A DNA stretch of 64,000 nucleotides from a virus, in the IMG/VR virus record IMGVR_UViG_3300045988_119718, positions 64,001 through 128,000 of that record; one strand, written 5' to 3'. Numbering within the stretch: position 1 is the stretch's first letter; the number at the start of each line of letters is the position of its first letter. Below are positions 1 through 64,000 of this stretch, piece by piece. The notes under the pieces were generated by a model that made no database searches, was not told the DNA's origin, and worked only from the letters and a program-made list of their open reading frames with translations. Both the position numbers and the translations under genes were made by a program.

Positions 1-2407
1 TAAGTTCAATGTAAGTAATGCATCCACCAGTACACATCCATGTGAAATTAGATTCTGTGTCAATCTTATCTCTAATAGAAATATTTTCATAAACTGGTAC
101 ATGGCAAGAATTAGTAAGATAATCTCTGTCGCAAACATTCTTAATCTTACCAAACTTCTTTTGTAATTTAGTTGCTAATGTATAACATGTACTCTCGGAT
201 GGAGAACTGTATGCGGAGAAGTTCAAATGATATTTTTCTGTATTCTCTTTAGCTCTATCATAGATAGTCTTAATTACTTTTTTAGCAAATTCCATTACTT
301 TCTTATCTTGATGGAAGTATTTACCATACATTGCATAGCAAGCATTAGCTAATCCGATGTACCCAAGAGCTTGTGAACCATGCTTCATTGATTCTTTAAC
401 TCCAAAGAATAATGCTTTATCTGAATCAGCAATAGTACCATTATTGTACATAAAAGAACCGGCTTTAATAGACTGAGAGCAAATATATTTATATCTATCT
501 AAGAGTTCTTTAGTTGCTAAATCAAGCATATGATTTAATTCTTTAAAGAATCCTTCTTCATCTGGAGTATCTCGTTCACCTAAGCAAATACCATGCTCAA
601 TACCGATATATGGAAGGTTAATAGTAACTGGGGTTACATTACCTCTACCAAGTTTATTATATCCCATGCCATTTACATCGTTACCAATTAATGTTCTGCA
701 ACCCATAGTTGCCATCTCAGTATCAGGGTTGTAATTCCATTTTGGATTTGGGTAAGATATATGAATTACTGCTAAATCACTGTAATCAGAAATATGCTTC
801 TTATGAATATCATACCCAGCCGATTCTGTAGTAATATAAATCTTTTCAATATTACCAAGATCATTAATAGTATAGCTGATATAATAGAGTCTAGTATAAT
901 GATCACTTTCTCTTCTATTATAATCATTATTACTGCAATTAGAATCTTTAATTAAGAATCTATCTTTATGATTAACCAATTTAATAGTTACTTCTTTATG
1001 GTTGGCAATAACGTCAGCATTATTGCGTGCAATGACTTTCTTAATGAAAGCACCAAGAGTTGTATGTTCTTCTACAGTCTTCTTTTTAAGTTTATCCATA
1101 TAATCGAAGTCTGTTCTAATCATTACTTCATCATTAGAATCTGCCGCTTCGTATTCTTTATTAATAAACTTAATTGGATGCAAATCGGCTTTATTAGAAA
1201 TCCAATCACCATTAGCAAAGTTAGGGTAAATTCTCTTAGTTAATGATTTAATAGCAAGCTTCTTCAAATCATAATTAGGAGTATACACTCTATCATTAAC
1301 TTCTTTTTTATTTACAAAAATAGAAATTGGGAAGATAGAAGTAGAATGATTTTTACCAATACCATCAATAGATGCTTTTAAGCACCATTCTGTAACTTTT
1401 CTACCTTCAAATGAAGTATCCAAACCAAAATTAATAGAAGTAAATGGTACTTGACTGCCAGCTCTGGATTCCAATGTATTAAGGTTATGGTATAAAGCCT
1501 GAGTAGACTGTAAACCTTCTTTTTCAAGAGATTCCATAGCAAACATATACGCCATTCTATTAAAGGCTTTAAAGATGTTCCATTCTGCTGAGATAGATGC
1601 AGTTTCAATATTGAATCCATGGTTTGCAGTAAATGTATCCCAATCACCAGGATTACCAAACCAATGTAAACCATTCTTATAGTGTTTAATGAATGACTTT
1701 CTTACATATGGAGCTAAATGTCTATCAATAGCATTATCAGCTACACCACCAAACTGACACTGAGACTGAATCTGGAAGATTACAGCTAATAACTGGCATG
1801 CAGTAGAGAAACAAGATGCTGGTCTTACATCACCATTTCTAGCTTCAAATCCATTACCCAATAATCTAGGAATATCAGCAAATAAGCAGTTATGCTCACC
1901 AATAGTATATTCAGATAAATCATGAATATATAATCTACCTTCATTATATGCTTCAGTAATTTCAGGATCAATCAAATCATTTAATGCGATTTCTTTTTGA
2001 ATCAGATTAGCTGATTCATTCTTTCTACCACCGAAAGAATACTCATCAATATTAGCATTAGAGTTCTGTACATTAGAGCAATTAAGAATCTTCTTAATGT
2101 TAATCATTGTAGCAGATTTTCTGTTTCTAATGATATTTCTCTGGTTTCTATAAGTAATATACTCTTTAGCAACTTTAGGAAGTTTTTTCATTAACTTCTC
2201 TTCTACAATATCTTGAATATCTTCTACTCCTGGAATAGACTTATTAGCTTTATTAACTTCTTTAACTACTTGGGTAGTAACGTTAGATGCTTCTTTTTCA
2301 TCTACCATGTCTACTGACTTCATAGCTTTCAAAATTGCATTTGTAATTTTATCTTTATTAAAGTCTACAATACTTCCATCACGTTTTTCAATCTTTTTAA
2401 TAGCCAT
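1..2407 (-). CDS. nrdD: anaerobic ribonucleoside-triphosphate reductase (class III RNR), N-terminal about 800 aa; the C-terminus runs off the window edge
   Basis: Open minus-strand frame from ATG at 2407 with no stop before position 1 (absent from the ORF track only because it is edge-truncated). N-terminal ATP-cone MAIKKIEKRDGSIVDFNKDKITNAILKA. YITYRNQRN resembles NrdD YIEYRHDRD. Overall NrdD-like length and composition. Confidence 0.7.
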   Translation of the reverse strand, partial: MAIKKIEKRDGSIVDFNKDKITNAILKAMKSVDMVDEKEASNVTTQVVKEVNKANKSIPGVEDIQDIVEEKLMKKLPKVAKEYITYRNQRNIIRNRKSATMINIKKILNCSNVQNSNANIDEYSFGGRKNESANLIQKEIALNDLIDPEITEAYNEGRLYIHDLSEYTIGEHNCLFADIPRLLGNGFEARNGDVRPASCFSTACQLLAVIFQIQSQCQFGGVADNAIDRHLAPYVRKSFIKHYKNGLHWFGNPGDWDTFTANHGFNIETASISAEWNIFKAFNRMAYMFAMESLEKEGLQSTQALYHNLNTLESRAGSQVPFTSINFGLDTSFEGRKVTEWCLKASIDGIGKNHSTSIFPISIFVNKKEVNDRVYTPNYDLKKLAIKSLTKRIYPNFANGDWISNKADLHPIKFINKEYEAADSNDEVMIRTDFDYMDKLKKKTVEEHTTLGAFIKKVIARNNADVIANHKEVTIKLVNHKDRFLIKDSNCSNNDYNRRESDHYTRLYYISYTINDLGNIEKIYITTESAGYDIHKKHISDYSDLAVIHISYPNPKWNYNPDTEMATMGCRTLIGNDVNGMGYNKLGRGNVTPVTINLPYIGIEHGICLGERDTPDEEGFFKELNHMLDLATKELLDRYKYICSQSIKAGSFMYNNGTIADSDKALFFGVKESMKHGSQALGYIGLANACYAMYGKYFHQDKKVMEFAKKVIKTIYDRAKENTEKYHLNFSAYSSPSESTCYTLATKLQKKFGKIKNVCDRDYLTNSCHVPVYENISIRDKIDTESNFTWMCTGGCITYIEL

Positions 2408-2413
2408 AATGAA

Positions 2414-3454
2414 CTATTTCCCTTCTTCATAAATATTATATTTAACTGGTGAACCAGCAGCCTTTTTATGACCACCACCACCATAGGATCTTGCGATCTC
2501 ACTTGCATCTACATTTTCTTTAGCTGTATAGAAGGATACTGTATAACCATCGGAATCTTTGTTCTTTCTAATGAGAGAAACAAAGTCAAAATCATTTATA
2601 TGATTTCCGAATACGGTAGAATTTCCGCTACCATACATATAACAGCAGTTATAAACGTTACCGTTAAAGCTAAAAGTAGTAGGTTTAGCAAACGCTCTAT
2701 ATCTAATTTCATTTACAATCACCGATTCATCATAAAATTCTTTACCAAATTTAAGGGCTTTATCTAAATAATCCCTATTGCAAAGCAATTCAGTTACCAT
2801 ATCAGAACCAATGTATAACTGATTGGAACGCAGAGTAAAGTTATAAATAGACAAGCAATCTTCTCTATCTTTAATACTAAGGAATCCAAATCTATCGTAT
2901 CTATCAATCAATCCAATAGCTTTTTCATTGACTGAATCTGCAAATGTAGCACCATAAGAATTTACACAATCTTTAAAGATATTGTAGCAAAGTCCTACAC
3001 CTGCATTCTTAACACAGATATGCATTCCCAAAGATCTATCATAAATCTTATTCTTATAGAATTTATAATTAGAATCGATTTCTCTCAATGTAGTGAGATG
3101 ATGGTCAATAATGAAAGCACTATTTGCATTTTTCAAAATAGCTTTAATATCATTCATCTTAAGAGAAAGGTCTACTACAATTACATTGCTACCTTTCTTG
3201 ATATACGAAGAAAAATCAAACTGTCTTTCATAGTTATATGGTACGCATGTAATAGAAATTTTAGTATTACCAATAAACTCTTTAATAGCTTTAATTACAA
3301 TCTGAGCAGAAAAGATTCCGTCTGCATCTACATGATGAATGAGGACTAACGGTTTAGTAGAGCCTTCTTGATATTCTTTAAAAATACCAAATTCTAAAGC
3401 ACTATCATGAGACTTGAAATAACGGTCTTTTTCTGCTTTAATAACGATTGCCAT
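2414..3454 (-). CDS. DHH/DHHA1-family phosphoesterase (NrnA/RecJ-like nanoRNase / pAp phosphatase-like)
   Basis: Motifs HHVDADGIFS (DxD), IIDHH (DHH) and C-terminal GGGHKKAAG (the DHHA1 GGGH motif). Confidence 0.75.
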   Translation of the reverse strand: MAIVIKAEKDRYFKSHDSALEFGIFKEYQEGSTKPLVLIHHVDADGIFSAQIVIKAIKEFIGNTKISITCVPYNYERQFDFSSYIKKGSNVIVVDLSLKMNDIKAILKNANSAFIIDHHLTTLREIDSNYKFYKNKIYDRSLGMHICVKNAGVGLCYNIFKDCVNSYGATFADSVNEKAIGLIDRYDRFGFLSIKDREDCLSIYNFTLRSNQLYIGSDMVTELLCNRDYLDKALKFGKEFYDESVIVNEIRYRAFAKPTTFSFNGNVYNCCYMYGSGNSTVFGNHINDFDFVSLIRKNKDSDGYTVSFYTAKENVDASEIARSYGGGGHKKAAGSPVKYNIYEEGK

Positions 3455-3625
3455 TTTACTTCCTCCAATTAAATATAATTACTAAATATAATAGTAGTAA
3501 TGGATTGTTTCTAATATACTTATTTTTAATACCTATAGAATAGGATTACAAAAAATAAAGATAGAATTTATATTATCCCTAATAGGAATAGAAGTATACG
3601 TAATCTTATTATGGAAGATAAAAAA

Positions 3626-3658
3626 TAAAGGGCGGTCATAAGACCACCCTTTATTTTG
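3626..3658. terminator. stem-loop AAAGGGCGGTC-ATAA-GACCACCCTTT flanked by A/T runs
   Basis: Downstream of the minus gene 3683-5314. Confidence 0.55.
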
Positions 3659-3682
3659 CTTATTCATTTTTGAAATGAATAA

Positions 3683-5314
3683 TTAATGCTTAGGGAAAAC
3701 TACAGGATTGTAGATTCCATCGAAACCTCTAATCGTAGAGTTGAGGTCAGTTACATTTTTGTACAGCTGGCACTCTGGGTTGTACTTGCGAATAGATTTG
3801 AATACTTCACCAACTCTATTCTTTTCATCTTCATCTGAATCCGAGTTATTAACAACCCAGTTTACAATATCAGACAAGAAGATAGCTTTCTTAGCATCGT
3901 AAACAACCTTATCAAAGTCAGTGGATGGAGTTGGGATAGAAACTGGTTTGGGTTCTTCCTTTACCACTTCTTTTACCTCTGGTTCTACAACCTCCTCTTC
4001 TTCTACTGCTGGAGTGCTATTAGCATGAGTTGGGTAATCGATCTTGATTACAGTTGAAGAATTGTCAACAGGAACAAACTCTCTATTGATCAGGTTGTAT
4101 TTTCTAGCGAGATCAATGAACTCATTACTTGCACCTACAGCATTGAAAGCATTGCTGTTGATGTCATGTTTCCACCAATCAATGTATCTTTCATAAGACG
4201 GAATCAAATCAATCAGCCGATTATCGAAAATGTATTTGGCAATGATATTTTTATCAAATACCAAAACATCTTTTACTTCTTTACCGTTATGGCACAGGGT
4301 ATGCTTATCCGGCAAATACCCCATATCTTTAACACCCTCAATGAAATCTTTCAAAGAGAATGTTGCGTCTTTACGGTAGAAGAGAGCATAATACGTTTTC
4401 AGCAACCGCTTCAAACCAACAGGATTGAAAATCAACAGATTCTTTGTCTGAGTTGCACAGACTACGCTGTCGTTCACATTTTCATTGAAGAAGTAATCAA
4501 TGCCCATGTACAGCGGGAAGTACCAAATCAGATTTAACAGTACTCTGCGATAATCATCCACTTTATGCACTGGGGTGCTTACTGTTTTGTGCCCTCCGAC
4601 ATATGGATTGATATCAGTAACGATGAAATTTTCCAAATCACGATTCATACTAGAAGATTTGAGATAATAACTATTAACGTCATTCTCTTCTTCTTTGTCG
4701 AATCTAATAGCTGGTGGTTCTTCTGTTTTGGTAGAAACCACTAAAGTGATATTAGGAGCAGTATTATTAAAGGTTACACCACCCATATTTTTTGCTTTAG
4801 CATCATTAAGCAGCAGCTGTACACCGGCTCTGGTGAAAACATAGACACCAGAGATTTCTTTTGCCAGATATTCATCGACCAGTTGTGGCAGATTCTGCTT
4901 GATGAGATTTTTGATATCTCCATTGTAGTAGACTTTAGAAATTTTGAAGATTTCTTTTACGTCATCTACAGAGAAGATATCTCTGATATCATTGGTGGCA
5001 GGCTTGAAGAATCTGTTTTCTTTCTTCTTGAAATCCATGATAGACTTCTCGATATACTTGTGAATAATTCCTCTCAAAATACCGAGTCTGCCCTGTGCAG
5101 CAGCCTGTACATCATACACTCTGATGAAGCCAGAAACAAGTTCTCTGGTATTTGCTTCATCCAGATTGTAAATAACGTCAGAGAATTTCTCGATGTTTTC
5201 AACCAATGGTTTGATATCGAGATTTGCTTCTTTGCAAATAGCGTCATGAACCGAAACAAAAACCGGTACAATGTATACTTCTTTTGTAACTTTTTCAAAC
5301 AGTTCTTTACTCAT
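3683..5314 (-). CDS. hypothetical protein (543 aa) with an acidic EEEVVEPEVKEVVKEEPKP linker
   Basis: Long ORF followed by a bidirectional terminator hairpin at 3626-3658; no motif recognised. Confidence 0.5.
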   Translation of the reverse strand: MSKELFEKVTKEVYIVPVFVSVHDAICKEANLDIKPLVENIEKFSDVIYNLDEANTRELVSGFIRVYDVQAAAQGRLGILRGIIHKYIEKSIMDFKKKENRFFKPATNDIRDIFSVDDVKEIFKISKVYYNGDIKNLIKQNLPQLVDEYLAKEISGVYVFTRAGVQLLLNDAKAKNMGGVTFNNTAPNITLVVSTKTEEPPAIRFDKEEENDVNSYYLKSSSMNRDLENFIVTDINPYVGGHKTVSTPVHKVDDYRRVLLNLIWYFPLYMGIDYFFNENVNDSVVCATQTKNLLIFNPVGLKRLLKTYYALFYRKDATFSLKDFIEGVKDMGYLPDKHTLCHNGKEVKDVLVFDKNIIAKYIFDNRLIDLIPSYERYIDWWKHDINSNAFNAVGASNEFIDLARKYNLINREFVPVDNSSTVIKIDYPTHANSTPAVEEEEVVEPEVKEVVKEEPKPVSIPTPSTDFDKVVYDAKKAIFLSDIVNWVVNNSDSDEDEKNRVGEVFKSIRKYNPECQLYKNVTDLNSTIRGFDGIYNPVVFPKH

Positions 5315-5325
5315 GATAGACTCCT

Positions 5326-6177
5326 TTACTTGTTATAAATGAATTCCTTCAATTTCTTGTAATCAACACTATTGGAAAGCAGCATATACTCTAAGTACTG
5401 CTTCTCGTCATCGCTTACATAACACGACAACAGTTTCTTGTTCTTCCTCCTCCAATTCTTCAATACACTACTGATGGAAATGTAATTATGTTTTGCTTTT
5501 GTGTACTCCTCCTTGAACTTGCCCAGAGATGGGAGTTGTTTACCAAGCAAATACAGAGTGAATGCTTTCTCAAAACTGGTACCATTGACAACCTCAGTTT
5601 TTTTGAGCTTGTTATATCTCAGTGTCCAATAGATATTCAGGTCAGAGCTTGCTTCAACAAGCTTATGCGAAGATACAAAATCAATGAATTCATCAGATTC
5701 ATTAAGTACATACGCCATCAGAATAATAAATCCCAACAGCTCATCATGATCAACTGCTACCTCGCAATTATTGAGTCTAAACAATTTACCTAATGCAGCA
5801 AGCAATACGTTTGCATTGGTATCATAATAGATCCATGAGCTACCTGTAGTAAGCCTAGTCATCATATCGGCGGTATTAATTGGCAGTGTCTTTTTCTGGG
5901 TATTGGTAATGATATCAATATCACCATTCACAATCCTATCAAGCATGAACTGAATACCATAATAAACCAATTTGGTATCATCAACACCAATTTTGCCTAA
6001 TTTCTCAGTAACATAATTAAGCTGAGATGCCATAGTAAAATCTAAACCTGGTCTGGTTCTGGCAATAGCCCAGATACCACTACGCATGGTGGTTCTGAAC
6101 AAATCTAACTCTTCTTCTACAGACTGGATAGAGTTTGGTTGATTGAAAACATTGAACGAAACTTTCATAACAGTCAT
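5326..6177 (-). CDS. hypothetical protein (283 aa)
   Basis: ORF packed between neighbouring minus-strand genes. Confidence 0.45.
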   Translation of the reverse strand: MTVMKVSFNVFNQPNSIQSVEEELDLFRTTMRSGIWAIARTRPGLDFTMASQLNYVTEKLGKIGVDDTKLVYYGIQFMLDRIVNGDIDIITNTQKKTLPINTADMMTRLTTGSSWIYYDTNANVLLAALGKLFRLNNCEVAVDHDELLGFIILMAYVLNESDEFIDFVSSHKLVEASSDLNIYWTLRYNKLKKTEVVNGTSFEKAFTLYLLGKQLPSLGKFKEEYTKAKHNYISISSVLKNWRRKNKKLLSCYVSDDEKQYLEYMLLSNSVDYKKLKEFIYNK

Positions 6178-6181
6178 CTCC

Positions 6182-6721
6182 TTATCTTGTTAAAAACTCT
6201 TTGAGCTTCTCAATGGAAACCCTTCTCTCAAAGATATCTGTAAGCAACGTAGAAACAATAACTGCGTCCTCTTTAGTAATCTTCTTAGAGTCTCCATTGA
6301 TACCCTCAATGAAATCCTTGATCTTGAAACCGTTTTCAGTAGTGACTCCATCTTTCTCTTTCATCACTTCCTGGACTTTTTCTTGATCCATAATCTGTTC
6401 ACCTTCTTCCTGTAAATCACTTGGGATATCAGAAACTTTAGAAAAAGCAGATTTAAGCTCTTTCTTTGGAAAGATATTGAGTTTTTTAAGCTCAATATAA
6501 GTTGCACCCAATTTGATACATTCATCAATAATCATATTGGGTTGATGCAAGCTATGGTAGCTACTAACAGAGTGGTTATTCACTCCAATGAGAAATGCTG
6601 CCAAATCCTTACTGATTCCGAATTTGTTCATAATCCAATACACAGATGATGCCTTGGATCTTGCTGATGCAATAAGATATTGAATCTGCTTGAACGTGTA
6701 CTTTGATTTATTGCCAATCAT
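6182..6721 (-). CDS. hypothetical protein (179 aa)
   Basis: ORF; 4-nt spacing to the downstream gene. Confidence 0.45.
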   Translation of the reverse strand: MIGNKSKYTFKQIQYLIASARSKASSVYWIMNKFGISKDLAAFLIGVNNHSVSSYHSLHQPNMIIDECIKLGATYIELKKLNIFPKKELKSAFSKVSDIPSDLQEEGEQIMDQEKVQEVMKEKDGVTTENGFKIKDFIEGINGDSKKITKEDAVIVSTLLTDIFERRVSIEKLKEFLTR

Positions 6722-6806
6722 TTTTTACCTCCTTTAGTATAAAACACAATAAACCTTCAATGATATAATATATAATTATTTTTAAAAATACTTGTCAAAA
6801 AATAAA

Positions 6807-6830
6807 GAAGAGAGGAATAGACCTCTCTTC
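6807..6830 (-). terminator. stem-loop GAAGAGAGG-AATAGA-CCTCTCTTC (same stem family as the 43.3/43.7 kb hairpins)
   Basis: Immediately after topoisomerase exon 2. Confidence 0.55.
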
Positions 6831-6834
6831 TAAA

Positions 6835-7010
6835 TTATAAATCAAATCCAGCAATATCTACACCCTGCAATAAAGAAGTATAATTAGAATCAGTTCTACG
6901 AATATCTTCAATTTCTTTAGCAATATTTTCAGAAGTATATCTAATCAAGGTTCTATTATATTCAGGTAATAAAGTAGAAACTGCTAATTGAGCTGGCTTC
7001 ATTTCGCCTA
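6835..7010 (-). CDS. type II topoisomerase large (GyrB-like / T4 gp39+gp60-like) subunit, exon 2
   Basis: Encodes GEMKPAQLAVSTLLPEYNRTLIRYT...LLQGVDIAGFDL, which matches the GyrB C-terminus ...[24 protein letters not shown]... when joined to exon 1. Followed by terminator 6807-6830. Confidence 0.7.
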
Positions 7011-7328
7011 CGTGTTCATCTGTTATCACTAACAGCACTGACTATTTCTTCACTAGGACTAAACGCTAATTAACTGTCCATCATAGTGCTAACCATTTCC
7101 AAATACGTATCAATAGTATTTGTACTCTCCGACAAAGGAGATAGTCGATACAGGTTTAGGTTTAAGAAATTCTATATTTGCTTTCCTCCATTTTAATATT
7201 AAAATACTTAGAAAGCAAACCCTACTTCCCACGAGACATTCTTATTTACAATAAGACGACCCTCGTTAGCTACAAGATTCTGTAACCCCGATGATGAATC
7301 GGAAAGATTAGTTAGGCCTCGTTCACTA
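7011..7328 (-). ncRNA. group I self-splicing intron (about 318 nt, no ORF) interrupting the topoisomerase gene
   Basis: Exon 1 ends ...AAAGGCU (U at the 5' splice site) and the intron ends in G before exon 2 UAGGCGAAAUG. Internal guide GGCC near the intron 5' end pairs with exon GGCU. P7-like strands GACUA ... UAGUC and a GGGAA P4-like element are present. GC content is higher than the flanks. Boundaries are uncertain by 1-3 nt because of the repeated g/ta/g. Confidence 0.6.
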
Positions 7329-9501
7329 AGCCTTTATAGCGTTGTACATTAGGAGGTGTAAAACTATCAAATGCTTTCATTAATTGATACAGTGATACTT
7401 TCTGGTCATTGAGAATATATCCATTAATGTCAGAATTGACAATGTATTTAGAAATTCTTTCATGACAATCTTTAAGCATATTCTGATTAAATACTGCCAT
7501 TTGAATTTCATCACCAACTAATCCATCAAGTACTAAAATATTATTCTTATTATCTACTTGAATGTACTTATTTACTTTAGCTACAACTTTCTTAATTTGA
7601 TTATACTTGTACCCATTAAGAATCATGCTATATACCAGCTCTAACAGATTTGGCTCAATAGCATAGTTCTGAGAGATAATACTCATATCAATCAAATAGT
7701 TGATATTATTGCAGAGAAGATCCACTACTTGAGTATCACTCATTTTCTTACCGGTAGAACTCTTAACGGTATTATACTTAATGAATCTTCTATATACATA
7801 CTGTACATATTCTCTCTTATCTGTAAAATAAGTAAGACTACCATTCTTATTCTTAATAGAATACAATGGTGGTACAGCCGCATATACTCTACCAGCTTCT
7901 ACAAGTGGTCTATAATAAATCAAAAACATTTTTAACAGTAAACTTCTGATATGCAAGCCATCTACATCTGCATCTCCTAAGAATATAATCTTATCGAATT
8001 TGCATTTATTAGGATCACATCTTCTACCTTCTCCACAATCAAGAATTGTATAAATAGCTTTGCATTCTTCATTCTTAAAGAAGTCTGCTTTAGAACAAGT
8101 CATAGCATTCTTTACTTTACCTCTAAGAGGCATTAAACCCTGCTTAGTAGGATCACATGCTTCACGACAAGTACTCATAGCAGAATCCCCTTCTACCAGA
8201 ATCAATTCAAGATTAGTTCTTCCAGAAGGTTTTTGATATTTAGAAGGTAATCCAGTCAATGTAGATACATTGCTTTTAAGCATTACTATCTTTTCTTTAT
8301 TTGTTTTTAAACGCAGATTGCCAACAGATTTGAAGAAATTACATAGACGCTGTAATTCATTTGAATGTGATTTGCACCATTGGTCTAGACCTACAGTCAC
8401 AAGTTCTTTAATAAATGGAATTGAATCCGTATTACTAAAGATTTCTTTAGCCTGTCCTGAAAACATTGGTTCAATATGCATAATTGCTACCGCTGCTTTA
8501 AGACCAGCTTTAATATCATTATTGATGATTGTCAAATTAGTTTTCTTATTAAGAAAAATCTTATTCATATAATTTCTAAAATAAGTACATAATGCATCAA
8601 TAAATGCTTGTGAGTGTGCAGAGTCTGCACTAATAGTCGGACACATATTAGCAAATGAATAAACAACTTCTTGTTCATCAATACCATTAGCATCATACGT
8701 GAAGGCAATATCAGCTTTCATTCTATCATTACCACCACTAAATGTAATTGGTGGAATAAGTGCTTGATATTTGTCTTTCAGTAAAAAGGTTGAGATACCA
8801 ATCTCGTTTACATACCTTTCATTAAAAACATTTTTACCACTTCTAATACCATGAAAATTAATTACAGCTCCAATTTTCATTAATGGCAATAGAGTACTAA
8901 TAAGAGCATTTACATCTTCACAAGAAGTTGTAATAGTTCCCATAATAGTTGTATCAGGAATAAATGAAACTCTAGTACCCTGCCAGTTATCTGTATTAGG
9001 GCATTTCTTTGGTTCTTTTAATATTGGTTTACCTTCTCTAAATTCAATATATCTACCTTCTGGTTTACCAGTAGGAGAGTACTGAGCACATAAATAAGAT
9101 ACACCAATAAATACTGAAGATAATGCGTTAGTAGCTTTACTACCTACACCATGTCTACCTGAACTGAATTCACCTTTCTTCTTTTTATAGTTAGATGATG
9201 TATGTTCAGAAGAAAAGATTCTTATCATATCTTTAAATGGTAAACCTCTACCATTATCCACACATGTAAATTCTTTACTATCTTCATTATAGGTAATCCA
9301 AATTTCTGTAGCTGGAGATTCCTGTTTCTCTACTTCATCCATAGAGTTCTGTAGAATCTCTCGTATCATATTGATATGACCACGATTACCTAGATAGCCA
9401 ATAAACTGAGTTGGAGTTCTTCTAACTGCATCAGAGAAATTACTTAAAGTTTTAATTTCATTGCCATATTCATTAATGGCTTTTTTAAAGTCAATACTCA
9501 A
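7329..9501 (-). CDS. type II topoisomerase large (GyrB-like) subunit, exon 1 (ATPase + Toprim)
   Basis: GHKL ATPase motifs ILQNSMDE and HGVGSKATNALSS. Toprim LILVEGDSAM. FLGDADVDGLHIRSLLL resembles GyrB PDADVDGSHIRTLLL. Ends ...VQRYKGL followed by VNEA-stop, which is read from the intron. Confidence 0.8.
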
Positions 9502-9578
9502 TTCTATCTCCTCCTTTACTCAATAGTTTTCTTACATTCAAAAAATAATTTAAAGTAATTTTTGTATGCTTATAAAAC

Positions 9579-9604
9579 AAGAGTAGGATTTAAATCCTAC
9601 TCTT
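9579..9604. terminator. stem-loop AAGAGTAGGATT-TAA-ATCCTACTCTT
   Basis: 11-bp perfect stem between genes. Confidence 0.55.
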
Positions 9605-9641
9605 ATCTATAAGCTAGCTTTAAATTATTTTATTTTATTTA

Positions 9642-10616
9642 TTAAGCTTCAAATTTAACTGGCTGAGTGCCTACATTAACATTGGTTGTATTTGTAGGGC
9701 CATTGTTTGCAGCTGGTGCAGTGGTTGGCTGTACAGCTACTCCGCTACCAATCGGGTTAGCTGCTGCGGAATAAGCTGGAGCTGCCTGCTGAACTGCTGG
9801 ATTATATCCCTGCTGCTGGAAGGACTGAACAGGTGGCTGCTGATACTGAATCTGTCCCTGAGCCTGAGTTGGCTGAGGATAGCCATAAGCTGGAGCCTGA
9901 GTCATACCTGGAATACCCTGCATACCACCCTGCGGATACATCGGCTGATTCTGCTGCATCTGAGGATTCATTACAGGAGTTGGCTGCTGGAATCCCTGAT
10001 TGTAATATGGCTGTGCCTGATAACCGCCCATATTATAACCATAACCACCATTATCAAATCCTGGAATACCTGCACCAGCGGTAAGATTCATATAAGTGCT
10101 CGACGGAGCATAGTAATTGTTTCCATAGAATTCATTACCCTGCGGCATAGCGGACTTCATATAATTACCGGCTACTCTAAACATATGCGGAAGCTGTTTA
10201 ATAATATTGATTACTGGATAAACACCTGCAAGTTCTGGAGTTGCCTGACCATAATAAGTCTTAATAGACTGAAGTACATCATTAACTTTTTCGCAAGCAG
10301 TATCTACTGCCTGAGTTTCTTCCGGATCTACAAGTGTAAATTCTTCACCACAGATATCACATTTAAATCTACCATCACCGATTGGATGTGCAGTAATCTG
10401 ACCTTTCTGTTTATGGGTGCAGATTGCTCTTAGATTTTCTTCATCGGTTGGAGCTTTAAAGAAATATGTAGATGGCTGACCACCTTTCTGACGAAGGCGT
10501 GCAATCTGTTCATCATTAAGCAGATTGTTCATTTCCATTACTGGCTGCTGCATTGGCTGCATCGGGTTATTAATAGCACCGAATGCTGGATTAAATCCGT
10601 TGTTGAACTGGTTCAT
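9642..10616 (-). CDS. zinc-ribbon protein with a long Q/N/Y/G/P-rich low-complexity (prion-like) C-terminal region
   Basis: CTHKQKG...FKCDICGEE zinc ribbon. The last about 200 aa are QPYYNQGFQQP / PQGGMQGIPG repeats. Locally GC-elevated. Terminator hairpin at 9579-9604. Confidence 0.55.
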   Translation of the reverse strand: MNQFNNGFNPAFGAINNPMQPMQQPVMEMNNLLNDEQIARLRQKGGQPSTYFFKAPTDEENLRAICTHKQKGQITAHPIGDGRFKCDICGEEFTLVDPEETQAVDTACEKVNDVLQSIKTYYGQATPELAGVYPVINIIKQLPHMFRVAGNYMKSAMPQGNEFYGNNYYAPSSTYMNLTAGAGIPGFDNGGYGYNMGGYQAQPYYNQGFQQPTPVMNPQMQQNQPMYPQGGMQGIPGMTQAPAYGYPQPTQAQGQIQYQQPPVQSFQQQGYNPAVQQAAPAYSAAANPIGSGVAVQPTTAPAANNGPTNTTNVNVGTQPVKFEA

Positions 10617-10726
10617 AGTTATTTCCTCCTAAGAAATTAAAATAATAAAATATGTATAAAATATTTTGAGTTTATATCAAACTCATTAATATATTATATC
10701 GTTGATTTTTCATTTAAACTTTAAAA

Positions 10727-11221
10727 TTATTTGTACGGGTATTGCTGTCTATCATTATAGTTAGAATCTCTAGATGCGTTAGTGTTATTAATGTAGTTAT
10801 TAATAATTAATGCTTTCAATCTATCATCAAGTTCTTTCTTTTCTCCATCATGATAGTTATATGCTTTAAATGAACTAAAGTTATTAAGCAGTTTTCTAAT
10901 AGCTTCTTCATTCAGGCACATTTTAATTTCCTGAATTTCGCCATAATCAAATGCGGAAATGCAAGCTGGTACATTTACTTTAGATCTACCAATCATAGAT
11001 GGTACAGTATTTCTAAGCTGATTAAAATGGAAGTAATAGCAAATACCATTTTCATCATCCCAAAATAATTCTTGATTTCTTTCATCTACCCATGCATCAT
11101 TATCCAATTTAAGAATAATATTAATAGAGTATTCTTTTTTATCTTCAGAGCTAACCAGCTTGATAGATTTAAAAAGGTCTCTAATATGAATAACTGTTTC
11201 TTTTTCCATTTCGCACCTCAT
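10727..11221 (-). CDS. hypothetical protein (164 aa)
   Basis: ORF flanked by hairpins. Confidence 0.45.
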   Translation of the reverse strand: MRCEMEKETVIHIRDLFKSIKLVSSEDKKEYSINIILKLDNDAWVDERNQELFWDDENGICYYFHFNQLRNTVPSMIGRSKVNVPACISAFDYGEIQEIKMCLNEEAIRKLLNNFSSFKAYNYHDGEKKELDDRLKALIINNYINNTNASRDSNYNDRQQYPYK

Positions 11222-11296
11222 TTATCAAAAAAAAACAACTATAATGAGATTAGACATATAATCTAATTACACTATAGTTGTTTGTATAATCAAATA

Positions 11297-11785
11297 CTAA
11301 ATCAAATATACATCACCAAATTTAATCTTAGAAGGAATACTCTTCAAAATATTAAAATCTGGTGTTCCAAATTCAGAAGACTGATAAAACAATTCAATAT
11401 CTCTATAGAGATAATCATAAACACTACGAGATCTAATCAGTTCATCTGTTTCTTGAACTACTAACTGATCTTGACTGCCATGCCTATTGATATAATCTTT
11501 AAATACTTCAGAATACATAATTCTTCTATTATATTCCTGAAGTACTGCATTATACATCATATAGACAAACGCTTTAGTGAAATACTGTGCAGTCTTCTCA
11601 TAATTAACTGTTCCTTTAGCGATATCTTTCATTAAGAGATGAATGATGTCTTTCTTTAGTGTTCTTACTGATTTAGGATCACTTACAGTAAACAGATAAT
11701 TCTGTGGATAACCAATCAAATACTTATCAAAGAATCTACTTCCTTGTTTTTTCTTAGATGGCTTCTTAATATTATCTCTATGCAT
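11297..11785 (-). CDS. hypothetical protein (162 aa)
   Basis: ORF. Confidence 0.45.
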   Translation of the reverse strand: MHRDNIKKPSKKKQGSRFFDKYLIGYPQNYLFTVSDPKSVRTLKKDIIHLLMKDIAKGTVNYEKTAQYFTKAFVYMMYNAVLQEYNRRIMYSEVFKDYINRHGSQDQLVVQETDELIRSRSVYDYLYRDIELFYQSSEFGTPDFNILKSIPSKIKFGDVYLI

Positions 11786-11790
11786 TTATA

Positions 11791-12264
11791 TCACTCCTCA
11801 TTCTTTAACTGAAAGAAATTCTTATGCTGAATATCTGCAATAAAGAATTTATCTAAATCTTCTATAGAATCAATACCTTGGTAAGACATATCATCTTGAT
11901 ACTTATCTTCACCAAAGATGTAATCATTAAAATCATCGAGGTTTTCAATACCCCAATTTTCCAGAGTAATATCTTCTGACTCTAAGAATCTTCTGATAAA
12001 AGTATATACAGAAATACTCTTATTCATATTTACTTTTTCAGATAAGATATTAGACTTAAAGAAATTATAATACCCATTTTCTTTCAAGATATCATAGATA
12101 GCATCTACTACTGCTTGTCTACCTTTAATCAATTCCCATGTATTCACAGGATTACCACTATCATCTTCTGTTACATGAAGAACGAGATAATTCATCTCGG
12201 TATTACTTTCTACAGAGCTATTAGCACGGCTAATAACTGATCTCATTTTACTTGCAACTAACAT
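11791..12264 (-). CDS. hypothetical acidic protein (157 aa)
   Basis: ORF. Confidence 0.45.
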   Translation of the reverse strand: MLVASKMRSVISRANSSVESNTEMNYLVLHVTEDDSGNPVNTWELIKGRQAVVDAIYDILKENGYYNFFKSNILSEKVNMNKSISVYTFIRRFLESEDITLENWGIENLDDFNDYIFGEDKYQDDMSYQGIDSIEDLDKFFIADIQHKNFFQLKNEE

Positions 12265-12338
12265 TTTATTCCTCCTCTTTCTAAACTAAATAAAAACATA
12301 TTGAGAGCTATTTACTCTCAATATGATAATATATAATT

Positions 12339-13547
12339 TTAAAAGAATTTATTTTTACGAAGTACAAATATACAATTATCTGAGAATCTAGTAATACCTA
12401 CATAGTCTAAGTTCTTAGTAATATCTCTTCTCATATATTCAGCAATATATATACCTTTTCTATATTGAGAACCTTGAGATAGATGTGTGGTAATAGCATA
12501 CCCTAGTTCAAATAAATTACCAATTATACCATGTTTACGTCTATAAGATGGGCTTTGCCTAATCAAATCTTTTTTATCTTTATTTGCATTAAAGAAGTTA
12601 TAGCTGCATAGTACATCTACAAACTCCATATCAAACATAGTAGGTTTAAAGTCTATCTTAAACCCATTACCTTTACTAACCAAAGAATGCAGTGATGGAT
12701 AATTTACTACTTCTCCACATAAGCCATTAGCCATACTAATACCATCTACTTCATACTCCCAATTATTCTTTCTACAGATTATTTTTTCTCCATGGCTAGG
12801 AAGTTTTTGTTTTGGGTCTATACCATTTAATTCTCTACATCTATCATTGTAAACTGTTCTAGTCTTATTTAACCCACAAAGAATAATATCTGATTCTTTA
12901 ATCATATCATCAGTAATATCATTTGGAGTAATTACTGTAGCATTACCATAGTTACCCTCTTTAATAGTATGACCTTTTAAAATTTCATTAGCTAAATATA
13001 CTATACCAGACCCTTCATTCTGTCTCATAATCTTAGTAAGAGTATGTATATCCCCAGAATATAGAAATGCTGGAGAATCAGATACTGGTGGTAATTGATT
13101 TAAATCTCCTAAAGCTATAATCTTCTTATGAGAATCTAAAATTACATTTCTCATTTTCATAGGTACTGTTCCAGCTTCATCTATACAGACCAGTCTAATA
13201 CCCTCTGGTATTTCTTTTGGAACAAATATAGTTTTTGTTTCATATCTATCCAGATATGCATTATATCTGTCTAAATCTGGAACTTCTATAGCTTTATAGA
13301 ACCATGAATGAATGGTTTTAGAATTATAAAAACCTTTAGTACGTAATACAATAGCAGCAGCTCCTGTATAAGCCATAGGAGCTACTTCTTCTTGTGCTAA
13401 TTTTAACCTATTAATGATTTCTTTAAGTACAGTAGTTTTACCTGTACCAGCTGAACCACTAATTTGAAATACTTGTTCACTAGAATTATTATACCAATCT
13501 ATTGCTTCGGATATCAACTTCTCTTGCTCATCGTTGAATAAAATCAT
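12339..13547 (-). CDS. SF1B DNA helicase (Dda/RecD/Pif1-like)
   Basis: Walker A ISGSAGTGKTTVL, Walker B LVCIDEAGTV, and IIALGDLNQLPPV, the motif III typical of Dda/RecD. Confidence 0.75.
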   Translation of the reverse strand: MILFNDEQEKLISEAIDWYNNSSEQVFQISGSAGTGKTTVLKEIINRLKLAQEEVAPMAYTGAAAIVLRTKGFYNSKTIHSWFYKAIEVPDLDRYNAYLDRYETKTIFVPKEIPEGIRLVCIDEAGTVPMKMRNVILDSHKKIIALGDLNQLPPVSDSPAFLYSGDIHTLTKIMRQNEGSGIVYLANEILKGHTIKEGNYGNATVITPNDITDDMIKESDIILCGLNKTRTVYNDRCRELNGIDPKQKLPSHGEKIICRKNNWEYEVDGISMANGLCGEVVNYPSLHSLVSKGNGFKIDFKPTMFDMEFVDVLCSYNFFNANKDKKDLIRQSPSYRRKHGIIGNLFELGYAITTHLSQGSQYRKGIYIAEYMRRDITKNLDYVGITRFSDNCIFVLRKNKFF

Positions 13548-13556
13548 AATAGTACC

Positions 13557-14231
13557 TCACAAACGTTTAATAACAGTTCTAAGCTTAATATGATTCTTCT
13601 TACTCAATTCTTCTTCATGGATAGACATTTCTTTATTATAGAAAACATCGAATGGAACCATATCTATACTTTTAATTTCCTCACTATAAAAATCATACGG
13701 CAGAGAGTTATCGAATATCATAATCATATCGTAATACTTTAAGCAGTCTCTAATATAATCATGACCAGTAATACTTAACATAGTTTGATTAAATGATGGG
13801 ATATCAATATACTTATTCATATCTGCATCTCTAAACAATCTAATTTCAGAATGACCGATACAATTCATCTTGTTATTGGTAATAAACATATTTAAGAAAT
13901 CATTATTAATATCAATTTCTTTAATATTAACCAAGTACCATTGTAAACAATAGAGCATTAAAGCCATATTATTATATGGGTCAAATAATCTAATCTCAGG
14001 ATTTTCTTCTGTAATAGCAATCCCTCTTTCAGTAAATTCTACATATCTATATCCATTATATGTAAAAGATTCTGGTGATTTAGTAATAGGGTCTAATATT
14101 CCAGGAGCATAGATAAATCCTTCTGGAGTAATACCTAACTGTAAATCTCTAATAATCATATTAGAAAATTTAATAGAATTTTTAAGTTTCATTTCTTCAT
14201 ATTGCATCTTAATTTTATCACTGAATTTCAT
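13557..14231 (-). CDS. hypothetical protein (224 aa)
   Basis: ORF. Confidence 0.45.
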   Translation of the reverse strand: MKFSDKIKMQYEEMKLKNSIKFSNMIIRDLQLGITPEGFIYAPGILDPITKSPESFTYNGYRYVEFTERGIAITEENPEIRLFDPYNNMALMLYCLQWYLVNIKEIDINNDFLNMFITNNKMNCIGHSEIRLFRDADMNKYIDIPSFNQTMLSITGHDYIRDCLKYYDMIMIFDNSLPYDFYSEEIKSIDMVPFDVFYNKEMSIHEEELSKKNHIKLRTVIKRL

Positions 14232-14299
14232 AATGTTTATTCCTCCTTAAAAAACACTACTATAATAAAATACGTCATAATTATAATATACAATTTGAG

Positions 14300-14677
14300 G
14301 TGATATTAATGATTAATAACCCTAATGTACAAGATACCGAGATAGCTATCTTACTGACTACTTGCAATAAGTATGAACCAGGAGAACAAGTTTTTAGAAT
14401 GCAGTCTTTAACTGGGTTAAAAGATAATACTAATAATATAAGTAGAATTAGTTTAAGTAAAACTAATATCTTAAATAAGAATACTGGTAATCTACCTCTA
14501 GGAGATGTAGGTATAGCATCTGCAATAAAGCTTAAAGTTCCTGTAGAAGTTTCAAGACGATACCCTCTTAAATTTATACCTCCTGGAACTAGATTCATAG
14601 TAAGTTTTACAAGTAGTGATATTACTAAACCAGTTATTATAGGAGGAGAATTCTATGGCAACGACAGTAATAGTTGA
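14300..14677 (+). CDS. hypothetical protein (125 aa)
   Basis: RBS GAGGTGA upstream of the ATG. Plus-strand pair embedded in the minus-strand block and terminated by the hairpin at 15115-15140. Confidence 0.5.
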   Translation: MILMINNPNVQDTEIAILLTTCNKYEPGEQVFRMQSLTGLKDNTNNISRISLSKTNILNKNTGNLPLGDVGIASAIKLKVPVEVSRRYPLKFIPPGTRFIVSFTSSDITKPVIIGGEFYGNDSNS

Positions 14678-15101
14678 TGGTTCTACCAATCCAATGTATT
14701 CTCATACATTAGATGAATTTAAAGCTGCATATAATAACCGAAGTGTAGTACCGATTTATGAAAGCTTTTGTTATCAAGAACAGTCAGGTGGAATAAAATA
14801 TGTAGTGAAAGATGTACTAGACGATTATATGTATGAGCTAAAGAAGTTAGCTATAAATATAGAATTAACTAATGATGAATTAGTTAAGTACAATTATAAA
14901 CCAAAACTGTTATCTGCTGATATATATGGTTTGACAGATTTCTATTATTTGATATTATTACTAAATGGGATATGTAATGTAAAAGAATTCCATAATATCA
15001 ATCCATTAAAACTCATACCAGCTGATACTTTAGGGAACTATTTATCATCTATACTAACAAATGAATCTAAAAATATAAAAAGATTTAATTCTTATCATTA
15101 A
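14655..15101 (+). CDS. hypothetical protein (148 aa)
   Basis: RBS AGGAGGAG; overlaps the upstream gene. Confidence 0.5.
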   Translation: MATTVIVDGSTNPMYSHTLDEFKAAYNNRSVVPIYESFCYQEQSGGIKYVVKDVLDDYMYELKKLAINIELTNDELVKYNYKPKLLSADIYGLTDFYYLILLLNGICNVKEFHNINPLKLIPADTLGNYLSSILTNESKNIKRFNSYH

Positions 15102-15114
15102 AATCCAAATTATT

Positions 15115-15140
15115 ACAAGATAGCTATATAGCTATCTTGT
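15115..15140. terminator. bidirectional stem-loop ACAAGATAGCTATATAGCTATCTTGT
   Basis: Between convergent genes. Confidence 0.55.
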
Positions 15141-15160
15141 AATATAATGTTTTGAGATAA

Positions 15161-16750
15161 TTAGAATTCGATAGAATCTACACAGTCGTATTTCTTATTC
15201 TTAAGAATCTTAACAAGAGCTTTAAATGGATCAAGCTCATTATTTACTACCATATTCACCATGCTACTAGAGAAACCAGATAACAAAGTTACTCCATTCT
15301 CATTAGTTCTCAAAGGAACATTCTGATCAGCGTAAATAGAAGTATTCCAGAAAATCAGTTTAGGCATCTTATAACCATGTTTTTCATATTTTTCAATGAG
15401 GTATTCAAACAAAGATTGATCTGGTGTAGCACCACATGCATAATCAAATTGCATATCAGATACGATAACAATTCTTTCTGGCATATCTTCTTGTGCAATC
15501 TTATTCTTAATAGCAGTATTAAGAATCAGATTGAATACTTTTTCGATATTAGTATTACCACAATCGTCATATTCACCCAGAATCTTAAGCTTAGCACAAA
15601 GATGATCAGTAGAAGTAGTCAAATCTACAATCTTTGGTTTGCTAGAGAATGTAATGAATTTGTTTTTGAATTCACCAGTATTAAACTGAGACAAGAAGAT
15701 ACAAATAGAATCCCCAATATCCATCGAAGTGAGAGAAGAACTATGTGAAATACAGTTTACCATAGAATAAGAACCATCTCTTACTACGAGAGTATTAGAC
15801 AGCTTCGCTGGAGTTGGCAGATTCTTCCACAGTTGTTCAAGAGAATCATCTTTAGTAACATTAAACCCGTGAGACATATCGCAATGTTCTCTGTATTTAT
15901 GAATGATATCATACATAAACAAAGTACCAGCATTAATAGTAGTTTTACCTTCTTTAAGTTTAGAAAGATAATCTTTTCTACGCTCAGTATCATGCCGTAA
16001 AAATGCATCTTTATACTTCAAGTTGGCATAGCTAGGAACACGTTCATATTCAATTTCTTTCCAGTTATTAGCACTAGTGTCTACTTCTACCACTTTACTA
16101 TGCTTTCTCAAAATAGAAAGCATTTTTCGATACTGTTTACTAGAGAGTTTAAATTCATTAGCAATCCAATTAGCAATCAATTTAGTTTTCTTAGAAGAAG
16201 TATTAATAGAAGGCATCCATTTACCAAGTAATGAGATATGGCAATCCTCATCCAAACTTGTTGCTTTAGCACATTTCTTAATATCTTCATTAAGCTGCTT
16301 AGTAATAATAAACTTAATGCAATCTGTAATTTCTTTAGACGTATCTTTCAATGCATACCAAATATAGATTAAGTCATCCCATCTACCAAAATCATTTTGG
16401 ATATTGCATTTCTCAATAATTTCAAGAGCTACTTTTGGATATTTCATAGCAAAATCTACGAATAAAACTCTAAATGAGTTTCTTTCACCAGCACCATTCT
16501 TAATGTCTCTCAGATAAAGCAACCATCTAATAGCCAAGTTTTTATCTTCACTATATGCTTTAGTAAAAGTATTTTCAAACTTATAAGGATTATTTCTCAA
16601 AGATGGAATATTATAATTCAAATCCAAAAGATATTCTCCAGTTGAAGCATAAGTGGTAGCACCATTTGCAGTAGTGGTTACTTCATTTAAAGTTTCTTTG
16701 TCCATCAGTTTCATAATATCAGTCATGATTCTCCTCCTAAATAAATACAT
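15161..16750 (-). CDS. vWA-domain protein (DUF2828-like)
   Basis: MIDAS-like LVVRDGSYSM (DxSxS) and IVIVSDMQFD; about 530 aa, as expected for DUF2828. Confidence 0.5.
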   Translation of the reverse strand: MYLFRRRIMTDIMKLMDKETLNEVTTTANGATTYASTGEYLLDLNYNIPSLRNNPYKFENTFTKAYSEDKNLAIRWLLYLRDIKNGAGERNSFRVLFVDFAMKYPKVALEIIEKCNIQNDFGRWDDLIYIWYALKDTSKEITDCIKFIITKQLNEDIKKCAKATSLDEDCHISLLGKWMPSINTSSKKTKLIANWIANEFKLSSKQYRKMLSILRKHSKVVEVDTSANNWKEIEYERVPSYANLKYKDAFLRHDTERRKDYLSKLKEGKTTINAGTLFMYDIIHKYREHCDMSHGFNVTKDDSLEQLWKNLPTPAKLSNTLVVRDGSYSMVNCISHSSSLTSMDIGDSICIFLSQFNTGEFKNKFITFSSKPKIVDLTTSTDHLCAKLKILGEYDDCGNTNIEKVFNLILNTAIKNKIAQEDMPERIVIVSDMQFDYACGATPDQSLFEYLIEKYEKHGYKMPKLIFWNTSIYADQNVPLRTNENGVTLLSGFSSSMVNMVVNNELDPFKALVKILKNKKYDCVDSIEF

Positions 16751-16950
16751 TACTTATTACGTCTATTCCATTTTAACTTTTCAAAATTTTTAAATAGGTT
16801 TATAGAGTCTGTAAACTTAGGTACAGACTCTAAACCACATTTATCGCATTTGAAAGAGTATAATTTATTGGTTTCATCATAAATGATTTTTAAAAAAGAA
16901 TGCTTATTGCATATAGGACATTTTATATTCTTTAACTTAATCTCTATCAT
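16750..16950 (-). CDS. small zinc-ribbon protein (66 aa)
   Basis: CPICNK...CDKCG; ATGA overlap with the helicase stop. Confidence 0.5.
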   Translation of the reverse strand: MIEIKLKNIKCPICNKHSFLKIIYDETNKLYSFKCDKCGLESVPKFTDSINLFKNFEKLKWNRRNK

Positions 16951-18632
16951 GATGTAACCCTTTCTATTACTACTCTCATTTTGGGTACGTCAGAAATAAA
17001 TCCTTCAAATTCATCTAAATCCGCAATAGGTTCGCTTTCCAACATAGCGTTCTTAGCAAACCGATTATTATCATTAGTAAAGATACTAGCATTTTCATCA
17101 TATACTAAACTATACTTAGCAGCTGGTTGAAAACAATTTACATCTTCTACTAATTTAATAGTATTGCCTTGTACAAATGGCTGATAGAATCTAGTGGCTC
17201 CTGCATCAATATCAACTCTATAACGGTGCTTTGTAATCTTAATACCTAAATATTTTACTCCATCTTTTTCACATGGAATAATAAGAATAGTAGCATCCAG
17301 ATTTTCATCAATAAGAGAAGATTCACCTATATTAGCTCTACCTACACCATTCATCATTTTATCAAATCTATCATTTGTTCTAGCTTCATCTACAGTTCTA
17401 GCAGCTTCTCTATTAAGCTGAGATGCTGTAATGACTGGTATTTTGTATTCTACAGCAAAGTTTTTAAACTCGTTAATTACATTACCAAGTCTAAATCTTT
17501 CATCCATAGTATTACCAAATACTGGTCTAATACGCTTTATATAATCCTGAAATACGGCTATAGTTTCAAATCCTTTATCAGCATATTCCTCTACTAATGA
17601 ATATAGATAACTAGTATCTACAGAATTAATAGGAGCATATCTTAAGTGAATTGCAATATCACCTGGTTCAGAACATCTTAATCCAGATTTTTCCATATTA
17701 GCCATAACTTGTTTTGCTGTTGGCCCATTTGGGTCTTTAAGATTTTCAGTAAATCCTGCAATATTATACATGGACTGAAATTCTTCATCAGGCTGGTTTT
17801 CCATTGAAAGATAGATAATACAAGGTTTCTTTGTTTTATCTTTACATTCATACCCTCTATTGTATAATGCTACTTGGTAAGCTAAGTTCTTAAGTAAAGT
17901 AGATTTACCCTCACCAGCTAGACCAAACATAGAATATACTCTACCGCCTTCAAATCCACCAGCTAGAATTTTATTAAATGCTTGCATCCCAGTTTTAAGA
18001 ATATGAGATGGGCTTCTAATAGTAGTCAAAATCTGATCAATAGCATTACCAGGGTCACCTAAGTTAATACTATTTAAATCATTAGTACTTGCTTGATTTC
18101 TTCTAATCTTATTATTAGCATTCTTAATAATTTCTTTAAGATTATTAGCATTAGTTTGAATAGTACCTGGGTCAGATGTATCTAAAGAAATACATGCAGA
18201 CTTCAGTTCACTAGAGATATCAATCATATCCGCTGTATTCAAATAATCACTAATAACGTTTTGTGCTATCCAAGCTGCATCATTAGTATTTAATTCTGCA
18301 AAGTCATCAGGATTAATGGTTGGATATTTATTTCCAACTACACCAATAGCATCTTTGACATAGAATTCTCTTTTTGTAAGTTTCTTATCCAGCTTAGCAT
18401 GAAGAATATCCAAGCAAAAATTATATCTAGCTAATAGATCTGGTTCATTTGCATATAATCCTGGGTTATTTCGTAATAGTAAAGAACGAAGATTAACTAA
18501 ATTAGAAATTTGAATAGACTGATTTTCAGATAGTGCATATTGGCACATCCAATTCAAAGTTTTTAAATCTAATTTCATACTAGATTTATCTTCATCATCT
18601 TTACGTATTTTTTTATAGCTTCTTCCACTCAT
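16947..18632 (-). CDS. replicative DNA helicase, DnaB family (T4 gp41-like)
   Basis: Walker A GLAGEGKSTLL and H4 motif ITASQLNREA, in a RecA-like C-terminal domain. Confidence 0.75.
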   Translation of the reverse strand: MSGRSYKKIRKDDEDKSSMKLDLKTLNWMCQYALSENQSIQISNLVNLRSLLLRNNPGLYANEPDLLARYNFCLDILHAKLDKKLTKREFYVKDAIGVVGNKYPTINPDDFAELNTNDAAWIAQNVISDYLNTADMIDISSELKSACISLDTSDPGTIQTNANNLKEIIKNANNKIRRNQASTNDLNSINLGDPGNAIDQILTTIRSPSHILKTGMQAFNKILAGGFEGGRVYSMFGLAGEGKSTLLKNLAYQVALYNRGYECKDKTKKPCIIYLSMENQPDEEFQSMYNIAGFTENLKDPNGPTAKQVMANMEKSGLRCSEPGDIAIHLRYAPINSVDTSYLYSLVEEYADKGFETIAVFQDYIKRIRPVFGNTMDERFRLGNVINEFKNFAVEYKIPVITASQLNREAARTVDEARTNDRFDKMMNGVGRANIGESSLIDENLDATILIIPCEKDGVKYLGIKITKHRYRVDIDAGATRFYQPFVQGNTIKLVEDVNCFQPAAKYSLVYDENASIFTNDNNRFAKNAMLESEPIADLDEFEGFISDVPKMRVVIERVTS

Positions 18633-18679
18633 TATGGTACTCTCCTAACAGTGTGATTTTTATTATTAGTTTTGTTGAG

Positions 18680-19810
18680 CTATAAATCTTTTAGTAAATT
18701 GACCAAATCGTCAGCAGTAATATAGATTTCTTTCTTACACTGATTAATATATTTAGCTAACTTAGCTTCTGGAGTTAAATTTCTATCAAAGATATAATCA
18801 AAATCTTTATACTTTTCCACTATTTCTTTAGTCTCTTTAGTAATCTCTTCTTTACGAGATTTATCGTTAATTACAACTTCTTTGTTTCCTCTAAAGTAAG
18901 TCTGCAACAGATTAATAGCTTCTGGATTAGATACTGTGAAATCGATTCTAATATACTTAATATTTTCTTCTACTTTTTTTCTCAAAATAAATTGAATTAT
19001 ATCTTTAGGGTCATTATGAATCATATCGTCTAAATTTATAATTGCATATTTATCAGAAATAATGGGTTCATATTGTACTGAGTAAGTATGAGTTGCTATA
19101 TCCTGTAATAAGAATATAAACCCTTTATCTACATCAGCATCAGCAAAGCTCCATCTATATGGAGAACCACAATAATAGAAATGAGAATCAAAGCATCTAG
19201 CATTATGTACATGGCCAGAAATAATTGGCCCTAAGCAATAACCAAAATCATTCATACAGAATACCGGTTCTCTTTGAGAATCTAAATCTGGTAATTCTTT
19301 TCCGTAAATAGAACCAGCATAAGTACCATGCATATAACAACTATCGTATAAACCATTTCCATACATTAATTCTCTGTAGAACTGTTTTCCTTTACCATAT
19401 AATTCTGGAATGCATAAGATACGTTTACCTTTTACGTATTCATATCTACACTCTTCTACAATTCGTATATCACAAACATTTTTAGCCTGTTCTGCTAATG
19501 GATAGAATAATTTAATCTGGTCGGCATCATGAGAGAATGTACCACCAATAATGATTAGAGTAGCATGTTTCATAGCACATACTGCAATTAAATCTTTAAT
19601 GAAGTATTGTGCAACTGTAATAGCATCACTAGATGCCATAAACTTATGGTCAAAAACATCACCATTAATAGATACGATATCTAGAATAGGCATTTTAATC
19701 AGTTTATTAATAAACTGATCTTTTAAAATATTATATTGTAAATTTGGATTCATAGCTCCAAAATGGGTATCTGCAATATGGGCTTCTACAAACATACCAT
19801 CATTAATCAT
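18680..19810 (-). CDS. Mre11/SbcD-like calcineurin-fold nuclease (T4 gp47-like)
   Basis: Metallophosphoesterase motifs HIADTHFG, NGDVFDH, GGTFSHD and SGHVHN. Confidence 0.65.
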   Translation of the reverse strand: MINDGMFVEAHIADTHFGAMNPNLQYNILKDQFINKLIKMPILDIVSINGDVFDHKFMASSDAITVAQYFIKDLIAVCAMKHATLIIIGGTFSHDADQIKLFYPLAEQAKNVCDIRIVEECRYEYVKGKRILCIPELYGKGKQFYRELMYGNGLYDSCYMHGTYAGSIYGKELPDLDSQREPVFCMNDFGYCLGPIISGHVHNARCFDSHFYYCGSPYRWSFADADVDKGFIFLLQDIATHTYSVQYEPIISDKYAIINLDDMIHNDPKDIIQFILRKKVEENIKYIRIDFTVSNPEAINLLQTYFRGNKEVVINDKSRKEEITKETKEIVEKYKDFDYIFDRNLTPEAKLAKYINQCKKEIYITADDLVNLLKDL

Positions 19811-20409
19811 AACTTTTTACCTCTAACTTCTTTAGACTCATTTTTAATCTCTTCCATTACCATTTCCATATTAGCCATAGCATACGGAAGATATGATTCA
19901 GTGTATTCCATTATCTTAGTTCTAAGTATAGTGATAATATCATTTTTATGTTTCATAATATCTGAAACTGAAGAATATGTAATGGGTATTCCATCTCTGG
20001 ATAAAGTACATGTAAGTTTAGTCAATGCTATAGTATTAGAAATATTAAGGTTAATGGTAACACTAAAATCAGCATCTTTATTATAGAATTGGCATGCAAT
20101 AAAAGTTATCCTGCCGTCTCTATCTTTTCTAGCCTTATACGAAAATTTAGTATTATCATTATTCTTAATAGACATAAATTGATCTTTAATAAACAATTCT
20201 CTTTGTACTTGAGTCTTATCTAAAAAATCAATATATTCAAACAATAGTTCTTCTATAGAATCTATATTCCATACTCTATTTTCAATTTCTTTAGAGATAA
20301 TAAAGTTTATAATTTTGAGTGCGATTTTCTTTAAAAACGAATGTTTATTTAAAAACTCGATAGTATTGATAAAGTAATAATTAGTCATAACTATATCTGA
20401 AATAAGCAT
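19807..20409 (-). CDS. hypothetical protein (200 aa)
   Basis: ORF; overlaps the upstream gene by 4 nt. Confidence 0.45.
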   Translation of the reverse strand: MLISDIVMTNYYFINTIEFLNKHSFLKKIALKIINFIISKEIENRVWNIDSIEELLFEYIDFLDKTQVQRELFIKDQFMSIKNNDNTKFSYKARKDRDGRITFIACQFYNKDADFSVTINLNISNTIALTKLTCTLSRDGIPITYSSVSDIMKHKNDIITILRTKIMEYTESYLPYAMANMEMVMEEIKNESKEVRGKKL

Positions 20410-20524
20410 TTTACACTCCTCCTTATCAATTAATTTAATGTAATTTTAGAAATAGATTGCTATATTTTAGAACTATAAAAACATACTAATAATTTAATCA
20501 TTTAAAAGAAAGGATGTAGCTTTT
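20410..20524. promoter_or_regulatory. divergent promoter region between the minus replication block and the plus structural block
   Basis: 115 nt AT-rich spacer between divergently transcribed genes; TATATTTTAG-like -10 elements. Confidence 0.35.
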
Positions 20525-21466
20525 ATGTCTGATAAACCAGTTGCAACTCCAATTTCACAATGCTATTTATACAGCAAAATGAATGGATATACAAAAGTAA
20601 TGGCTAATGCTATTCTAAACGCTAAGCGTATTGATAGAAACACTACAGAATTTGCAGAAGATGTAGGATTAGAAATTAAACGTTCTAAAGCCCCTGTATA
20701 TCTTCTTAAAATATTAACTTCTAAAAATACCCATTTAATACAGCCTGAGAATCCATTGCCAAAACCTATTCGAGTATTTGCTGCTAAAGATCTTAAAGGC
20801 AATAGGAAGATTAATGCTTTTATTGATATCAGCAATATAATTGCAGAAACGAATAATAATAGATATAAAGTTAATACTTCAGTATTGATTGCTTATTTAT
20901 TATCAGCTAAGCATAATATGATGTATTATGGTATCCCAGGAGCATTTAGTTCTAAATCTCAATTAGTATTATTAGAAACTAGAGCTTTTGCTAAATTGTT
21001 TACTCATGTAATTGATTATCTCGGTAATATCTCTATTATAGCTGAAAATAGAGAAAAGATGATGTATCTCTCAGCCGAATATTTCTTATACAATCATCTT
21101 AAACTTACTGATGAAGATAGAATTCATGAAATTGCTATGAGAGTAGCAGATATTAATGAATCTCAGCAAAATATATTTAATATTGTATCTGAGGGGAAAG
21201 ATTTAAAGACTTTACCAGGATTTGTAGATGCAGTTAAAGAAATCTTTAAGATGAATAAACTCACCTTATCATTAGTAATAGAAAAATGGATGTTCTTATA
21301 TGGTGCAGCTACCGTATTATCATTAGAATTCTTGCCATCTTTCTTAACTATGATTACTGATGCATACAGCGGTGTATATTTAAACAATCAGAAATCTATT
21401 GAAAAGATTTTAGCTAAAGACTTAGTAGAATTGGGTAAAATGCTTATTTATGATATTACGGTTTAA
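20525..21466 (+). CDS. hypothetical protein (313 aa)
   Basis: RBS AAAGGATG; first gene of the plus-strand structural block. Confidence 0.5.
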   Translation: MSDKPVATPISQCYLYSKMNGYTKVMANAILNAKRIDRNTTEFAEDVGLEIKRSKAPVYLLKILTSKNTHLIQPENPLPKPIRVFAAKDLKGNRKINAFIDISNIIAETNNNRYKVNTSVLIAYLLSAKHNMMYYGIPGAFSSKSQLVLLETRAFAKLFTHVIDYLGNISIIAENREKMMYLSAEYFLYNHLKLTDEDRIHEIAMRVADINESQQNIFNIVSEGKDLKTLPGFVDAVKEIFKMNKLTLSLVIEKWMFLYGAATVLSLEFLPSFLTMITDAYSGVYLNNQKSIEKILAKDLVELGKMLIYDITV

Positions 21467-21520
21467 AATATTGGATGAAGGGTTAAATCCTTCATCCATT
21501 TTTCATATAGGAGTAATAAT

Positions 21521-24500
21521 ATGGATTATGAAACCTTGATAAATCTAAAGTTCAAACGAACTGAAGGTAGTGTAGATTTAACCAAGTCTAAATGGTCTTC
21601 AGTAGTAATAAATGAAGCTAACTATAGAGAAGAAACGGTGGACTATAGTTCAGCTGGAAGATTTGATAACGGAGAAGCCGCATATTTAGACGGTGAATTT
21701 TCGGTTATTAATAAGATTACTGGCAAGAACCTAAGCCTAGATTTAAATGCGGACGAATTTACGTTTGCATTATGGGTAAACTGTGATTTTACTAAGATGA
21801 ATATGAAGCAGTATTTACTCTGCGGTAATAATCAAATTAAAAACTCTAATAACTCTATATACCTACAACCAGACAAATTTAAAACTAATATGTCTATAGT
21901 ATTAGTTTCATCTACTGGTACTAAAATAGAAATTCCATTTATTGAAAATAGTGGATTAATATTAACTGGTAGATGGGTATGGCTAAGATTAACTAAATCT
22001 AATGATAATAAAATTAATTTTTATATAAATAATGAATTAATAGGAACTTCTAGTGTTATAACTTCTTCTTTTAAATTAATATTTAATAATAATGAAACCT
22101 GCATAGGTAAAGGCTATGATGCTGATTATCTGTATTACCCACATTTTAAAGGATATATAGATGATTTTGTATTAGTAAAAGGATTATCATATAATAAAGC
22201 TAAAGTACCTAGTACATATTTCTTAAATGAAATAGATCCATCTTTATTAGAAGATGCAGCTAATGTATGGGATGAAAAAGAAAGAGAATTTTCACAGTAT
22301 GATTCTATTACTAATGCAATAGAATGGAAAAGGTTTAATACTAAAGAAGAAATAGATAAAAGAGAACAAGCTTTAATTCCATATATGCTTACTCCTATAT
22401 GGAAACAATGCGATATTAATCTTCCTACTTGGATTAAACCTGTATTAACCAATCCTTATAGAATCAATGATAAAGTAATTTATAATATAAACCAAATTTA
22501 TAATAATACTATAGACTTTAATACAGAATATCCTGATGCAGCTAATGGGTGGAAACTCATTCATAATACCTTAGATGATATTAAAGAATGGGAAAAACCT
22601 AATAAATACTATAATTATATGGATAAAGTGTTATATAATAAGAGAGTCTATCAATCTCAAGTAAATTATAATACAGAGTTACCAGCTGCATGGATGGTAT
22701 TAACGGCTCTTACTAATTCAGAAAAAGAAGAATTAGATGATGATATCTATAAATGGAATAAAGAAATAGAATATGCATTTAAAGATAGGGTAAAATATAA
22801 TAACAAATATTATATTTCTATTATGAATAATAATTTAGGGTATATACCAGGAGATACTACATATTGGAAAGAAGTAGGTGGTGGTACCAGTTTTATTACA
22901 GATTGGGTTAAGCCTACTACTTACAAAAATGGAGATATAGTTTCTTATAATGGTAAATATTATCATTCTAATATCGATTATAATATCTTAACTCCAGGTA
23001 ATCATCATGTAGAATGGACTGAAATAACTTATTGGGAACAACCAAAGTATAAAAATGTATATGTAGATGGTGATAAAGTATTCTATAAAGGAAAGACTTA
23101 TATTTGTAATTTAGCTAAAGATAGTTCAGGAAATTACAAATACCATGAATACTCTATAGTAGCACCAGATAAATATGTAAATAAAAAGTATTATAAAGCA
23201 TTATATCATATAATCCCAGAAGGTGGGAATTACTATGATCCAAGAGATGTAGAATCAATATTTTGGCAGGAAATACCTAAAACTCAAATAACAGATTACT
23301 CATTATATAAGGAATGGGTTAGAGGTAATGTATATAATACTGGTGATTTAGTAGTAGCTACTGATTATGACTGGAAACAAACTTTTATATCTGAAGGGTT
23401 CTTCCAGAATAAGCAGTTTACTATAGATCGAGATGATACCACTATTAAGATTAAACTCTATGATGCTTGGGATAATCATTATTTGAGTAATGATAAAGAT
23501 AGAATCTATTTTAAGAAAAACTATCTAGAAGCATTTAATCTAATTGAAGTTGATGGATATATCTTAATGATAAATAATAAATTTATTAAATGGACTGATA
23601 TAGATATAATTAGATCAGATAGATTTGTAACTTTATCTATTAAAAAACCATCTTCATTTGTAGTTAAAGATGTGGTATTAATTAGATTACCATGTAAAGT
23701 TATTTATTCTGAAACTGGATATATGCCAGACAATGGTATTAAACTGTTTGGTTTTGATACTAATGGCAATTTTGGTAGTGATATAAATATCTATGCTGTA
23801 AATAATAGACTTAGAGAATTAGTTTATACTGATACTAAGTTTGATAATATATTTATAGATACAAACTTAGATCATAAAATTACTAGGTCTAATCTATTCG
23901 TATTTGATGAAGATGGTAAATTCATAACTAGAGATAATTATACTATCTCTTCTGCTAATATATTTACCTATATACCTATTGATACTGATAAAAAGTATAC
24001 TTTATATTGTATATGGGATGATACAGAGAACTCTAATGAAGATAATTTAGCTTTAATACCTAATGATATTAGAGTTAGACAATATCTTAGAAATTATAAT
24101 ACCAATACAAATATGGATAATGATTATCCTGTAGATTTGCAGCAATTAAATAAAGAGTTTGATTATAGTGTAGTACGGCATACTAGTGATAAACGTTATG
24201 ATGATAATATCTCTAATTCTATGAATGGTATATTTAATTATAATAAGAATAAGTTTGATTCTGTATATGAAGAAGTAAGACCAGTAAACATAGAGGAATA
24301 TTCTGAGGCTTATATGAACTCTTTAAAGAGAAATATAAGGATAACCATAGATGAAACTAATTTGCCTCAATTACTTCATTCTTATATAGTAGAAGGTACT
24401 GACTTAATAGAACTTTGTGATGAGAATAAAAATAAATATATTGGTAAAACAGTAATAATGAAATTAAGACAATATCTTTCGGTTACTCTTACTAAAAGTA

Positions 24501-26119
24501 ATATAGATTCTTATGTAGGTAAAGTAGCTATAGATGGTTCTGATAATATCATTATTACAGAAGATAATAAGAATAATCTTATTGGTAAAACAGTTAAGTT
24601 TAATACTAGTGGTTTATTTATTGATAATACTGTAAATAATTTTGATAGTATTATAATGAGTAGAGATATTTATAATAAGTATGATTATAAAAACAATACT
24701 TATGTAATGCTATTTAAACGTGGTATGCTGCCAGAATGGTATAATAAAATTCAATATACCAATGATAAATTCTATTTCACTGATATACCTAGAGCTGATT
24801 ATAGGACTATTTATATGGAAGAGTATGAAAAGCAATATATCCAAGTAATGGGTAAAGAAGGGGAATTTTACAATGGTAAAACTACTAGATCGTTTAAAGT
24901 AGAAGATGGGACTGATTTTGAAACTGGTTATGAAATATCAGTAATTGCAGATTATGGCTATACAGCTGGTAAGGTTAAAGAATCCCCTGGTATTGTAACT
25001 AGTGATTCTTGGATTAGAGCTTATGAACCAGAAATAAACTTCTATACTGTAACTGTAGTTACCTCTCCTCATCAACATATTAAAGCCACTATTATCAGCA
25101 ATAAAGAAGGATATGATTTATCTACTTTGGAAAAATTATCATATACTGATACTACATTTAGAGTTCCTTACAATACTACAGTTAATTTTGAATTAACTGC
25201 TGATAAAGGATATACAGCTGGAGAATTAAATTATAACTCTATTGTTGTAACTAAAGATACTACTATTAAAGCTGCAAGAGAAGCAGACACTAATGATTAT
25301 ACTATTAGAACAGCTAATTTGTATAAAGATATTATCGATATAAGTATAGAATATAAAGATAAAGAATATAAAGATGTTACTGTTAATGCTAAATATGCTG
25401 ATACATTTAAGGTCATTATAAAAACTCTTAACGATAGATATGTATACAATGGAATAGAATATAATGAAGATACTATGCACAAAAATGATGATGGTTCATA
25501 TACTTTATTAGAAGATACTGTGATATCTGTAAAACAACCATTAGAAAACGCTCATAGATTCTATATCTACGATAACTCTGATATGGATATAACCGCTAAA
25601 AATTATGGCATTGATAATAAACTGATATCTTCTTGCAGTATAAATGAAGATATGAAAATTATTAATAGAGATATAATTAAAGTCAATGTTAAGCCAAATA
25701 GTAATTATAATGCGGCTATTCCATTATTAATAGAAGGTACTCCTAAAGCATTAGTAAAGCCTGATAACGAAAATAACCAAGCTGAATTAAATTACACTAT
25801 TACTGCTGGAGAAACAGATATTAGTATTAGAGCATCTGATACTAAGATTAGATACTTTACTATTAATATTCCTAATAAAGATAATCAGACTATTACGATT
25901 AAATATGTAAACCCAGTTGATAGTGGTACTTATACTACTATTAAGTCCGTAAGTGTACCATATGGTACTATATATACAATTACAGTAACTCCGAATGAAG
26001 GATATAATGCTGGTACAGCTAATCCTTCTAGTGGTACAGTAACCAGTACTGTAAATATCAATGTAACAGATGCTACTAAGATTAGATATAAAGTTTACCT
26101 TAATGCTGGCAATGGTTAA
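21521..26119 (+). CDS. giant virion adhesin / fibre protein (1532 aa) with LamG/ConA-like, CBM5/12-like repeats and C-terminal Ig-like modules
   Basis: RBS AGGAG. LamG-like segment (aa ~40-225) ends ...GYIDDFVLVKGLS. Five tandem ~45-aa repeats W.KP..Y..GD.V.YNGK.Y......P....W (aa ~292-530). C-terminal repeated modules end in GYTAG / GYNAG. Confidence 0.7.
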   Translation: MDYETLINLKFKRTEGSVDLTKSKWSSVVINEANYREETVDYSSAGRFDNGEAAYLDGEFSVINKITGKNLSLDLNADEFTFALWVNCDFTKMNMKQYLLCGNNQIKNSNNSIYLQPDKFKTNMSIVLVSSTGTKIEIPFIENSGLILTGRWVWLRLTKSNDNKINFYINNELIGTSSVITSSFKLIFNNNETCIGKGYDADYLYYPHFKGYIDDFVLVKGLSYNKAKVPSTYFLNEIDPSLLEDAANVWDEKEREFSQYDSITNAIEWKRFNTKEEIDKREQALIPYMLTPIWKQCDINLPTWIKPVLTNPYRINDKVIYNINQIYNNTIDFNTEYPDAANGWKLIHNTLDDIKEWEKPNKYYNYMDKVLYNKRVYQSQVNYNTELPAAWMVLTALTNSEKEELDDDIYKWNKEIEYAFKDRVKYNNKYYISIMNNNLGYIPGDTTYWKEVGGGTSFITDWVKPTTYKNGDIVSYNGKYYHSNIDYNILTPGNHHVEWTEITYWEQPKYKNVYVDGDKVFYKGKTYICNLAKDSSGNYKYHEYSIVAPDKYVNKKYYKALYHIIPEGGNYYDPRDVESIFWQEIPKTQITDYSLYKEWVRGNVYNTGDLVVATDYDWKQTFISEGFFQNKQFTIDRDDTTIKIKLYDAWDNHYLSNDKDRIYFKKNYLEAFNLIEVDGYILMINNKFIKWTDIDIIRSDRFVTLSIKKPSSFVVKDVVLIRLPCKVIYSETGYMPDNGIKLFGFDTNGNFGSDINIYAVNNRLRELVYTDTKFDNIFIDTNLDHKITRSNLFVFDEDGKFITRDNYTISSANIFTYIPIDTDKKYTLYCIWDDTENSNEDNLALIPNDIRVRQYLRNYNTNTNMDNDYPVDLQQLNKEFDYSVVRHTSDKRYDDNISNSMNGIFNYNKNKFDSVYEEVRPVNIEEYSEAYMNSLKRNIRITIDETNLPQLLHSYIVEGTDLIELCDENKNKYIGKTVIMKLRQYLSVTLTKSNIDSYVGKVAIDGSDNIIITEDNKNNLIGKTVKFNTSGLFIDNTVNNFDSIIMSRDIYNKYDYKNNTYVMLFKRGMLPEWYNKIQYTNDKFYFTDIPRADYRTIYMEEYEKQYIQVMGKEGEFYNGKTTRSFKVEDGTDFETGYEISVIADYGYTAGKVKESPGIVTSDSWIRAYEPEINFYTVTVVTSPHQHIKATIISNKEGYDLSTLEKLSYTDTTFRVPYNTTVNFELTADKGYTAGELNYNSIVVTKDTTIKAAREADTNDYTIRTANLYKDIIDISIEYKDKEYKDVTVNAKYADTFKVIIKTLNDRYVYNGIEYNEDTMHKNDDGSYTLLEDTVISVKQPLENAHRFYIYDNSDMDITAKNYGIDNKLISSCSINEDMKIINRDIIKVNVKPNSNYNAAIPLLIEGTPKALVKPDNENNQAELNYTITAGETDISIRASDTKIRYFTINIPNKDNQTITIKYVNPVDSGTYTTIKSVSVPYGTIYTITVTPNEGYNAGTANPSSGTVTSTVNINVTDATKIRYKVYLNAGNG

Positions 26120-26128
26120 ACTATTGTA

Positions 26129-26773
26129 ATGAATCCGGCTTTGAATAGCGATGGGACTTATGATTGGGGAACTAAATGGTCTGCTACATTAGTTGCATGG
26201 AAAGGATTTAAAGCTGGTAGTATATTTAGTGCTACTAGTGGTACTTGCTATAGCGATATATCAGTAAATGCTACTGCTGCATCATTAACTACTGAGTTAT
26301 TATCAGTTAAATACCATACTCCAACTAACAAATATGGGTTTGCTGGAAGCGTTTATGGTCAACAACAGACCGAATATAACCAGATTGGGATACAAACTGG
26401 TATTAAATTACTGAATAATTACGCAAATGAGCCACAAAAATGGGTGGAAATACCAAATAATTTCCATCCTGGCACTTATAATATATCCTACTTACGGACA
26501 TATTATAATGCTATACGTATAACATGCCCATACCAATATTCATGCATTAACATTGATACAAAATGGGTTAATACATCTGATAATGGTAATGGTAATGTAC
26601 ATGGATTTAAAATTATAGATGAGCAGTGCTTAAAAGGATTTTCGATAGCAGGTGGCGGCGGTGATAGAGGCCACTATGGTGAAGGGCAACTACATGTAAC
26701 ACTTACTGTTCCTGGAATTTCTGGTAGTATATCTTTTAAAGCTATTTGGGCTATAAAAAGAAAGGGTTTATAA
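26129..26773 (+). CDS. hypothetical structural protein (214 aa)
   Basis: ORF directly after the giant gene. Confidence 0.5.
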   Translation: MNPALNSDGTYDWGTKWSATLVAWKGFKAGSIFSATSGTCYSDISVNATAASLTTELLSVKYHTPTNKYGFAGSVYGQQQTEYNQIGIQTGIKLLNNYANEPQKWVEIPNNFHPGTYNISYLRTYYNAIRITCPYQYSCINIDTKWVNTSDNGNGNVHGFKIIDEQCLKGFSIAGGGGDRGHYGEGQLHVTLTVPGISGSISFKAIWAIKRKGL

Positions 26774-26776
26774 ATT

Positions 26777-27326
26777 ATGACAACAACTTTAAAAGGAACT
26801 ATACGGGGGGGGGGTAACCTTTAGTGCCTCTCCAGCTATAATTATACCAAAAATACACTACTACATAGCTAAAGGCTCTAGCCCATGGTATAGTAGTTAC
26901 TGGAAGGATAAGAAATTAGTTACTAATGTAGATGAATCTGTATCTGGGCAAGCTACGGTTACATGCAACACTATAACAGATACGTACTATATGTTCTTTA
27001 ACCTCTCTAATCTTACTACAATAGATTTATCTAATTTCGATACATCTAAAGTAACTGTTATGGCTGATATGTTTGCTCTTTGCTCTAATCTTACTACAAT
27101 AGATTTATCTGGCTTTGATACTTCTAAAGTAACTAATATGAGTTTTATGTTCTATAACTGTTCTAACCTTACTACTATTAAAGGCACTATAGATATGACA
27201 AATTGTGTAAGTTATCACAATATGTTCGATGGTTGTACCAAGCTTAAAGATGTTAATATTATGAATCCACCGGCAAACTTTAATGATGCTAAATTGTCTC
27301 CTTCTCAATATACCATAGCATCATAG
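26777..27326 (+). CDS. phase-variable leader + DUF285 (BspA-like) domain protein; the ATG at 26777 is out of frame with the G10 tract in this sequence (OFF state), the DUF285 part is ORF 26991-27326
   Basis: ATG at 26777 gives MTTTLKGTIR. The G10 tract is at 26805-26814. With G9 or G12 the frame continues GGVTFSASPAIII...GQATVTCN...MFFNLSNLTTIDLSNFDTSKVTVMADMF... into the DUF285 repeats FxxCxxLTTIDLSxFDTSKVTNM. Confidence 0.6.
26805..26814 (+). repeat. homopolymeric G10 tract (putative slipped-strand phase-variation switch)
   Basis: Ten consecutive G in a genome of about 30% GC, placed at codons 10-13 of the leader. Confidence 0.8.
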
Positions 27327-27368
27327 TATAAATTTAAAAAAATAAAGTAAACTATATGCACTGTATCT

Positions 27369-27402
27369 GTTCCAGGAATGATAAATTAGAATTCCTGGAA
27401 CA
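27369..27402 (+). terminator. perfect 11-bp inverted repeat GTTCCAGGAAT-N10-ATTCCTGGAAC (terminator or operator)
   Basis: Seen directly; lies between the DUF285 gene and the 1205-aa gene. Confidence 0.4.
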
Positions 27403-27447
27403 CATTTTAAACTATTATTTAACTAATAGAAAGGAGGAAAATATTAA

Positions 27448-30400
27448 ATGCCATATGATTATACAACTAATATTCCTGGATATGAAGTTTGTTATTTCAG
27501 AAATATTTGTAATGAAGTTATTCCTTACCCTAAAGATGGGTTAGATTATCTTCCTATAAAAAATAATAATTATTATATACCAGAAAATGATATAGTAATT
27601 TATACCACAGTAAAAGGAGAATATAATCTCTGCCCTATAAAGTATACTATAGATAGAATTAATAATAAGATTATAGTAGATCCTAAATACAAAAAATATA
27701 AATTATATTATGGATCTAGAAATCAGTTTTTGTATCAAAGAATTCCACTACAGTTCCCAGTTCAATCTATACCTTTACCGTATAAATTTAGAACTGGGTA
27801 TAATGAAAATAATTATTTTATATTTGTAAATGGTAGATTATTAAACTCAGCTTTCTATAAAGTATTGATTCCTAATTTAGAGGATAATAGAATAGAAAAT
27901 AAAGTTTTATATTTATCTAAGCCTATATCCTCTGATGATACATTAGATGTATTTTATATCGGTAATAATGCGTTTACAAGAATTAATGGTACTGGTGATT
28001 TAGTGGTTAAACCATTTAGAGTTAAAGCCACTGAACCAATACAAAGATTATTTAAGATACCTAAACCATATAAAGATTATCCAGTAAATGATTATAACTC
28101 ATTTATGATATTTAAACATGGTACTAGAATTAGTACAGATAAGTACAATATCATTTCTATATACAATAAAGAAACTGAATCAGTTGATTATTATATAGAT
28201 TTATTAGATATAGATGAGTATTTAATCTATGATGATGATTTAATATTTATATTTCCATACTATAAAGCAGAGTGGGAAACTACTAATGCTATATCTAAAA
28301 CTAATCCATTAAAGTTTATTACTCTATATAAGAAAACTACAACTAATACAAATACTGTAGTATTTGATTCTTCTTCTATAGGAAATTTTACTAATGATGA
28401 ATTTATTTATGTATTTGAAGAAACTAAACTTTTAAATACTGATGAATATTCTGTAGTAGGTAAGAATACTATTCGATTTAATAAAACTATACCAGCAAAT
28501 ACAGAATTAGCTGTAGTTATAGAATCCGATAAAGATGATATTACTAATGATTCTACTATATTAAACTATCTTAATATACCAGTAATGAATGATGGTCAAT
28601 GGTTTTTTAATGTTCCTACTAATAACTTCAATGAATATTTTTTATTTAGAAATGGCGAATTAGTTCCTAAGGATCATTATTCTATTTCTAATAAAAAACT
28701 TATATTCGGTAGAAACTATAACGATTTACGGGCAGGGGATACACTTACAGCTGTATACGCTAATGATGGTTCAGAAGATATAAATAGTATCAATCTTCAT
28801 GAGTACAATGTTACAGCTAAAGCGGATAATGAAATTATAGTTCCTAATGATGTAGGTATTAAATATACAAATGAAAATATTATAGTATTTATTGATAATA
28901 GATTTATAAGCAATACCTACTATAATATTATTGGTAATACTATAGAATTCAAAGATAATATAGTAGTAAAAGGTAGTGAAGCTAATATTTATTTAGCTTA
29001 TAAAACTATAGATAGCTCTAAAATAAATTATAACTTAAATAAATCCAGTGTAATTCAATTTATAGAGCAGAATAATACAGTAGAATCTGATAATCAATCT
29101 ACATTTAAAATTAATTATCCAGATAGTTTACCAAAATATGTAGTTGATTGTCCAGTATTAGTATTCATTAGAGGTATACTAGTAGCTGATGCTAATTATA
29201 CTATTACTAAAGATGATGAAAATACCGAAGCTGTATTAAAGCTTAATTCTAAATATTCTTCAGTATTAAAACAAGGAGATATTATCGATTTTGTATTCTG
29301 CTATTTACCATCTTCAGGCTCAATATCTAAAAAAGAATATGAAACTAAATTATCTTCTAAAACTATTCAATTACCATATGTATATGCTGAACCTATAGAC
29401 TTATCTGAAAGAGTATTAGTATTTATTAATGGTAGTTTTATAGAGAGTGATAATTATACTATAGATAAAACTAATCGTACTATTACTCTTAACGATAATA
29501 TAACCATAAATAAAACTAGTGATATAAACTTTGTATTTTTATATACTGGTAGTAATACTTCTGGCTCTGTAGGATATGTACCCCAATCTGGGTATTTATT
29601 CTTCGATGAGCATACTATAGATAGAAACTTAAGTAATGAAATGATGATGGTATTTGTCAATGGGTTATTAGTTCCTAAATCAGAAATACATGATATTTCC
29701 AATTCTCTTAAAAAGATAACTAGAAATATTAAAACAAGATATGATTTAAATATTGTAACTTGTTCTCCATTAGTAACTGAATTTAAGAAACTATACGACC
29801 CAGAAAATAACTCATTAAAATATAGATTTGAAATCATTCAAACTCCAAATCAAATTATTAAAGTTTCTATAGATGATAAAGTATATTATAATTCCTTTGC
29901 TTATAAGAGCGGAGAGATTAGTAAATTTAAAGTAGAAGTTATTCCTAATAAAGGATATATAGCTGGTAAATATACACTGGATGGACAAACTAATTACAAC
30001 TTATCTTGGCTGGATGATAATCATACCATAACTGCTACACCAGCTACTAAAGGAACTATGAGCAAAGTTACTATTAAACAATCTTTAAATCAAATGATAA
30101 GTGTAACCTGTAATGGTAAAACGTATAATACTGATTTTGAAGATTTAGTTGGTAGTGACCTTATAGCAAATATAGTTTCTACTAGAGATGGATTTACTCC
30201 TGGGGTTATAAGTATGAGTAGCACTAAGATTACTAGTAGTGGGGTTACTGTATCTGCTGCTAATGCTACTATAGAGACATTTACTTTAAATATTTTAAAT
30301 AAGAACTTAGATAATCAGGATATATCAATTAGAATTACTAATCCTAATACTGGGGAAGTAATAGTTAATAACGTTAAAGCTCCATGCAATCTTACTAATA

Positions 30401-31065
30401 TTCCATTTGGTAGTAAATTCATAGTATATGCTAAAGCTAACAGTGGTTATAGAATAGGAAGTAGCATTGGGCCTTATAAGTTAAACCAAATGTATTACAT
30501 AGATTATAAATACCCATTAGATAACTTAGTAGTAGATCCTGTATCTAAGGTTACATTCCATACAGTAACTATGACACCAGCTAATAATGTAACTCTAGTT
30601 ATGTATAACTGGGATGAATATTCTGATAATGGTAAGACTAGATATGAATGTAGGGATGTAGTAGAAAAGGTAAAAGTAGCTGATGGTAGTATATATGAGT
30701 TTAAGGTAGAACCAGATTATGAATATAGTAGTGGTGCTATAATTTCTTCTACTGGAGAATTAGCTGGTGTAGTAAACACAGATATTTCTGTAACTACAGA
30801 AGATGCTGTAAAAGAATTACCTATTGTAATTATAGAAAGGGAAAATAATGTCTCTGAATTTTATAGCATTAAAGTAGAATTTTCTGATAACTATCATCCA
30901 GCTGGTGAAGGTATTTATAGAATATCTGAAGGTACTTCGTTTACAGCTAGATGTATATTACATGGCGTAGTAAATTATTCTATAAATGGTATAGTAGAAT
31001 CTGGAGTTAATAGAATTAAATTGCTTCAAGACGGTACTATTAATATTTCTAAAGAAGAGGTTTAA
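27448..31065 (+). CDS. giant repeat-containing virion/fibre protein (1205 aa) with C-terminal Ig-like GY-x-AG modules
   Basis: RBS GGAGGA. Multiple ~90-aa modules of the form [DN]xY[ST]I....I.F... C-terminal modules contain KGYIAGKY, SGYRIGSS and YEYSSGA. Confidence 0.65.
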   Translation: MPYDYTTNIPGYEVCYFRNICNEVIPYPKDGLDYLPIKNNNYYIPENDIVIYTTVKGEYNLCPIKYTIDRINNKIIVDPKYKKYKLYYGSRNQFLYQRIPLQFPVQSIPLPYKFRTGYNENNYFIFVNGRLLNSAFYKVLIPNLEDNRIENKVLYLSKPISSDDTLDVFYIGNNAFTRINGTGDLVVKPFRVKATEPIQRLFKIPKPYKDYPVNDYNSFMIFKHGTRISTDKYNIISIYNKETESVDYYIDLLDIDEYLIYDDDLIFIFPYYKAEWETTNAISKTNPLKFITLYKKTTTNTNTVVFDSSSIGNFTNDEFIYVFEETKLLNTDEYSVVGKNTIRFNKTIPANTELAVVIESDKDDITNDSTILNYLNIPVMNDGQWFFNVPTNNFNEYFLFRNGELVPKDHYSISNKKLIFGRNYNDLRAGDTLTAVYANDGSEDINSINLHEYNVTAKADNEIIVPNDVGIKYTNENIIVFIDNRFISNTYYNIIGNTIEFKDNIVVKGSEANIYLAYKTIDSSKINYNLNKSSVIQFIEQNNTVESDNQSTFKINYPDSLPKYVVDCPVLVFIRGILVADANYTITKDDENTEAVLKLNSKYSSVLKQGDIIDFVFCYLPSSGSISKKEYETKLSSKTIQLPYVYAEPIDLSERVLVFINGSFIESDNYTIDKTNRTITLNDNITINKTSDINFVFLYTGSNTSGSVGYVPQSGYLFFDEHTIDRNLSNEMMMVFVNGLLVPKSEIHDISNSLKKITRNIKTRYDLNIVTCSPLVTEFKKLYDPENNSLKYRFEIIQTPNQIIKVSIDDKVYYNSFAYKSGEISKFKVEVIPNKGYIAGKYTLDGQTNYNLSWLDDNHTITATPATKGTMSKVTIKQSLNQMISVTCNGKTYNTDFEDLVGSDLIANIVSTRDGFTPGVISMSSTKITSSGVTVSAANATIETFTLNILNKNLDNQDISIRITNPNTGEVIVNNVKAPCNLTNIPFGSKFIVYAKANSGYRIGSSIGPYKLNQMYYIDYKYPLDNLVVDPVSKVTFHTVTMTPANNVTLVMYNWDEYSDNGKTRYECRDVVEKVKVADGSIYEFKVEPDYEYSSGAIISSTGELAGVVNTDISVTTEDAVKELPIVIIERENNVSEFYSIKVEFSDNYHPAGEGIYRISEGTSFTARCILHGVVNYSINGIVESGVNRIKLLQDGTINISKEEV

Positions 31066-31071
31066 AATATT

Positions 31072-31458
31072 ATGAATACTAATATAAGAACCAAAGTCGT
31101 AAACGATACTAATGAATTGATATTTAAAAATAAAGATTTGTTAGTAGATAACTCTCCTGACTCAGATACTACTATTGCCGCGGATAATGTAACTGTAACC
31201 ATAGTTCAACCTAAAGATACTAAGTATAGCATTATAGTTTATATCATGGAATATAGACGAAGTGATGAAGGGGATATCTTTGAAGCTGATACTGATGAAG
31301 GGCATAAGGAAACATTTAAAGCTGCAAAAGGAAGTGTATATTTAGTAGTATTATTGGATAATACTACTAATAGTACTTCTACCGACTATTATCGTCTTAA
31401 TACATCTTCTAGAGGTAAACTTACTAGCGACATAACTATTAAATTTAAAGATGAATAG
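31072..31458 (+). CDS. hypothetical protein (128 aa)
   Basis: ORF followed by terminator hairpin 31463-31495. Confidence 0.5.
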   Translation: MNTNIRTKVVNDTNELIFKNKDLLVDNSPDSDTTIAADNVTVTIVQPKDTKYSIIVYIMEYRRSDEGDIFEADTDEGHKETFKAAKGSVYLVVLLDNTTNSTSTDYYRLNTSSRGKLTSDITIKFKDE

Positions 31459-31462
31459 TAAA

Positions 31463-31495
31463 TTATCCCATAGGGCATAAAACCCTATGGGATAA
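31463..31495 (+). terminator. stem-loop TTATCCCATAGGG-CATAAAA-CCCTATGGGATAA
   Basis: After ORF 31072-31458. Confidence 0.55.
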
Positions 31496-31532
31496 TACGT
31501 GTTTAACAATTATGTAACCGATTAAAGAGAGG

Positions 31533-33008
31533 GTGATAACTTTGAGTGAAAACAGCTATCTTATAACTCTTTTACAAAAAGAAAATCAAACTATAATAGC
31601 TTATGAATTGAATGATAAAGGAGAATATACTGGTGTAAGCCATACTGAATCATTCTTTGCTAAAGCTAATTCTAAATGGAAATTTACTGTAATACCCGAT
31701 AAATTTCATGAAGATTATTGGATTCATATTATACAATCTGATCATCAAACAATTATAGTTAGAGATAACGCAAGATTTCATGATTATAGAGCTGGTGTAT
31801 TAGTATCTTATCCAGATGATGATAAGCTTACTGGTATTCAAGCTGGTGATTTAAATAGTGGTATTTATCCAGAAACTAATTATGATGTTGCTGTAGAAGA
31901 ACCACATGATAGATATAAATACTTAGTAGTTAATCAAAATTGTAGAATCTTTGCTACATTAGCTAGAGATTTATACAATAATACTGATTATCATACAGTA
32001 ACTATTAAACAAGTTAAGCATCAAACTATAGTGCTTACTTATAGAAATAAAAAGTACTATTCTGATACTATAGTTGAAAATAATGAAGATTATACTGTAG
32101 AATTAATACCAGACCCTGGATATACTGCTACTTCATTAATTATTAATGGTAAAACTATAAATAGCTTAAAGTATACTGGTAAAGCTGCTGAAGATCTAAC
32201 TATAACAGCAGTACAATCACAAGCAGGTACAGATTCTAACTATTTAGAATTTATATTTAAAGAATTTGATTCTAGAATAGAAAGATTTAGTAATAGTGAT
32301 GGGAAATTATTAGTAGGTACTCTACAAGAGGTTACAACCATTATTAACCCAGATAAAAACATATGTGAAATTACTATTATACAGTCTGCTAATCAGACCA
32401 TCCATGTATATATACCATACAAAGGCGGTACTGACCACACATCTTCCTTTACTTGTCCGTTAGGTACAACCTATGAAGTAGAGGTTATAGCTGATAAGGG
32501 ATATATAGCTGGTACACCGAATACCAAGGTAGGAACAATTAATAGCAATATGTCTATTGATGCTAGCCCTGCTGTAAAGCCTCAAATATATATAGCTAAA
32601 GGTAGTAGTGGTGGATGGTATAATAAAGTAAACGAAACAATGGAGTGGAAGGATAAATCTCATGTAATTAAAGTAGATGAATCTATACCAGGACAAGCTA
32701 CAGTTATCTGTGATGGTAATATAACTAATATGAAGTATATGTTCTATGCATGTAACAACCTCACTTCAATAGACTTATCTAACTTTGATACATCTAATGT
32801 AACTAACATGGGCATGATGTTCTTTGGCTGTGATAATCTTACTACTATTAAAGGTGTATTCGATATGAAGTCTTGCACAAATTATGCCGGTATGTTTGCG
32901 ACATGTACTAAACTTACTAATGCTAAGATTAAAAATCCGCCAAAGGATACTGATTGGTGGAAAAATGCTGGATTTAACTCTACATCTCAGTTCACTATAG
33001 TATCATAA
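31533..33008 (+). CDS. Ig-like module protein with C-terminal DUF285 (BspA-like) domain (491 aa; the true start may be TTG at 31542)
   Basis: GY-x-A[GT] modules DPGYTATSL and DKGYIAGTP. C-terminal KGSSGGWY...VDESIPGQATVICDGNITNMKYMFYACNNLTSIDLSNFDTSNVTNMGMMF is paralogous to the 26777 gene. Confidence 0.65.
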   Translation: MITLSENSYLITLLQKENQTIIAYELNDKGEYTGVSHTESFFAKANSKWKFTVIPDKFHEDYWIHIIQSDHQTIIVRDNARFHDYRAGVLVSYPDDDKLTGIQAGDLNSGIYPETNYDVAVEEPHDRYKYLVVNQNCRIFATLARDLYNNTDYHTVTIKQVKHQTIVLTYRNKKYYSDTIVENNEDYTVELIPDPGYTATSLIINGKTINSLKYTGKAAEDLTITAVQSQAGTDSNYLEFIFKEFDSRIERFSNSDGKLLVGTLQEVTTIINPDKNICEITIIQSANQTIHVYIPYKGGTDHTSSFTCPLGTTYEVEVIADKGYIAGTPNTKVGTINSNMSIDASPAVKPQIYIAKGSSGGWYNKVNETMEWKDKSHVIKVDESIPGQATVICDGNITNMKYMFYACNNLTSIDLSNFDTSNVTNMGMMFFGCDNLTTIKGVFDMKSCTNYAGMFATCTKLTNAKIKNPPKDTDWWKNAGFNSTSQFTIVS

Positions 33009-33040
33009 GTATAGATTTTTTTTAAAAGGATTTATAAATT

Positions 33041-33838
33041 ATGGCAACAGTAAATATTAAACAACCAAAGAATGCAACTATCCACGTATATACCCCTCAG
33101 AAAAATGGAGGGGTAGATCATACCTCTACTTTTACAGTAGATGAAAATACTGCATATGAAGCAGAGGTTATTGGTGATAGTGGATACTTACCTGGGGATT
33201 TAGGCGTAGGTATTGAAAGAGAAGTTGCTTCTAAAGATTTAAAATATATTTATCTATATAAAAAAAATAAAATTAAAACTACTCCATTATTATTTGGGCA
33301 TAATGATAATTTATTTGTATCTTCATTATATGACCCGAGTAATATAATTTATAGTGGTAACACTAATAACCCAAAGCTTACCAATAATAAATTTATACAA
33401 CCTGAGATATTGAAGTATTATGGGTTTGATTATTTATTTGGATACTTTGACGAATTAGAGGGAAGTTCTATTAGTAGTGCAACTGTTCCTGTTAAAAACT
33501 CTAATTATAGGCTAACTATAAGATTATTAGGGTTTAATCTATTTAAAATGAGTAAGAATTCTAATAAGAAAACTGGTAGATGGGTTATAGGATTTAATAA
33601 AATCGATAATCTGACTATTAATTCTATAACTATGCGTATAGCTGATAGTAATGGTAATGAAATAGCTGTAATTAAAGATTTTAGATATTTAAATGCTATT
33701 CCTGGGGATACCAATAATAGTAATAGAGTACAGATATATTGCACTAGCTCATCGATAAATAATGAATTAGACCCAACCTATTTATACTTATTAGCTAATA
33801 AATCTAATATAGTTAAAGTAGGGTTAGTAGTAGAATAA
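33041..33838 (+). CDS. Ig-like module protein (265 aa)
   Basis: N-terminal module MATVNIKQPKNATIHVYTPQKNGGVDHTSTF...GDSGYLPGDLG is near-identical to the C-terminus of the ORF at 55386-56750. Confidence 0.55.
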   Translation: MATVNIKQPKNATIHVYTPQKNGGVDHTSTFTVDENTAYEAEVIGDSGYLPGDLGVGIEREVASKDLKYIYLYKKNKIKTTPLLFGHNDNLFVSSLYDPSNIIYSGNTNNPKLTNNKFIQPEILKYYGFDYLFGYFDELEGSSISSATVPVKNSNYRLTIRLLGFNLFKMSKNSNKKTGRWVIGFNKIDNLTINSITMRIADSNGNEIAVIKDFRYLNAIPGDTNNSNRVQIYCTSSSINNELDPTYLYLLANKSNIVKVGLVVE

Positions 33839-33849
33839 AGGAGGATTAA

Positions 33850-35838
33850 ATGGCTAAAAAAGATCTATATTATAATAATAATGAATCTACTAAACAAATT
33901 ATAACAGAAGTAGAATTAGATAACCATAATACTTCTGATAATGCTCATAAAGAAAAATTTGATAAATATACATTACATACTCCTACTGGAATATGGGATG
34001 CAGTATATCAATTAGGCCCAAATTATAGATTTACTGATCAATCTACTAAAGGATTTGCTAAGTTAGGATTATTTGCATCAGTATATGATACTAAAGACGT
34101 ATTTGAATATCAACCTTCTCAGTTTGGCACTTTATTAAATTTACCTACTACTATAAAAGATAGTAATTTTATTACAGTTACCCAGTTATGGTTTGACCAA
34201 TCTGGGGATTTATTTATTAGAACTGGTACTGTAAATAATCCTATTAATAAACTTCAATTTACTAAAGTAACTTTAATGACTGATGTATTTAATAAATATG
34301 GCAATGAATTCCCAGCTACTAATTTAGTTCCTGGTATGTTATTTTATAGGGCTGATGAAAATAAATTATATGTATATGTGCCTAGTGATAGTAACTCTAA
34401 CTGGAAGATGATTTATGATTTAAATAAAGATGCTAATATAGCAGATGGCTTGTCTCATGCTTGGTATAAATTAGACAATTCTACTAATGATACCAGTATA
34501 CCTAAACTAGCAGAGTCTGAAAACATGAATACGTATATTAAACCTGGTGTATACTCATGCATTTCTGGGCAGATAGCAGGTACTTTAGTAAATAAACCAT
34601 CTGGGGCAAATAGTAACTTTAGATTAATTGTAGAAGAAAATACTCCTGGATATGGAGTACAAAAAGTATTTACTAATAATCCTTGTAAAATTTTTATAAG
34701 AGGCTTTAATACTACTAATAATAAAACTACATTTACAGATTGGAAAACTTTAGTAAATAGCACAGATACAATTTTAAATGCAGAAACAGCAACTAGAGAT
34801 AGTGCTGGTAATGTAATAAAAGATACTTATGTTAAGAAATCTGGAGATATCATGACTGGTGGTATTATCTTTAGTAAATCTGCCACTGGTAATAACTATG
34901 TAGGCCCTGGTGAAGGGGATGTAAGTGATGCTGTAGTTGCTAATCAATCTAATTTAGCAATTAATGGATGGCAGACAGTTGGTGTTAGAAAATCTAGCAG
35001 TGACCCATATACAATTAGTATGAATACTAGAACTGGTGATATCCATACTAAAGGTAGCATCAAAGGAGATAGCACCGCTACATTTACTGGTGCTGTAACT
35101 GCACCTACATTTAATGGTCATGCATCTGAAGCTAGTAAAGTATTAGCAACCAATATTTCTCAAGATACAGTATTGATGGAATCTATCCAAACTGATGGGG
35201 ATGGCTCCAGAATTGTCATAACAGGCGTTGGAGACCATCATGATGGTTGTCATTTAAAATTTCAATTAAACAACTCCGATCCTGGTAATATTGGTAGTCA
35301 AGCAAGCTTCTACCTTGAGCAGTACCATGATAATTATCATACATTAGAAAGTAGGGCTACTCTATTAGATTATGCACATAATACGTCTTTCCCAGGGGTA
35401 TTAACCGCAGCTAGAGTAGTAAATGCTCAGTATAATGACTATGCAGAATTCTTTGAACGTGGCGAAGAAACTGAAGCTGGAGATATTATAGCTTTAGATT
35501 TATCATCTGATGAAGAAAGATATGTTAAAGCTACTCCAAAGAATAGAGTTATAGTAGGAATTCACTCTGATGAATATGCCCATATCATTGGTGGTGAAAA
35601 AGATAAAACCTTAGAAGAGAACTTAAAGAATTTCATTCCTGTTGCATTAGCAGGTCGTGTACATGTTAAAGTATCTGGTGTAGTATATAAAGGGGATAGA
35701 ATTGTTATTAGTAATGGTATGCCTGGTATTGGTATAGCTCTTACTAATAATTCTACTTCTAATAAACAAGTAATTGGTATAGCATTAGAGAATAAATATA
35801 ATCTTGGTATAGGTAAGATTAGATTATTGCTGAAGTGA
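33850..35838 (+). CDS. tail fibre protein (662 aa)
   Basis: RBS AAGGAGGA. The C-terminal ~110 aa (VVNAQYNDYAEFFERGEETEAGDIIALDL...HSDEYAHIIGG...IPVALAGRVHVKV) is shared with ORF 61345-62418. Confidence 0.6.
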   Translation: MAKKDLYYNNNESTKQIITEVELDNHNTSDNAHKEKFDKYTLHTPTGIWDAVYQLGPNYRFTDQSTKGFAKLGLFASVYDTKDVFEYQPSQFGTLLNLPTTIKDSNFITVTQLWFDQSGDLFIRTGTVNNPINKLQFTKVTLMTDVFNKYGNEFPATNLVPGMLFYRADENKLYVYVPSDSNSNWKMIYDLNKDANIADGLSHAWYKLDNSTNDTSIPKLAESENMNTYIKPGVYSCISGQIAGTLVNKPSGANSNFRLIVEENTPGYGVQKVFTNNPCKIFIRGFNTTNNKTTFTDWKTLVNSTDTILNAETATRDSAGNVIKDTYVKKSGDIMTGGIIFSKSATGNNYVGPGEGDVSDAVVANQSNLAINGWQTVGVRKSSSDPYTISMNTRTGDIHTKGSIKGDSTATFTGAVTAPTFNGHASEASKVLATNISQDTVLMESIQTDGDGSRIVITGVGDHHDGCHLKFQLNNSDPGNIGSQASFYLEQYHDNYHTLESRATLLDYAHNTSFPGVLTAARVVNAQYNDYAEFFERGEETEAGDIIALDLSSDEERYVKATPKNRVIVGIHSDEYAHIIGGEKDKTLEENLKNFIPVALAGRVHVKVSGVVYKGDRIVISNGMPGIGIALTNNSTSNKQVIGIALENKYNLGIGKIRLLLK

Positions 35839-35839
35839 G

Positions 35840-37228
35840 GTGAAACTAATAATGGCTGATGATAATATTAAAAGTACTGTAATAAGAAAAGCAAGAGTAT
35901 CATTTGTTAAAGATAATACCCAGAATATTATCCATTATGAAACCGATGCTGATTGTGTTAAAAATCTTAATACGGCTATAGTAAACGGTGTAACTAATGT
36001 ATTTAATAATGATGATACTATTAGAGATATTATTACTAATATAGCTTTAGGTGGTGCTGATTTAAAATCTTATGCTAAATTAGATTCACCTAGTTTTATA
36101 GGAGAACCTAAAGCTCCTACTCCTATTACTTCTGATAACTCTCTTAAAATAGCAAATACAAAATTTGTAAATAATAAGATAGCAGAAATACGTGGTAATA
36201 CTATTGACAGAAACGATTTAAATAATTATGTAAATAAAACTGGTAATGATACTATTACTGGGTTAAAAACTTTTAATACAGATATTAATACTTCTGATAC
36301 TAGTACTATATACTGGAAAACTGGTAATACTACGGTAGCTAGTATAAATAAGACAAATTACACTGGCACAGCTGATAAAGCAGTTAAAGATCAAAATGGA
36401 AATATCATTAATTCTACATATGCTACTAAGGCTGAATTAAATAATAAACAAAATACTTTAACTTTTGATACTACTCCTAAAGCTGGGAGTACTAATCCAG
36501 TAACTAGTGGTGGTATATATAATGCTATTAAAGCATCTGGCAGTATAAGCGGTGATAGTTTAGCTGTAGTAGCTAAAACTGGTAGTTATACAGACTTAAT
36601 TAATACTCCGAGTTTAGCTACAGATTCTACATTAGGATTTACTAAGTTATATAGTTCTTCTGGTTCTAGAAGTGATGGTACTATTACACAAGCTGGTATT
36701 ACTGAGCTTTTGTCATATAAATTAGATAGAGAAAACTTATCTCCTATAGCGTTAAGTGGTGAATGGTCAGATATTTACAATGTACCTGTAGCTAGTGATA
36801 CTACCCAAGGTATTACTAAGCTCTATTCTACAACAGGTACAAACACTGACGGTGCCATATCTCAATACGGTATAAATAATATATTAGCTAATTATGCTAA
36901 GCTAACTGATATTACAGCTGCATATAGATATAAAGGAACTGTAGATAATTATAGTAATTTACCAACTGCACATAAAATAGGTGATGTATATAATATCAAA
37001 AATGCAGATGCTGCTAATAATATTAAAGCTGGGGATAATGTAGTATGGAATGGTACTGAATGGGATAATTTATCTGGTGTTGTAGATTTATCTGCATACT
37101 GTACTAAAGCTGAGTTAGATAAAAAAGCTAACATAGAATCTCCTACATTTACTGGTACTGCAACTGCAAGTAATCTTACAGTTACTAACTCTCTTAATAT
37201 TCCAGGTGGCAAAATCTGGATAGAATGA
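35840..37228 (+). CDS. tail fibre protein (462 aa)
   Basis: Fibre repeat AKTGSYTDLINTPS. The C-terminal tip ...LNIPGGKIWIE is shared with ORF 59220-60506. Terminator at 37241-37279. Confidence 0.6.
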   Translation: MKLIMADDNIKSTVIRKARVSFVKDNTQNIIHYETDADCVKNLNTAIVNGVTNVFNNDDTIRDIITNIALGGADLKSYAKLDSPSFIGEPKAPTPITSDNSLKIANTKFVNNKIAEIRGNTIDRNDLNNYVNKTGNDTITGLKTFNTDINTSDTSTIYWKTGNTTVASINKTNYTGTADKAVKDQNGNIINSTYATKAELNNKQNTLTFDTTPKAGSTNPVTSGGIYNAIKASGSISGDSLAVVAKTGSYTDLINTPSLATDSTLGFTKLYSSSGSRSDGTITQAGITELLSYKLDRENLSPIALSGEWSDIYNVPVASDTTQGITKLYSTTGTNTDGAISQYGINNILANYAKLTDITAAYRYKGTVDNYSNLPTAHKIGDVYNIKNADAANNIKAGDNVVWNGTEWDNLSGVVDLSAYCTKAELDKKANIESPTFTGTATASNLTVTNSLNIPGGKIWIE

Positions 37229-37240
37229 TAAAAAATAAAA

Positions 37241-37279
37241 TATATTCTAGATAGCTCATATGAGCTATCTAGAATATAT
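37241..37279. terminator. bidirectional stem-loop terminator
   Basis: TATATTCTAGATAGCTCATATGAGCTATCTAGAATATA lies between convergent genes. Confidence 0.6.
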
Positions 37280-37298
37280 AAGTTCAATTAATCGGAAA

Positions 37299-37715
37299 TT
37301 ATTTTTTTACAAGTTTAAATATACCATTTCTATTTTTTAAATTATACTCTTTGCATTTTTGTGCTAGCTCATTAAATTCGTCATCATATACTTGATAATC
37401 TAGTAATATAAGTTCTGCATAAACATTGCCTAGTGTCCATGTCGCACGCCTGTTTCTAAACTGTTTCATTATCCATCTTTGCTTGTCTTTAGACTCATTC
37501 ATTCCAAAAGCATTTCTCATTCTTTCATAAAAAGATGGAAATTCTTCTACTTCTTTCTTTGACATATGATAAGCTATAGACAAATTATAATGTCTAGGCT
37601 CAATATGCCGGTCAAGTAAACGTATATAAACCTTGATGTCATTATATTCTCTTTCGGTCATTAATAATTCAAAAACATAATGCTCTTTATCATATGACTC
37701 ATCTTTAATTATCAT
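37299..37715 (-). CDS. hypothetical protein (138 aa)
   Basis: ORF. Confidence 0.45.
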   Translation of the reverse strand: MIIKDESYDKEHYVFELLMTEREYNDIKVYIRLLDRHIEPRHYNLSIAYHMSKKEVEEFPSFYERMRNAFGMNESKDKQRWIMKQFRNRRATWTLGNVYAELILLDYQVYDDEFNELAQKCKEYNLKNRNGIFKLVKK

Positions 37716-37762
37716 AGCATACCTTCCCTATAACTTAGTAAGTTTTAGCTTGCTTAATTAGT

Positions 37763-38311
37763 TTAATCGTATTCTCGCGATAGATCTAATCTTTTAAGAT
37801 CAATACAATAAATCTGATTTTTATCTACACTTTTATCTAAAAAATAGTATAAAGATTTATTATCAATATTTAATTGAAACTCATTATTATTTTGTAATTC
37901 ACTCATCAGTTTATCCTTATCAATATATTCACTTATATTTTTGAAGCATTTAGATGATACAATATAATCAACTAGATCTCCCCAATTTTTAAAATTGCTT
38001 TCATAAATTATATTATTATTAGTATTTATATTTAAAACACCAATTATGCTTTCACAGTTATATTTGTTTACTAGTTCTTTATGGATAAAATAAAAATCTG
38101 ATAATACAAATAATCTGATGGCATCAAAACTGTTCATACACTCTAATCGCTTAATTAACTCAAAAAAGCATTCATAATTATTACTATATACAAACGATTC
38201 TATATTGCATTTTATAGTTTTATCTTTATCCTCATTAGTAATATATAGAGTATTTGGTAAACCTACATCATAATCGCCTGTTTTGATATGCAACCCATTC
38301 ATAAAATGCAA
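37763..38311 (-). CDS. hypothetical protein (182 aa; TTG start, or ATG a few codons downstream)
   Basis: ORF. Confidence 0.45.
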   Translation of the reverse strand: MHFMNGLHIKTGDYDVGLPNTLYITNEDKDKTIKCNIESFVYSNNYECFFELIKRLECMNSFDAIRLFVLSDFYFIHKELVNKYNCESIIGVLNINTNNNIIYESNFKNWGDLVDYIVSSKCFKNISEYIDKDKLMSELQNNNEFQLNIDNKSLYYFLDKSVDKNQIYCIDLKRLDLSREYD

Positions 38312-38319
38312 ATCAATAT

Positions 38320-38418
38320 TTATGATGTTATTTTTGCCTTCATCGGTATTAACTTGAGATTTTTAGCAAAAACCTTAGCTGCGATTTCCCAATGTCCTTC
38401 TTGAAAAGTAGGAATCAT
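38320..38418 (-). CDS. small protein (32 aa) MIPTFQEGHWEIAAKVFAKNLKLIPMKAKITS
   Basis: Strong RBS AAGGAGGG 8 nt upstream of the ATG at 38418. Confidence 0.35.
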   Translation of the reverse strand: MIPTFQEGHWEIAAKVFAKNLKLIPMKAKITS

Positions 38419-38510
38419 TATAAACCCTCCTTTATAAAATAATAATATATATGAATAGCAATATTGCTATTCATATATATTATATGCAAATGAAAAAATA
38501 TTTTAAGAAA

Positions 38511-38960
38511 CTATTCTACAATGTACCAATCCTTAGACAACAAATCTGCTTGAGATGCTAACCATCCTAACTGTACTCCAGAAGTACCTACAAAAGCAAT
38601 TACTTTATTACCAGAAGTATCATGCTTAGCATTAATAAGATTACCATTACCATCGATATAGCTTGCATTATGTACTAATTCAATATACTGATTCTTGCCG
38701 TTCCATGCTTTTCTAGCACAACGTTCACCTACTTCAAGAGCAGTAATTGCTTCTCCAATACTCATACCAGTAGTTTTATCTTTTAAAGGAGTATAAAGTT
38801 CTTTAAAAATATCTGGCTTACATGGATACTGTTCTCCTTTAATACCTGTAATAATATAATCCCCTACACTAGCTTTCATATCTCCTTCTAATGTATGAAT
38901 AATCTTTTCTTCAAAAGTCTGATATGCTTCAATAATAAATGGTTTCTTTTGATATTTCAT
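38511..38960 (-). CDS. DUF2829-domain protein (Tad2-like?) with N-terminal extension
   Basis: GMSIGEAITALEVGERCARKAWNGKNQYIEL ... WLASQADLLSKDWYIVE fits the DUF2829 consensus (tFgeAleaLkqGkkvaRkgWngkg ... W.psq.DlLaeDWeiv). Confidence 0.55.
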   Translation of the reverse strand: MKYQKKPFIIEAYQTFEEKIIHTLEGDMKASVGDYIITGIKGEQYPCKPDIFKELYTPLKDKTTGMSIGEAITALEVGERCARKAWNGKNQYIELVHNASYIDGNGNLINAKHDTSGNKVIAFVGTSGVQLGWLASQADLLSKDWYIVE

Positions 38961-38962
38961 GA

Positions 38963-40060
38963 TTAAACTCCTTTTGATACAATATCTTTCATAATCTTAT
39001 ATACTGTATTAGTAATTCTCTTAGTGCATTTATCACTCCTTTCAGATAATGTAGGAATATTTGAAATCATATACAAATTCATATTGATGAAATATGGTTC
39101 TACTACATCACCTGTAGATAAATCCATTGTATTAGAAGCTAAAGATAATAATACTACGATAGATCTAGAAAATCTATGGTCTTTATCATTCTTAATAATC
39201 CATTCAAATATATCTTTATCTTCAGGCTTATTCTTAGCCAATAAACCAATAATTAAAGAAGTATACAATGGAATATTATCACAATTTGTAGTTTTAGATT
39301 CTTTATCTGCAACGTCTTGTTTTAAATGATGCCTAATAAGCATATTAACTCTAGATACATGTCTCTTATATCTCTTATCAGAACATTCTTTAATAAGTTT
39401 ACTAAGAGTTATCTTTTTGACTTGTTCAATGAGAGATTCTAAAGTTAAAGCTCTCTTATAAGCTTCTCTACCAATAGAATATTCATTCTTTTCTTTTTCT
39501 TCCAAAAATTCCAAGTCTTCAGTAATACCAAATAAATCATTGTTATGATTAAACCAAGTTCTAAGAATTTCATCAGTATCTACATCGGTGGAAATATCTT
39601 TTACTTTATTAGCAAATTCCATGTTTTCATACATCATATAGGTACTATAAGCTCTAAATAAGATATAAGACTTAATAGCTTTATTTCTTTCTTTCTTATC
39701 TTTAATATCAGAAATATTAAGTTCTTCAGCAAGTATCTTAGCTAAGAAATCTTTATCAATATAATTTTCTACATCTAACTTATCTTCTTTATCATATTCT
39801 AGTTCTCTAGCAATTTTATAAACCTTAATGTCATCTTCGGTAGCTTCTACTTCTTTTAATTGCTCATCACTTAATTCTGGAATAGTAAAGTTTTCAATAT
39901 CTTTTTCAGTTAATGTTTTCTTAATAAGTTCATCAATTTCATCAGCATATTGAATTTTAACATCTTCTATTTCTTTATTACCCGCTTCAATAACATCTTT
40001 AATAGATTTGGTTTTAGTTACTTCTTCTTCCATAATAGTCTCCTTATAACTGTTTATCAA
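38963..40060 (-). CDS. hypothetical acidic protein (365 aa)
   Basis: ORF; rich in E/K/D. Confidence 0.45.
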   Translation of the reverse strand: MINSYKETIMEEEVTKTKSIKDVIEAGNKEIEDVKIQYADEIDELIKKTLTEKDIENFTIPELSDEQLKEVEATEDDIKVYKIARELEYDKEDKLDVENYIDKDFLAKILAEELNISDIKDKKERNKAIKSYILFRAYSTYMMYENMEFANKVKDISTDVDTDEILRTWFNHNNDLFGITEDLEFLEEKEKNEYSIGREAYKRALTLESLIEQVKKITLSKLIKECSDKRYKRHVSRVNMLIRHHLKQDVADKESKTTNCDNIPLYTSLIIGLLAKNKPEDKDIFEWIIKNDKDHRFSRSIVVLLSLASNTMDLSTGDVVEPYFINMNLYMISNIPTLSERSDKCTKRITNTVYKIMKDIVSKGV

Positions 40061-40856
40061 AAATATTAGCTTTATTTATGGTGAAATTCTTTTGTAATTC
40101 CATTTTTACAGAGTTTACTAAGGATGGTGAAATTAAATCATTAGTAAGAATTGGTAGAATTAAAATTCTAAATAAATCAGCGGATGAATCAATATACTGA
40201 AGAAGATAATTCATTCTTACAATTTCATCAGCTGAAGTATAGATATAACTTAATGTAGTTCTAGAATCAAAATCTAACGCTGTAATAAAATCAATACAAG
40301 AATACAATTTAGCACTAATAATGGCTAAAGTATCATTAGAATAATATTGTCTATTATACATAGTAGATATATCTTTAGATTTCTTGTTCTTAATAAGATC
40401 TAATTGATTATAGATAAAATCTTTCTGATTTACAATAAAATTATATAAGAACTTGAATACATATTCATTATAATTAGAAATAAACAAATCAAAGATAATA
40501 GAGGCTAAATATCTTATGTCTACAGAATCTGTATCTTCAATAGTAAACTGAACTCCAGAATTATTAGAAATTCTACTAATAATTTCTAAATAAGTTTTAT
40601 TTCTAGTATAAATAATATTGTCTTTATCAGAAGGAAATTGATCTAATAGTTGTTTGAATGAATACTCTAATTCATCTATAAAATTAGGCTTAGAGATTAA
40701 AGAAAAAGAATTATATCTTTCTCTCATAAGATCATCAACCACATCATAAGTATATGATGAATTAAAATTCGACAGAATAGTAGACAGCTCGCCTTCTGCT
40801 ACTAATGAATATGCTTTATCGACACCATTGACTTCCATAATAAACCTCCATGCCAT
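40044..40856 (-). CDS. hypothetical protein (270 aa)
   Basis: ORF. Confidence 0.45.
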   Translation of the reverse strand: MAWRFIMEVNGVDKAYSLVAEGELSTILSNFNSSYTYDVVDDLMRERYNSFSLISKPNFIDELEYSFKQLLDQFPSDKDNIIYTRNKTYLEIISRISNNSGVQFTIEDTDSVDIRYLASIIFDLFISNYNEYVFKFLYNFIVNQKDFIYNQLDLIKNKKSKDISTMYNRQYYSNDTLAIISAKLYSCIDFITALDFDSRTTLSYIYTSADEIVRMNYLLQYIDSSADLFRILILPILTNDLISPSLVNSVKMELQKNFTINKANIFDKQL

Positions 40857-40940
40857 GTAAAGAAATCCTTCCCATTATAATATAGTAAAATAATGAATTA
40901 AAATGAATATAGAGATACCTCTATATGAGGTATCTCTAAT

Positions 40941-43220
40941 TTATCTTTCACCTTTAAAATTTTTAAAATTCATGTTTTTAGCTATTTGCTTCTTAGCTAT
41001 TTCCTCTGGGTCTTCTCCAAAGTTAGTAAACACTGAGTCTGGTATTTTAAACTTGTTAGCTTTATTAGTGGATATTAATTGTTCCTCTGGAATCTGAGAA
41101 TATTCAGCATATGCTTTTCTTACTGCTTTATTTTGAATCATATCCATAAGCATTTGTTCTTCTTGATTTCTTTGTTTTTTCATAAACTCAGAGAACATAG
41201 TACCCATACCAATCTTTAAAGTTTTTAAACACTCATCTACTTCTTTTCTAGTACTGTTTTCATCTTCTATAGGAATTTTAAACTCTTCTACTATTTCAGT
41301 GTACTTTTGTTCTAGGTCTTTACCTATATTATCATCAACAGAATCTTCTGTTTTAATTACACCTTTATCAATATTAAAGTTTTCTTTTAAATACTTACCT
41401 TCATACCAAACATATAATGCCATTAAATATGAGAATACTAAATCATCGTGAGAATTATCAGAGTGTTCTACTTTACCATTTTTCTTAACTACCATTTTAG
41501 ATAGTTCATCATACATAGTAGGAGAAGGCATTTTATCTTTATGCCTTTCCATTCTTTCTCTAAGTATTTCTATAAGTAAATCACGAGAACCTTTAGATGA
41601 ATCTAATCCATATACTTTAGTTTTTCTCTTTACTCTAATTGGTCTTCCTAATTCATCTGAAGTTTCTTCCATTACTCTTTCTTTGATTTCATAATAAAGA
41701 TTATCTTTAATTCCACCTGGTTCTTTTAATTTAGCAATAAGAGATGCTCCAAATCCTCCATTACGCTCGATATTTACTACCGCATTAGGCATCATTGCTT
41801 TAACCATCCAGATTAAAGTTCTTGCTAAATCAGGTATAGTCATATAGTTGCATTTTAAACCAGCGATAAATTGTGTAGTTTTAGAATCTATTACAGATAT
41901 TGCAGTATAGTCTCGTCTATATCCACCAGATACATCGACACCTATTATAGGAGGATTTATAGGTAACCCTGTAATAGATAATGGTATAGTATTATATATT
42001 TTGAATGGGTATTTATTTAATATTAATACTTCTCTTATAGGCTCATGTATCATACCTCTAAGAGTTTCTAAATCATCTTGACTAAATGGAGAATTTTCTG
42101 GAGTATCTATCCATTCGAGTAAAATTTCTCGACGTATATCTACCATCTTCCACATCATGTTTTTACATTGATCATAGAACCATTTTTCTCCCAATCCAAG
42201 TTGTTTATAAGAATACTTTATATATACAAATATGGAATTCATATTATTATTTATGATATCCATAATTTGTTCGTAAGTTAAGTCATACCATCGTTCATTA
42301 AATGGTGTAGCATTTTGTATCATATCATACGCAAATTGACCTTCAAAAGTAGACAATCTGCCTGGGGTAGTAGTTATAGTAATACCATATGGTACATTAG
42401 CTCTTTTAGCATTAATAAATGCTTTATTTAATGCTGGCATAGAGTTTACATAGATAGTAGAGTTAAATGCCGTGAATGCCCATTCGTCAGCCCACCACAT
42501 AGTAATGGTTTGACCTCTTAATAGGTTAGCTGCTGCTGTTTCATTTCTAGCACCAGGAACAGTTCTAATGATATTATGGTTTACTGGATGCTGTATAGTC
42601 TGTACAGTAGAAGGTAATTTCTTCTTTTTACCATTTATCACAGAGAACTCTTGAGATAATTGTAACCATGATGGTAATAAATCTCTAACAGCTTTAAATG
42701 ATTCCAAGTTTCGCTTAGCATCTTGATTCTGCTTATTCATAAATGTAATATTAGAATTAGCAGAAGCAAAGTTATATACATAAAGATATCTTACTATCGC
42801 TGCCATGGTTTTACCAACCTGACGAGGCATTTCAAAAAATAAATTCATATTATACATAGAGCAAAAATTAAAGGCTAAGTTGCCTCTATTAAGCTCATAT
42901 CTAACACCTCTAGGGTTACCATTAGCAGTTACTCTAACTACTTCTCTTAAGAAATACCAATAGTTTCTCTGTACTTCTCTATATATCTTCATTTTCATTT
43001 CCAAAGATAAGCTAGGATCATATGGATCTACACCAGCTAAATCTGGGTCAAATAAAGACAGCATAAATTTATTATTCTTAATACCAATACTCTTCAAATA
43101 ATAATGCATATTAATAAATGACTTATTAGCTGTAGACATTTGGTAATATATCTTTTGGGGAGCATATTGTATTTGCCTAGGTTGTTGCTGAGCAATTAAA
43201 TTAGATATTAAATCCGCCAA
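40941..43220 (-). CDS. terL: terminase large subunit (T4 gp17-like ATPase + nuclease)
   Basis: Walker A MPRQVGKT (cf. gp17 SRQLGKT), Walker B MWWADEWAF, and C-terminal RNaseH-like nuclease region IIGVDVSGGYRRDYTAISVID. Confidence 0.7.
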   Translation of the reverse strand: MADLISNLIAQQQPRQIQYAPQKIYYQMSTANKSFINMHYYLKSIGIKNNKFMLSLFDPDLAGVDPYDPSLSLEMKMKIYREVQRNYWYFLREVVRVTANGNPRGVRYELNRGNLAFNFCSMYNMNLFFEMPRQVGKTMAAIVRYLYVYNFASANSNITFMNKQNQDAKRNLESFKAVRDLLPSWLQLSQEFSVINGKKKKLPSTVQTIQHPVNHNIIRTVPGARNETAAANLLRGQTITMWWADEWAFTAFNSTIYVNSMPALNKAFINAKRANVPYGITITTTPGRLSTFEGQFAYDMIQNATPFNERWYDLTYEQIMDIINNNMNSIFVYIKYSYKQLGLGEKWFYDQCKNMMWKMVDIRREILLEWIDTPENSPFSQDDLETLRGMIHEPIREVLILNKYPFKIYNTIPLSITGLPINPPIIGVDVSGGYRRDYTAISVIDSKTTQFIAGLKCNYMTIPDLARTLIWMVKAMMPNAVVNIERNGGFGASLIAKLKEPGGIKDNLYYEIKERVMEETSDELGRPIRVKRKTKVYGLDSSKGSRDLLIEILRERMERHKDKMPSPTMYDELSKMVVKKNGKVEHSDNSHDDLVFSYLMALYVWYEGKYLKENFNIDKGVIKTEDSVDDNIGKDLEQKYTEIVEEFKIPIEDENSTRKEVDECLKTLKIGMGTMFSEFMKKQRNQEEQMLMDMIQNKAVRKAYAEYSQIPEEQLISTNKANKFKIPDSVFTNFGEDPEEIAKKQIAKNMNFKNFKGER

Positions 43221-43261
43221 TATTGTTTCCTCCTTTCCTCTAAATTAATAAAATGTTTTAA

Positions 43262-43294
43262 ATAAAAAAAAAGAGAGGTCTAAACCTCTCTTTA
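43262..43294 (-). terminator. stem-loop terminator AAAGAGAGGTCTAAACCTCTCTTT (copy 1)
   Basis: Hairpin with the T-run on the minus strand; near-identical copy at 43686-43714. Confidence 0.6.
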
Positions 43295-43339
43295 TAAACG
43301 GCAGTTAATTATTGCCGTAAAAATAATTGAACACTTTTA

Positions 43340-43645
43340 CTAATTCTTTTTAGCACAAGCACTCTTAATAATGTTGAATGCTTCATGTGCTTTAGCACTA
43401 GATACATGATCTCTCTTACAGAGGAATTCACCATCATTAATAGCGTTGAATTCGATAGTATCATGAAACAGATTAACCGAAATCCAATATCCGTTACTAT
43501 TGATACTAAAGAATACTTCGCATATACCAAAATTAACAAAGAGAATTTTAGTACCCTCTCTACTAATTACTTGTTTGAGCAAGATAATCGTTTTATCCGC
43601 ACTGCTCAAATTATTTGGCGTTGCTTTCGGTAGTGTTTCTTTCAT
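43340..43645 (-). CDS. hypothetical protein (101 aa)
   Basis: ORF flanked by the two near-identical hairpins. Confidence 0.45.
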   Translation of the reverse strand: MKETLPKATPNNLSSADKTIILLKQVISREGTKILFVNFGICEVFFSINSNGYWISVNLFHDTIEFNAINDGEFLCKRDHVSSAKAHEAFNIIKSACAKKN

Positions 43646-43685
43646 AGTATTTTCCTCCTTCTAATAACATAGTAAATTATAGCAA

Positions 43686-43714
43686 AAAAAGAGAGATCTA
43701 AACCTCTCTTTAGA
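43686..43714 (-). terminator. stem-loop terminator AAAGAGAGATCTAAACCTCTCTTT (copy 2)
   Basis: Differs at one position from copy 1. Confidence 0.6.
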
Positions 43715-43718
43715 ATTG

Positions 43719-44042
43719 TCAGTCAATGACCGACAGTCCACGGCAGCCACATGGTCTGCCGTCCTCGCCACGAATCATCGGGCCAGGAACTAAAAGGTCT
43801 TTACGACCTTTTGCAGCCGACGCTACCAGTCGGCTGACAACCAGAAATGTTTCTGGCTGTGCTTCAGGGAGATTAATTACCTCCCCGAAGACTTGCTTAG
43901 TAACGGCAATGCCGTTAATAGAAGCTACATGAGCTTCTGTCTGAGTGCATCTAGGAACAATCCCAGATGCCTCAATAGTGAGGATGGTTCCATCCTCACA
44001 AACTACATCTAACTGATGAGGCGTGCAATTTACGATTTTCAT
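43719..44042 (-). CDS. hypothetical protein (107 aa) encoded by a GC-rich (>50% GC) islet
   Basis: The ORF composition (CCACGGCAGCCACATGGTCTGCCGTCCTCGCC...) contrasts sharply with the ~30% GC genome. Protein MKIVNCTPHQLDVV...GEDGRPCGCRGLSVID is not recognised. Confidence 0.5.
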   Translation of the reverse strand: MKIVNCTPHQLDVVCEDGTILTIEASGIVPRCTQTEAHVASINGIAVTKQVFGEVINLPEAQPETFLVVSRLVASAAKGRKDLLVPGPMIRGEDGRPCGCRGLSVID

Positions 44043-44110
44043 AATGATTTCCTCCTTTGGAAAACTATATACATTATCATAGTTATAATATATAATACAA
44101 AAAATAAAAT

Positions 44111-44140
44111 ATTACACTACTCCATATGGAGTAGTGTAAT
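44111..44140 (-). terminator. stem-loop ATTACACTACTCCATATGGAGTAGTGTAAT
   Basis: 12-bp perfect stem between genes. Confidence 0.5.
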
Positions 44141-44155
44141 ATTTATTATAACTTA

Positions 44156-44515
44156 TTATCTATCTACATAAACCATAGCTCGCTGAACACCAAATTCATA
44201 GCATTCAGCAAGACTATTCATATAGATATCAATAGCACCATCTGTACCACAGATATCATTCACTACATACCAATTATCATTAATCATAACTCTAGTTCCT
44301 AATGGTAAGAAGTTTGCTGCAACTCCTCCTACATAAGGAACCTCTCCTGTAGCAGTAAGCCCACTTGGTGAAGAATCTAACGTATACGCATATAATTCTA
44401 CTTCAATCCATTCAGCTGAAGTAGTATTATAATTCCCAAATAAACTAATAATCGTAAATAAAATAATCAAATACAATTTCTTCATCATAAAGCTTCCTTC
44501 CAATAAAATACACAA
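44156..44515 (-). CDS. secreted 3D-domain protein (MltA/YocH-like peptidoglycan-binding / lytic transglycosylase-like)
   Basis: Signal peptide MMKKLYLIILFTIISLFG. 3D-domain pattern LTATGEVPYVGGVAANFLPLGTRVMIND...DICGTDGAIDIY. Confidence 0.6.
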   Translation of the reverse strand: MCILLEGSFMMKKLYLIILFTIISLFGNYNTTSAEWIEVELYAYTLDSSPSGLTATGEVPYVGGVAANFLPLGTRVMINDNWYVVNDICGTDGAIDIYMNSLAECYEFGVQRAMVYVDR

Positions 44516-44605
44516 AACAAAAACTTTTGAATAACTGATTACTGTAGTGTTATTAAAACTTTGATATCTATACCTACCTATACAGATAGGTATAGAGCAG
44601 CATTA

Positions 44606-45097
44606 TTATTCTAAAACACCATTATAGCAATACTCTTTAATACCCTTAATATAGTAATCATCCTTCACATCTAAAACTAAGAATCCATATTCTTTAAATA
44701 TTTTATCGTAGATTTCAAAGTATTTGCATTTACTAGATAAAGTAACTAAAGGCATATCTACCTTTAATTCAGTAATAGCCTTATCTATTAAAGCTCTTAT
44801 AATATCATCATACTCATTTTTGAACTTAGTATTTACCCAAATAGTGCAAATCTTTTTTTCACCTTGATAGTCTTTAATGATTAGACATCCTTTTTTAATA
44901 GTTTTTGTATCATCCATTAAAAATATAATTTTTCTTTTTCTTGAATTAACTTCAGGAATTACTTTCTCAAATAACCATTTTCTACTTTTAGGATATAATG
45001 ATACTAAAGAATTTATCATTTCTTTAGGCAAAATTTTATCTTTACCTCTTTCAGTAATTTTAATAAGTTCAACAAACAGTGTATTCTTATACTTCAT
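44606..45097 (-). CDS. hypothetical protein (163 aa)
   Basis: ORF. Confidence 0.45.
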   Translation of the reverse strand: MKYKNTLFVELIKITERGKDKILPKEMINSLVSLYPKSRKWLFEKVIPEVNSRKRKIIFLMDDTKTIKKGCLIIKDYQGEKKICTIWVNTKFKNEYDDIIRALIDKAITELKVDMPLVTLSSKCKYFEIYDKIFKEYGFLVLDVKDDYYIKGIKEYCYNGVLE

Positions 45098-46698
45098 CTC
45101 ATTCTACTCTCTCTTTCATTTTTAGTTTGTAATGCTGCCTGATAGTTTTCTTCTAGTACAGAATCATCGATGATATACTTTTCATTATCATCATCCCATA
45201 CAAACTTACTAAAATATGTTTCTTCTACAGAAGTAGCATATTTTTCAAATATAGATTTTTTGGATTCATAGCATCCTTTGCATGCATCAAATCCAATATC
45301 TACAAATTCCATATAAGTAGTATCACTATCTCTAGTTCTACCTAACGATTGTCTGGCTAATACTTTAGACTTAAATGGTTCAGCTAATACTACAGTCATT
45401 TTAAGACCTTTAATATCAATAGCTGCACCACAAGATTTAGTAGTAGATAAAATAATCATCTTATCTAATTGCTGTTCTTTGATAAACTTATTCTTCTCGA
45501 TAGAAGTATAAATACCAATATTATTACTCATATATGGATAATTAGCTACAATATAATCATAGACTATTTTAATAGCAGCATTAGTACCAATATATATTAA
45601 AGTCTTACTATTGGTACTAATAATGATTTCCATTAAGATAGTAATGATTTTAAACAAGTAGTCTTTACCTTGTTTAGTAGTAATAAAACTACAGTATTTG
45701 TTTCTATCGAATCCATATCTATTAGTACACCATCTCTGTTGACCTGGTGTAGGATGAGAGTTAAATAATACAGATACATATCTTGTATGAGGATCTGTTT
45801 CTTCATTAAATAAATCTATCTTAGGCATACATCTAAAAGTTTCTTGATATACAGCATCTTCTCCTCTATCAGATCTAGCAGGAGTAGCAGTTAGATATAA
45901 AGTCTTTCTAGTATTAGTATAGAAATCAGTCTTCCAAATATCATCAAACAATAAATGAGCTTCATCATAAATCTTTAAACCAACTCTAAGTTTCTTAAAT
46001 AATTCTGTAATCTTAGTCCAGTCTTCAGATTTACCATTTTCAGTAGCATATGCATGAATAGTTTGATGAGATGCTAAAAAGTATTTAATCTTAGAAATAT
46101 CTACCATACCATTTAAAATCATAGCAATACTAGTTCTACCAGTAATAATATAAATTTCAGATGGTTTGGTATCAGTATATTCTAAAATTCTATCTTTCCA
46201 CTGTTTAATCCACCCAGTAGAAGAAGTAATCATAATACTTCTCATACCAAAGTATGCAGATGAAAATATAGTTACAAAGGTTTTACCTGCACCAGTATTA
46301 AGATTAACTCCTAACTGAGTGAATCTAGCAGTATCAGCATATTCATCTTTACCTAAAATAAACTTAATAGCTTTAAGCTGTGTTTCATTTCTTGGTTGGT
46401 ATTTAAGATTAATCTGTAATCCATCATCATATGGATCCCATGATGTATGAAAGTTAGGAGCAGTATTAAGTTTATCCGCTAACCAAGCAATATCCATTGA
46501 TCTAGGCAAAGTAAGAATCTTATTCTTAGCATCATACCACATAGCTTTATTAGTATACTGATTTAAAGTTTTATCAAATACACTAAACATTTCTTGTACT
46601 TCAGGGCAATCATTTACTTCATAACCAATAAGTTGTATACAAGTATTATAAACCTCTATAGATACATTATGTGATAAAAACATAACTTCTCCTTTCAC
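45094..46698 (-). CDS. SF2 DEAD/DEAH-box helicase (UvsW-like)
   Basis: Motif I NTGAGKTFV, motif II IYDEAHLL, and helicase C-terminal domain features. Confidence 0.65.
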   Translation of the reverse strand: MKGEVMFLSHNVSIEVYNTCIQLIGYEVNDCPEVQEMFSVFDKTLNQYTNKAMWYDAKNKILTLPRSMDIAWLADKLNTAPNFHTSWDPYDDGLQINLKYQPRNETQLKAIKFILGKDEYADTARFTQLGVNLNTGAGKTFVTIFSSAYFGMRSIMITSSTGWIKQWKDRILEYTDTKPSEIYIITGRTSIAMILNGMVDISKIKYFLASHQTIHAYATENGKSEDWTKITELFKKLRVGLKIYDEAHLLFDDIWKTDFYTNTRKTLYLTATPARSDRGEDAVYQETFRCMPKIDLFNEETDPHTRYVSVLFNSHPTPGQQRWCTNRYGFDRNKYCSFITTKQGKDYLFKIITILMEIIISTNSKTLIYIGTNAAIKIVYDYIVANYPYMSNNIGIYTSIEKNKFIKEQQLDKMIILSTTKSCGAAIDIKGLKMTVVLAEPFKSKVLARQSLGRTRDSDTTYMEFVDIGFDACKGCYESKKSIFEKYATSVEETYFSKFVWDDDNEKYIIDDSVLEENYQAALQTKNERESRMR

Positions 46699-46964
46699 TA
46701 TTTAAGAATACTGTTTAACCAAATTACGAAATAATCATCTGCTGGAGAATTAATGAATCCTATAGTATAAAGAACACCTTTACAACTATTAAGAATCACT
46801 AGTGCAGCACATAACGCAATATACCATTTAGCTCCCAGCATAAACAAAGCATAGAATACAGAATCATTTTTATGCTTTGGATTTACTGGGGTATAAATAG
46901 TTACTTTAAAGAAAAGATAAGTAACCACAAATACAATCAAACCTTCAAGTACAATATATAGCAT
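46698..46964 (-). CDS. small membrane protein (88 aa, 2-3 TM)
   Basis: Hydrophobic ORF with ATGA overlap. Confidence 0.4.
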   Translation of the reverse strand: MLYIVLEGLIVFVVTYLFFKVTIYTPVNPKHKNDSVFYALFMLGAKWYIALCAALVILNSCKGVLYTIGFINSPADDYFVIWLNSILK

Positions 46965-46979
46965 ATTTTTTATCCTCTA

Positions 46980-49139
46980 TTAAGACTTAAAAATCGGTGT
47001 AATGAATTCTGGTTTCTTAGGCGCTTTTACTTCATTACTTAAAAATTCTTGTGGTTGTACCATAAAGAACATATCCATTCTAGATGATTCATCCTTAGCA
47101 TAAGTAATTGGATTAGTTAATGTGGATTTAAGATTCTTATATAAGAGACTAATAATAACTGATGGATTATTAGTAAGCGACTGATCTAATGAGAGAATCT
47201 GATATTCTTCATTATCATGCTCCCATTCTGGTAATTTCAATTTAGAATGCACACTTCTAATCTGATTCATAAGCATGCATTCTAGATGAACAGATTGAAT
47301 GGTAATCTTACCTTTAATAATCAGATTAATAAATTTCTTTAATAAAGAATCTTTATCCAAACCAATCAATTCATCTTTCTTGTTAATGAGACTTTCAATA
47401 TCTTTCAAGTTCTTATCGATATCGTTATTAATAATCTGGATATAGAATAATGCATTATCATTCAAAGTATTAATGAGATCTTCAATATCGATATGATACA
47501 TTCTATCACTAGCTAATGATAATCTTTTAAGATAATCAATAAAGTCTTCAGAGAAAAACATTTCAGTCATATTCTCAGAATGAATATCATATTTCTTACC
47601 ATTCGTATCTTCAAATACAAATGAAGTAATATAATTTGTAAACTGAGAAGAATCTGAGAAGGATGATTCCATATTATCTTCTTCATCAGAATCAGATTCT
47701 GTATTCTCCGTATTATCCATAATACTATTTGGATCGATAATAATATGACCAGCTTCAATATTATCATTGACATAGATCATATTTACATTATCTACATAGA
47801 AGAATTTATTAAAATTATCATTCCAATTAATCTTTTCAATTACAGTTTCAAGAAGATGTTTAGCTGACAACTGTTTCTGTGTAGTCTGTGAAGTCAACTG
47901 TTCTACCGCAAACTTACCTACTTTAAGATTAGAATTAATATAAGCAAGTTCTCCATAACATCTCTTACAAATACCATGACCATGTGCAGCGGATGCACAA
48001 GTCATTGGAGAGAAAAGATAAATTGTTTTACCAATAAGAAATGTATCAGTAGGATGAATTAAATAATCAATTCCATCTGGATTGGTTCTATAATATCTTC
48101 CTGTAAGCATACTAAGGATTTTGCTATTATCGATAGTAATCACAATAGGATTATGAGTATTACACTTATAATCCAAATCAGTGTTTAATACAGTATCAAT
48201 ATTATTAATACCCATGATACGAGCAAAGTTACCAGAAGATGATGTATTGTGCTTAACAATAATCTGTGCAACTCTAGAAGATGCAGAGTCTACAAACTGG
48301 TCTGCTACATGCTGTAAACCGCCCATAAGATAAGATCTATCAATGATATGAGGATGTACACCACCAGTACCATCTGGTTTAGAACCAATATGAATCGCAA
48401 ATTCTTTATACTGTCTAGGGCTAACACCTTCTCCAGTTTCAAAAGAATTCTTTAAACAATGATCGTATCCTAAAACAGATTTAGAATTCTTGATAATTTC
48501 GATGCTTCTATCTGCTTTATCCATACCAATATCTTTTACATCTTCGATACTTTTATCAATAAGTGATGTATGAACAAGATTATTGAATTCTGGAATATTA
48601 TTCATCAAATCGATAGTATCTTTAAGATTAATAGTATTAGCCAAGAAGAATGAAAAAGAATCTACATCAGAAAACTTAGATAAGGTATCATCGATAATAT
48701 TATTGAGAGAAATAGTGATTCTTTTCACATCCTGTTTATAGATATGACTAAACCTCTCTACAATAATAGGAATATATCTATCAAAATATTTTTTAATGCA
48801 TTTTCTATTAATTACTTTAGGACAGAATAGTGCTCTTCCATCCAAGGTAATACCACTCTTAACAACCAAATACCACATAATAATATTAAAATACAAATCG
48901 AAGATGGTTAAATCAACTACATCATTATTACCAAAATCTACAGTAATAATGAATCGTTTAATCTCTTCGGTTTCAATATTATCTTTAAGAATATTTAAGA
49001 TACCATCATAATATTCTTGCCAATTAGAACTAGTAATATCACTAGTTCTTAAATAGAATTTCCCAGTTCTAACTAAGTCTGCAAACATATAATAGTTTTG
49101 ATAGTTATTTAACATCTTACTCCTCCTTTTAAACAACAA
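46980..49139 (-). CDS. large hypothetical protein (719 aa) with a Cys/His zinc-binding cluster
   Basis: CASAAHGHGICKRCYGE cluster and an acidic SDSDEEDN patch; no family recognised. Confidence 0.5.
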   Translation of the reverse strand: MLFKRRSKMLNNYQNYYMFADLVRTGKFYLRTSDITSSNWQEYYDGILNILKDNIETEEIKRFIITVDFGNNDVVDLTIFDLYFNIIMWYLVVKSGITLDGRALFCPKVINRKCIKKYFDRYIPIIVERFSHIYKQDVKRITISLNNIIDDTLSKFSDVDSFSFFLANTINLKDTIDLMNNIPEFNNLVHTSLIDKSIEDVKDIGMDKADRSIEIIKNSKSVLGYDHCLKNSFETGEGVSPRQYKEFAIHIGSKPDGTGGVHPHIIDRSYLMGGLQHVADQFVDSASSRVAQIIVKHNTSSSGNFARIMGINNIDTVLNTDLDYKCNTHNPIVITIDNSKILSMLTGRYYRTNPDGIDYLIHPTDTFLIGKTIYLFSPMTCASAAHGHGICKRCYGELAYINSNLKVGKFAVEQLTSQTTQKQLSAKHLLETVIEKINWNDNFNKFFYVDNVNMIYVNDNIEAGHIIIDPNSIMDNTENTESDSDEEDNMESSFSDSSQFTNYITSFVFEDTNGKKYDIHSENMTEMFFSEDFIDYLKRLSLASDRMYHIDIEDLINTLNDNALFYIQIINNDIDKNLKDIESLINKKDELIGLDKDSLLKKFINLIIKGKITIQSVHLECMLMNQIRSVHSKLKLPEWEHDNEEYQILSLDQSLTNNPSVIISLLYKNLKSTLTNPITYAKDESSRMDMFFMVQPQEFLSNEVKAPKKPEFITPIFKS

Positions 49140-49368
49140 GGTTAAAAACCTTAATATGAAGTTCCCATGAACTTCATTATCAATTATATAATATATATTT
49201 GAGTAATACTTTTATTTGTAATTTATCTATGTTACCTTAGCGAAAGAAAGGAGAAATAAAGTGAATACCAAAAAGAGAGAGCGAGAGCCATATGACTCTC
49301 GCCAAAAAGTTTTATACTCGATAGCAATAATAAATTTTAAAATAGAGAGATAAAAATAAGAGATAAAA

Positions 49369-49788
49369 TTAATTGTTACCAAAAGTCGTTTTGGTATAAT
49401 AACGCGGATTAGTTTTAAGAATAGCTTTCTGTGCTTTAACAACATCACGCTTAACATTGTTACCATAACGCTTAACGATGTTAGCAATAGCAAGTTTCTT
49501 AAGCATATGAGCTTTCTTAAGTCTCTTCCAGTCAGAAGAATTCTGTTCTTTAGCTTTCTGCATAGCTGCAAGAGTAATACGTCTATTATAATCATCCTGT
49601 TTAGAAAGACGAACAATGGTTCTACGACCAATAGCTTTGGCTTCTACGAGAGCATTTACCTCATCAGATTCAAGGTACTGCTTACGTTCTTCATCGTCCA
49701 TATGGTTGACATAATCGACAAAAAAGGATTCAAATAAAGCGGTAGCATCTTGAATGCCAGCTTCTTGAGTATCATCAATATATGACAC
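49369..49788 (-). CDS. hypothetical basic protein (139 aa)
   Basis: ORF. The overlapping ORF 49227-49631 in another frame is treated as spurious. Confidence 0.45.
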   Translation of the reverse strand: MSYIDDTQEAGIQDATALFESFFVDYVNHMDDEERKQYLESDEVNALVEAKAIGRRTIVRLSKQDDYNRRITLAAMQKAKEQNSSDWKRLKKAHMLKKLAIANIVKRYGNNVKRDVVKAQKAILKTNPRYYTKTTFGNN

Positions 49789-49937
49789 GATTATTCACCT
49801 CCATAATAATTTGGTTTTATCAGTTATTCATATACCACAAATAGATGTAGTTTATTTAGATGTTATAATATTAAAGTTAAAAATAAGTTTCGTAAGTACC
49901 TTAAAATAAGTATATTTAGGAAAGAGAGGAGAAAAAT
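49789..49937. promoter_or_regulatory. divergent promoter region; candidate extended -10 TGTTATAAT upstream of the polymerase-like gene
   Basis: TTTAGATGTTATAATATT about 80 nt upstream of the RBS GAGAGGAG. Confidence 0.35.
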
Positions 49938-52115
49938 ATGAACGAAAATTATGCAAAGATATTTAAAAAGTACAAAGATTCTATGAAAAGAAATATGAAA
50001 ATTTTAATGCCAGAATTAGGAGATAGTGAACTGGATAGAGCTATTGATTGGAGTATTAATAGAAGAATTAAAGACCATCAAATAGAGATTGATGATAACT
50101 ATCATAATCAAAGAACTAATATTAACCTAATCAAGTTGTATGAATATATTCAAGAGCGTAAACCAATATTAACATCTTACGGATGTTTATTTACACAACA
50201 TGGAGAAAGACCTAATCCATTATATGAAATGATTCAAGAATTTGCAGATAGACGAAACAACTTTAAAAAGAAGATGCTTCAATATCCAAAAGGGTCTGAA
50301 GAATATAATAGATATAATTTAAATCAGCTAGTTGCCAAAGTAGATACAAACGCAATTTATGGTTGTCTTGGAGCAGCATCTAGTGTATTCTATAATGTAT
50401 ATGTAGCTACATCTATTACCAGACAAGGTAGAAGTAGTATTACAGCATCCATTATGCTATTTGAATCATTCTTAGCCAATAATATTAAATTTGGTTCTTT
50501 AAATCAAATCATTGCTTTTATTGACCATGTACTACAGGAGAAACCAAATAGAAAATTTAGTGATAATGATATCTTAGATAATAGTGTATCTAAAGAATCT
50601 GTATTTGCAAAGCTTATGCTTAGTTGTGGATATAGATGGTTGCCTAATGATGAAGATATGGAAATCATTTGGAGAATGGTACAAAGATTAGATCAAGAAG
50701 ATTTAAATAGATTATATTATAAAAATAATCTATATAGCTTCTTTGATAATGAAGTACCGTTAGAAATAGTAACCGACATTCTAAAAGAATTAGATAGTCC
50801 ATTTATTGATCCTAATAATCCGCCTTCTAATATTCAAGATAAATTAGATGTATTAGTAGATATAGTAAAAGAATACGTTTATTATAGATACCAAATTATC
50901 GATAAGATTGAACGGGTAGAAACATTAATTAGACAAGTAGACTTAACTACTGATACTGATTCATGCATTATTACTCTTAATCCATGGTATACCTTTATTG
51001 CAGATAAAGTCAAAAATGAAGATATGAAAATTAAGCATTTTGATATTGATGCAGTAAAACTAATGGAAAAAGAAAATCTTAATGAAGCTGGAGATATTTT
51101 AAAGAAAGATGATAGCGAATTTATTTATGATTTTAAAAATGATGAAATTATTAAAAGAAAGAGAATGAGAAATCCATTAATGGTTATTCCAGAAGATAGT
51201 CTTAGACATTCTATTATTAATATCTTAGCATATGTAATTGGTAAATTGCTTAGAGATTACTTTGATAGAATTTCTATCATGAATAATGTAACTAATGAAG
51301 CTCATCCATTCTGTTTAATGAATATGAAAAATGAATTTTTATTTATGAAAATGCTTCTTAGTGATGCTAAGAAGCATTATGCTACCTTAGTAGAAGTACA
51401 GGAAGGTCATGTTATTCCAAATGACCCATCTAAACAATTAGACATTAAAGGGTTGGAAATGGATAAGTCTGTAATTCCTAAATCTACTAAAGAAGTATTA
51501 AGTAAGATTCTATATGAAGATATTCTAAAGTCTAAAAATATTGATCAGCTTAAAATCATTAATAAATTAGCAGTATTGGAAAAACAGATTAAAGAAGCCA
51601 TTGTTAATGGTAGTACAGAATACTTTAAACCAATGAAAGTAAAAAGTATTAGAAGTTACAAAAATCCTATGTCTACTCAGCAAGTTAAAGGAAGTATTAT
51701 ATATGATCTTCTTAGAGATAAAAATGAACCATATATAAACTTAGATGAGCAATGCCCAGTACTTGTGGTAAAGACTAAGATTAATAAAAGTATACTAGAA
51801 AGTAGTAGATTTAAAGATGAATACCCAGATAAATATAATCTCTTAATTAAAGCATTTTATGATAATAATAGCATAGTCTTTAAAGTCAGAGATCAAGAAT
51901 ATTTATTTAACTTCTTTAAAGCTACTACACCTAATAATGCTAGAGAAATAACTAGTGTAGCTATTCCATATACTATCCCTACACCAAAATGGCTAATTGA
52001 ATTTATTGATTATGATTCTATTATTAAAGAAAACATAGGAGCATTCCCATTAGAAAGTATTGGTATCACAAAGTTAGATACTAATAGTGCATATAGTGGA
52101 ATCATTCAGTTATAA
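49938..52115 (+). CDS. nucleic-acid polymerase palm/thumb fragment (family B DNA polymerase-like, motifs B and C only)
   Basis: LVAKVDTNAIYGCLGAASS resembles the K..NS.YG motif B. DLTTDTDSCII resembles motif C DTDS. No motif A or exonuclease domain lies upstream of it in this ORF. Confidence 0.4.
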   Translation: MNENYAKIFKKYKDSMKRNMKILMPELGDSELDRAIDWSINRRIKDHQIEIDDNYHNQRTNINLIKLYEYIQERKPILTSYGCLFTQHGERPNPLYEMIQEFADRRNNFKKKMLQYPKGSEEYNRYNLNQLVAKVDTNAIYGCLGAASSVFYNVYVATSITRQGRSSITASIMLFESFLANNIKFGSLNQIIAFIDHVLQEKPNRKFSDNDILDNSVSKESVFAKLMLSCGYRWLPNDEDMEIIWRMVQRLDQEDLNRLYYKNNLYSFFDNEVPLEIVTDILKELDSPFIDPNNPPSNIQDKLDVLVDIVKEYVYYRYQIIDKIERVETLIRQVDLTTDTDSCIITLNPWYTFIADKVKNEDMKIKHFDIDAVKLMEKENLNEAGDILKKDDSEFIYDFKNDEIIKRKRMRNPLMVIPEDSLRHSIINILAYVIGKLLRDYFDRISIMNNVTNEAHPFCLMNMKNEFLFMKMLLSDAKKHYATLVEVQEGHVIPNDPSKQLDIKGLEMDKSVIPKSTKEVLSKILYEDILKSKNIDQLKIINKLAVLEKQIKEAIVNGSTEYFKPMKVKSIRSYKNPMSTQQVKGSIIYDLLRDKNEPYINLDEQCPVLVVKTKINKSILESSRFKDEYPDKYNLLIKAFYDNNSIVFKVRDQEYLFNFFKATTPNNAREITSVAIPYTIPTPKWLIEFIDYDSIIKENIGAFPLESIGITKLDTNSAYSGIIQL

Positions 52116-52130
52116 TTAAGGAGGATTAAA

Positions 52131-52499
52131 ATGGTTATTTGTAAACAACAGAATGAGAAAAAAGAAAGGTTAATTGAGTTATTCAATACATCTGCTGAAA
52201 AAGCAAGGAAAGCTAAAGTTCCAGTCACTACAATTACTTTAGGTGGTAAATATAATTGTAAGGTTTTCGGATTTAGCTTAAAAGATAAATATTTTCAAAC
52301 ACATTTCATTGGAGTATGTGCAGATGACCATTGCATCTATTTTATAAGTGGTTCACTGAGTAGCGAGTTAGCAATTAAAAGCCAACTTAATAAAAATGAG
52401 TGGAAAGAAGTAATACAACGCATTATGTTTGAAGCGTTTATAAATGATAAATTAATCAACGCATTTGATAGTACGCCTACAACTGAGTTTAATATGTAA
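52131..52499 (+). CDS. small protein, tandem paralog A (122 aa)
   Basis: RBS AAGGAGGA. About 45% identical to the next ORF. Shared core DHCIYFI. Confidence 0.5.
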   Translation: MVICKQQNEKKERLIELFNTSAEKARKAKVPVTTITLGGKYNCKVFGFSLKDKYFQTHFIGVCADDHCIYFISGSLSSELAIKSQLNKNEWKEVIQRIMFEAFINDKLINAFDSTPTTEFNM

Positions 52500-52527
52500 T
52501 ATGAATATTTTTAAAGGAGGATAAAAA

Positions 52528-52902
52528 ATGATTATTTGCAGACAGTGTGACGAGAAAAAAGAAAAATTAATTGAGTTGTTTAATGAAGCTGCTAAAAAAT
52601 CAGAGAAAACCAAGGTTCCATGTATTGTTTATCCTTTAAATAAAGGAAAATATAATCGCGAGGTTTCAGGATTTGCTTTAAAAGATACATATGGTAAAAC
52701 ACATATCATTGGAGGATGCATGGAAGACCATTGTATCTATTTTATAACTGATTTACTGGGTATTAAAAAAATAATTAAAAGTCAACTTAGTAAGAAAGAA
52801 TGGGAAACAGTGAGATATATTATTTTTAAAGCATATATGGATAAAGAAATAAACCACGCATTTGATGGTACACCTGTAACTTCCTTCTATAATAACAGAT
52901 AA
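52528..52902 (+). CDS. small protein, tandem paralog B (124 aa)
   Basis: RBS AAGGAGGA. Shares MIICRQCDEKKEKLIELFN ... EDHCIYFIT with paralog A. Confidence 0.5.
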   Translation: MIICRQCDEKKEKLIELFNEAAKKSEKTKVPCIVYPLNKGKYNREVSGFALKDTYGKTHIIGGCMEDHCIYFITDLLGIKKIIKSQLSKKEWETVRYIIFKAYMDKEINHAFDGTPVTSFYNNR

Positions 52903-53001
52903 TTGGTAATGTAAAAAAAAAGAATTGTATATTATTGTATTGAAGCTAGATATCTAGCTTCAATACATTTTTATTTATATTTCTTAAGGAGGAAATATAC
53001 C

Positions 53002-53577
53002 ATGGCAACATCTCTTAGAAACGTTATTGAAAACTTCAAAATTAGCATGGACGAAATTGATAATCATCTTAATGCACAGGATGAATATATCAATGATCTG
53101 GCAAGGAAAGCTAAACAGGTTAGCTCTGCACTGAAACTGCTTAAAATTGCAGTAAGATCTAATGCAGATAAAATTGACGGATACTACTATGTGGATGAAA
53201 GGGATAAAGATGCATTTTTGAAAGATGATGATGTGTCTGGGCTTTATAATACCATAGCCGCTGAAGGAACGTATTCTATCATCATTCTTGATGATGAATC
53301 TCCATTGTTCCTTCAGGAGATTCCAGTCACGATTTCTCATGAGTACGATACGGCTAATGATGCTATGACGGCAAGAATTATCTCTTTCTATGCTGATGAA
53401 GAAGAGCATAACTACGTCAATAATACACTTGGCGAATACAAAGAAAACGCTTTCCCACCAATCGATGATACCATTATGATGTTTATCGAAGATACCAAAA
53501 AGAGAGCTAAAGAAATTGAAGATATTCGCAAAGCTACCAGTATTGAGAACCATCCTATTGGTAAAGAAGAAAAATAA
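53002..53577 (+). CDS. hypothetical acidic protein (191 aa)
   Basis: Strong RBS AAGGAGGAAATATACC-ATG, followed by terminator 53594-53631. The antisense ORF 52984-53607 is rejected. Confidence 0.5.
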   Translation: MATSLRNVIENFKISMDEIDNHLNAQDEYINDLARKAKQVSSALKLLKIAVRSNADKIDGYYYVDERDKDAFLKDDDVSGLYNTIAAEGTYSIIILDDESPLFLQEIPVTISHEYDTANDAMTARIISFYADEEEHNYVNNTLGEYKENAFPPIDDTIMMFIEDTKKRAKEIEDIRKATSIENHPIGKEEK

Positions 53578-53593
53578 CAAGGAAGGGTGAAAA

Positions 53594-53631
53594 TAAAAGG
53601 TACTCATATGAGTACCTTTTATTTTTTTTTT
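53594..53631 (+). terminator. rho-independent terminator
   Basis: AAAAGGTACTCATATGAGTACCTTTT followed by T11. Confidence 0.7.
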
Positions 53632-53850
53632 GCTATTTTCTATGATATTATAGTATATTGAGAAGAAGATAATCCAGCACCATTAAATCTTGATGGAGGA
53701 TTCTTAATCTTAACATTTTTAAGTTTATGGTATTAGTATTTAACCATTACCATCATGTATACAAAATTATCAAATCTTATAGATTATAATTAAGGTACTA
53801 CAGTAAGCTTAAGCTTACTGTAGTTTTTCAGAATTAGAATTAAAGAAAAA

Positions 53851-54630
53851 TTAATATTTTATCAATAAATAAACTCCATCATCAGGAATATTTGTATTAG
53901 GATAGTATATAGTAATAGTACCAGCTCCACATACGGTTTTTAATATTTTATAGTTATCTAAATCACAAGCTGCGGCTTTATCGGAAGAAGTAATGTCCTT
54001 ATCATCTGTATATACATAATGTGCTGTCGTACCTTCTATTACCCAATCAGCTTTATCTGTACCTGTTCTAATACTACTTCCGCCGCATAAAAGAATCATT
54101 AATGATTGCTCATCAATAGATGATGATGAACCAGCGTTTTTTAAATCATCTTTTGTAGCTAATTCGCTACCTTTATAAGTGATAGTCTCACCTTCACCCA
54201 TATCCAATAATGTCTTAGTACCACTCTCTGTTATAGAGTTTACCTGTAAACCACCATTCATAATGATTTTAGACTGATTGGTCTGTTCTCCATGAGTGAT
54301 TACGGTTTCATTGTTGACCACAGGATGATTAAAAGTTGTATCAGAGTTTACCTGTATTTCTTTTACGTTAAAATCTAAAGCACCATTGAATTCGGTATGT
54401 CCGTTAAATGTTACTTGACCATCGAACTCTGCTAAACCTTCAGCAAATACATTATTACCATTTAAAGTATTATCACCAATTAAGTTTACTTTCTTGTCTA
54501 ATTCAGCTTTAATTACTTTATTTTGTACAGCATTAAGGCTGGTATCAGATAAAGATTCATCTAATTGTGTTGTTGGAGAGGAGTAAATATTCCCCCCCCC
54601 CACAATAACTCCAGATATTGTTTGTGACAT
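53851..54630 (-). CDS. fibre-like protein (259 aa) carrying the conserved poly-G leader (G10 in frame, ON)
   Basis: MSQTISGVIVGGGNIYSSPTT, where GGG is encoded by the C10 tract at 54592-54601 (plus strand). The body is Gly/Asn/Thr-rich and beta-helix-like. Confidence 0.6.
   Translation of the reverse strand: MSQTISGVIVGGGNIYSSPTTQLDESLSDTSLNAVQNKVIKAELDKKVNLIGDNTLNGNNVFAEGLAEFDGQVTFNGHTEFNGALDFNVKEIQVNSDTTFNHPVVNNETVITHGEQTNQSKIIMNGGLQVNSITESGTKTLLDMGEGETITYKGSELATKDDLKNAGSSSSIDEQSLMILLCGGSSIRTGTDKADWVIEGTTAHYVYTDDKDITSSDKAAACDLDNYKILKTVCGAGTITIYYPNTNIPDDGVYLLIKY
54592..54601 (-). repeat. homopolymeric C10 (G10 on the coding strand) tract
   Basis: Seen directly. Confidence 0.8.
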
Positions 54631-54667
54631 AATATTTCCTCCTTATTAAAAATATATTATATACTAA

Positions 54668-54904
54668 TTATATAGAACAATCAATGAACACAGAAGAATC
54701 CATAATACTGCTTACATCAGAACTATCAAAAATAGCTAAATCTGTAGAACTTATATTAGAACTGTCACTAAATATAGAATCTGCATCAGTTATTTCGGAA
54801 GAATCAAGGTAAAATGGATATATAGAAGCAGTATCAGTTACATTATCATCACATAAAATTTGGCCTTTAAATACATTTACTCGAGGTTTTAAAGTTGGGT
54901 TCAT
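54668..54904 (-). CDS. small acidic Ser/Asp-rich protein (78 aa)
   Basis: ORF. Confidence 0.4.
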   Translation of the reverse strand: MNPTLKPRVNVFKGQILCDDNVTDTASIYPFYLDSSEITDADSIFSDSSNISSTDLAIFDSSDVSSIMDSSVFIDCSI

Positions 54905-54924
54905 AATTGATCTCTCCTATTTAC

Positions 54925-55356
54925 TTAATAATCAGTAACTGTTGGGGTATGAGTATTAATTTCAGGAGACCATGAAATTGTGAAACTGAGCCGATCGGCA
55001 CCATCTGCATTATACTCAGTCTCCCCGATCCAGTATACCAACTTATTTGTACCAGTAACTACGTTATACAAAACTGCATCCATATAGAATGATTCTTGTT
55101 CATCTTGCATTTTGTATTGCAATTCACCAGTAAGCCTATATTCACGGGAAGGTGTTACCCCCACGAAAGTGGTTTCATCAATTTCATTACCATAATAATC
55201 AATACCATACAACCTTGCTTTAACAACTTTTACATTTGGGAGGGGGTAAATACACCCATATGATTAAAATTAGTAGACCCAGTAGGTATACTTACAGTTG
55301 CTGGAGAGGCACTAAATACTACCCCCCCCCACTACTCCCTTAATCGTTGTTGCCAT
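54925..55356 (-). pseudogene. leader-family paralog P4, doubly frameshifted (G9 tract, interrupted GGGAGGGGG tract, C-terminal SPEIN..TDY module)
   Basis: RBS AGGAGGA + ATG at 55356: MATTIKGVVGGG, then a stop. The +1 frame continues VFSASPATVSIPTGSTNFNHMGV. The frame returns at CCCCCTCCC (55247-55255) to ...YGIDYYGNE...TISWSPEINTHTPTVTDY. Confidence 0.5.
55322..55330 (-). repeat. homopolymeric C9 tract (G9 on the coding strand)
   Basis: Seen directly. Confidence 0.8.
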
Positions 55357-55385
55357 AATAATATTCCTCCTATTATCTTCTATTA

Positions 55386-56750
55386 TTATTTAACACTTAA
55401 ATCACCTGGTAAGTATCCACTAGCAGCTACAACTTCTGCTTCGTAGGTAGTTCCTATTGGGCAGGTAAATGTGGACGTATGGTCTGTACCACCAGATTTT
55501 TGTGGAGTATAAACGTGAATAGTCTGGTTAGCAGACTGAACAATAGTTACAGTTGCTGTAGCTACTGTTGCTGCATTATGAGATACCGTAGTATTACCAT
55601 TTACAGTACCAGACTTTGCAGAACCTGGGTTATATCCACTATCAGCGGTATAGCTAATACTATAAGTAGTTCCGTAAGGAACACTTAAAGTTTGTGAACT
55701 CTTAGTAGCTGTTGTAGTATAAGACGGTAAGGTACCACCATATGAACTATTAGTTGCTAATCTAAGATTATAAGACTGATTTGCAGTAGCCGGAACAGTT
55801 AAAGTATAGTATCTTAATGAAGCACTAGCAGATTTAGCTGGGATAGATGTAGTATTTGTTACTGTACCACTTACTGAATTAGAAGCTGTATATGTATATG
55901 CATTTGTAGCACTATTAGCCGTATAAGCTACAGAGTACGTAGTACCATAATTTACGGTATAAGATGTAGCACTAGCAGTAGCTGCTTTAGCAACTCCATC
56001 TACAGTAGCTACATAAGTCTGGTTAGTAGTTGCTCCAAATGACAAGGTAAAGGTCTTAATAGCAGCAGCTGTAGCAGCTATAGTTACAGAATCAGTAATA
56101 GTACCACTAGTAGATGTTAATGTACCGGCATTATATCCAGTATCTGGAGTTATAGTAGCAGTCCATTTATCGCCATATGTAGCAGTAAATGTAGAAGTAT
56201 GTGCTACACCATTGCATGTTACAGTAATAGTCTGATGATCTGATTGATTAATATAAAATGTAAAAGTCTGTTTAGCAGCAGCGGTACAAGATAATGTAAA
56301 GCTACCAGCTTCAATATTAGCTTGAGTAATTCTATATGGGTTAGATACAGTAGTACCATTAATAGTTGGAGAAGATGCTTTATATCCTGTAGCTGGAGTA
56401 CAAGTAATAGTTAAAGCAGTATTCATTGGTAATAAAGTACCTGTAGATACAGCAGTACCAGAAGCATTAGTGACTCTAATAGTTTGGTTAGCTACTTGAG
56501 TAATATTCATAGCAGCTTGAGTCCATTTTAATATTGCATACTTAGTAGAAGAACCATTCTTCTGAATTCTAATACCAGAAGCATTATTAGCTGTAAGAGA
56601 AGTACCTAAACCAGCATATACATTAGCACCATCTACTTCTAAATTAATAGTAGAATATCCTGCACAGTCAGCTTTAGAAGTATATAAAGCACAAGTTCCT
56701 GAAGTACCATTTGTTTTCTGATAATGAAGAGATTTAGTTATCTTACTCAT
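55386..56750 (-). CDS. Ig-like repeat protein (454 aa), Thr/Ser/Ala-rich
   Basis: Repeated modules containing GYKAS, GYNAG, GYNPG and GYLPG. The C-terminal module is near-identical to the N-terminus of ORF 33041. Confidence 0.6.
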   Translation of the reverse strand: MSKITKSLHYQKTNGTSGTCALYTSKADCAGYSTINLEVDGANVYAGLGTSLTANNASGIRIQKNGSSTKYAILKWTQAAMNITQVANQTIRVTNASGTAVSTGTLLPMNTALTITCTPATGYKASSPTINGTTVSNPYRITQANIEAGSFTLSCTAAAKQTFTFYINQSDHQTITVTCNGVAHTSTFTATYGDKWTATITPDTGYNAGTLTSTSGTITDSVTIAATAAAIKTFTLSFGATTNQTYVATVDGVAKAATASATSYTVNYGTTYSVAYTANSATNAYTYTASNSVSGTVTNTTSIPAKSASASLRYYTLTVPATANQSYNLRLATNSSYGGTLPSYTTTATKSSQTLSVPYGTTYSISYTADSGYNPGSAKSGTVNGNTTVSHNAATVATATVTIVQSANQTIHVYTPQKSGGTDHTSTFTCPIGTTYEAEVVAASGYLPGDLSVK

Positions 56751-57003
56751 TTTCTATCCAAACCTTTCCACCATCTACATGGATAATAAATGAATCCTTT
56801 AGTTTAGATAAAGAATCCACTTGTGATTGTAATTTATTTATTTTTTCTGATAAATCAGTACTTTCTTTTTTAAGATGATCTATTTCATTATTCTTAGCAG
56901 CTAAGATATTATTAAGAGAATCTATCTCTAATGAAAGTTGATTATACTCAGATGAAGTATAACCACCTAATAAGTGTATTAAAAACTTAAACATAGTAAA
57001 CAC
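56743..57003 (-). CDS. coiled-coil protein (86 aa) ending in the fibre-tip motif GGKVWIE
   Basis: Heptad-like LKKESTDLSEKINKLQSQVDSLSKL. C-terminus ...HVDGGKVWIENE resembles NIPGGKIWIE of the two tail fibres. Confidence 0.45.
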   Translation of the reverse strand: MFTMFKFLIHLLGGYTSSEYNQLSLEIDSLNNILAAKNNEIDHLKKESTDLSEKINKLQSQVDSLSKLKDSFIIHVDGGKVWIENE

Positions 57004-57011
57004 CTCCTATG

Positions 57012-57275
57012 TTAGATTGACACACCATCAATCTTTTGGTTTTCAAACTTCTTGTATGCGTCAAGGTATACTTCTTTCTTATCTCCGTTGTATGTAACCT
57101 CGTAGTACATACCATCGGGCAAGGTAGTTGACACCAATGCTTTCCAATTCTGCAAGGTTTTACAGAACCAAACAACGTAAACATTATCTAACGTAATCTG
57201 TACGTTGTCTGTTTTATCAATATGCTTGTTAGCGTAGTTCAAAACAATTTCTTTTGCAATTTCCTGATAGTTCAT
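57012..57275 (-). CDS. hypothetical protein (87 aa)
   Basis: ORF. Confidence 0.4.
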   Translation of the reverse strand: MNYQEIAKEIVLNYANKHIDKTDNVQITLDNVYVVWFCKTLQNWKALVSTTLPDGMYYEVTYNGDKKEVYLDAYKKFENQKIDGVSI

Positions 57276-57295
57276 AAATTATTCTCCTTATCTTG

Positions 57296-57699
57296 TTAAT
57301 AATCTGTTATTGTAGGTGTTTTTTTGTTAATTTCTGGTGACCATGATATACGATAGGTAAAGCTATTAAATTCTCTAAGCGGTACTCCATGCACCATCCA
57401 ACTCATATTATCATGTGTGCTGCATTGCACGCCAAAAACCATTGTCTGCCCCTGTCCATGAAAAAAACTTTTGGGTTTATGATATGATCCAGGAGTAACC
57501 CCTATATAAACAGGGTCTAAAGTAAAGATGCCACCACTAACATCCATTGTTAGGCTTAATGCAAGTATGTGAACATTAGCTGGGATAACAAAATTAGGTA
57601 AATCACCTTCATAACTCCCAGTAGGTACACTCACGGTAGCAGGACTAGCACTAAACGTCGTCCCCCCCCCCAATTATACCTTTTAATGTTGTAGCCATA
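57296..57699 (-). CDS. leader-family paralog P3 (poly-G 10-11; the upstream ATG at 57699 is currently out of frame)
   Basis: ATG at 57699 gives MATTLKGII + G tract (57662-57672). Downstream frame GGGTTFSASPATVSVPTGSYEGD...YRISWSPEINKKTPTITDY. Confidence 0.55.
57662..57672 (-). repeat. homopolymeric C11 tract (G on the coding strand)
   Basis: Seen directly; the count is 10-11. Confidence 0.8.
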
Positions 57700-57719
57700 T
57701 ACAACTACCTTCTTTCTTT

Positions 57720-58105
57720 TTAATAATCAGTATCGTCTGGTGTGTGAGTATTAATTTCAGGAGAATAATATATAGTTACCCCTTCTATATCATTTTCATC
57801 ATTAACATCCTCAATTTTCCAACTAGTAATTTGATGTATATTATGGGTAAAACAATAAATACCATATACCATAGTATGATGAGGTGGTATATAATCTGTT
57901 TGAAGTCCCCATACATGTGTTGAGCCAGGGGTAACACCCACGTAAAATCCACGTACATAAAGTACCTTTATTCCATTTGGAACTGTAAATCTTTCTGAGC
58001 TATCTGGGCCTATATATATGCTTCCACTCGGTATACTTGCAGTTGCTGGGGTGACACTAATAGTTACCCCCCCCCCCATATAGTTCCTTTTAAAGATTGT
58101 GACAT
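57720..58105 (-). CDS. leader-family paralog P2 (poly-G 11; upstream-ATG frame hits TAA; an internal ATG just before the tract is in frame)
   Basis: RBS AAAGGAA + ATG at 58105 gives MSQSLKGTIW + G11 (58067-58077), then TAA. The in-frame ATG-GGG-GGG-GGG-GTA gives MGGGVTISVTPATASIPSGS...IYYSPEINTHTPDDTDY. Confidence 0.55.
58067..58077 (-). repeat. homopolymeric C11 tract (G on the coding strand)
   Basis: Seen directly. Confidence 0.8.
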
Positions 58106-58123
58106 AATATGATTCCTTTCTTT

Positions 58124-58544
58124 TTAATGATCAGTTACGGTAGGAGTTTGCTTATTTATTTCAGGAGAGTATTTTATATAAAATCTATCTATTTTGCAAT
58201 CTTCGCCTTCTCTGGTTTCAGCATTTACATAAGTATAGTATTTTTTATTTGGAATTACTCCAACGTATACTGTGTGACTAGTAATGCCTTCGCCAGTACT
58301 ATAGATCCATTGACCGCTACTACTATCTACGGTTAGAACTACAATATGTTCTGTACCACTACTAATATAGGCAGATGCATAAACTTCAATCACTTTTACA
58401 CCATTAGGAATTATAAAGTCATCATTAAGGCCGTTTTCATCATTAGATCTATCCACTAAATATCCAGTTGATACAACTATTTCAGTAGCGGGACTAGCTG
58501 TGAATGTTAGCCCCCCCGATTGTTCCCTTCATCGTTGTAGCCAT
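58124..58544 (-). CDS. leader-family paralog P1 (poly-G 7, OFF relative to the ATG at 58544)
   Basis: RBS AGGAGA + ATG at 58544: MATTMKGTIGG, then out of frame. The +1 frame reads LTFTASPATEIVVSTGYLVDRSNDENG...FYIKYSPEINKQTPTVTDH. G6 or G9 would restore the frame. Confidence 0.55.
58511..58517 (-). repeat. homopolymeric C7 tract (G on the coding strand)
   Basis: Seen directly. Confidence 0.75.
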
Positions 58545-58557
58545 AATAAATCTCCTA

Positions 58558-58734
58558 TTAGTATAACATTACGTATACCACAATTAAACTAATTAAAGAA
58601 ATTATAGAATACTTAACAGAATTTTTAAGATATTCTTTGTAGTTTTCTTTTACGCTTTGTAAAGAAATAGTCTGCCCTACAAATGTTAATACAGCAGCCA
58701 CTACAAGAAATAAAACAAACGTTAATAAAGTCAT
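58558..58734 (-). CDS. small two-TM membrane protein (58 aa), holin-like candidate
   Basis: RBS AAGGAGA. MTLLTFVLFLVVAAVLTFVG ... YSIISLISLIVVYVMLY. Falls below the ORF-track size cutoff. Confidence 0.4.
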   Translation of the reverse strand: MTLLTFVLFLVVAAVLTFVGQTISLQSVKENYKEYLKNSVKYSIISLISLIVVYVMLY

Positions 58735-58755
58735 TTTTTATCTCCTTATTATTTT

Positions 58756-59232
58756 CTACTTAGCAATCTTAGAAGCTGATTTCTCAGCTTCTGATTCTAT
58801 TTTTGATCTATTCATAATTACATATTCTTTATCATATTTACTTTGCTGCCATTTATGAACTAATTCATGACAAAGTATTTCTTTTTGTTTATTTATAGAT
58901 AATCCTGATTTATTAAGAAAAATCTTATTAGTATTCCATATTCCACATGCATATGAAGTTCTTACTAATCTATTAGCCATATCTTTAGAAAGTTTATTTT
59001 CTATTAATATTTCTCTATATTCTTTATCTGTATTGGAATAGTATACTTCTAAATCTTCAAATTTATAATTTAAACATGACTCAGTATTTGCAATACACCA
59101 TTCAAAAATAGCTTTATCTTGTGTATTAGCATTTATTAGATTATGAGCACTTATAGATATAAATTGCAAATTTAGTAGTAGAAATACTAATAAGATAATT
59201 CTAATAATTATAAATCTCATTATTCTATCCAA
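58756..59232 (-). CDS. signal-anchored HExxH zinc-metallopeptidase-like protein (158 aa)
   Basis: N-terminal hydrophobic anchor IIIRIILLVFLLLNL and HELVHKWQ motif. Start overlaps the stop of the tail-fibre gene (translational coupling). Confidence 0.5.
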   Translation of the reverse strand: MDRIMRFIIIRIILLVFLLLNLQFISISAHNLINANTQDKAIFEWCIANTESCLNYKFEDLEVYYSNTDKEYREILIENKLSKDMANRLVRTSYACGIWNTNKIFLNKSGLSINKQKEILCHELVHKWQQSKYDKEYVIMNRSKIESEAEKSASKIAK

Positions 59233-60506
59233 ATCTTACCACCAGGAATATTTAAAGTGGTAGTAGCAGTTACAGTAGCTGCACTAATTCCTGTGCAAGC
59301 AGTTGGTACACCATTAGTAAAGTATACAGGTTGAGTAGTGCTACCAGCATTAGAAGTTAATTTATTAGCAGCTGCTGCATTAGCAGTCTTACCTAAGTAA
59401 GTATTTGATGCGTCTGTTTTGGTTAAATATCCACTTAAGTCTAATTTCTGTGTTCCTAGCTGTTCCCATTTACTATTTACATAGATATATTCAGTATACA
59501 GGTTTTGAGTATCATTACCTGTCTTTTTCAAATAAATAGTAGTATCAGAAATATTAGTAGTTGGTAAATCATTTACTACAGCAATAGCAAATTTAGGAAT
59601 AGAAGAAATCTGAGCATTAACTTCACCCTTAGTATAGTAATTGCTTAAAGATTGATGGGAAGTAAGTGGAGTAATGCTATTAGCACCAAGAGTAATTACA
59701 CCATTAGCAATCTTAGCATCGGTAATACCATAACCAGATAATGTAGTAGGATTAGTACCAGCAGTTACATGCCCTTGAGCATTAACTGTTACAGATTTAT
59801 ATGTACCCGCAGTTACACCAGAATTAGGGTGAGTATATACTGTGTTAGTATCTGTACTTGAAATAGTAATTACACCATTAGCATCAGATGTAACTGTAGT
59901 AGCACCAGTACCTACAATCTTATGGGAATCTCTTACAGTGCAATTATCTAATACATTAAGGTATACATTGCCATTGCTAGCAATAGCATTAGATGTAGCG
60001 GAAGCAGTTGCACCTACTTTTAAACCAGTAGTATAATGGGTAAGATGAGCAGGAGGGGTATATCCTAAAGCACCAATTACATTATCCGCAGTAAGACTAA
60101 TAGTACCTGTATCTACAGTAATATTAGAGCCTACTTTAACACCACCCTTAGTAGTGGTGTTAGCATCAGGAAGAGAATATACTGTATCTGTAAATTTAGC
60201 ATTAGCTGGTACATTGCTTAATACAGTATGACCATTTACTGTACTAGCATTACCGCCATTAGCAGGTAGCGAAGTAGGAATAGCTACTGATACACTTTTA
60301 CTACCATCATAACTAGCTGTAGAACCACCAGTAAATGAAATAGCATTAGGATTTTTAAGTGAAGTAGGAGTTCCTTTTAAATCAGAGTAATTACCAGTTG
60401 TAGCTACTTTAGATAGTGAATCTTTGGTTGCATATTTGCTATCAGAATTAGTTACCAAACGCTTCAGTGTTTCTATAGTAGCAACAGGTTTAGATAATCT
60501 TGTCAT
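59220..60506 (-). CDS. tail fibre protein (428 aa)
   Basis: Gly/Thr/Asn-rich fibre repeats. C-terminus ...TLNIPGGKIWIE is identical to the ORF at 35840-37228. Confidence 0.6.
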   Translation of the reverse strand: MTRLSKPVATIETLKRLVTNSDSKYATKDSLSKVATTGNYSDLKGTPTSLKNPNAISFTGGSTASYDGSKSVSVAIPTSLPANGGNASTVNGHTVLSNVPANAKFTDTVYSLPDANTTTKGGVKVGSNITVDTGTISLTADNVIGALGYTPPAHLTHYTTGLKVGATASATSNAIASNGNVYLNVLDNCTVRDSHKIVGTGATTVTSDANGVITISSTDTNTVYTHPNSGVTAGTYKSVTVNAQGHVTAGTNPTTLSGYGITDAKIANGVITLGANSITPLTSHQSLSNYYTKGEVNAQISSIPKFAIAVVNDLPTTNISDTTIYLKKTGNDTQNLYTEYIYVNSKWEQLGTQKLDLSGYLTKTDASNTYLGKTANAAAANKLTSNAGSTTQPVYFTNGVPTACTGISAATVTATTTLNIPGGKIWIE

Positions 60507-60639
60507 TATTTGTTTCCTTTCTTTTATAAAAAATTAAAAGTTGAAACTTTTATAGTATTGTTATCATTATTGAGTACGCTTATAAAAACAATATAGTAAT
60601 TTTATTTCCTATATTTTTATAGAAAGAGTTGATATTGTA

Positions 60640-61326
60640 ATGAATAAGCGTACCTCTATTTCTGATATTTATTCATCATCGTTAGTCATTAATAGTAAAG
60701 AATTAGACAGAGCTTACAAGAAATTAGATAAAGACCAATTAGATTATTTTAATTCTTTTTCTAATCATATCATCACTTGTGTAAATGCTGCATCTGGTTC
60801 TGGTAAAACGTTTGTAGCTGTGTTAGCAGCATTACAAGCATTTAACCAAGGAGAAGTGAATAAGATTTACTATATTAGAATACCAGATGATAGGTCATTA
60901 AGATTAGGATATCTTCCAGGGTCTTCAGATGATAAACAGTCTATTTATACAACTCCATTCTATAATGCATGTACTAGTTTAGGATTAAGAGAAGAAGATA
61001 TAGATATAGCAAGAGATAATAATGAAATAGTTCTATGTACTGATATAGTACTTAGAGGTACTAATATCTGTAATGCATTTGTTATTATAGATGAAGCACA
61101 AAATGGTAGATTATCTGATTTAAAACTTATATTAACTAGAATATCAGATAACTGTAAAGTAGCATTAATAGGTCACTCAGCTCAGTATGATAACTTTAAA
61201 GGAACTAATGAAAAAGCTTTTGAAAAATATATAGAGCATTTAACTAAGAAATCATGGGCTATAGAATGTAAACTTACTAAAAATTATAGAGGTAAACTTT
61301 CTTCATGGGCTGATGAATTATATTGA
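60640..61326 (+). CDS. phoH: PhoH-like ATPase
   Basis: VNAASGSGKTFVAVLAALQAF (Walker A) and FVIIDEAQNGRLSDLKLILTRI, the PhoH signature. Confidence 0.7.
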   Translation: MNKRTSISDIYSSSLVINSKELDRAYKKLDKDQLDYFNSFSNHIITCVNAASGSGKTFVAVLAALQAFNQGEVNKIYYIRIPDDRSLRLGYLPGSSDDKQSIYTTPFYNACTSLGLREEDIDIARDNNEIVLCTDIVLRGTNICNAFVIIDEAQNGRLSDLKLILTRISDNCKVALIGHSAQYDNFKGTNEKAFEKYIEHLTKKSWAIECKLTKNYRGKLSSWADELY

Positions 61327-61344
61327 TAGAAAGAAGGAATATAG

Positions 61345-62418
61345 ATGGATCAAAACTCTACAGATTGGCGTTCACAACAATTCTTTGTTACTAAGAATGG
61401 TAAAAAAGAATTAATACATATAGAAACTGATACTAAAAATATTGTAGACTTCTATACAGGAGTAATAGCAATTATTAATAAATTAAAAGGCATAGCTAAT
61501 GGCTTAGCTACATTGGATGCAAATGGTCATGTACCGCAAGACCAATTAAACAATATTGAACAGCAATTAAAAGATTTAGAGAAAAAACTCACCAATCTTA
61601 TCAATAACAACAATACTAAGCTAAATACAGATTTAGCAAATGCAGTTAAAGAATTAAAAGGCTTAATATCTGCATTAGATGCAAAGTCTGATGGAGCTTA
61701 TGTTAAAAAAGTAGGGGATACAATGACTGGTTCATTAACATCCACTGTACAATCCACTACTTGGGTTAATGGTATGAAAAATGCGGCTTTAAATTGTAAC
61801 TTTAGTTCTTATTCTGCTATAGCTAATTCTCCTTCTAAAAATGGTAGATTTTCTATTTCTTCTTATCCTGACCAAAATAATAATTTCTATATTTCTTATA
61901 TGACGCAGGATAAAATAAATGCTGATACTAATGCTACTGATAAGCAATTAATTTGGAGTGGTGATACTGGTGTATTGACTTGTACTAAAGTAGTCAATTC
62001 AGTATATAACGACTATGCCGAATTATTCCCTAAAGGTGAAGAAACTGAACCAGGGGATTTAATTGTATTAGACTTAGATTCTAAAGAAGAAAAGTATGTT
62101 AAATCTAGTGCTAAAAATACTAGAGTAGTGGGTGTTCATTCAGATGAATATGCTCAACTTATTGGTGGAGATAATGTTTCATTAGAAGAAAATCTTAAAA
62201 ACTATATTCCTGTATCTTTAGCAGGACGTATTAGGGTTAAATTTATTGGTATATCAAAAAAGAATGAATATGTAGTAGCTGATACTCATAATCCTGGTGT
62301 AGCTAGATTATATTATAAGGATTTAAATAAACCAGAAGATATTATTGGAATACTTGTAGAGGAAGATTCTAATACCAATCCAAATGAAATTAGAAGATTA
62401 AAAATAAAACTTAAATAA
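61345..62418 (+). CDS. tail fibre protein paralog (357 aa)
   Basis: Coiled-coil neck region. C-terminal ~110 aa are paralogous to ORF 33850-35838 (NDYAELFPKGEETEPGDLIVLDL...HSDEYAQLIGG...IPVSLAGRIRVKF). Confidence 0.6.
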   Translation: MDQNSTDWRSQQFFVTKNGKKELIHIETDTKNIVDFYTGVIAIINKLKGIANGLATLDANGHVPQDQLNNIEQQLKDLEKKLTNLINNNNTKLNTDLANAVKELKGLISALDAKSDGAYVKKVGDTMTGSLTSTVQSTTWVNGMKNAALNCNFSSYSAIANSPSKNGRFSISSYPDQNNNFYISYMTQDKINADTNATDKQLIWSGDTGVLTCTKVVNSVYNDYAELFPKGEETEPGDLIVLDLDSKEEKYVKSSAKNTRVVGVHSDEYAQLIGGDNVSLEENLKNYIPVSLAGRIRVKFIGISKKNEYVVADTHNPGVARLYYKDLNKPEDIIGILVEEDSNTNPNEIRRLKIKLK

Positions 62419-62426
62419 AAAAAATA

Positions 62427-62456
62427 AAGGTCTAGGCTATTTAGTCTAGACCTTTA
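62427..62456. terminator. bidirectional stem-loop AAAGGTCTAGGCTATTTAGTCTAGACCTTT
   Basis: Between convergent genes; A-run upstream and T-run downstream. Confidence 0.6.
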
Positions 62457-62459
62457 CTA

Positions 62460-63248
62460 TTACTTCTTTTTCTTATTGTTATCAATTCTTACATACTGTA
62501 AAACTGAAATGAATACAATAGTAAGAATTGCAGAAGCAACAACCATTGGATAGCATTTAGTAATTCCATTGTAATATACTTCTGTTGCTATAATAGCAGC
62601 AGTTGCAATGAATACTAAAACACAAAGCACATTATAAAAGAAATCATTGTTGCACAAGAACAATTTCATTGGAATGGTAGTAGCAGGCTTTCTTTTGCTA
62701 ACCTTTTCTTTAGATGTAGTTCTTTTATAATTAGCTTCCGATTCTACAGCAGGATAGAGTTCTTCCTTATAGAAACTAATATTAACTATTCTAGATAATT
62801 TCTTTTTCTCATCTAAAGAAGAATAAACTGCTTTAGCTTCAGCAGTTGCAATATTGTAAGAAATCTTGTTAGATTTATTAGATACAAACAAAATATTCTT
62901 CATTAGTGTATCAATATCAGAAATAGTACTATCAGTTCTTTCCGCAATAACTAAGTAATCAATCTTTTCCAGATTGATATGCTTTAGCTTTTCAATATCT
63001 TCAATAGAGATATATGAATTGGTTGGAATAAACTTATTGCTAACAACTTTATCATTTTTAGCTGAATGATACAGAGAAATAATATATACAATAGATGGAT
63101 AACTCATAAGCATCTTAGCAGAAGTACCAAATTGTGTATCTGCAAAGATTAAAGAGTTATTCGCATTAATCTTAGTCTTATGGATAAGATTATAGTTGTA
63201 AAAGCTTAAAAAATCTACAATACTATTTTCGAGTAATTTAATATGCAT
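62460..63248 (-). CDS. membrane protein (262 aa) with 2 C-terminal TM helices
   Basis: C-terminus FYNVLCVLVFIATAAIIATEVYY ... VVASAILTIVFISVL, with a KKKK tail. Confidence 0.45.
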   Translation of the reverse strand: MHIKLLENSIVDFLSFYNYNLIHKTKINANNSLIFADTQFGTSAKMLMSYPSIVYIISLYHSAKNDKVVSNKFIPTNSYISIEDIEKLKHINLEKIDYLVIAERTDSTISDIDTLMKNILFVSNKSNKISYNIATAEAKAVYSSLDEKKKLSRIVNISFYKEELYPAVESEANYKRTTSKEKVSKRKPATTIPMKLFLCNNDFFYNVLCVLVFIATAAIIATEVYYNGITKCYPMVVASAILTIVFISVLQYVRIDNNKKKK

Positions 63249-63280
63249 AATTTACCTCGTTTCGTATATAAATATCATCA

Positions 63281-63868
63281 TCAGTTGGTTTTAGCATGAC
63301 TCTTCTCTTCTTTAATAATCTCCTCTGTTTTTTTAGTATAAGCAGCATTATCATTTTTAATGAGTTTATCTATAGTTTCTGGAGAGATATTAAAACTAAG
63401 ATAAATAGAGTTTTTTTCTCTAATTACCTTTACATAAACAGAATTCTTATAAAAGCAAAAATAGCGATTATTGTCAATACCGATATTATACATGCTATTT
63501 GGCAGCAAAATAAAAGTATTATTTTGTGTAGTACCATTATCAGTACCAAATTCTTTAGAGATTAGTTTCTCGTAATGAGATCCATCATAAGAAGGGCTGG
63601 TAGTGTCTAATGCTTTAACAAAACGAATTTTGTTAGTATTACTTTTAAGTTTATAAGCCATTATACAGTCTTTAATCCATGCCAGCTGATATAATACTTC
63701 TAAACTAGTAGTTTCAAAATAACAATATTCTCCATCAACTTCTAACTCAACTGTAGCTTTATCTTTCTTAGACTTCATATACTCAGTAATACGAAAATCA
63801 GTAATTCTAATATCCTTACCTACCAATTCTCTCATCGTAACTTTTTTCATAATAACTTCTCCTTTCAA
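63281..63868 (-). CDS. hypothetical protein (195 aa)
   Basis: ORF. Confidence 0.45.
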   Translation of the reverse strand: MKGEVIMKKVTMRELVGKDIRITDFRITEYMKSKKDKATVELEVDGEYCYFETTSLEVLYQLAWIKDCIMAYKLKSNTNKIRFVKALDTTSPSYDGSHYEKLISKEFGTDNGTTQNNTFILLPNSMYNIGIDNNRYFCFYKNSVYVKVIREKNSIYLSFNISPETIDKLIKNDNAAYTKKTEEIIKEEKSHAKTN

Positions 63869-63979
63869 AATAAATAATATATTAAATCTGTCATAAATAT
63901 AGTATATCTTTAAAAATGAATTTGTAATTATCTATTTTAACTTTATTATAAGTATAATATTTCATATAGGAGGTTTATT

Positions 63980-64000
63980 ATGAAATGGAAACACTCAAAA
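63980..64000 (+). CDS. start of an unidentified gene, MKWKHSK... (truncated by the window end)
   Basis: RBS TAGGAGG 7 nt upstream of the ATG at 63980. Confidence 0.35.

Follow-up and report, generated by a model that had tools for sequence, protein, structure and literature searches.

Six genes of a PBS1/AR9-like jumbo phage appear to be poly-G contingency loci, in which fibre-region modules carried on a shared leader would be switched by reading frame. A probability of about 0.7 was assigned to this reading, which was reached by sequence comparison. The genes lie in a 64-kb stretch of DNA with 30% GC (the window) from an uncultivated phage of approximately 250 kb found in human metagenome samples. 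Its nearest large terminases are PBS1/AR9/S6-like (32-39% identity), and the phage is replicated by a family-B polymerase of its own. The system would be a variant of known poly-G switching, with the tract at a fixed position within a leader common to interchangeable modules.

Poly-G tracts within a shared leader

The initial annotation had described six leader-sharing genes with G runs of 7-11 nt encoding Gly-Gly-Gly, and stated that such runs were otherwise absent. Both claims were confirmed: the six runs were located at the same leader position (codons 10-13), each on the coding strand of its gene, and no other G/C run of at least 6 nt was present in the window. The census of G/C runs comprised, besides the six tracts, 47 runs of 4 nt and two of 5 nt, with none of 6 or 8 nt, and the heptamer GGGGGGG was counted 21 times (overlaps included) vs. 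0.27 expected from shuffles. These runs are counter to the codon usage of the genome, since GGG is rare (9% of Gly codons) and the five other Gly-Gly-Gly tripeptides are encoded by GGT or GGC, never by a G run. The distance from ATG to tract was 26-29 nt, with a Shine-Dalgarno sequence upstream of each ATG. The leader read M-[AST]-[TQ]-[TS]-[LIM]-[KS]-G-[TIV]-[IV]-x-G-G-G and continued as [VTL]-[TV]-[FI]-[ST]-[AV]-[ST]-P-A-T, except in gene F, which has N-I-Y-S-S-P-T-T after the tract.

Frame states agreed with those first assigned, with one gene (F) in frame (ON) and five out of frame (OFF) in the window (Table 1); P2 in addition has an ATG at the tract edge, in the frame of its body. Wrong-frame products measured 11-24 aa, owing to early stops in the other two frames. 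Other details had to be amended. The start codon of P3 had been placed at 57699, one position off, and the five minus-strand genes, described as consecutive, are present but not strictly so, being interspersed with a 78-aa ORF, a 454-aa repeat protein, an 86-aa coiled-coil protein and a DUF6275 gene. The frame of P4 is indeed disrupted by its tract, but a second frameshift was also found at TTTACCCCCTCCC, a position where orthologues have FTPP(P/K)NVKV. It was seen in 4/4 assemblies and reduces the product to just 41 aa when the tract is set to G8. Intact P4 orthologues exist (P0002, P0003), and the window copy is probably a pseudogene in this lineage.

Table 1. Coordinates in the window of the G-run genes, their tracts and neighboring features.
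Feature	Position	Strand	State or evidence
Gene A, leader MTTTLKGTIRGGG + DUF285/BspA-type LRR body	26777..27326	+	OFF
Gene A tract, G10	26805..26814	+	out of frame; in frame at 9 or 12
Gene F, leader MSQTISGVIVGGG + 259-aa fibre-like body	53851..54630	-	ON
Gene F tract, G10	54592..54601	-	in frame (in-frame length 10)
Gene P4, leader MATTIKGVVGGG + SPEIN..TDY module	54925..55356	-	doubly frameshifted
P4 second frameshift site, TTTACCCCCTCCC	55238..55250	-	frame analysis; +1 nt needed
P4 tract, G9	55322..55330	-	out of frame; in frame at 8 or 11
454-aa protein, N-terminal domain + ~5 Ig-like repeats	55386..56750	-	homologues in smaller phages
86-aa coiled-coil protein, C-terminus GGKVWIENE	56743..57003	-	synteny
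DUF6275 gene, conserved locus marker	57012..57275	-	Pfam 1.5e-36
Gene P3, leader MATTLKGIIGGG + SPEIN..TDY beta-sandwich module	57296..57698	-	OFF
P3 tract, G10	57662..57671	-	out of frame; in frame at 9 or 12
Gene P2, leader MSQSLKGTIWGGG + SPEIN..TDY module	57720..58105	-	OFF
P2 tract, G11	58067..58077	-	hits TAA; in frame at 9 or 12
Gene P1, leader MATTMKGTIGG + SPEIN..TDH module	58124..58544	-	OFF
P1 tract, G7	58511..58517	-	out of frame; in frame at 6 or 9
428-aa fibre-like protein, heads locus, C-terminus PGGKIWIE	59220..60506	-	matches PHROGs common to long fibre-like phage proteins

C-terminal modules and their genomic setting

At least four module types were found on the leader, namely the SPEIN..TDY beta-sandwich, a ~150-aa '..VTYxLL' module, DUF285/LRR, and F fibres with differing heads. 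Together with one leader swap (P0164, a P4-type leader on an F body), this bears out the proposed fusion of the leader to different C-terminal modules. The DUF285/BspA-like designation of gene A was also upheld, the repaired protein matching Pfam DUF285 (1.2e-17) as well as LRR_5, and P1-P4 do share the ending SPEIN-x-x-TP-x-x-TD[YH]. The structure prediction suggested for this module yielded, for the P3 body, an AF2 model with an 8-strand beta-sandwich (pLDDT 88) and an unstructured N-terminal arm. The model of F was poor: its N-terminus is disordered, its shaft is rich in beta structure, and the C-terminal domain was predicted with confidence.

The P module occurs elsewhere as the C-terminal domain of larger proteins, after InlB B-repeat or LRR regions, and these proteins bear InlB B-repeat/Flg_new domains. 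Related modules occur in a smaller phage contig binned with Fusicatenibacter (a Lachnospiraceae species). In smaller phage contigs (L001-L005 and L050) the tract (G7-8) lies inside the gene and the P module at the end of an Ig-like-repeat protein. A homologue of the 454-aa protein is joined to the P module via a poly-G tract in the 260-aa ON form of L005, and is represented by 139-aa OFF forms in L001, L003 and L004. The internal tract would switch the C-terminal module on or off. The 454-aa protein, which itself had no match in Pfam, PHROG or PDB, may act as a scaffold for these modules.

Both the locus of gene A, flanked by tail-fibre-type genes, and the minus-strand locus lie among tail-fibre genes. 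The 428-aa fibre-like protein is syntenic across all relatives, and the 86-aa coiled-coil protein is syntenic with 70-aa proteins of L001 and L005 ending GK(K/Q)VWVD. The C-terminal motif of the 428-aa fibre is of the same type as that of the coiled-coil protein.

In each gene, a separate ribosome-binding site and start codon precede about nine leader codons, which are followed by a G run (Gly2-4), a conserved arm (xTFSASPATxSxPTGS) and one of several unrelated C-terminal modules. Slipped-strand mispairing in replication would add or remove one base of the G run, and leader and body would be joined at every third tract length only, a stop being otherwise reached 11-24 codons past the ATG. Since every third length is in frame, each gene would flip heritably, reversibly and independently, and one burst could contain particles with differing module combinations. 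Given the position of the loci among tail-fibre genes and the occurrence of SPEIN..TDY at the ends of Ig-like-repeat/LRR proteins elsewhere, the modules most likely represent alternative fibre parts, whether distal or accessory, for host-surface binding. The module proteins would presumably be located in the virion. The common N-terminal segment most likely docks them at one shared site, an adaptor role suggested by synteny with tail-fibre genes and by the covalent fusion to the Ig-like-repeat protein in the smaller phages.

Tract length variation and alternative explanations

The relatives compared were copies of the same phage in other assemblies, retrieved with the DUF6275 gene as bait, and divergent contigs of 193-258 kb. 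Independent assemblies of the same phage showed 99.9-100% identity, and all the indels detected in five comparisons (6/6) fell within poly-G tracts. Over 16,990 bp, L033 differed from the window by 0 mismatches and 3 gaps, each in a tract, and three A/T runs of 8-10 nt were constant in length. The F tract was G10 in the window and L033 and G11 in L034, where the gene is OFF; L035 also has G11, there through an A>G substitution at the border of the run, and stays in frame. The P3 tract measured 10 nt in the window, L035 and L038, 9 in L033 and L037 and 11 in L034 (by A>G), the gene being ON in the two G9 copies. The P4 tract was one base shorter in L033 (G8) than in the window, L034 and L035 (G9 in all three), and the gene A tract was likewise 10 in a 252.7-kb ENA contig. 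P2 (G11 in the window, G10 in L033 and L035) and P1 (G7) were OFF in 4/4 assemblies, which may mean that they are rarely ON at the DNA level or have another expression route. As lengths vary among otherwise identical phage copies, each gene appears to be switched on and off stochastically, and switching would be expected within a single phage population.

The divergent relatives retain the tracts, with lengths from 9 to 13 and mixed states. One 90%-identity cluster included the ON forms WGGG (G12) and WGG (G9) as well as OFF forms, so that ON orthologues occur at tract lengths 3 nt apart, with GG or GGG in the protein. Among F orthologues, approximately 30 cluster representatives were ON and 26 OFF, with four 'locked' GEG/GDG variants, while the P1 orthologues of L041 and L048 had G10. 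The out-of-frame bodies are intact and under purifying selection: dN/dS was 0.17-0.56 overall and 0.35-0.56 for OFF/OFF pairs, at dS up to ~1, including gene A and its L007 orthologue (0.35, OFF in both). Tract-only indels, ON and OFF orthologues, selected OFF bodies and the breaking of contigs at tracts support the slipped-strand phase variation originally proposed.

These data also bear on other readings. If the out-of-frame genes were paralogues decaying after duplication, with the G run as a mutational weak point, fixed damage such as the second frameshift of P4 would be accounted for, as would one L041 copy of 34 aa even with the tract repaired and the constant OFF state of P1 and P2. However, A, P1, P2 and P3 all have bodies that are open for 110-180 codons despite the AT-rich genome, selection acts even on OFF/OFF pairs, intact ON orthologues exist, and the tracts are kept at the same codon position in divergent genomes instead of being lost, which makes decay the least credible explanation. 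Sequencing or assembly artefact, with true tracts keeping all genes in frame and length differences being errors, was considered scarcely more probable. Long G runs are difficult for short-read chemistry and assemblers, 6/9 short contigs terminate within 17 nt of a tract, two of the differences were called as A>G at the border of a tract, and the length differences among consensus sequences could be partly technical. Nevertheless, Logan and ENA contigs, from two assembly pipelines, matched at 100% including internal tracts, so the length calls are reproducible; since most tracts are out of frame across numerous samples and studies, most reads would need to be wrong. The ON forms at both G9 and G12 with matching proteins and the stable A/T runs also argue against errors, and miscalled lengths would leave untouched the presence of the tracts, their position and their conservation.

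A further alternative places the change at the RNA level: the DNA tract would be nearly fixed per lineage and usually out of frame, and RNA polymerase or ribosome slippage on the G run would give low constitutive body synthesis, with sub-stoichiometric amounts of all modules in every infection. Consensus states are indeed skewed to OFF (ON in 3/25 genes not used in choosing a locus, where a one-in-three chance predicts 8.3; P = 0.015, binomial), a skew that also counts against the main reading, yet OFF/OFF bodies are under purifying selection. The persistent OFF state of P1 and P2 also fits, as do the split RNAP beta-like subunits encoded within the window, this phage group having its own multisubunit RNA polymerase. 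Against it, the shift needed is +1 or -1 nt depending on the gene, including orthologues and the L001-L005/L050 series, so no single programmed frameshift fits; no RNA structure was shared after the six tracts (z-scores 0, -3.75, -0.9, +1.2, +1.8 and -1.1); the best-documented cases of transcriptional slippage involve A/T runs and not G runs; and the DNA length itself differs among copies of the same phage. RNA-level recoding was therefore regarded as unlikely. The two mechanisms are compatible and not mutually exclusive.

Comparison with known switching systems

Experimental demonstration of on/off switching by poly-G in phages has so far come mainly from Campylobacter phages, whose Fletchervirus receptor-binding-protein genes carry hypermutable poly-G tracts (Sorensen et al. 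2021, Cell Rep 35:109214; summaries in bioRxiv 10.1101/2025.10.21.683753 and PMC10579305). The likeness extends to G runs of 7-11 nt in host-recognition genes of a phage, to length setting the frame and to the phenotypically mixed population expected. The present phage belongs to another lineage (PBS1/AR9/S6-like terminases) without sequence homology, has 3-7 tracts per locus at one fixed position in a shared leader, and combines that leader with interchangeable modules that all have a start codon of their own. The similarity noted initially thus held for mechanism but not for family: tblastn of P0009 and F against 50,697 deposited phage genomes, Campylobacter phages included, gave zero matches. 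Coliphages T2 and T4 also encode simple sequence repeats (SSRs) of at least 6 nt with reversible frameshifts, interpreted as bet-hedging (Gomez, Barrick and Waters, bioRxiv 10.1101/2025.10.21.683753). In the genomes analysed in that preprint, SSRs are spread across every class of gene, with a significant deficit in the infection category, to which tail fibres belong, whereas here the tracts are restricted to fibre-region genes and one motif.

Bacterial contingency loci (homopolymer or SSR phase variation in Campylobacter, Haemophilus, Neisseria and Helicobacter) likewise have the tract in the 5' portion of the ORF, quick stops in the other frames, many independently switching surface-interaction genes and tracts over-represented with respect to base composition. 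Here, in contrast, the loci are virus-borne and copied by the phage polymerase, and a conserved leader common to unrelated C-terminal modules acts as the switching unit. Inversion of the Mu G segment and P1 C segment and DGR mutagenesis in Bordetella phage BPP-1 also produce, from one genome, particles with alternative distal fibre parts, but the mechanism differs, the choice here being made by frame and combinatorial rather than either/or. Neither inverted repeats pointing to an invertible segment nor, among the ORFs scanned, an invertase or reverse transcriptase gene was found.

In Listeria phages A118 and PSA, structural proteins are extended C-terminally by programmed ribosomal frameshifting, a route by which phage structural proteins reportedly also acquire C-terminal Ig-like extensions, as Fraser et al. 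are said to have described in J Mol Biol in 2006. The L001-L005 and L050 genes resemble these in having short and C-terminally extended forms of one structural protein, with the frame change at a defined site. However, these close relatives differ in the shift needed, which is -1 nt in some, +1 nt in others and none in the remainder; this fits a length-variable DNA tract and not a fixed recoding signal.

Poly-G tracts and reading frames of the leader-sharing genes

The window (30.2% GC) contained exactly six G/C homopolymers of at least 6 nt, with lengths of 7-11 nt, each of them situated in one of the six genes sharing a common leader, i.e. gene A on the plus strand and F, P1, P2, P3 and P4 on the minus strand (see table of coordinates). 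Among shorter G/C runs, 47 had 4 nt and 2 had 5 nt, and the heptamer GGGGGGG showed 21 overlapping matches in the window vs. 0.27 expected from shuffles. The six tracts were over-represented relative to composition, as is the case for SSR or homopolymer contingency loci, and the statement of the initial annotation that such runs are absent elsewhere in this AT-rich stretch held true, as no other G/C run exceeded 5 nt. In six out of six genes the tract was located 26-29 nt 3' of an ATG with a Shine-Dalgarno sequence; for P3, the coordinate previously assigned to this ATG was corrected. As proteins, the six leaders clearly form a single family; for those on the minus strand, the relatedness extended to the DNA. 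These five genes had been described as consecutive: the leader family was confirmed, but four other genes are interleaved among them.

The frame of each gene body with respect to its leader (ON when in frame, OFF when out of frame) depended on tract length, with early termination when out of frame, as in contingency loci. As initially proposed, F was in frame as sequenced and the other five genes were out of frame, with A, P3, P4 and P1 being restored after loss of one G and P2 after gain of one G (the predicted P2 peptide spanning leader, Gly and arm being TIWGGGVTISVTPATASIPSGSIYIGPDSSER). Wrong-frame products were 11-24 aa long, with an early stop in every case, while in-frame products had 128-259 aa, except for P4 (41 aa). 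The latter gene had been described as out of frame; this was indeed the case at its tract, but a second shift is also needed, located at TTTACCCCCTCCC, and the right tract length alone leads to the 41-aa product. This second frameshift was present in all four assemblies, at a position where orthologues read FTPP(P/K)NVKV. The site is C-rich, and may be a former run. P4 is the only window gene for which pseudogenisation is probable. With regard to codon usage, GGG was used for 9% of the glycines, and GGT or GGC encoded each of the five remaining Gly-Gly-Gly tripeptides in 50 ORFs, which points to selection for the G run itself.

Coordinates of poly-G tracts and associated features in the window and in other phage contigs
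Feature	Contig	Position	Strand
G10 tract, gene A	window	26805-26814	+
G10 tract, F	window	54592-54601	-
G9 tract, P4	window	55322-55330	-
G10 tract, P3	window	57662-57671	-
G11 tract, P2	window	58067-58077	-
G7 tract, P1	window	58511-58517	-
Gene F	window	53851-54630	-
ATG of P3	window	57698	-
Second frameshift of P4	window	55250-55238	-
A>G substitutions at 3' tract edges	window	57661; 54591	
491-aa DUF285/LRR protein	window	31533-33008	
191-aa ORF	window	53002-53577	+
36-nt palindrome	window	53590-53625	
26-nt palindrome	window	53798-53823	
Internal tracts, smaller phages	L001-L005	about 9500-10030	
Internal tract, smaller phage	L050	5609	
Unrelated-family gene	L016	10958	
Unrelated-family genes	L022	10838; 11340	
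Unrelated-family genes	L025	10959; 11467; 11986	

Tract variation among genomes and the proposed mechanism of switching

Seven loci of the same phage were retrieved from public assemblies with the exact DUF6275 protein, sharing 99.92-100% identity with the window. The comparison with one of them (L033) extended over 16,990 bp with 0 mismatches and three gaps, which corresponded to the P2, P3 and P4 tracts, and the three A/T runs of 8-10 nt included in it showed no difference. Overall, all indels detected in five pairwise comparisons (6/6) were inside tracts. The variation in tract length predicted by the phase-variation reading was found, at the consensus level, between assemblies of the same phage; as in contingency loci, tract length was polymorphic among near-identical genomes, and P3 and F changed state (see table of tract lengths). 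Two of the few same-phage substitutions were A>G, positioned at the 3' border of a tract, where they lengthen the G run and leave the frame unchanged; they could reflect either growth of the tract by substitution or an effect of base calling.

Tract lengths (nt) in the window and in other assemblies of the same phage
Tract	Window	L033	L034	L035	L037	L038	ON lengths
P1	7	7	7	7			6, 9
P2	11	10	11	10			9, 12
P3	10	9 (ON)	11 by A>G	10	9 (ON)	10	9, 12
P4	9	8	9	9			8, 11
F	10 (ON)	10 (ON)	11 (OFF)	11 by A>G (ON)			10

Logan contigs, which derive from a different assembler, were 100% identical to the matching ENA contigs, internal tract lengths included. In addition, six of the nine short contigs of this phage group (L036, L037, L038, L042, L044 and L046) started at most 17 nt from a tract. 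Assembly is thus interrupted systematically at tracts, a pattern that fits a variant bubble (reads differing in tract length) or G runs that are poorly covered. Both the agreement between assemblers and the contig breaks at tracts were counted against noise.

Divergent relatives, found through F and P orthologues, were located on contigs of 193, 239, 258 and 227 kb, one of 135 kb and one 231-kb IMG/VR contig. The design was kept in all of them, each locus having 2-7 tracts of 9-13 G in mixed states: L041 had six P-type genes OFF and F ON (G9); in L049, two P genes (G10, G12) were ON, a third was OFF, and so was F (G9); and L045 had three P genes OFF (G13, G11, G10) and F ON. A single protein cluster at 90% identity included ...TIWGGGVTF (G12), ...TIWGGVTI (G9) and truncated OFF forms. 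Among the 70 matches to F, about 30 cluster representatives began with MSQxISGVIVGGG, about 26 were called from TTG, GTG or a later start (i.e. OFF), and four carried GEG or GDG instead of GGG, corresponding to an interrupted tract locked ON. When the genes by which a locus was chosen were left out, 3 of 25 genes were ON, vs. an expectation of one in three (P = 0.015); in the consensus state, small modules were usually OFF and F was often ON. Searches based on the leader itself were less productive, as a degenerate leader DNA pattern matched a single IMG/VR contig and a leader-only profile returned only 11 short leader peptides.

Pairwise Nei-Gojobori comparisons of orthologues resulted in dN/dS values of 0.17-0.56 at dS up to approximately 1, as expected for functional genes rather than pseudogenes; window P4, with its second frameshift, is the exception to functionality. 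Values for OFF/OFF pairs were 0.35-0.56, including window A and its orthologue in L007, both out of frame (dN/dS 0.35, dS 0.73). Intact ON orthologues were found for P3 (P0014, 92% identity) and for P4 (P0003), and a further P4 orthologue, P0002, also had an intact body.

The best-supported reading of these patterns is that the six genes would be contingency loci subjected to slipped-strand variation of the G run at the DNA level, each module being switched independently. The phase variation of leader-sharing paralogues put forward in the initial annotation is thus supported by comparative evidence, which comprises tract-only indels, ON/OFF orthologues and purifying selection. A sequencing or assembly artefact is unlikely, given that indels were restricted to tracts, A/T runs were stable and Logan and ENA lengths coincided. 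Programmed ribosomal frameshifting, for which a fixed slippery site with a single direction of shift and often an RNA structure 3' of it would be expected, does not fit, as the shift required was +1 nt in some genes and genomes and -1 nt in others, and there was no shared RNA structure 3' of the tracts. Recoding of TAG as a sense codon was rejected since wrong frames hit TAA too, and the standard code was adequate for the remaining genes. Invertase-type switching was likewise rejected, as a search for inverted repeats that might delimit an invertible segment found none. Transcriptional slippage may account for part of the expression, perhaps on top of DNA variation, if the RNA polymerase of the phage slips on the G run; in that case, the excess of OFF states and the constant OFF state of P1 and P2 would be easier to understand.

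Modules behind the leader and related systems

As described in the initial annotation, the common leader was fused to different C-terminal modules, namely the P module (the SPEIN..TDY domain of P1-P4), DUF285/LRR and F fibres. In L041, L043 and L049 this leader also preceded a fourth type, of about 150 aa and ending in ..VTYxLL. The P module defines a family that comprised 436 matches when clustered at 90% and fell into 281 clusters at 50%. Its AF2 model (pLDDT 88) showed an eight-strand beta-sandwich from about residue 19, preceded by a conserved arm, GGGTTFSASPATVSVPTGS, that was unstructured in the model. Most members were stand-alone proteins of 115-145 aa starting with MKSGTFT(S/N)NTSF(T/S)ASAA, without a G run. 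In larger proteins (258-703 aa) the P module was at the C-terminal end, and in three of those scanned it was preceded by InlB B-repeat/Flg_new domains or an LRR_5 region.

Gene A was assigned to the DUF285/BspA-type LRR proteins, with scores above the Pfam gathering cut-offs (PF03382, 64.2 bits, cut-off 25; PF13306, 29.2 bits, cut-off 27.7). A second DUF285/LRR protein (491 aa), encoded in the fibre block of gene A, lacked the poly-G leader, so LRR modules are both switched and unswitched in one genome. In the AF2 model of F (pLDDT 64, too low for a fold search), the N-terminus was disordered, the shaft was rich in beta structure, and a small domain at the C-terminus was modelled with confidence. 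F carries the widespread fibre motif S.NAVQNKVI, and several different shafts and heads were found among its orthologues. One of them, P0164, had the F body behind a P4-type leader (MATTIKGVVVGGGNIYSSP..), which suggests cassette recombination, with exchange of leaders at or near the tract.

No match to P1-P4, F or the 454-aa Ig-like-repeat protein of the minus-strand locus was obtained in Pfam and PHROG scans, PDB sequence searches with the 428-aa fibre-like protein, the F profile and the 454-aa protein returned nothing, and BFVD matches were uncharacterised family members only. Two uncharacterised protein families without Pfam, PHROG or PDB relatives are thus defined, the SPEIN..TDY beta-sandwich and the F fibre.

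In the smaller phage contigs (L001-L005 and L050; 33-54 kb, 44-50% GC), a homologue of the 454-aa protein was joined to a P module via a G7-8 tract; one of these contigs was binned with Fusicatenibacter saccharivorans (single-protein scan of contigs, one locus). This internal tract decides between an end at 139 aa and continuation into the P module (260-286 aa), and was ON in one of six contigs: L005 (G7) encoded a 260-aa fusion, L001, L003 and L004 (G8) had a stop after 139 aa, and L002 and L050 (G7 in a different context) needed one more G. Downstream, further P modules without G runs were followed by holin and GH25-like lysin genes. Based on this fusion, the counterpart of the jumbo-phage leader (..LKGTI-GGG) is the final strand of the repeat protein (..GTLNVNAGG), each module having acquired its own start codon in the jumbo phage.

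A virion location, docking and receptor binding are inferred for the products. Synteny, domain architecture elsewhere and covalent fusion in the smaller phages suggest that the modules would act as alternative fibre parts, and leader plus arm as a common docking segment. A broader and rather doubtful possibility is that leader, Gly hinge and arm constitute a universal plug docking beta-sandwich, LRR, fibre heads and other modules on one fibre site, with the poly-G as selector, as a combinatorial, frame-coded host-range library that would have arisen in gut phages both jumbo-sized and small and, as contigs L016, L022 and L025 indicate, independently with another protein family. If so, the OFF bias of small modules vs. 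the frequently ON F would imply that most particles carry the default fibre and rare ones carry one extra module in addition.

The genes in these three IMG/VR phage contigs (36-40% GC) belonged to an unrelated family, and consisted of 1-3 tandem small genes (128-170 aa) directly 3' of an F-like fibre gene, with a G7-9 run at codons 5-8. Their products started with MPNYNGGG.., MSNKIITGGG.., MSDKILSGGG.. or MTNHFGGG.., and one of the six was in frame. This suggests a recurrent design, in a different protein family.

Sorensen et al. are said to have reported in 2021 that poly-G tracts occur in many phage genera. As far as the literature search showed, frame-switching poly-G tracts in host-recognition genes have been demonstrated experimentally mainly in Campylobacter phages; in Fletchervirus, tracts of 7-11 nt phase-vary receptor-binding proteins (Sorensen et al. 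2021, as relayed in bioRxiv 10.1101/2025.10.21.683753 and PMC10579305). Poly-G runs were also noted in the BPP-1 methylase gene and in a PB1-like baseplate gene, and A/T-type contingency loci were described in T2 and T4 (bioRxiv 10.1101/2025.10.21.683753). In the coliphage genomes analysed in the same study, repeats were under-represented in the infection category, including tail fibres, which makes the concentration of tracts in fibre genes observed here notable. The comparison with Fletchervirus proteins proposed in the initial annotation revealed no homology: a tblastn search of 50,697 deposited phage genomes with F and the protein P0009 yielded nothing at E 1e-3 or better. Megablast of the locus gave no match either. 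The mechanism is of the same kind, yet the system is unrelated, and its organisation is distinguished by the common leader, a tract placed at one fixed position, several module types and cassettes in tandem.

The jumbo phage studied here, which is uncultivated, unrelated to the Campylobacter phages and present in several data sets of human metagenomes, follows the same logic, with a stricter organisation (one leader, one tract position, many interchangeable modules) and unusually clean comparative evidence for real tract variation. The six tracts, the public assemblies containing the phage and the intact ON and OFF orthologues provide testable targets on host-range hedging in gut phages. As gene callers split or truncate tract genes, these are systematically mis-annotated in viral catalogues.

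Genome and neighbourhood of the leader-sharing genes

The window encodes split RNA-polymerase beta-like subunits (PHROG matches), topoisomerase II, DnaB-like and Dda-like helicases, a family-B DNA polymerase and a large terminase; no tRNA was detected by scanning it. The closest deposited terminases were those of the Bacillus jumbo phages Goe21, BpSp, PBS1 and AR9 and of Staphylococcus phage S6 (32-39% identity), and by this identity the uncultivated phage from which the window derives, about 253 kb in size, appears to be distantly akin to the PBS1/AR9 and S6 jumbo phages. The same phage was found on a 252,690-bp ENA contig, and on shorter contigs of other samples, including human samples of the Fiji cohort (labels BRIT16-1 SAMN0233...).

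Gene A was flanked on one side by a 1532-aa protein with a CBM_5_12 motif, and on the other by a four-gene block encoding a 1205-aa protein, the 491-aa DUF285 protein, a T4 gp36-like fibre protein and a 462-aa protein with tail-fibre PHROG matches. The order of the minus-strand locus was: the 428-aa fibre-like protein ending in PGGKIWIE, an M78-like 158-aa protein, a 58-aa membrane protein, P1, P2 and P3, DUF6275, an 86-aa coiled coil ending in GGKVWIENE, the 454-aa protein, P4, a 78-aa ORF and F. A perfect palindrome of 26 nt (CTACAGTAAGCTTAAGCTTACTGTAG) situated directly 3' of the F stop codon looks like a terminator, where the minus-strand fibre operon would end. Another perfect palindrome, of 36 nt (AAAATAAAAGGTACTCAT/ATGAGTACCTTTTATTTT), was present shortly after the 191-aa ORF, between this ORF and F.

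Follow-up and report, generated by a model that had tools for sequence, protein, structure and literature searches.

In the 64-kb stretch of DNA analysed here (the window), part of the ~253-kb genome of a gut jumbo phage, fibre-like proteins encoded at two loci have the same C-terminal ends, and the question is what these ends are for. The original prediction saw two fibre pairs, in which exchanged N-terminal or central specificity regions sit on common C-terminal domains that could serve as attachment or intramolecular-chaperone modules. All five open reading frames (ORFs) concerned are in place, and the sharing of ends was borne out: the C-termini of A1 and A2 are alike, and so are the tips of B1, B2 and a coiled-coil mini-protein. 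The A-type end (a G2 auto-chaperone) and the B-type end (a tip hairpin) are two unrelated devices. The intramolecular-chaperone role is supported for the domain common to A1 and A2, and attachment is the best reading of the B-type tip. On balance, we favour the interpretation that the two shared C-termini serve assembly in different ways, the one as a G2-type auto-chaperone and the other as a plug hairpin for an adhesin with a conserved N-domain.

A1 and A2 end in a predicted phi29 gp12-type auto-chaperone

A1 is a fibre-like protein of 662 aa (33850–35838, plus strand) with a T4 gp36-like segment at aa 356–428 (PF03903, 27.7 bits; cut-off 26) and a YVKKSGDIMTG motif. A2, a fibre-like protein of 357 aa (61345–62418, plus strand), matches the tail fiber family phrog_8443 (3.9e-6) and has a coiled coil at about aa 44–125 and a YVKKVGDTMTG motif. 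By BLASTP, A1 516–660 and A2 209–352 have 73 of 145 residues in common (50% identity, E=5e-43). The shared region had been put at ~110 aa and measures ~145 aa, of which about 133–135 aa follow a predicted self-cleavage site, N529/D530 in A1 (context ...AQYN/DYAEFFERGEETEAGD, the slash marking the bond) and N222/D223 in A2. The predicted mature parts are aa 1–529 and aa 1–222, respectively; the domain beyond them comprises D530–K662 in A1 (35437–35835, plus strand) and D223–K357 in A2 (62011–62415, plus strand), and it runs to the stop codon in A1, A2 and 37 of 37 aligned homologues.

This domain is a divergent C-terminal auto-chaperone of the phi29 gp12 type (Peptidase_G2), and as such a known kind of device. 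Across a 39-sequence family alignment, NDYAE has the same D, A and E throughout, further blocks (G..T..GD, GG and IP..L.GR) are conserved, and 20 of the 39 members, 43–64% identical to A2, match PF11962 (best E 8.3e-7); 10 of 40 homologues also carry a precomputed PF11962 match. The AF2 model of the A2 domain (m20d778a17d2e; pLDDT 89.8) is β-rich with a single short helix, and in its fold it matches 3GQH, the C-terminal fragment that gp12 releases. Foldseek against the PDB placed 3gqh_A, i.e., that fragment, and 3suc, i.e., premature gp12, at the top (E 2.7e-4, TM 0.59–0.61), although with a high rmsd (about 9 Å). In BFVD, ‘Preneck appendage protein’ heads the named matches (TM up to 0.74), and many of the matches are C-termini of large phage tail proteins. 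The fragment released from phi29 begins with DFAEYFES (3gqh_A), and its residue 1 aligns with the invariant D, that of DYAEFFPR; the D-x-x-E cleavage-site motif, whose D and E we take to be the catalytic residues of MEROPS G2, is present at the start of the predicted released domain.

The S74-type intramolecular chaperone (endosialidase/T5 pb1), with which the original prediction had suggested comparing the domain, likewise lies at the extreme fibre C-terminus and follows the same cleavable-chaperone logic, but PF13884 is unmatched in A1, A2 and all 39 family members, the model lacks an elongated helical body and β-hairpin tentacles, no K1F, GA-1 or T5 chaperone is among the top 50 PDB matches, and the top matches are of the phi29 type, which is β-stranded and structurally distinct from the S74 type of K1F, GA-1 and T5 (PMC4690869). 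An S74 identity, which sequence and predicted fold both rule out, has a negligible chance of being correct.

In phi29 gp12, the C-terminal domain is needed for folding and is lost afterwards (PMC3357383). By analogy, the domain in A1 and A2 would nucleate fibre trimerisation and folding, beginning at the C-terminal end, and then cut itself off at the predicted sites, so that mature A1 and A2 would have nothing in common at their C-termini. Because it would be removed after folding, the domain would not be a common C-terminus of the mature fibres and would be uninformative on shared attachment. Xiang et al. in 2009 are said to have described ATP dependence of the phi29 gp12 C-terminal auto-chaperone.

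The likeness to phi29 gp12 (3GQH, 3GQK, 3SUC; PF11962; MEROPS G2) extends to an extreme C-terminal position, a length of about 135–160 aa, a host-recognition protein (by analogy trimeric here too) as bearer, a β-rich fold that is the best PDB match, D[YF]AE[YF]F opening the released fragment and a second common block, L.G...V.V. The bearer differs, being a pectin-lyase-fold spike in phi29 and thin fibre-like proteins with coiled-coil or T4-gp36-like segments here. A nearly invariant Asn precedes the predicted scissile bond in the A1/A2 family, whereas phi29 has Ser, and the window copies are too divergent for a direct match to the Pfam model: PF11962 was matched neither by the full proteins at E<=0.01 nor by the isolated A2 domain at E<=1. 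Sequence-profile E-values against the PDB are weak, 0.18 for 3GQH and, for the best match, only 0.0075 for the Klebsiella phage tailspike Dpo31/Dpo36 with its chaperone domain D4 (PDB 28lx, 28nb, 8ck1). There, YADYAEYFE aligns with YNDYAEFF and GLVGQLHVRV with SLAGRVKVKV, and the chaperone domain D4, deposited and crystallised as a separate chain, begins at the YADYAEYFE motif; Dpo31 is a depolymerase tailspike, whereas the bearers here are fibres.

B1, B2 and a coiled-coil mini-protein end in a short predicted hairpin

B1, a modular tail fibre of 462 aa (35840–37228, plus strand; tail-fibre PHROGs down to 7e-11), closes its operon and is followed by a 30-bp perfect, terminator-like palindrome at 37245–37274 and then by convergent genes. 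B2, of 428 aa (59220–60506, minus strand), is a modular tail fibre as judged by a PHROGs search, has a relative in the fibre of the unrelated 48-kb contig L051, and opens a minus-strand operon extending to ORF 55386–56750. Both do end in LNIPGGKIWIE, at 37193–37225 (plus strand) in B1, where the widespread extended ending SPTFTGTATASNLTVTNS precedes it, and at 59223–59255 (minus strand) in B2, but what they share is this hairpin and not a domain: composition-corrected BLASTP found B1 and B2 alike in the last 11 residues only (11/11, E=6e-5 as a single comparison). The tip codons differ at 6 of 33 nucleotides, in 5 of 11 codons; since all the differences are synonymous and the flanks unrelated, the tip identity is, on this sequence evidence, the result of selection on the peptide and not of a recent DNA copy. 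Fibre genes are mosaics, and the GGTGG of the Gly-Gly codons is Shine-Dalgarno-like and precedes the overlapping start of the downstream gene by about 15–20 nt, yet a DNA-level feature, i.e., a recombination hotspot or a ribosome-binding/coupling signal, is highly improbable given these synonymous differences, the lack of any downstream gene after B1, variant tips such as INGSELWIE that conserve the hairpin pattern and not the nucleotides, and the presence of the motif inside long ORFs.

A six-frame translation of the whole window contains [IVL]W[IVL]E in only three places, the ends of B1, B2 and the mini-protein, each 0–2 residues from its stop codon. The coiled-coil mini-protein had been recognised as a tip bearer, and its length was revised from 86 aa (GTG 57003) to 83 aa (ATG 56994; 56743–56994, minus strand) on account of the family alignment. 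Its N-terminal MFKFLIHLLGGYTS is conserved, its coiled coil varies in length, and its C-terminal hairpin reads SFIIHV-DG-KVWIENE (codons 56746–56793); the protein ends in a tip variant, ...HVDGGKVWIENE, with 6 of 11 residues in common with LNIPGGKIWIE. In its AF2 model, a helix at 14–66 is followed by strands at 69–74 and 77–82, which form a hairpin at the C-terminus that has a Trp at its centre. The tip is predicted to be a β-hairpin of 11–16 residues, made up of a strand, a P/D-G-G turn and a K-I/V-W-I-E strand.

Tip-ending genes are linked to genes for a conserved N-domain

The stop codon of the mini-protein gene overlaps the start of ORF 55386–56750 (ATGAGTAA; minus strand), which encodes a partner protein of 454 aa: an N-domain (HMM E=1e-30) from aa 1 to about 76 (nt 56517–56750), then Ig-like repeats. 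It is the only ORF with an N-domain in the window. The conserved length of this domain is ~75 aa, and in 43 of 45 representative clusters, with proteins of 71–595 aa, the match begins <=40 residues from the start; the modules distal to it are highly variable and very unlike each other (BspA-type LRRs, Ig-like repeats, Gly-rich and others). The partner matched no Pfam, PHROG or NCBIfam family and no PDB sequence, with PF03903 (T4 gp36) sub-threshold at E 0.007, and both the tip family and the N-domain family are absent from Pfam, PHROGs, NCBIfam, the PDB and GenBank phages. The last 55–56 aa of the partner (55389–55556, minus strand) form a third shared module, absent from the original prediction, which matches the N-terminus of ORF 33041–33838 (aa 2–56, nt 33044–33208) at 71% identity (E=7e-23).

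Linkage was sampled in both directions. Starting from 14 tip-ending ORFs of the fibre and mini types, an N-domain gene was found within about 200 nt downstream on the same strand in 11, the three exceptions being B1, B2 and the B2 orthologue in L009; the N-domain of L037, outside the HMM training set, scored E=1e-26. Starting from the N-domain, blind to the tip, a tip-ending ORF was found upstream in all 3 viral loci and, among the 30 metagenome loci with upstream DNA, in 29 (26 with the strict tip pattern and 3 with obvious variants), the usual junction in the metagenome loci being a 4-nt stop/start overlap. The total of about 45 uncultured-phage loci (11 tip-first and 33 N-domain-first) overstates the number of independent events, because many metagenome loci are closely related to each other. 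In L051, too, a B2-like fibre, a mini-protein and an N-domain gene form a triad, and both there and in the window the mini-protein gene lies between the fibre and partner genes. Within the window, an N-domain gene directly follows the mini-protein gene but neither B1 nor B2, which are followed by the terminator-like palindrome and an M78-like gene, respectively. Four other phage proteins have the tip internally, then a Gly-rich linker and a fused distal module; they agree with the tip as the seat of a distal module, and their post-tip modules are not homologous to the N-domain. Since the tip lies almost always just upstream of a partner gene, the tip hairpin is probably the docking plug of this adhesin-like partner.

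A candidate plug-and-socket joint

The arrangement would be best read as a plug-and-socket joint analogous to that of T2 gp37-gp38. The tip hairpin would serve as the plug in a non-covalent joint, with the ~75-aa N-domain of a separate protein (ORF 55386–56750 in the window) as its socket, and the variable distal part of the partner, here the Ig-like repeats, would act as the adhesin that binds the host. The same plug would sit on three stalks, two long fibres (B1 and B2) and one short coiled coil (the mini-protein), all able to bear one adhesin. The analysis shows conserved sequences, predicted folds, linked genes and the domain architecture of the partner; from these we infer cleavage and trimerisation of the fibres, binding of plug to socket, and presence in the virion. 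Specificity, previously assigned to exchanged central regions of B1 and B2, probably lies instead in the separately encoded adhesin-like ORF 55386–56750, which the tip would hold. The idea of two fibre pairs is weak as well: phoH separates A2 from B2, which are transcribed away from each other, and the G2-domain gene of a relative lacks a tip-ending neighbour within 8 kb.

If the joint is real, any trimeric stalk could bear adhesins that can be swapped for one another (LRR, Ig-like, Gly-rich and other types), and in this jumbo phage one adhesin could sit on three stalks that differ greatly in length, the coiled-coil stub being an estimated 8 nm or so. More speculatively, the hairpin and N-domain might be an undescribed non-covalent joint that is widespread among uncultured phages of gut and rumen, or else the mini-protein might be a tip-mimicking assembly factor, in which case this conserved protein would pre-trimerise the adhesin and then pass it to the fibres.

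The tip hairpin could instead be a foldon-like cap for folding or trimerisation that binds nothing, with the N-domain gene linked for other reasons. B1 and B2 bear the tip without an adjoining partner gene, the tip also occurs internally ahead of unrelated modules, and the AF2 model of the mini-protein has the layout of T4 fibritin (wac), in which a trimeric coiled coil leads to a short C-terminal β-hairpin with a key Trp, the foldon, of about 27 aa. The register of the Trp relative to the turn differs in the tip, however, and no foldon-containing chain was matched by the tip profile among all PDB sequences at E<=10, where only chance matches to dihydropyrimidinase-related proteins appeared; docking of a neighbouring gene's product is not known for the foldon. 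Near-perfect gene linkage in both sampling directions, the stop/start overlap and the restriction of partner conservation to exactly the N-terminal ~75 aa would all be left unexplained by a cap alone, which makes this reading rather unlikely. Cap and docking roles of the hairpin are mutually compatible.

Equally doubtful is a chaperone role, in which the N-domain protein would be a non-virion assembly chaperone (Tfa-, gp38(T4)- or gp57A-like) that recognises the tip hairpin while the fibre folds, or the mini-protein a tip-mimic that pre-organises the partner. Like T4 gp57A, the mini-protein is small and a coiled coil; its gene position, between fibre and partner, is in keeping with such a role, and gene adjacency fits a chaperone role of the partner equally well. 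Chaperone genes are typically directly 3′ of fibre genes (PMC9608196), and the gp38 forms of T4 and T2 differ (PMC3157838). However, the distal parts of the partners are large, hypervariable and adhesin-type, in proteins of up to 595 aa, which is unexpected for a chaperone, and neither partner nor mini-protein matched Caudo_TAP or another chaperone family in Pfam, PHROGs or NCBIfam, bar generic coiled-coil noise.

Comparison of the proposed joint with known systems

The putative plug-and-socket joint most resembles gp37-gp38 of T2, T6 and S16, in which the fibre C-terminus and the attachment domain at the N-terminus of the adjacent adhesin fit like lock and key. As in those phages, the gene for the adhesin-like protein lies directly downstream of a gene for its presumed bearer, which in the window is the mini-protein and not B1 or B2, and a conserved N-terminal attachment domain precedes a variable C-terminal specificity part (PMC3157838); some partners, including P0074 and L036, are Gly-rich too. 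In sequence, nothing similar to gp37 or gp38 was detected, so that the partner is an analogue and not a member of that family. In addition, the plug is an 11-aa terminal hairpin that also occurs on a coiled-coil mini-protein, the distal modules (LRR, Ig-like and others) are far more diverse, and three plug-bearing stalks would bind the one partner visible here.

A common anchor for variable receptor-binding proteins is also a feature of the anchor-and-branch systems of Klebsiella phages, SP6 and K1-5, in which a conserved docking interface mounts such proteins (PMC6872550). There, a T4 gp10-like anchor is combined with short N-terminal peptides, whereas here the C-terminal hairpin would come from the anchor and the 75-aa N-domain from the protein mounted on it.

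The two fibre loci

The window lies on a metagenomic contig of ~252.7 kb with a GC content of ~30%, and because of the length of this contig we take its source to be a jumbo phage; a megablast search with locus 1 found no close relative among GenBank phages. In locus 1 the fibre-like protein A1 (33850-35838, plus strand) and the modular tail fibre B1 (35840-37228, plus strand) lie 1 nt apart and close a plus-strand operon, which is followed by a 30-bp palindrome and convergent genes. The palindrome (37245-37274, TTCTAGATAGCTCATATGAGCTATCTAGAA) is perfect, sits between B1 and the convergent ORF 37299-37715, and is probably a bidirectional terminator; a promoter/terminator scan gave the same counts as in shuffles and was uninformative. 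Locus 2 is arranged differently and is no mirror image of locus 1. Its minus-strand operon reads, in order, the modular tail fibre B2 (59220-60506), an M78-like HExxH protein, three small paralogues, a DUF6275 protein, an 83-aa coiled-coil mini-protein (56743-56994) and the 454-aa ORF 55386-56750, while the second fibre-like protein, A2 (61345-62418, plus strand), is encoded on the opposite strand to this operon, past a phoH gene.

The protein that follows B2 (ORF 58756-59220, minus strand; 154 aa) has a hydrophobic N-terminal segment, an HELVH motif of the HExxH type and weak matches to Peptidase_M78 and the phrog_87 metallo-protease. The start codon (ATG) of this ORF overlaps the stop of B2 (TAATG), so that its translation may be coupled to that of the fibre. 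Just 5' of the fibre block, ORF 21521-26119 (plus strand, 1532 aa) has a weak RNA polymerase beta-subunit PHROG match (E 4.8e-8), of the kind that might be expected in a jumbo phage with its own RNA polymerase. In this phage lineage, several radical-SAM genes directly adjoin the fibre-gene arrays (loci L015, 8712-16696, and L016, 695-1855).

A common tip on two fibres and a mini-protein

When B1 (462 aa) and B2 (428 aa) were compared by composition-corrected BLASTP, the common part was confined to the last 11 residues, LNIPGGKIWIE, identical at 11/11 positions, as the original prediction had described for these fibres; its placing of the tip motif on the coiled-coil mini-protein also held, the minus-strand ORF ending ...HVDGGKVWIENE. 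Long low-identity alignments of B1 with B2 and of A2 with B1, returned by BLASTP without composition correction, were treated as compositional, these fibres being rich in Thr, Ser and Asn. In a six-frame translation of the window, the pattern [IVL]W[IVL]E occurred three times, on each occasion 0-2 residues from the stop of B1, B2 or the mini-protein. Of the 11 tip codons, 5 differ between B1 and B2, by 6 nucleotides in total and only synonymously, and the DNA on either side is unrelated. The tip peptide is under selection and does not stem from recent copying of DNA.

In the AF2 model, the mini-protein forms a long helix over residues 14-66 and, after it, a β-hairpin with strands at 69-74 and 77-82. 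Profile searches with the tip segment recovered two families: fibre C-termini, with the extended ending SPTFTG.x.TA.x.N.LTV.x.x.SL.x.IPGGKIWI[E/A], and mini-proteins, with the layout MFKFLIHLLGGYTS, a coiled coil of variable length, and SFIIHVDGGKVWIENE. Both ends of the mini-proteins are near-invariant and the central coiled coil carries deletions of 5, 7, 14 and 18 residues between relatives; stalk length may be tuned. Direct scans of A1, A2, B1, B2, the mini-protein and ORF 55386-56750 against Pfam, PHROG and NCBIfam gave no family for the common parts, the tip profile had chance matches only among PDB sequences, and a literature search by the tip-motif string found no paper. Near the N-termini, A2 (aa 20-36, 61402-61452) and B1 (aa 27-43, 35918-35968) have a short motif in common (ELIHIETDTKNIV and NIIHYETDADCVK, respectively); it was spotted by eye, is not significant alone, and may be a common virion-attachment element.

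A conserved N-terminal domain is encoded next to the tip

In the loci retrieved through the tip, the gene directly downstream of the tip ORF, on the same strand and at an offset of -8 to ~+200 nt, encodes a product that opens with a conserved domain of ~75 aa (N-domain; roughly MS.L.KKLHI.K.GG...TA.IYT...ECP.PNLKV.VDG.NGYVKLG...A..GR...YAIL) and then diverges. An HMM of this domain also matched L037, a locus outside its training set (E=1e-26), and within the window it matched exactly one ORF, 55386-56750 (E=1e-30), the start of which overlaps the mini-protein stop (ATGAGTAA). Sampling from the tip, an N-domain partner was found beside 11/14 non-redundant tip-ending ORFs, the three exceptions being B1, B2 and the B2 orthologue. 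Sampling in the reverse direction started at the N-domain and was blind to the tip: a tip-ending ORF lay upstream in 3/3 viral loci, and among the 30 metagenome loci with upstream DNA the strict tip pattern was present in 26, with obvious variants (...INGSELWIESEL, ...INGSELWIESELG and ...INESELWIE) in three more. Most of these metagenome loci have a 4-nt stop/start overlap. The window's triad is repeated on an unrelated 48-kb viral contig (L051), where a B2-like fibre ending ...TLNIPGGKVWIE and a mini-protein (MLNKLIKLLGGYTKDEY...FTICVDGGKVWIE) are followed by an N-domain gene.

An exhaustive phmmer search with the N-domain gave 45 representative clusters; in 43 clusters, with proteins of 71-595 aa, the match begins no later than residue 40. 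The domain had no match in Pfam, PHROGs or NCBIfam, its profile had only chance matches among PDB sequences, and tblastn with four variants against 50,697 GenBank phage records gave none; a word-indexed protein search returned one fragment only, and a related-locus search with the window's own N-domain returned the orthologue only.

Among the parts distal to the N-domain are BspA-type LRRs, Gly-rich domains, a module with the ending ...SPEINxxTPT... and an Ig-like QTIHVYTPQKSGGTDHTSTF module, the last found in other N-domain proteins and in the window. A third module is common to both loci (55389-55556, minus strand; 33044-33208, plus strand): the last 55 aa of ORF 55386-56750 and the first 56 aa of ORF 33041-33838 are 71% identical (E=7e-23), the module being C-terminal in the former and N-terminal in the latter. 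The same Ig-like repeat (..QTIHVY.P.K.GG.DHTS.F..) occurs again in ORF 31533-33008 and in the N-domain proteins P0077 and L052 of other phages. The window also encodes, as stand-alone ORFs without the N-domain, homologues of distal modules that are fused behind it in other phages (26862-27323, plus strand; 54925-55212, 57296-57673, 57720-58079 and 58124-58456, minus strand). A DUF285/BspA module among them is 61% identical to aa 80-234 of the phage protein L080 (E 2e-53), and the others are a family of small modules ending ..SPEINxxTPTxTDY, as in the homologues L063 and P0071; 54925-55212, 57296-57673 and 57720-58079 were assigned by tblastn, and 58124-58456 by its similar ending and size only.

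The tip in other phages and in bacterial genomes

Scanning viral contigs for GGKIWIE gave three kinds of match: the B2 orthologue, a 981-aa fibre ending ...GGKIWIE*, and four large fibre proteins with an internal M-x-IPGGKIWIEN, after which come a Gly-rich linker and a C-terminal module, with 63-426 residues of the module lying within the DNA stretch examined. These four (L001, L003, L005 and L013, on IMG/VR contigs of 68-504 kb) have the tip form M[YT]IPGGKIWIEN and no Pfam matches, and the module after the linker is uncharacterised and rich in Trp, Tyr and Pro. For L001, L003 and L005, a Rosetta-stone test found no separate homologue of the post-tip module in the window, and the N-domain HMM did not match these modules. 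A scan of bacterial genomes and MAGs added nine fibre-type tip ORFs of ~100-150 aa, two of them incomplete at the edge of the stretch, which end ...T(L/S)(N/T)IPGGKIWI[A/S/G]* and belong to bins of Alphaproteobacteria, Phascolarctobacterium and Fusicatenibacter; the other matches were chance or unrelated proteins.

A segment of A1 (aa ~69-139; 34054-34266, plus strand) is homologous (E 5e-10) to a globular domain (..HQPTQYGQLINLP..FWI.QPSG..) of other phages' long fibres. This block lies near the N-terminus in A1 and directly before the tip hairpin, near the C-terminus, in the fibres L080 and L014.

The common C-terminal domain of A1 and A2

The last ~145 residues of A1 (662 aa) and A2 (357 aa) are 50% identical (BLASTP, E=5e-43), so that the common domain noticed in the original prediction stands on formal alignment. 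Neither copy matched Pfam in a direct scan, and single-sequence searches against the PDB found nothing; tblastn with the domain gave one match, in an unannotated faecal phage. A search with the A2 domain recovered 40 homologues, 10 of which carry a precomputed match to PF11962 (Peptidase_G2). When 39 family members were scanned singly, 20 matched PF11962 (best E 8.3e-7) and none matched S74, and their alignment contains a near-invariant block, Y-N-D-Y-A-E-F-F-P-R-G-E-E-T-E-P-G-D, in which D, A and E are strictly invariant. In the PDB, the AF2 model of the A2 domain (pLDDT 89.8) came closest to two phi29 gp12 structures, the C-terminal fragment 3GQH and the premature protein 3SUC (E 2.7e-4, TM 0.59-0.61); among predicted viral structures the top named matches were annotated 'Preneck appendage protein', and many others were C-termini of large phage tail proteins. 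Weak yet informative profile matches to PDB sequences aligned residue 1 of 3GQH (DFAEYFES...) with the D of NDYAE, and VGLLGQIAVRI with VSLAGRVKVKV. The same alignment was obtained, again as a weak profile match, for Dpo31, a Klebsiella tailspike (YADYAEYFE), and for its chaperone domain D4, which was deposited separately. For phi29 gp12, Xiang et al. (2009) reportedly described the cleavage residues and an ATP dependence.

In phi29 the C-terminal domain of gp12 is an auto-chaperone, without which the chains aggregate and which is cut off once they have folded (PMC3357383); it is β-stranded, unlike the S74-type chaperones of K1F, GA-1 and T5 (PMC4690869). The C-termini of A1 and A2 are, we conclude, divergent G2-type auto-chaperones, of a known kind. 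The original prediction was sound in its observations and in part in its interpretation: a cleavable intramolecular chaperone was retained, and the S74 type was ruled out by the 0/39 S74 matches and the phi29-type top PDB matches. We infer cleavage at N529|D530 in A1 and N222|D223 in A2. The chaperone itself is routine; its correct placement predicts the mature ends of A1 (N529) and A2 (N222), by which the largest 'shared C-terminal domain' would be missing from the virion. Many G2-domain homologues (P0020, P0021, P0027, P0031 and P0033-P0035) are just 164-169 aa, with ~30 residues (MTGTINFGSSSYYVDKNG..) ahead of the predicted cleavage site, and several are located on 200-277-kb contigs; they represent either a tiny mature peptide, or a split fibre gene with the chaperone in trans, or gene-calling artefacts.

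Discussion

The useful result is the pairing of tip and N-domain. Four features combine here: a C-terminal hairpin that is short and conserved, a conserved domain at the N-terminus of what the next gene encodes, an overlap of stop and start codons, and hypervariable distal modules of adhesin type. Taken together they bear the signature of a lock-and-key joint, in which a fibre tip would hold a distal protein encoded by a gene of its own. Given this signature and the logic of T2-type gp37/gp38, B1, B2 and the mini-protein would in our reading be three stalks that bear one plug, with ORF 55386-56750 as their matching adhesin. The four internal-tip proteins, which have a module fused behind the tip, fit the view that a distal module sits there; the fused modules are not homologous to the N-domain. 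Alternatively, the hairpin may be a foldon-like cap only, the partner or the mini-protein may serve as an assembly chaperone, or the cap and chaperone roles may be combined. Three observations contradict a reading of the tip at the DNA level, be it as a hotspot of recombination or as a signal for ribosome binding: the differences between B1 and B2 are synonymous only, B1 has no gene downstream, and variant tips keep the hairpin pattern while their nucleotides differ.

The pair provides a simple search rule: an ORF with the ending ...G-G/S-x-[IVL]-W-[IVL]-x* and, next after it, a gene opening with the ~75-aa N-domain. With this rule, candidate adhesins for receptor binding can be picked out in uncultured phages of gut and rumen, for which Pfam, PHROG and NCBIfam families and cultured phages give no help. 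For host-range prediction in this phage, ORF 55386-56750 and the nearby stand-alone distal modules become the focus in place of B1 and B2. If the binding is true, adhesins could be exchanged on fibres through a compact interface of natural origin, which would be useful in host-range engineering. Tip and N-domain would form a fibre-adhesin joint, apparently undescribed though familiar in function, and widespread among uncultured phages of the gut and rumen; the lock-and-key logic is the same as that of T2-type gp37/gp38, where it is documented (PMC3157838).
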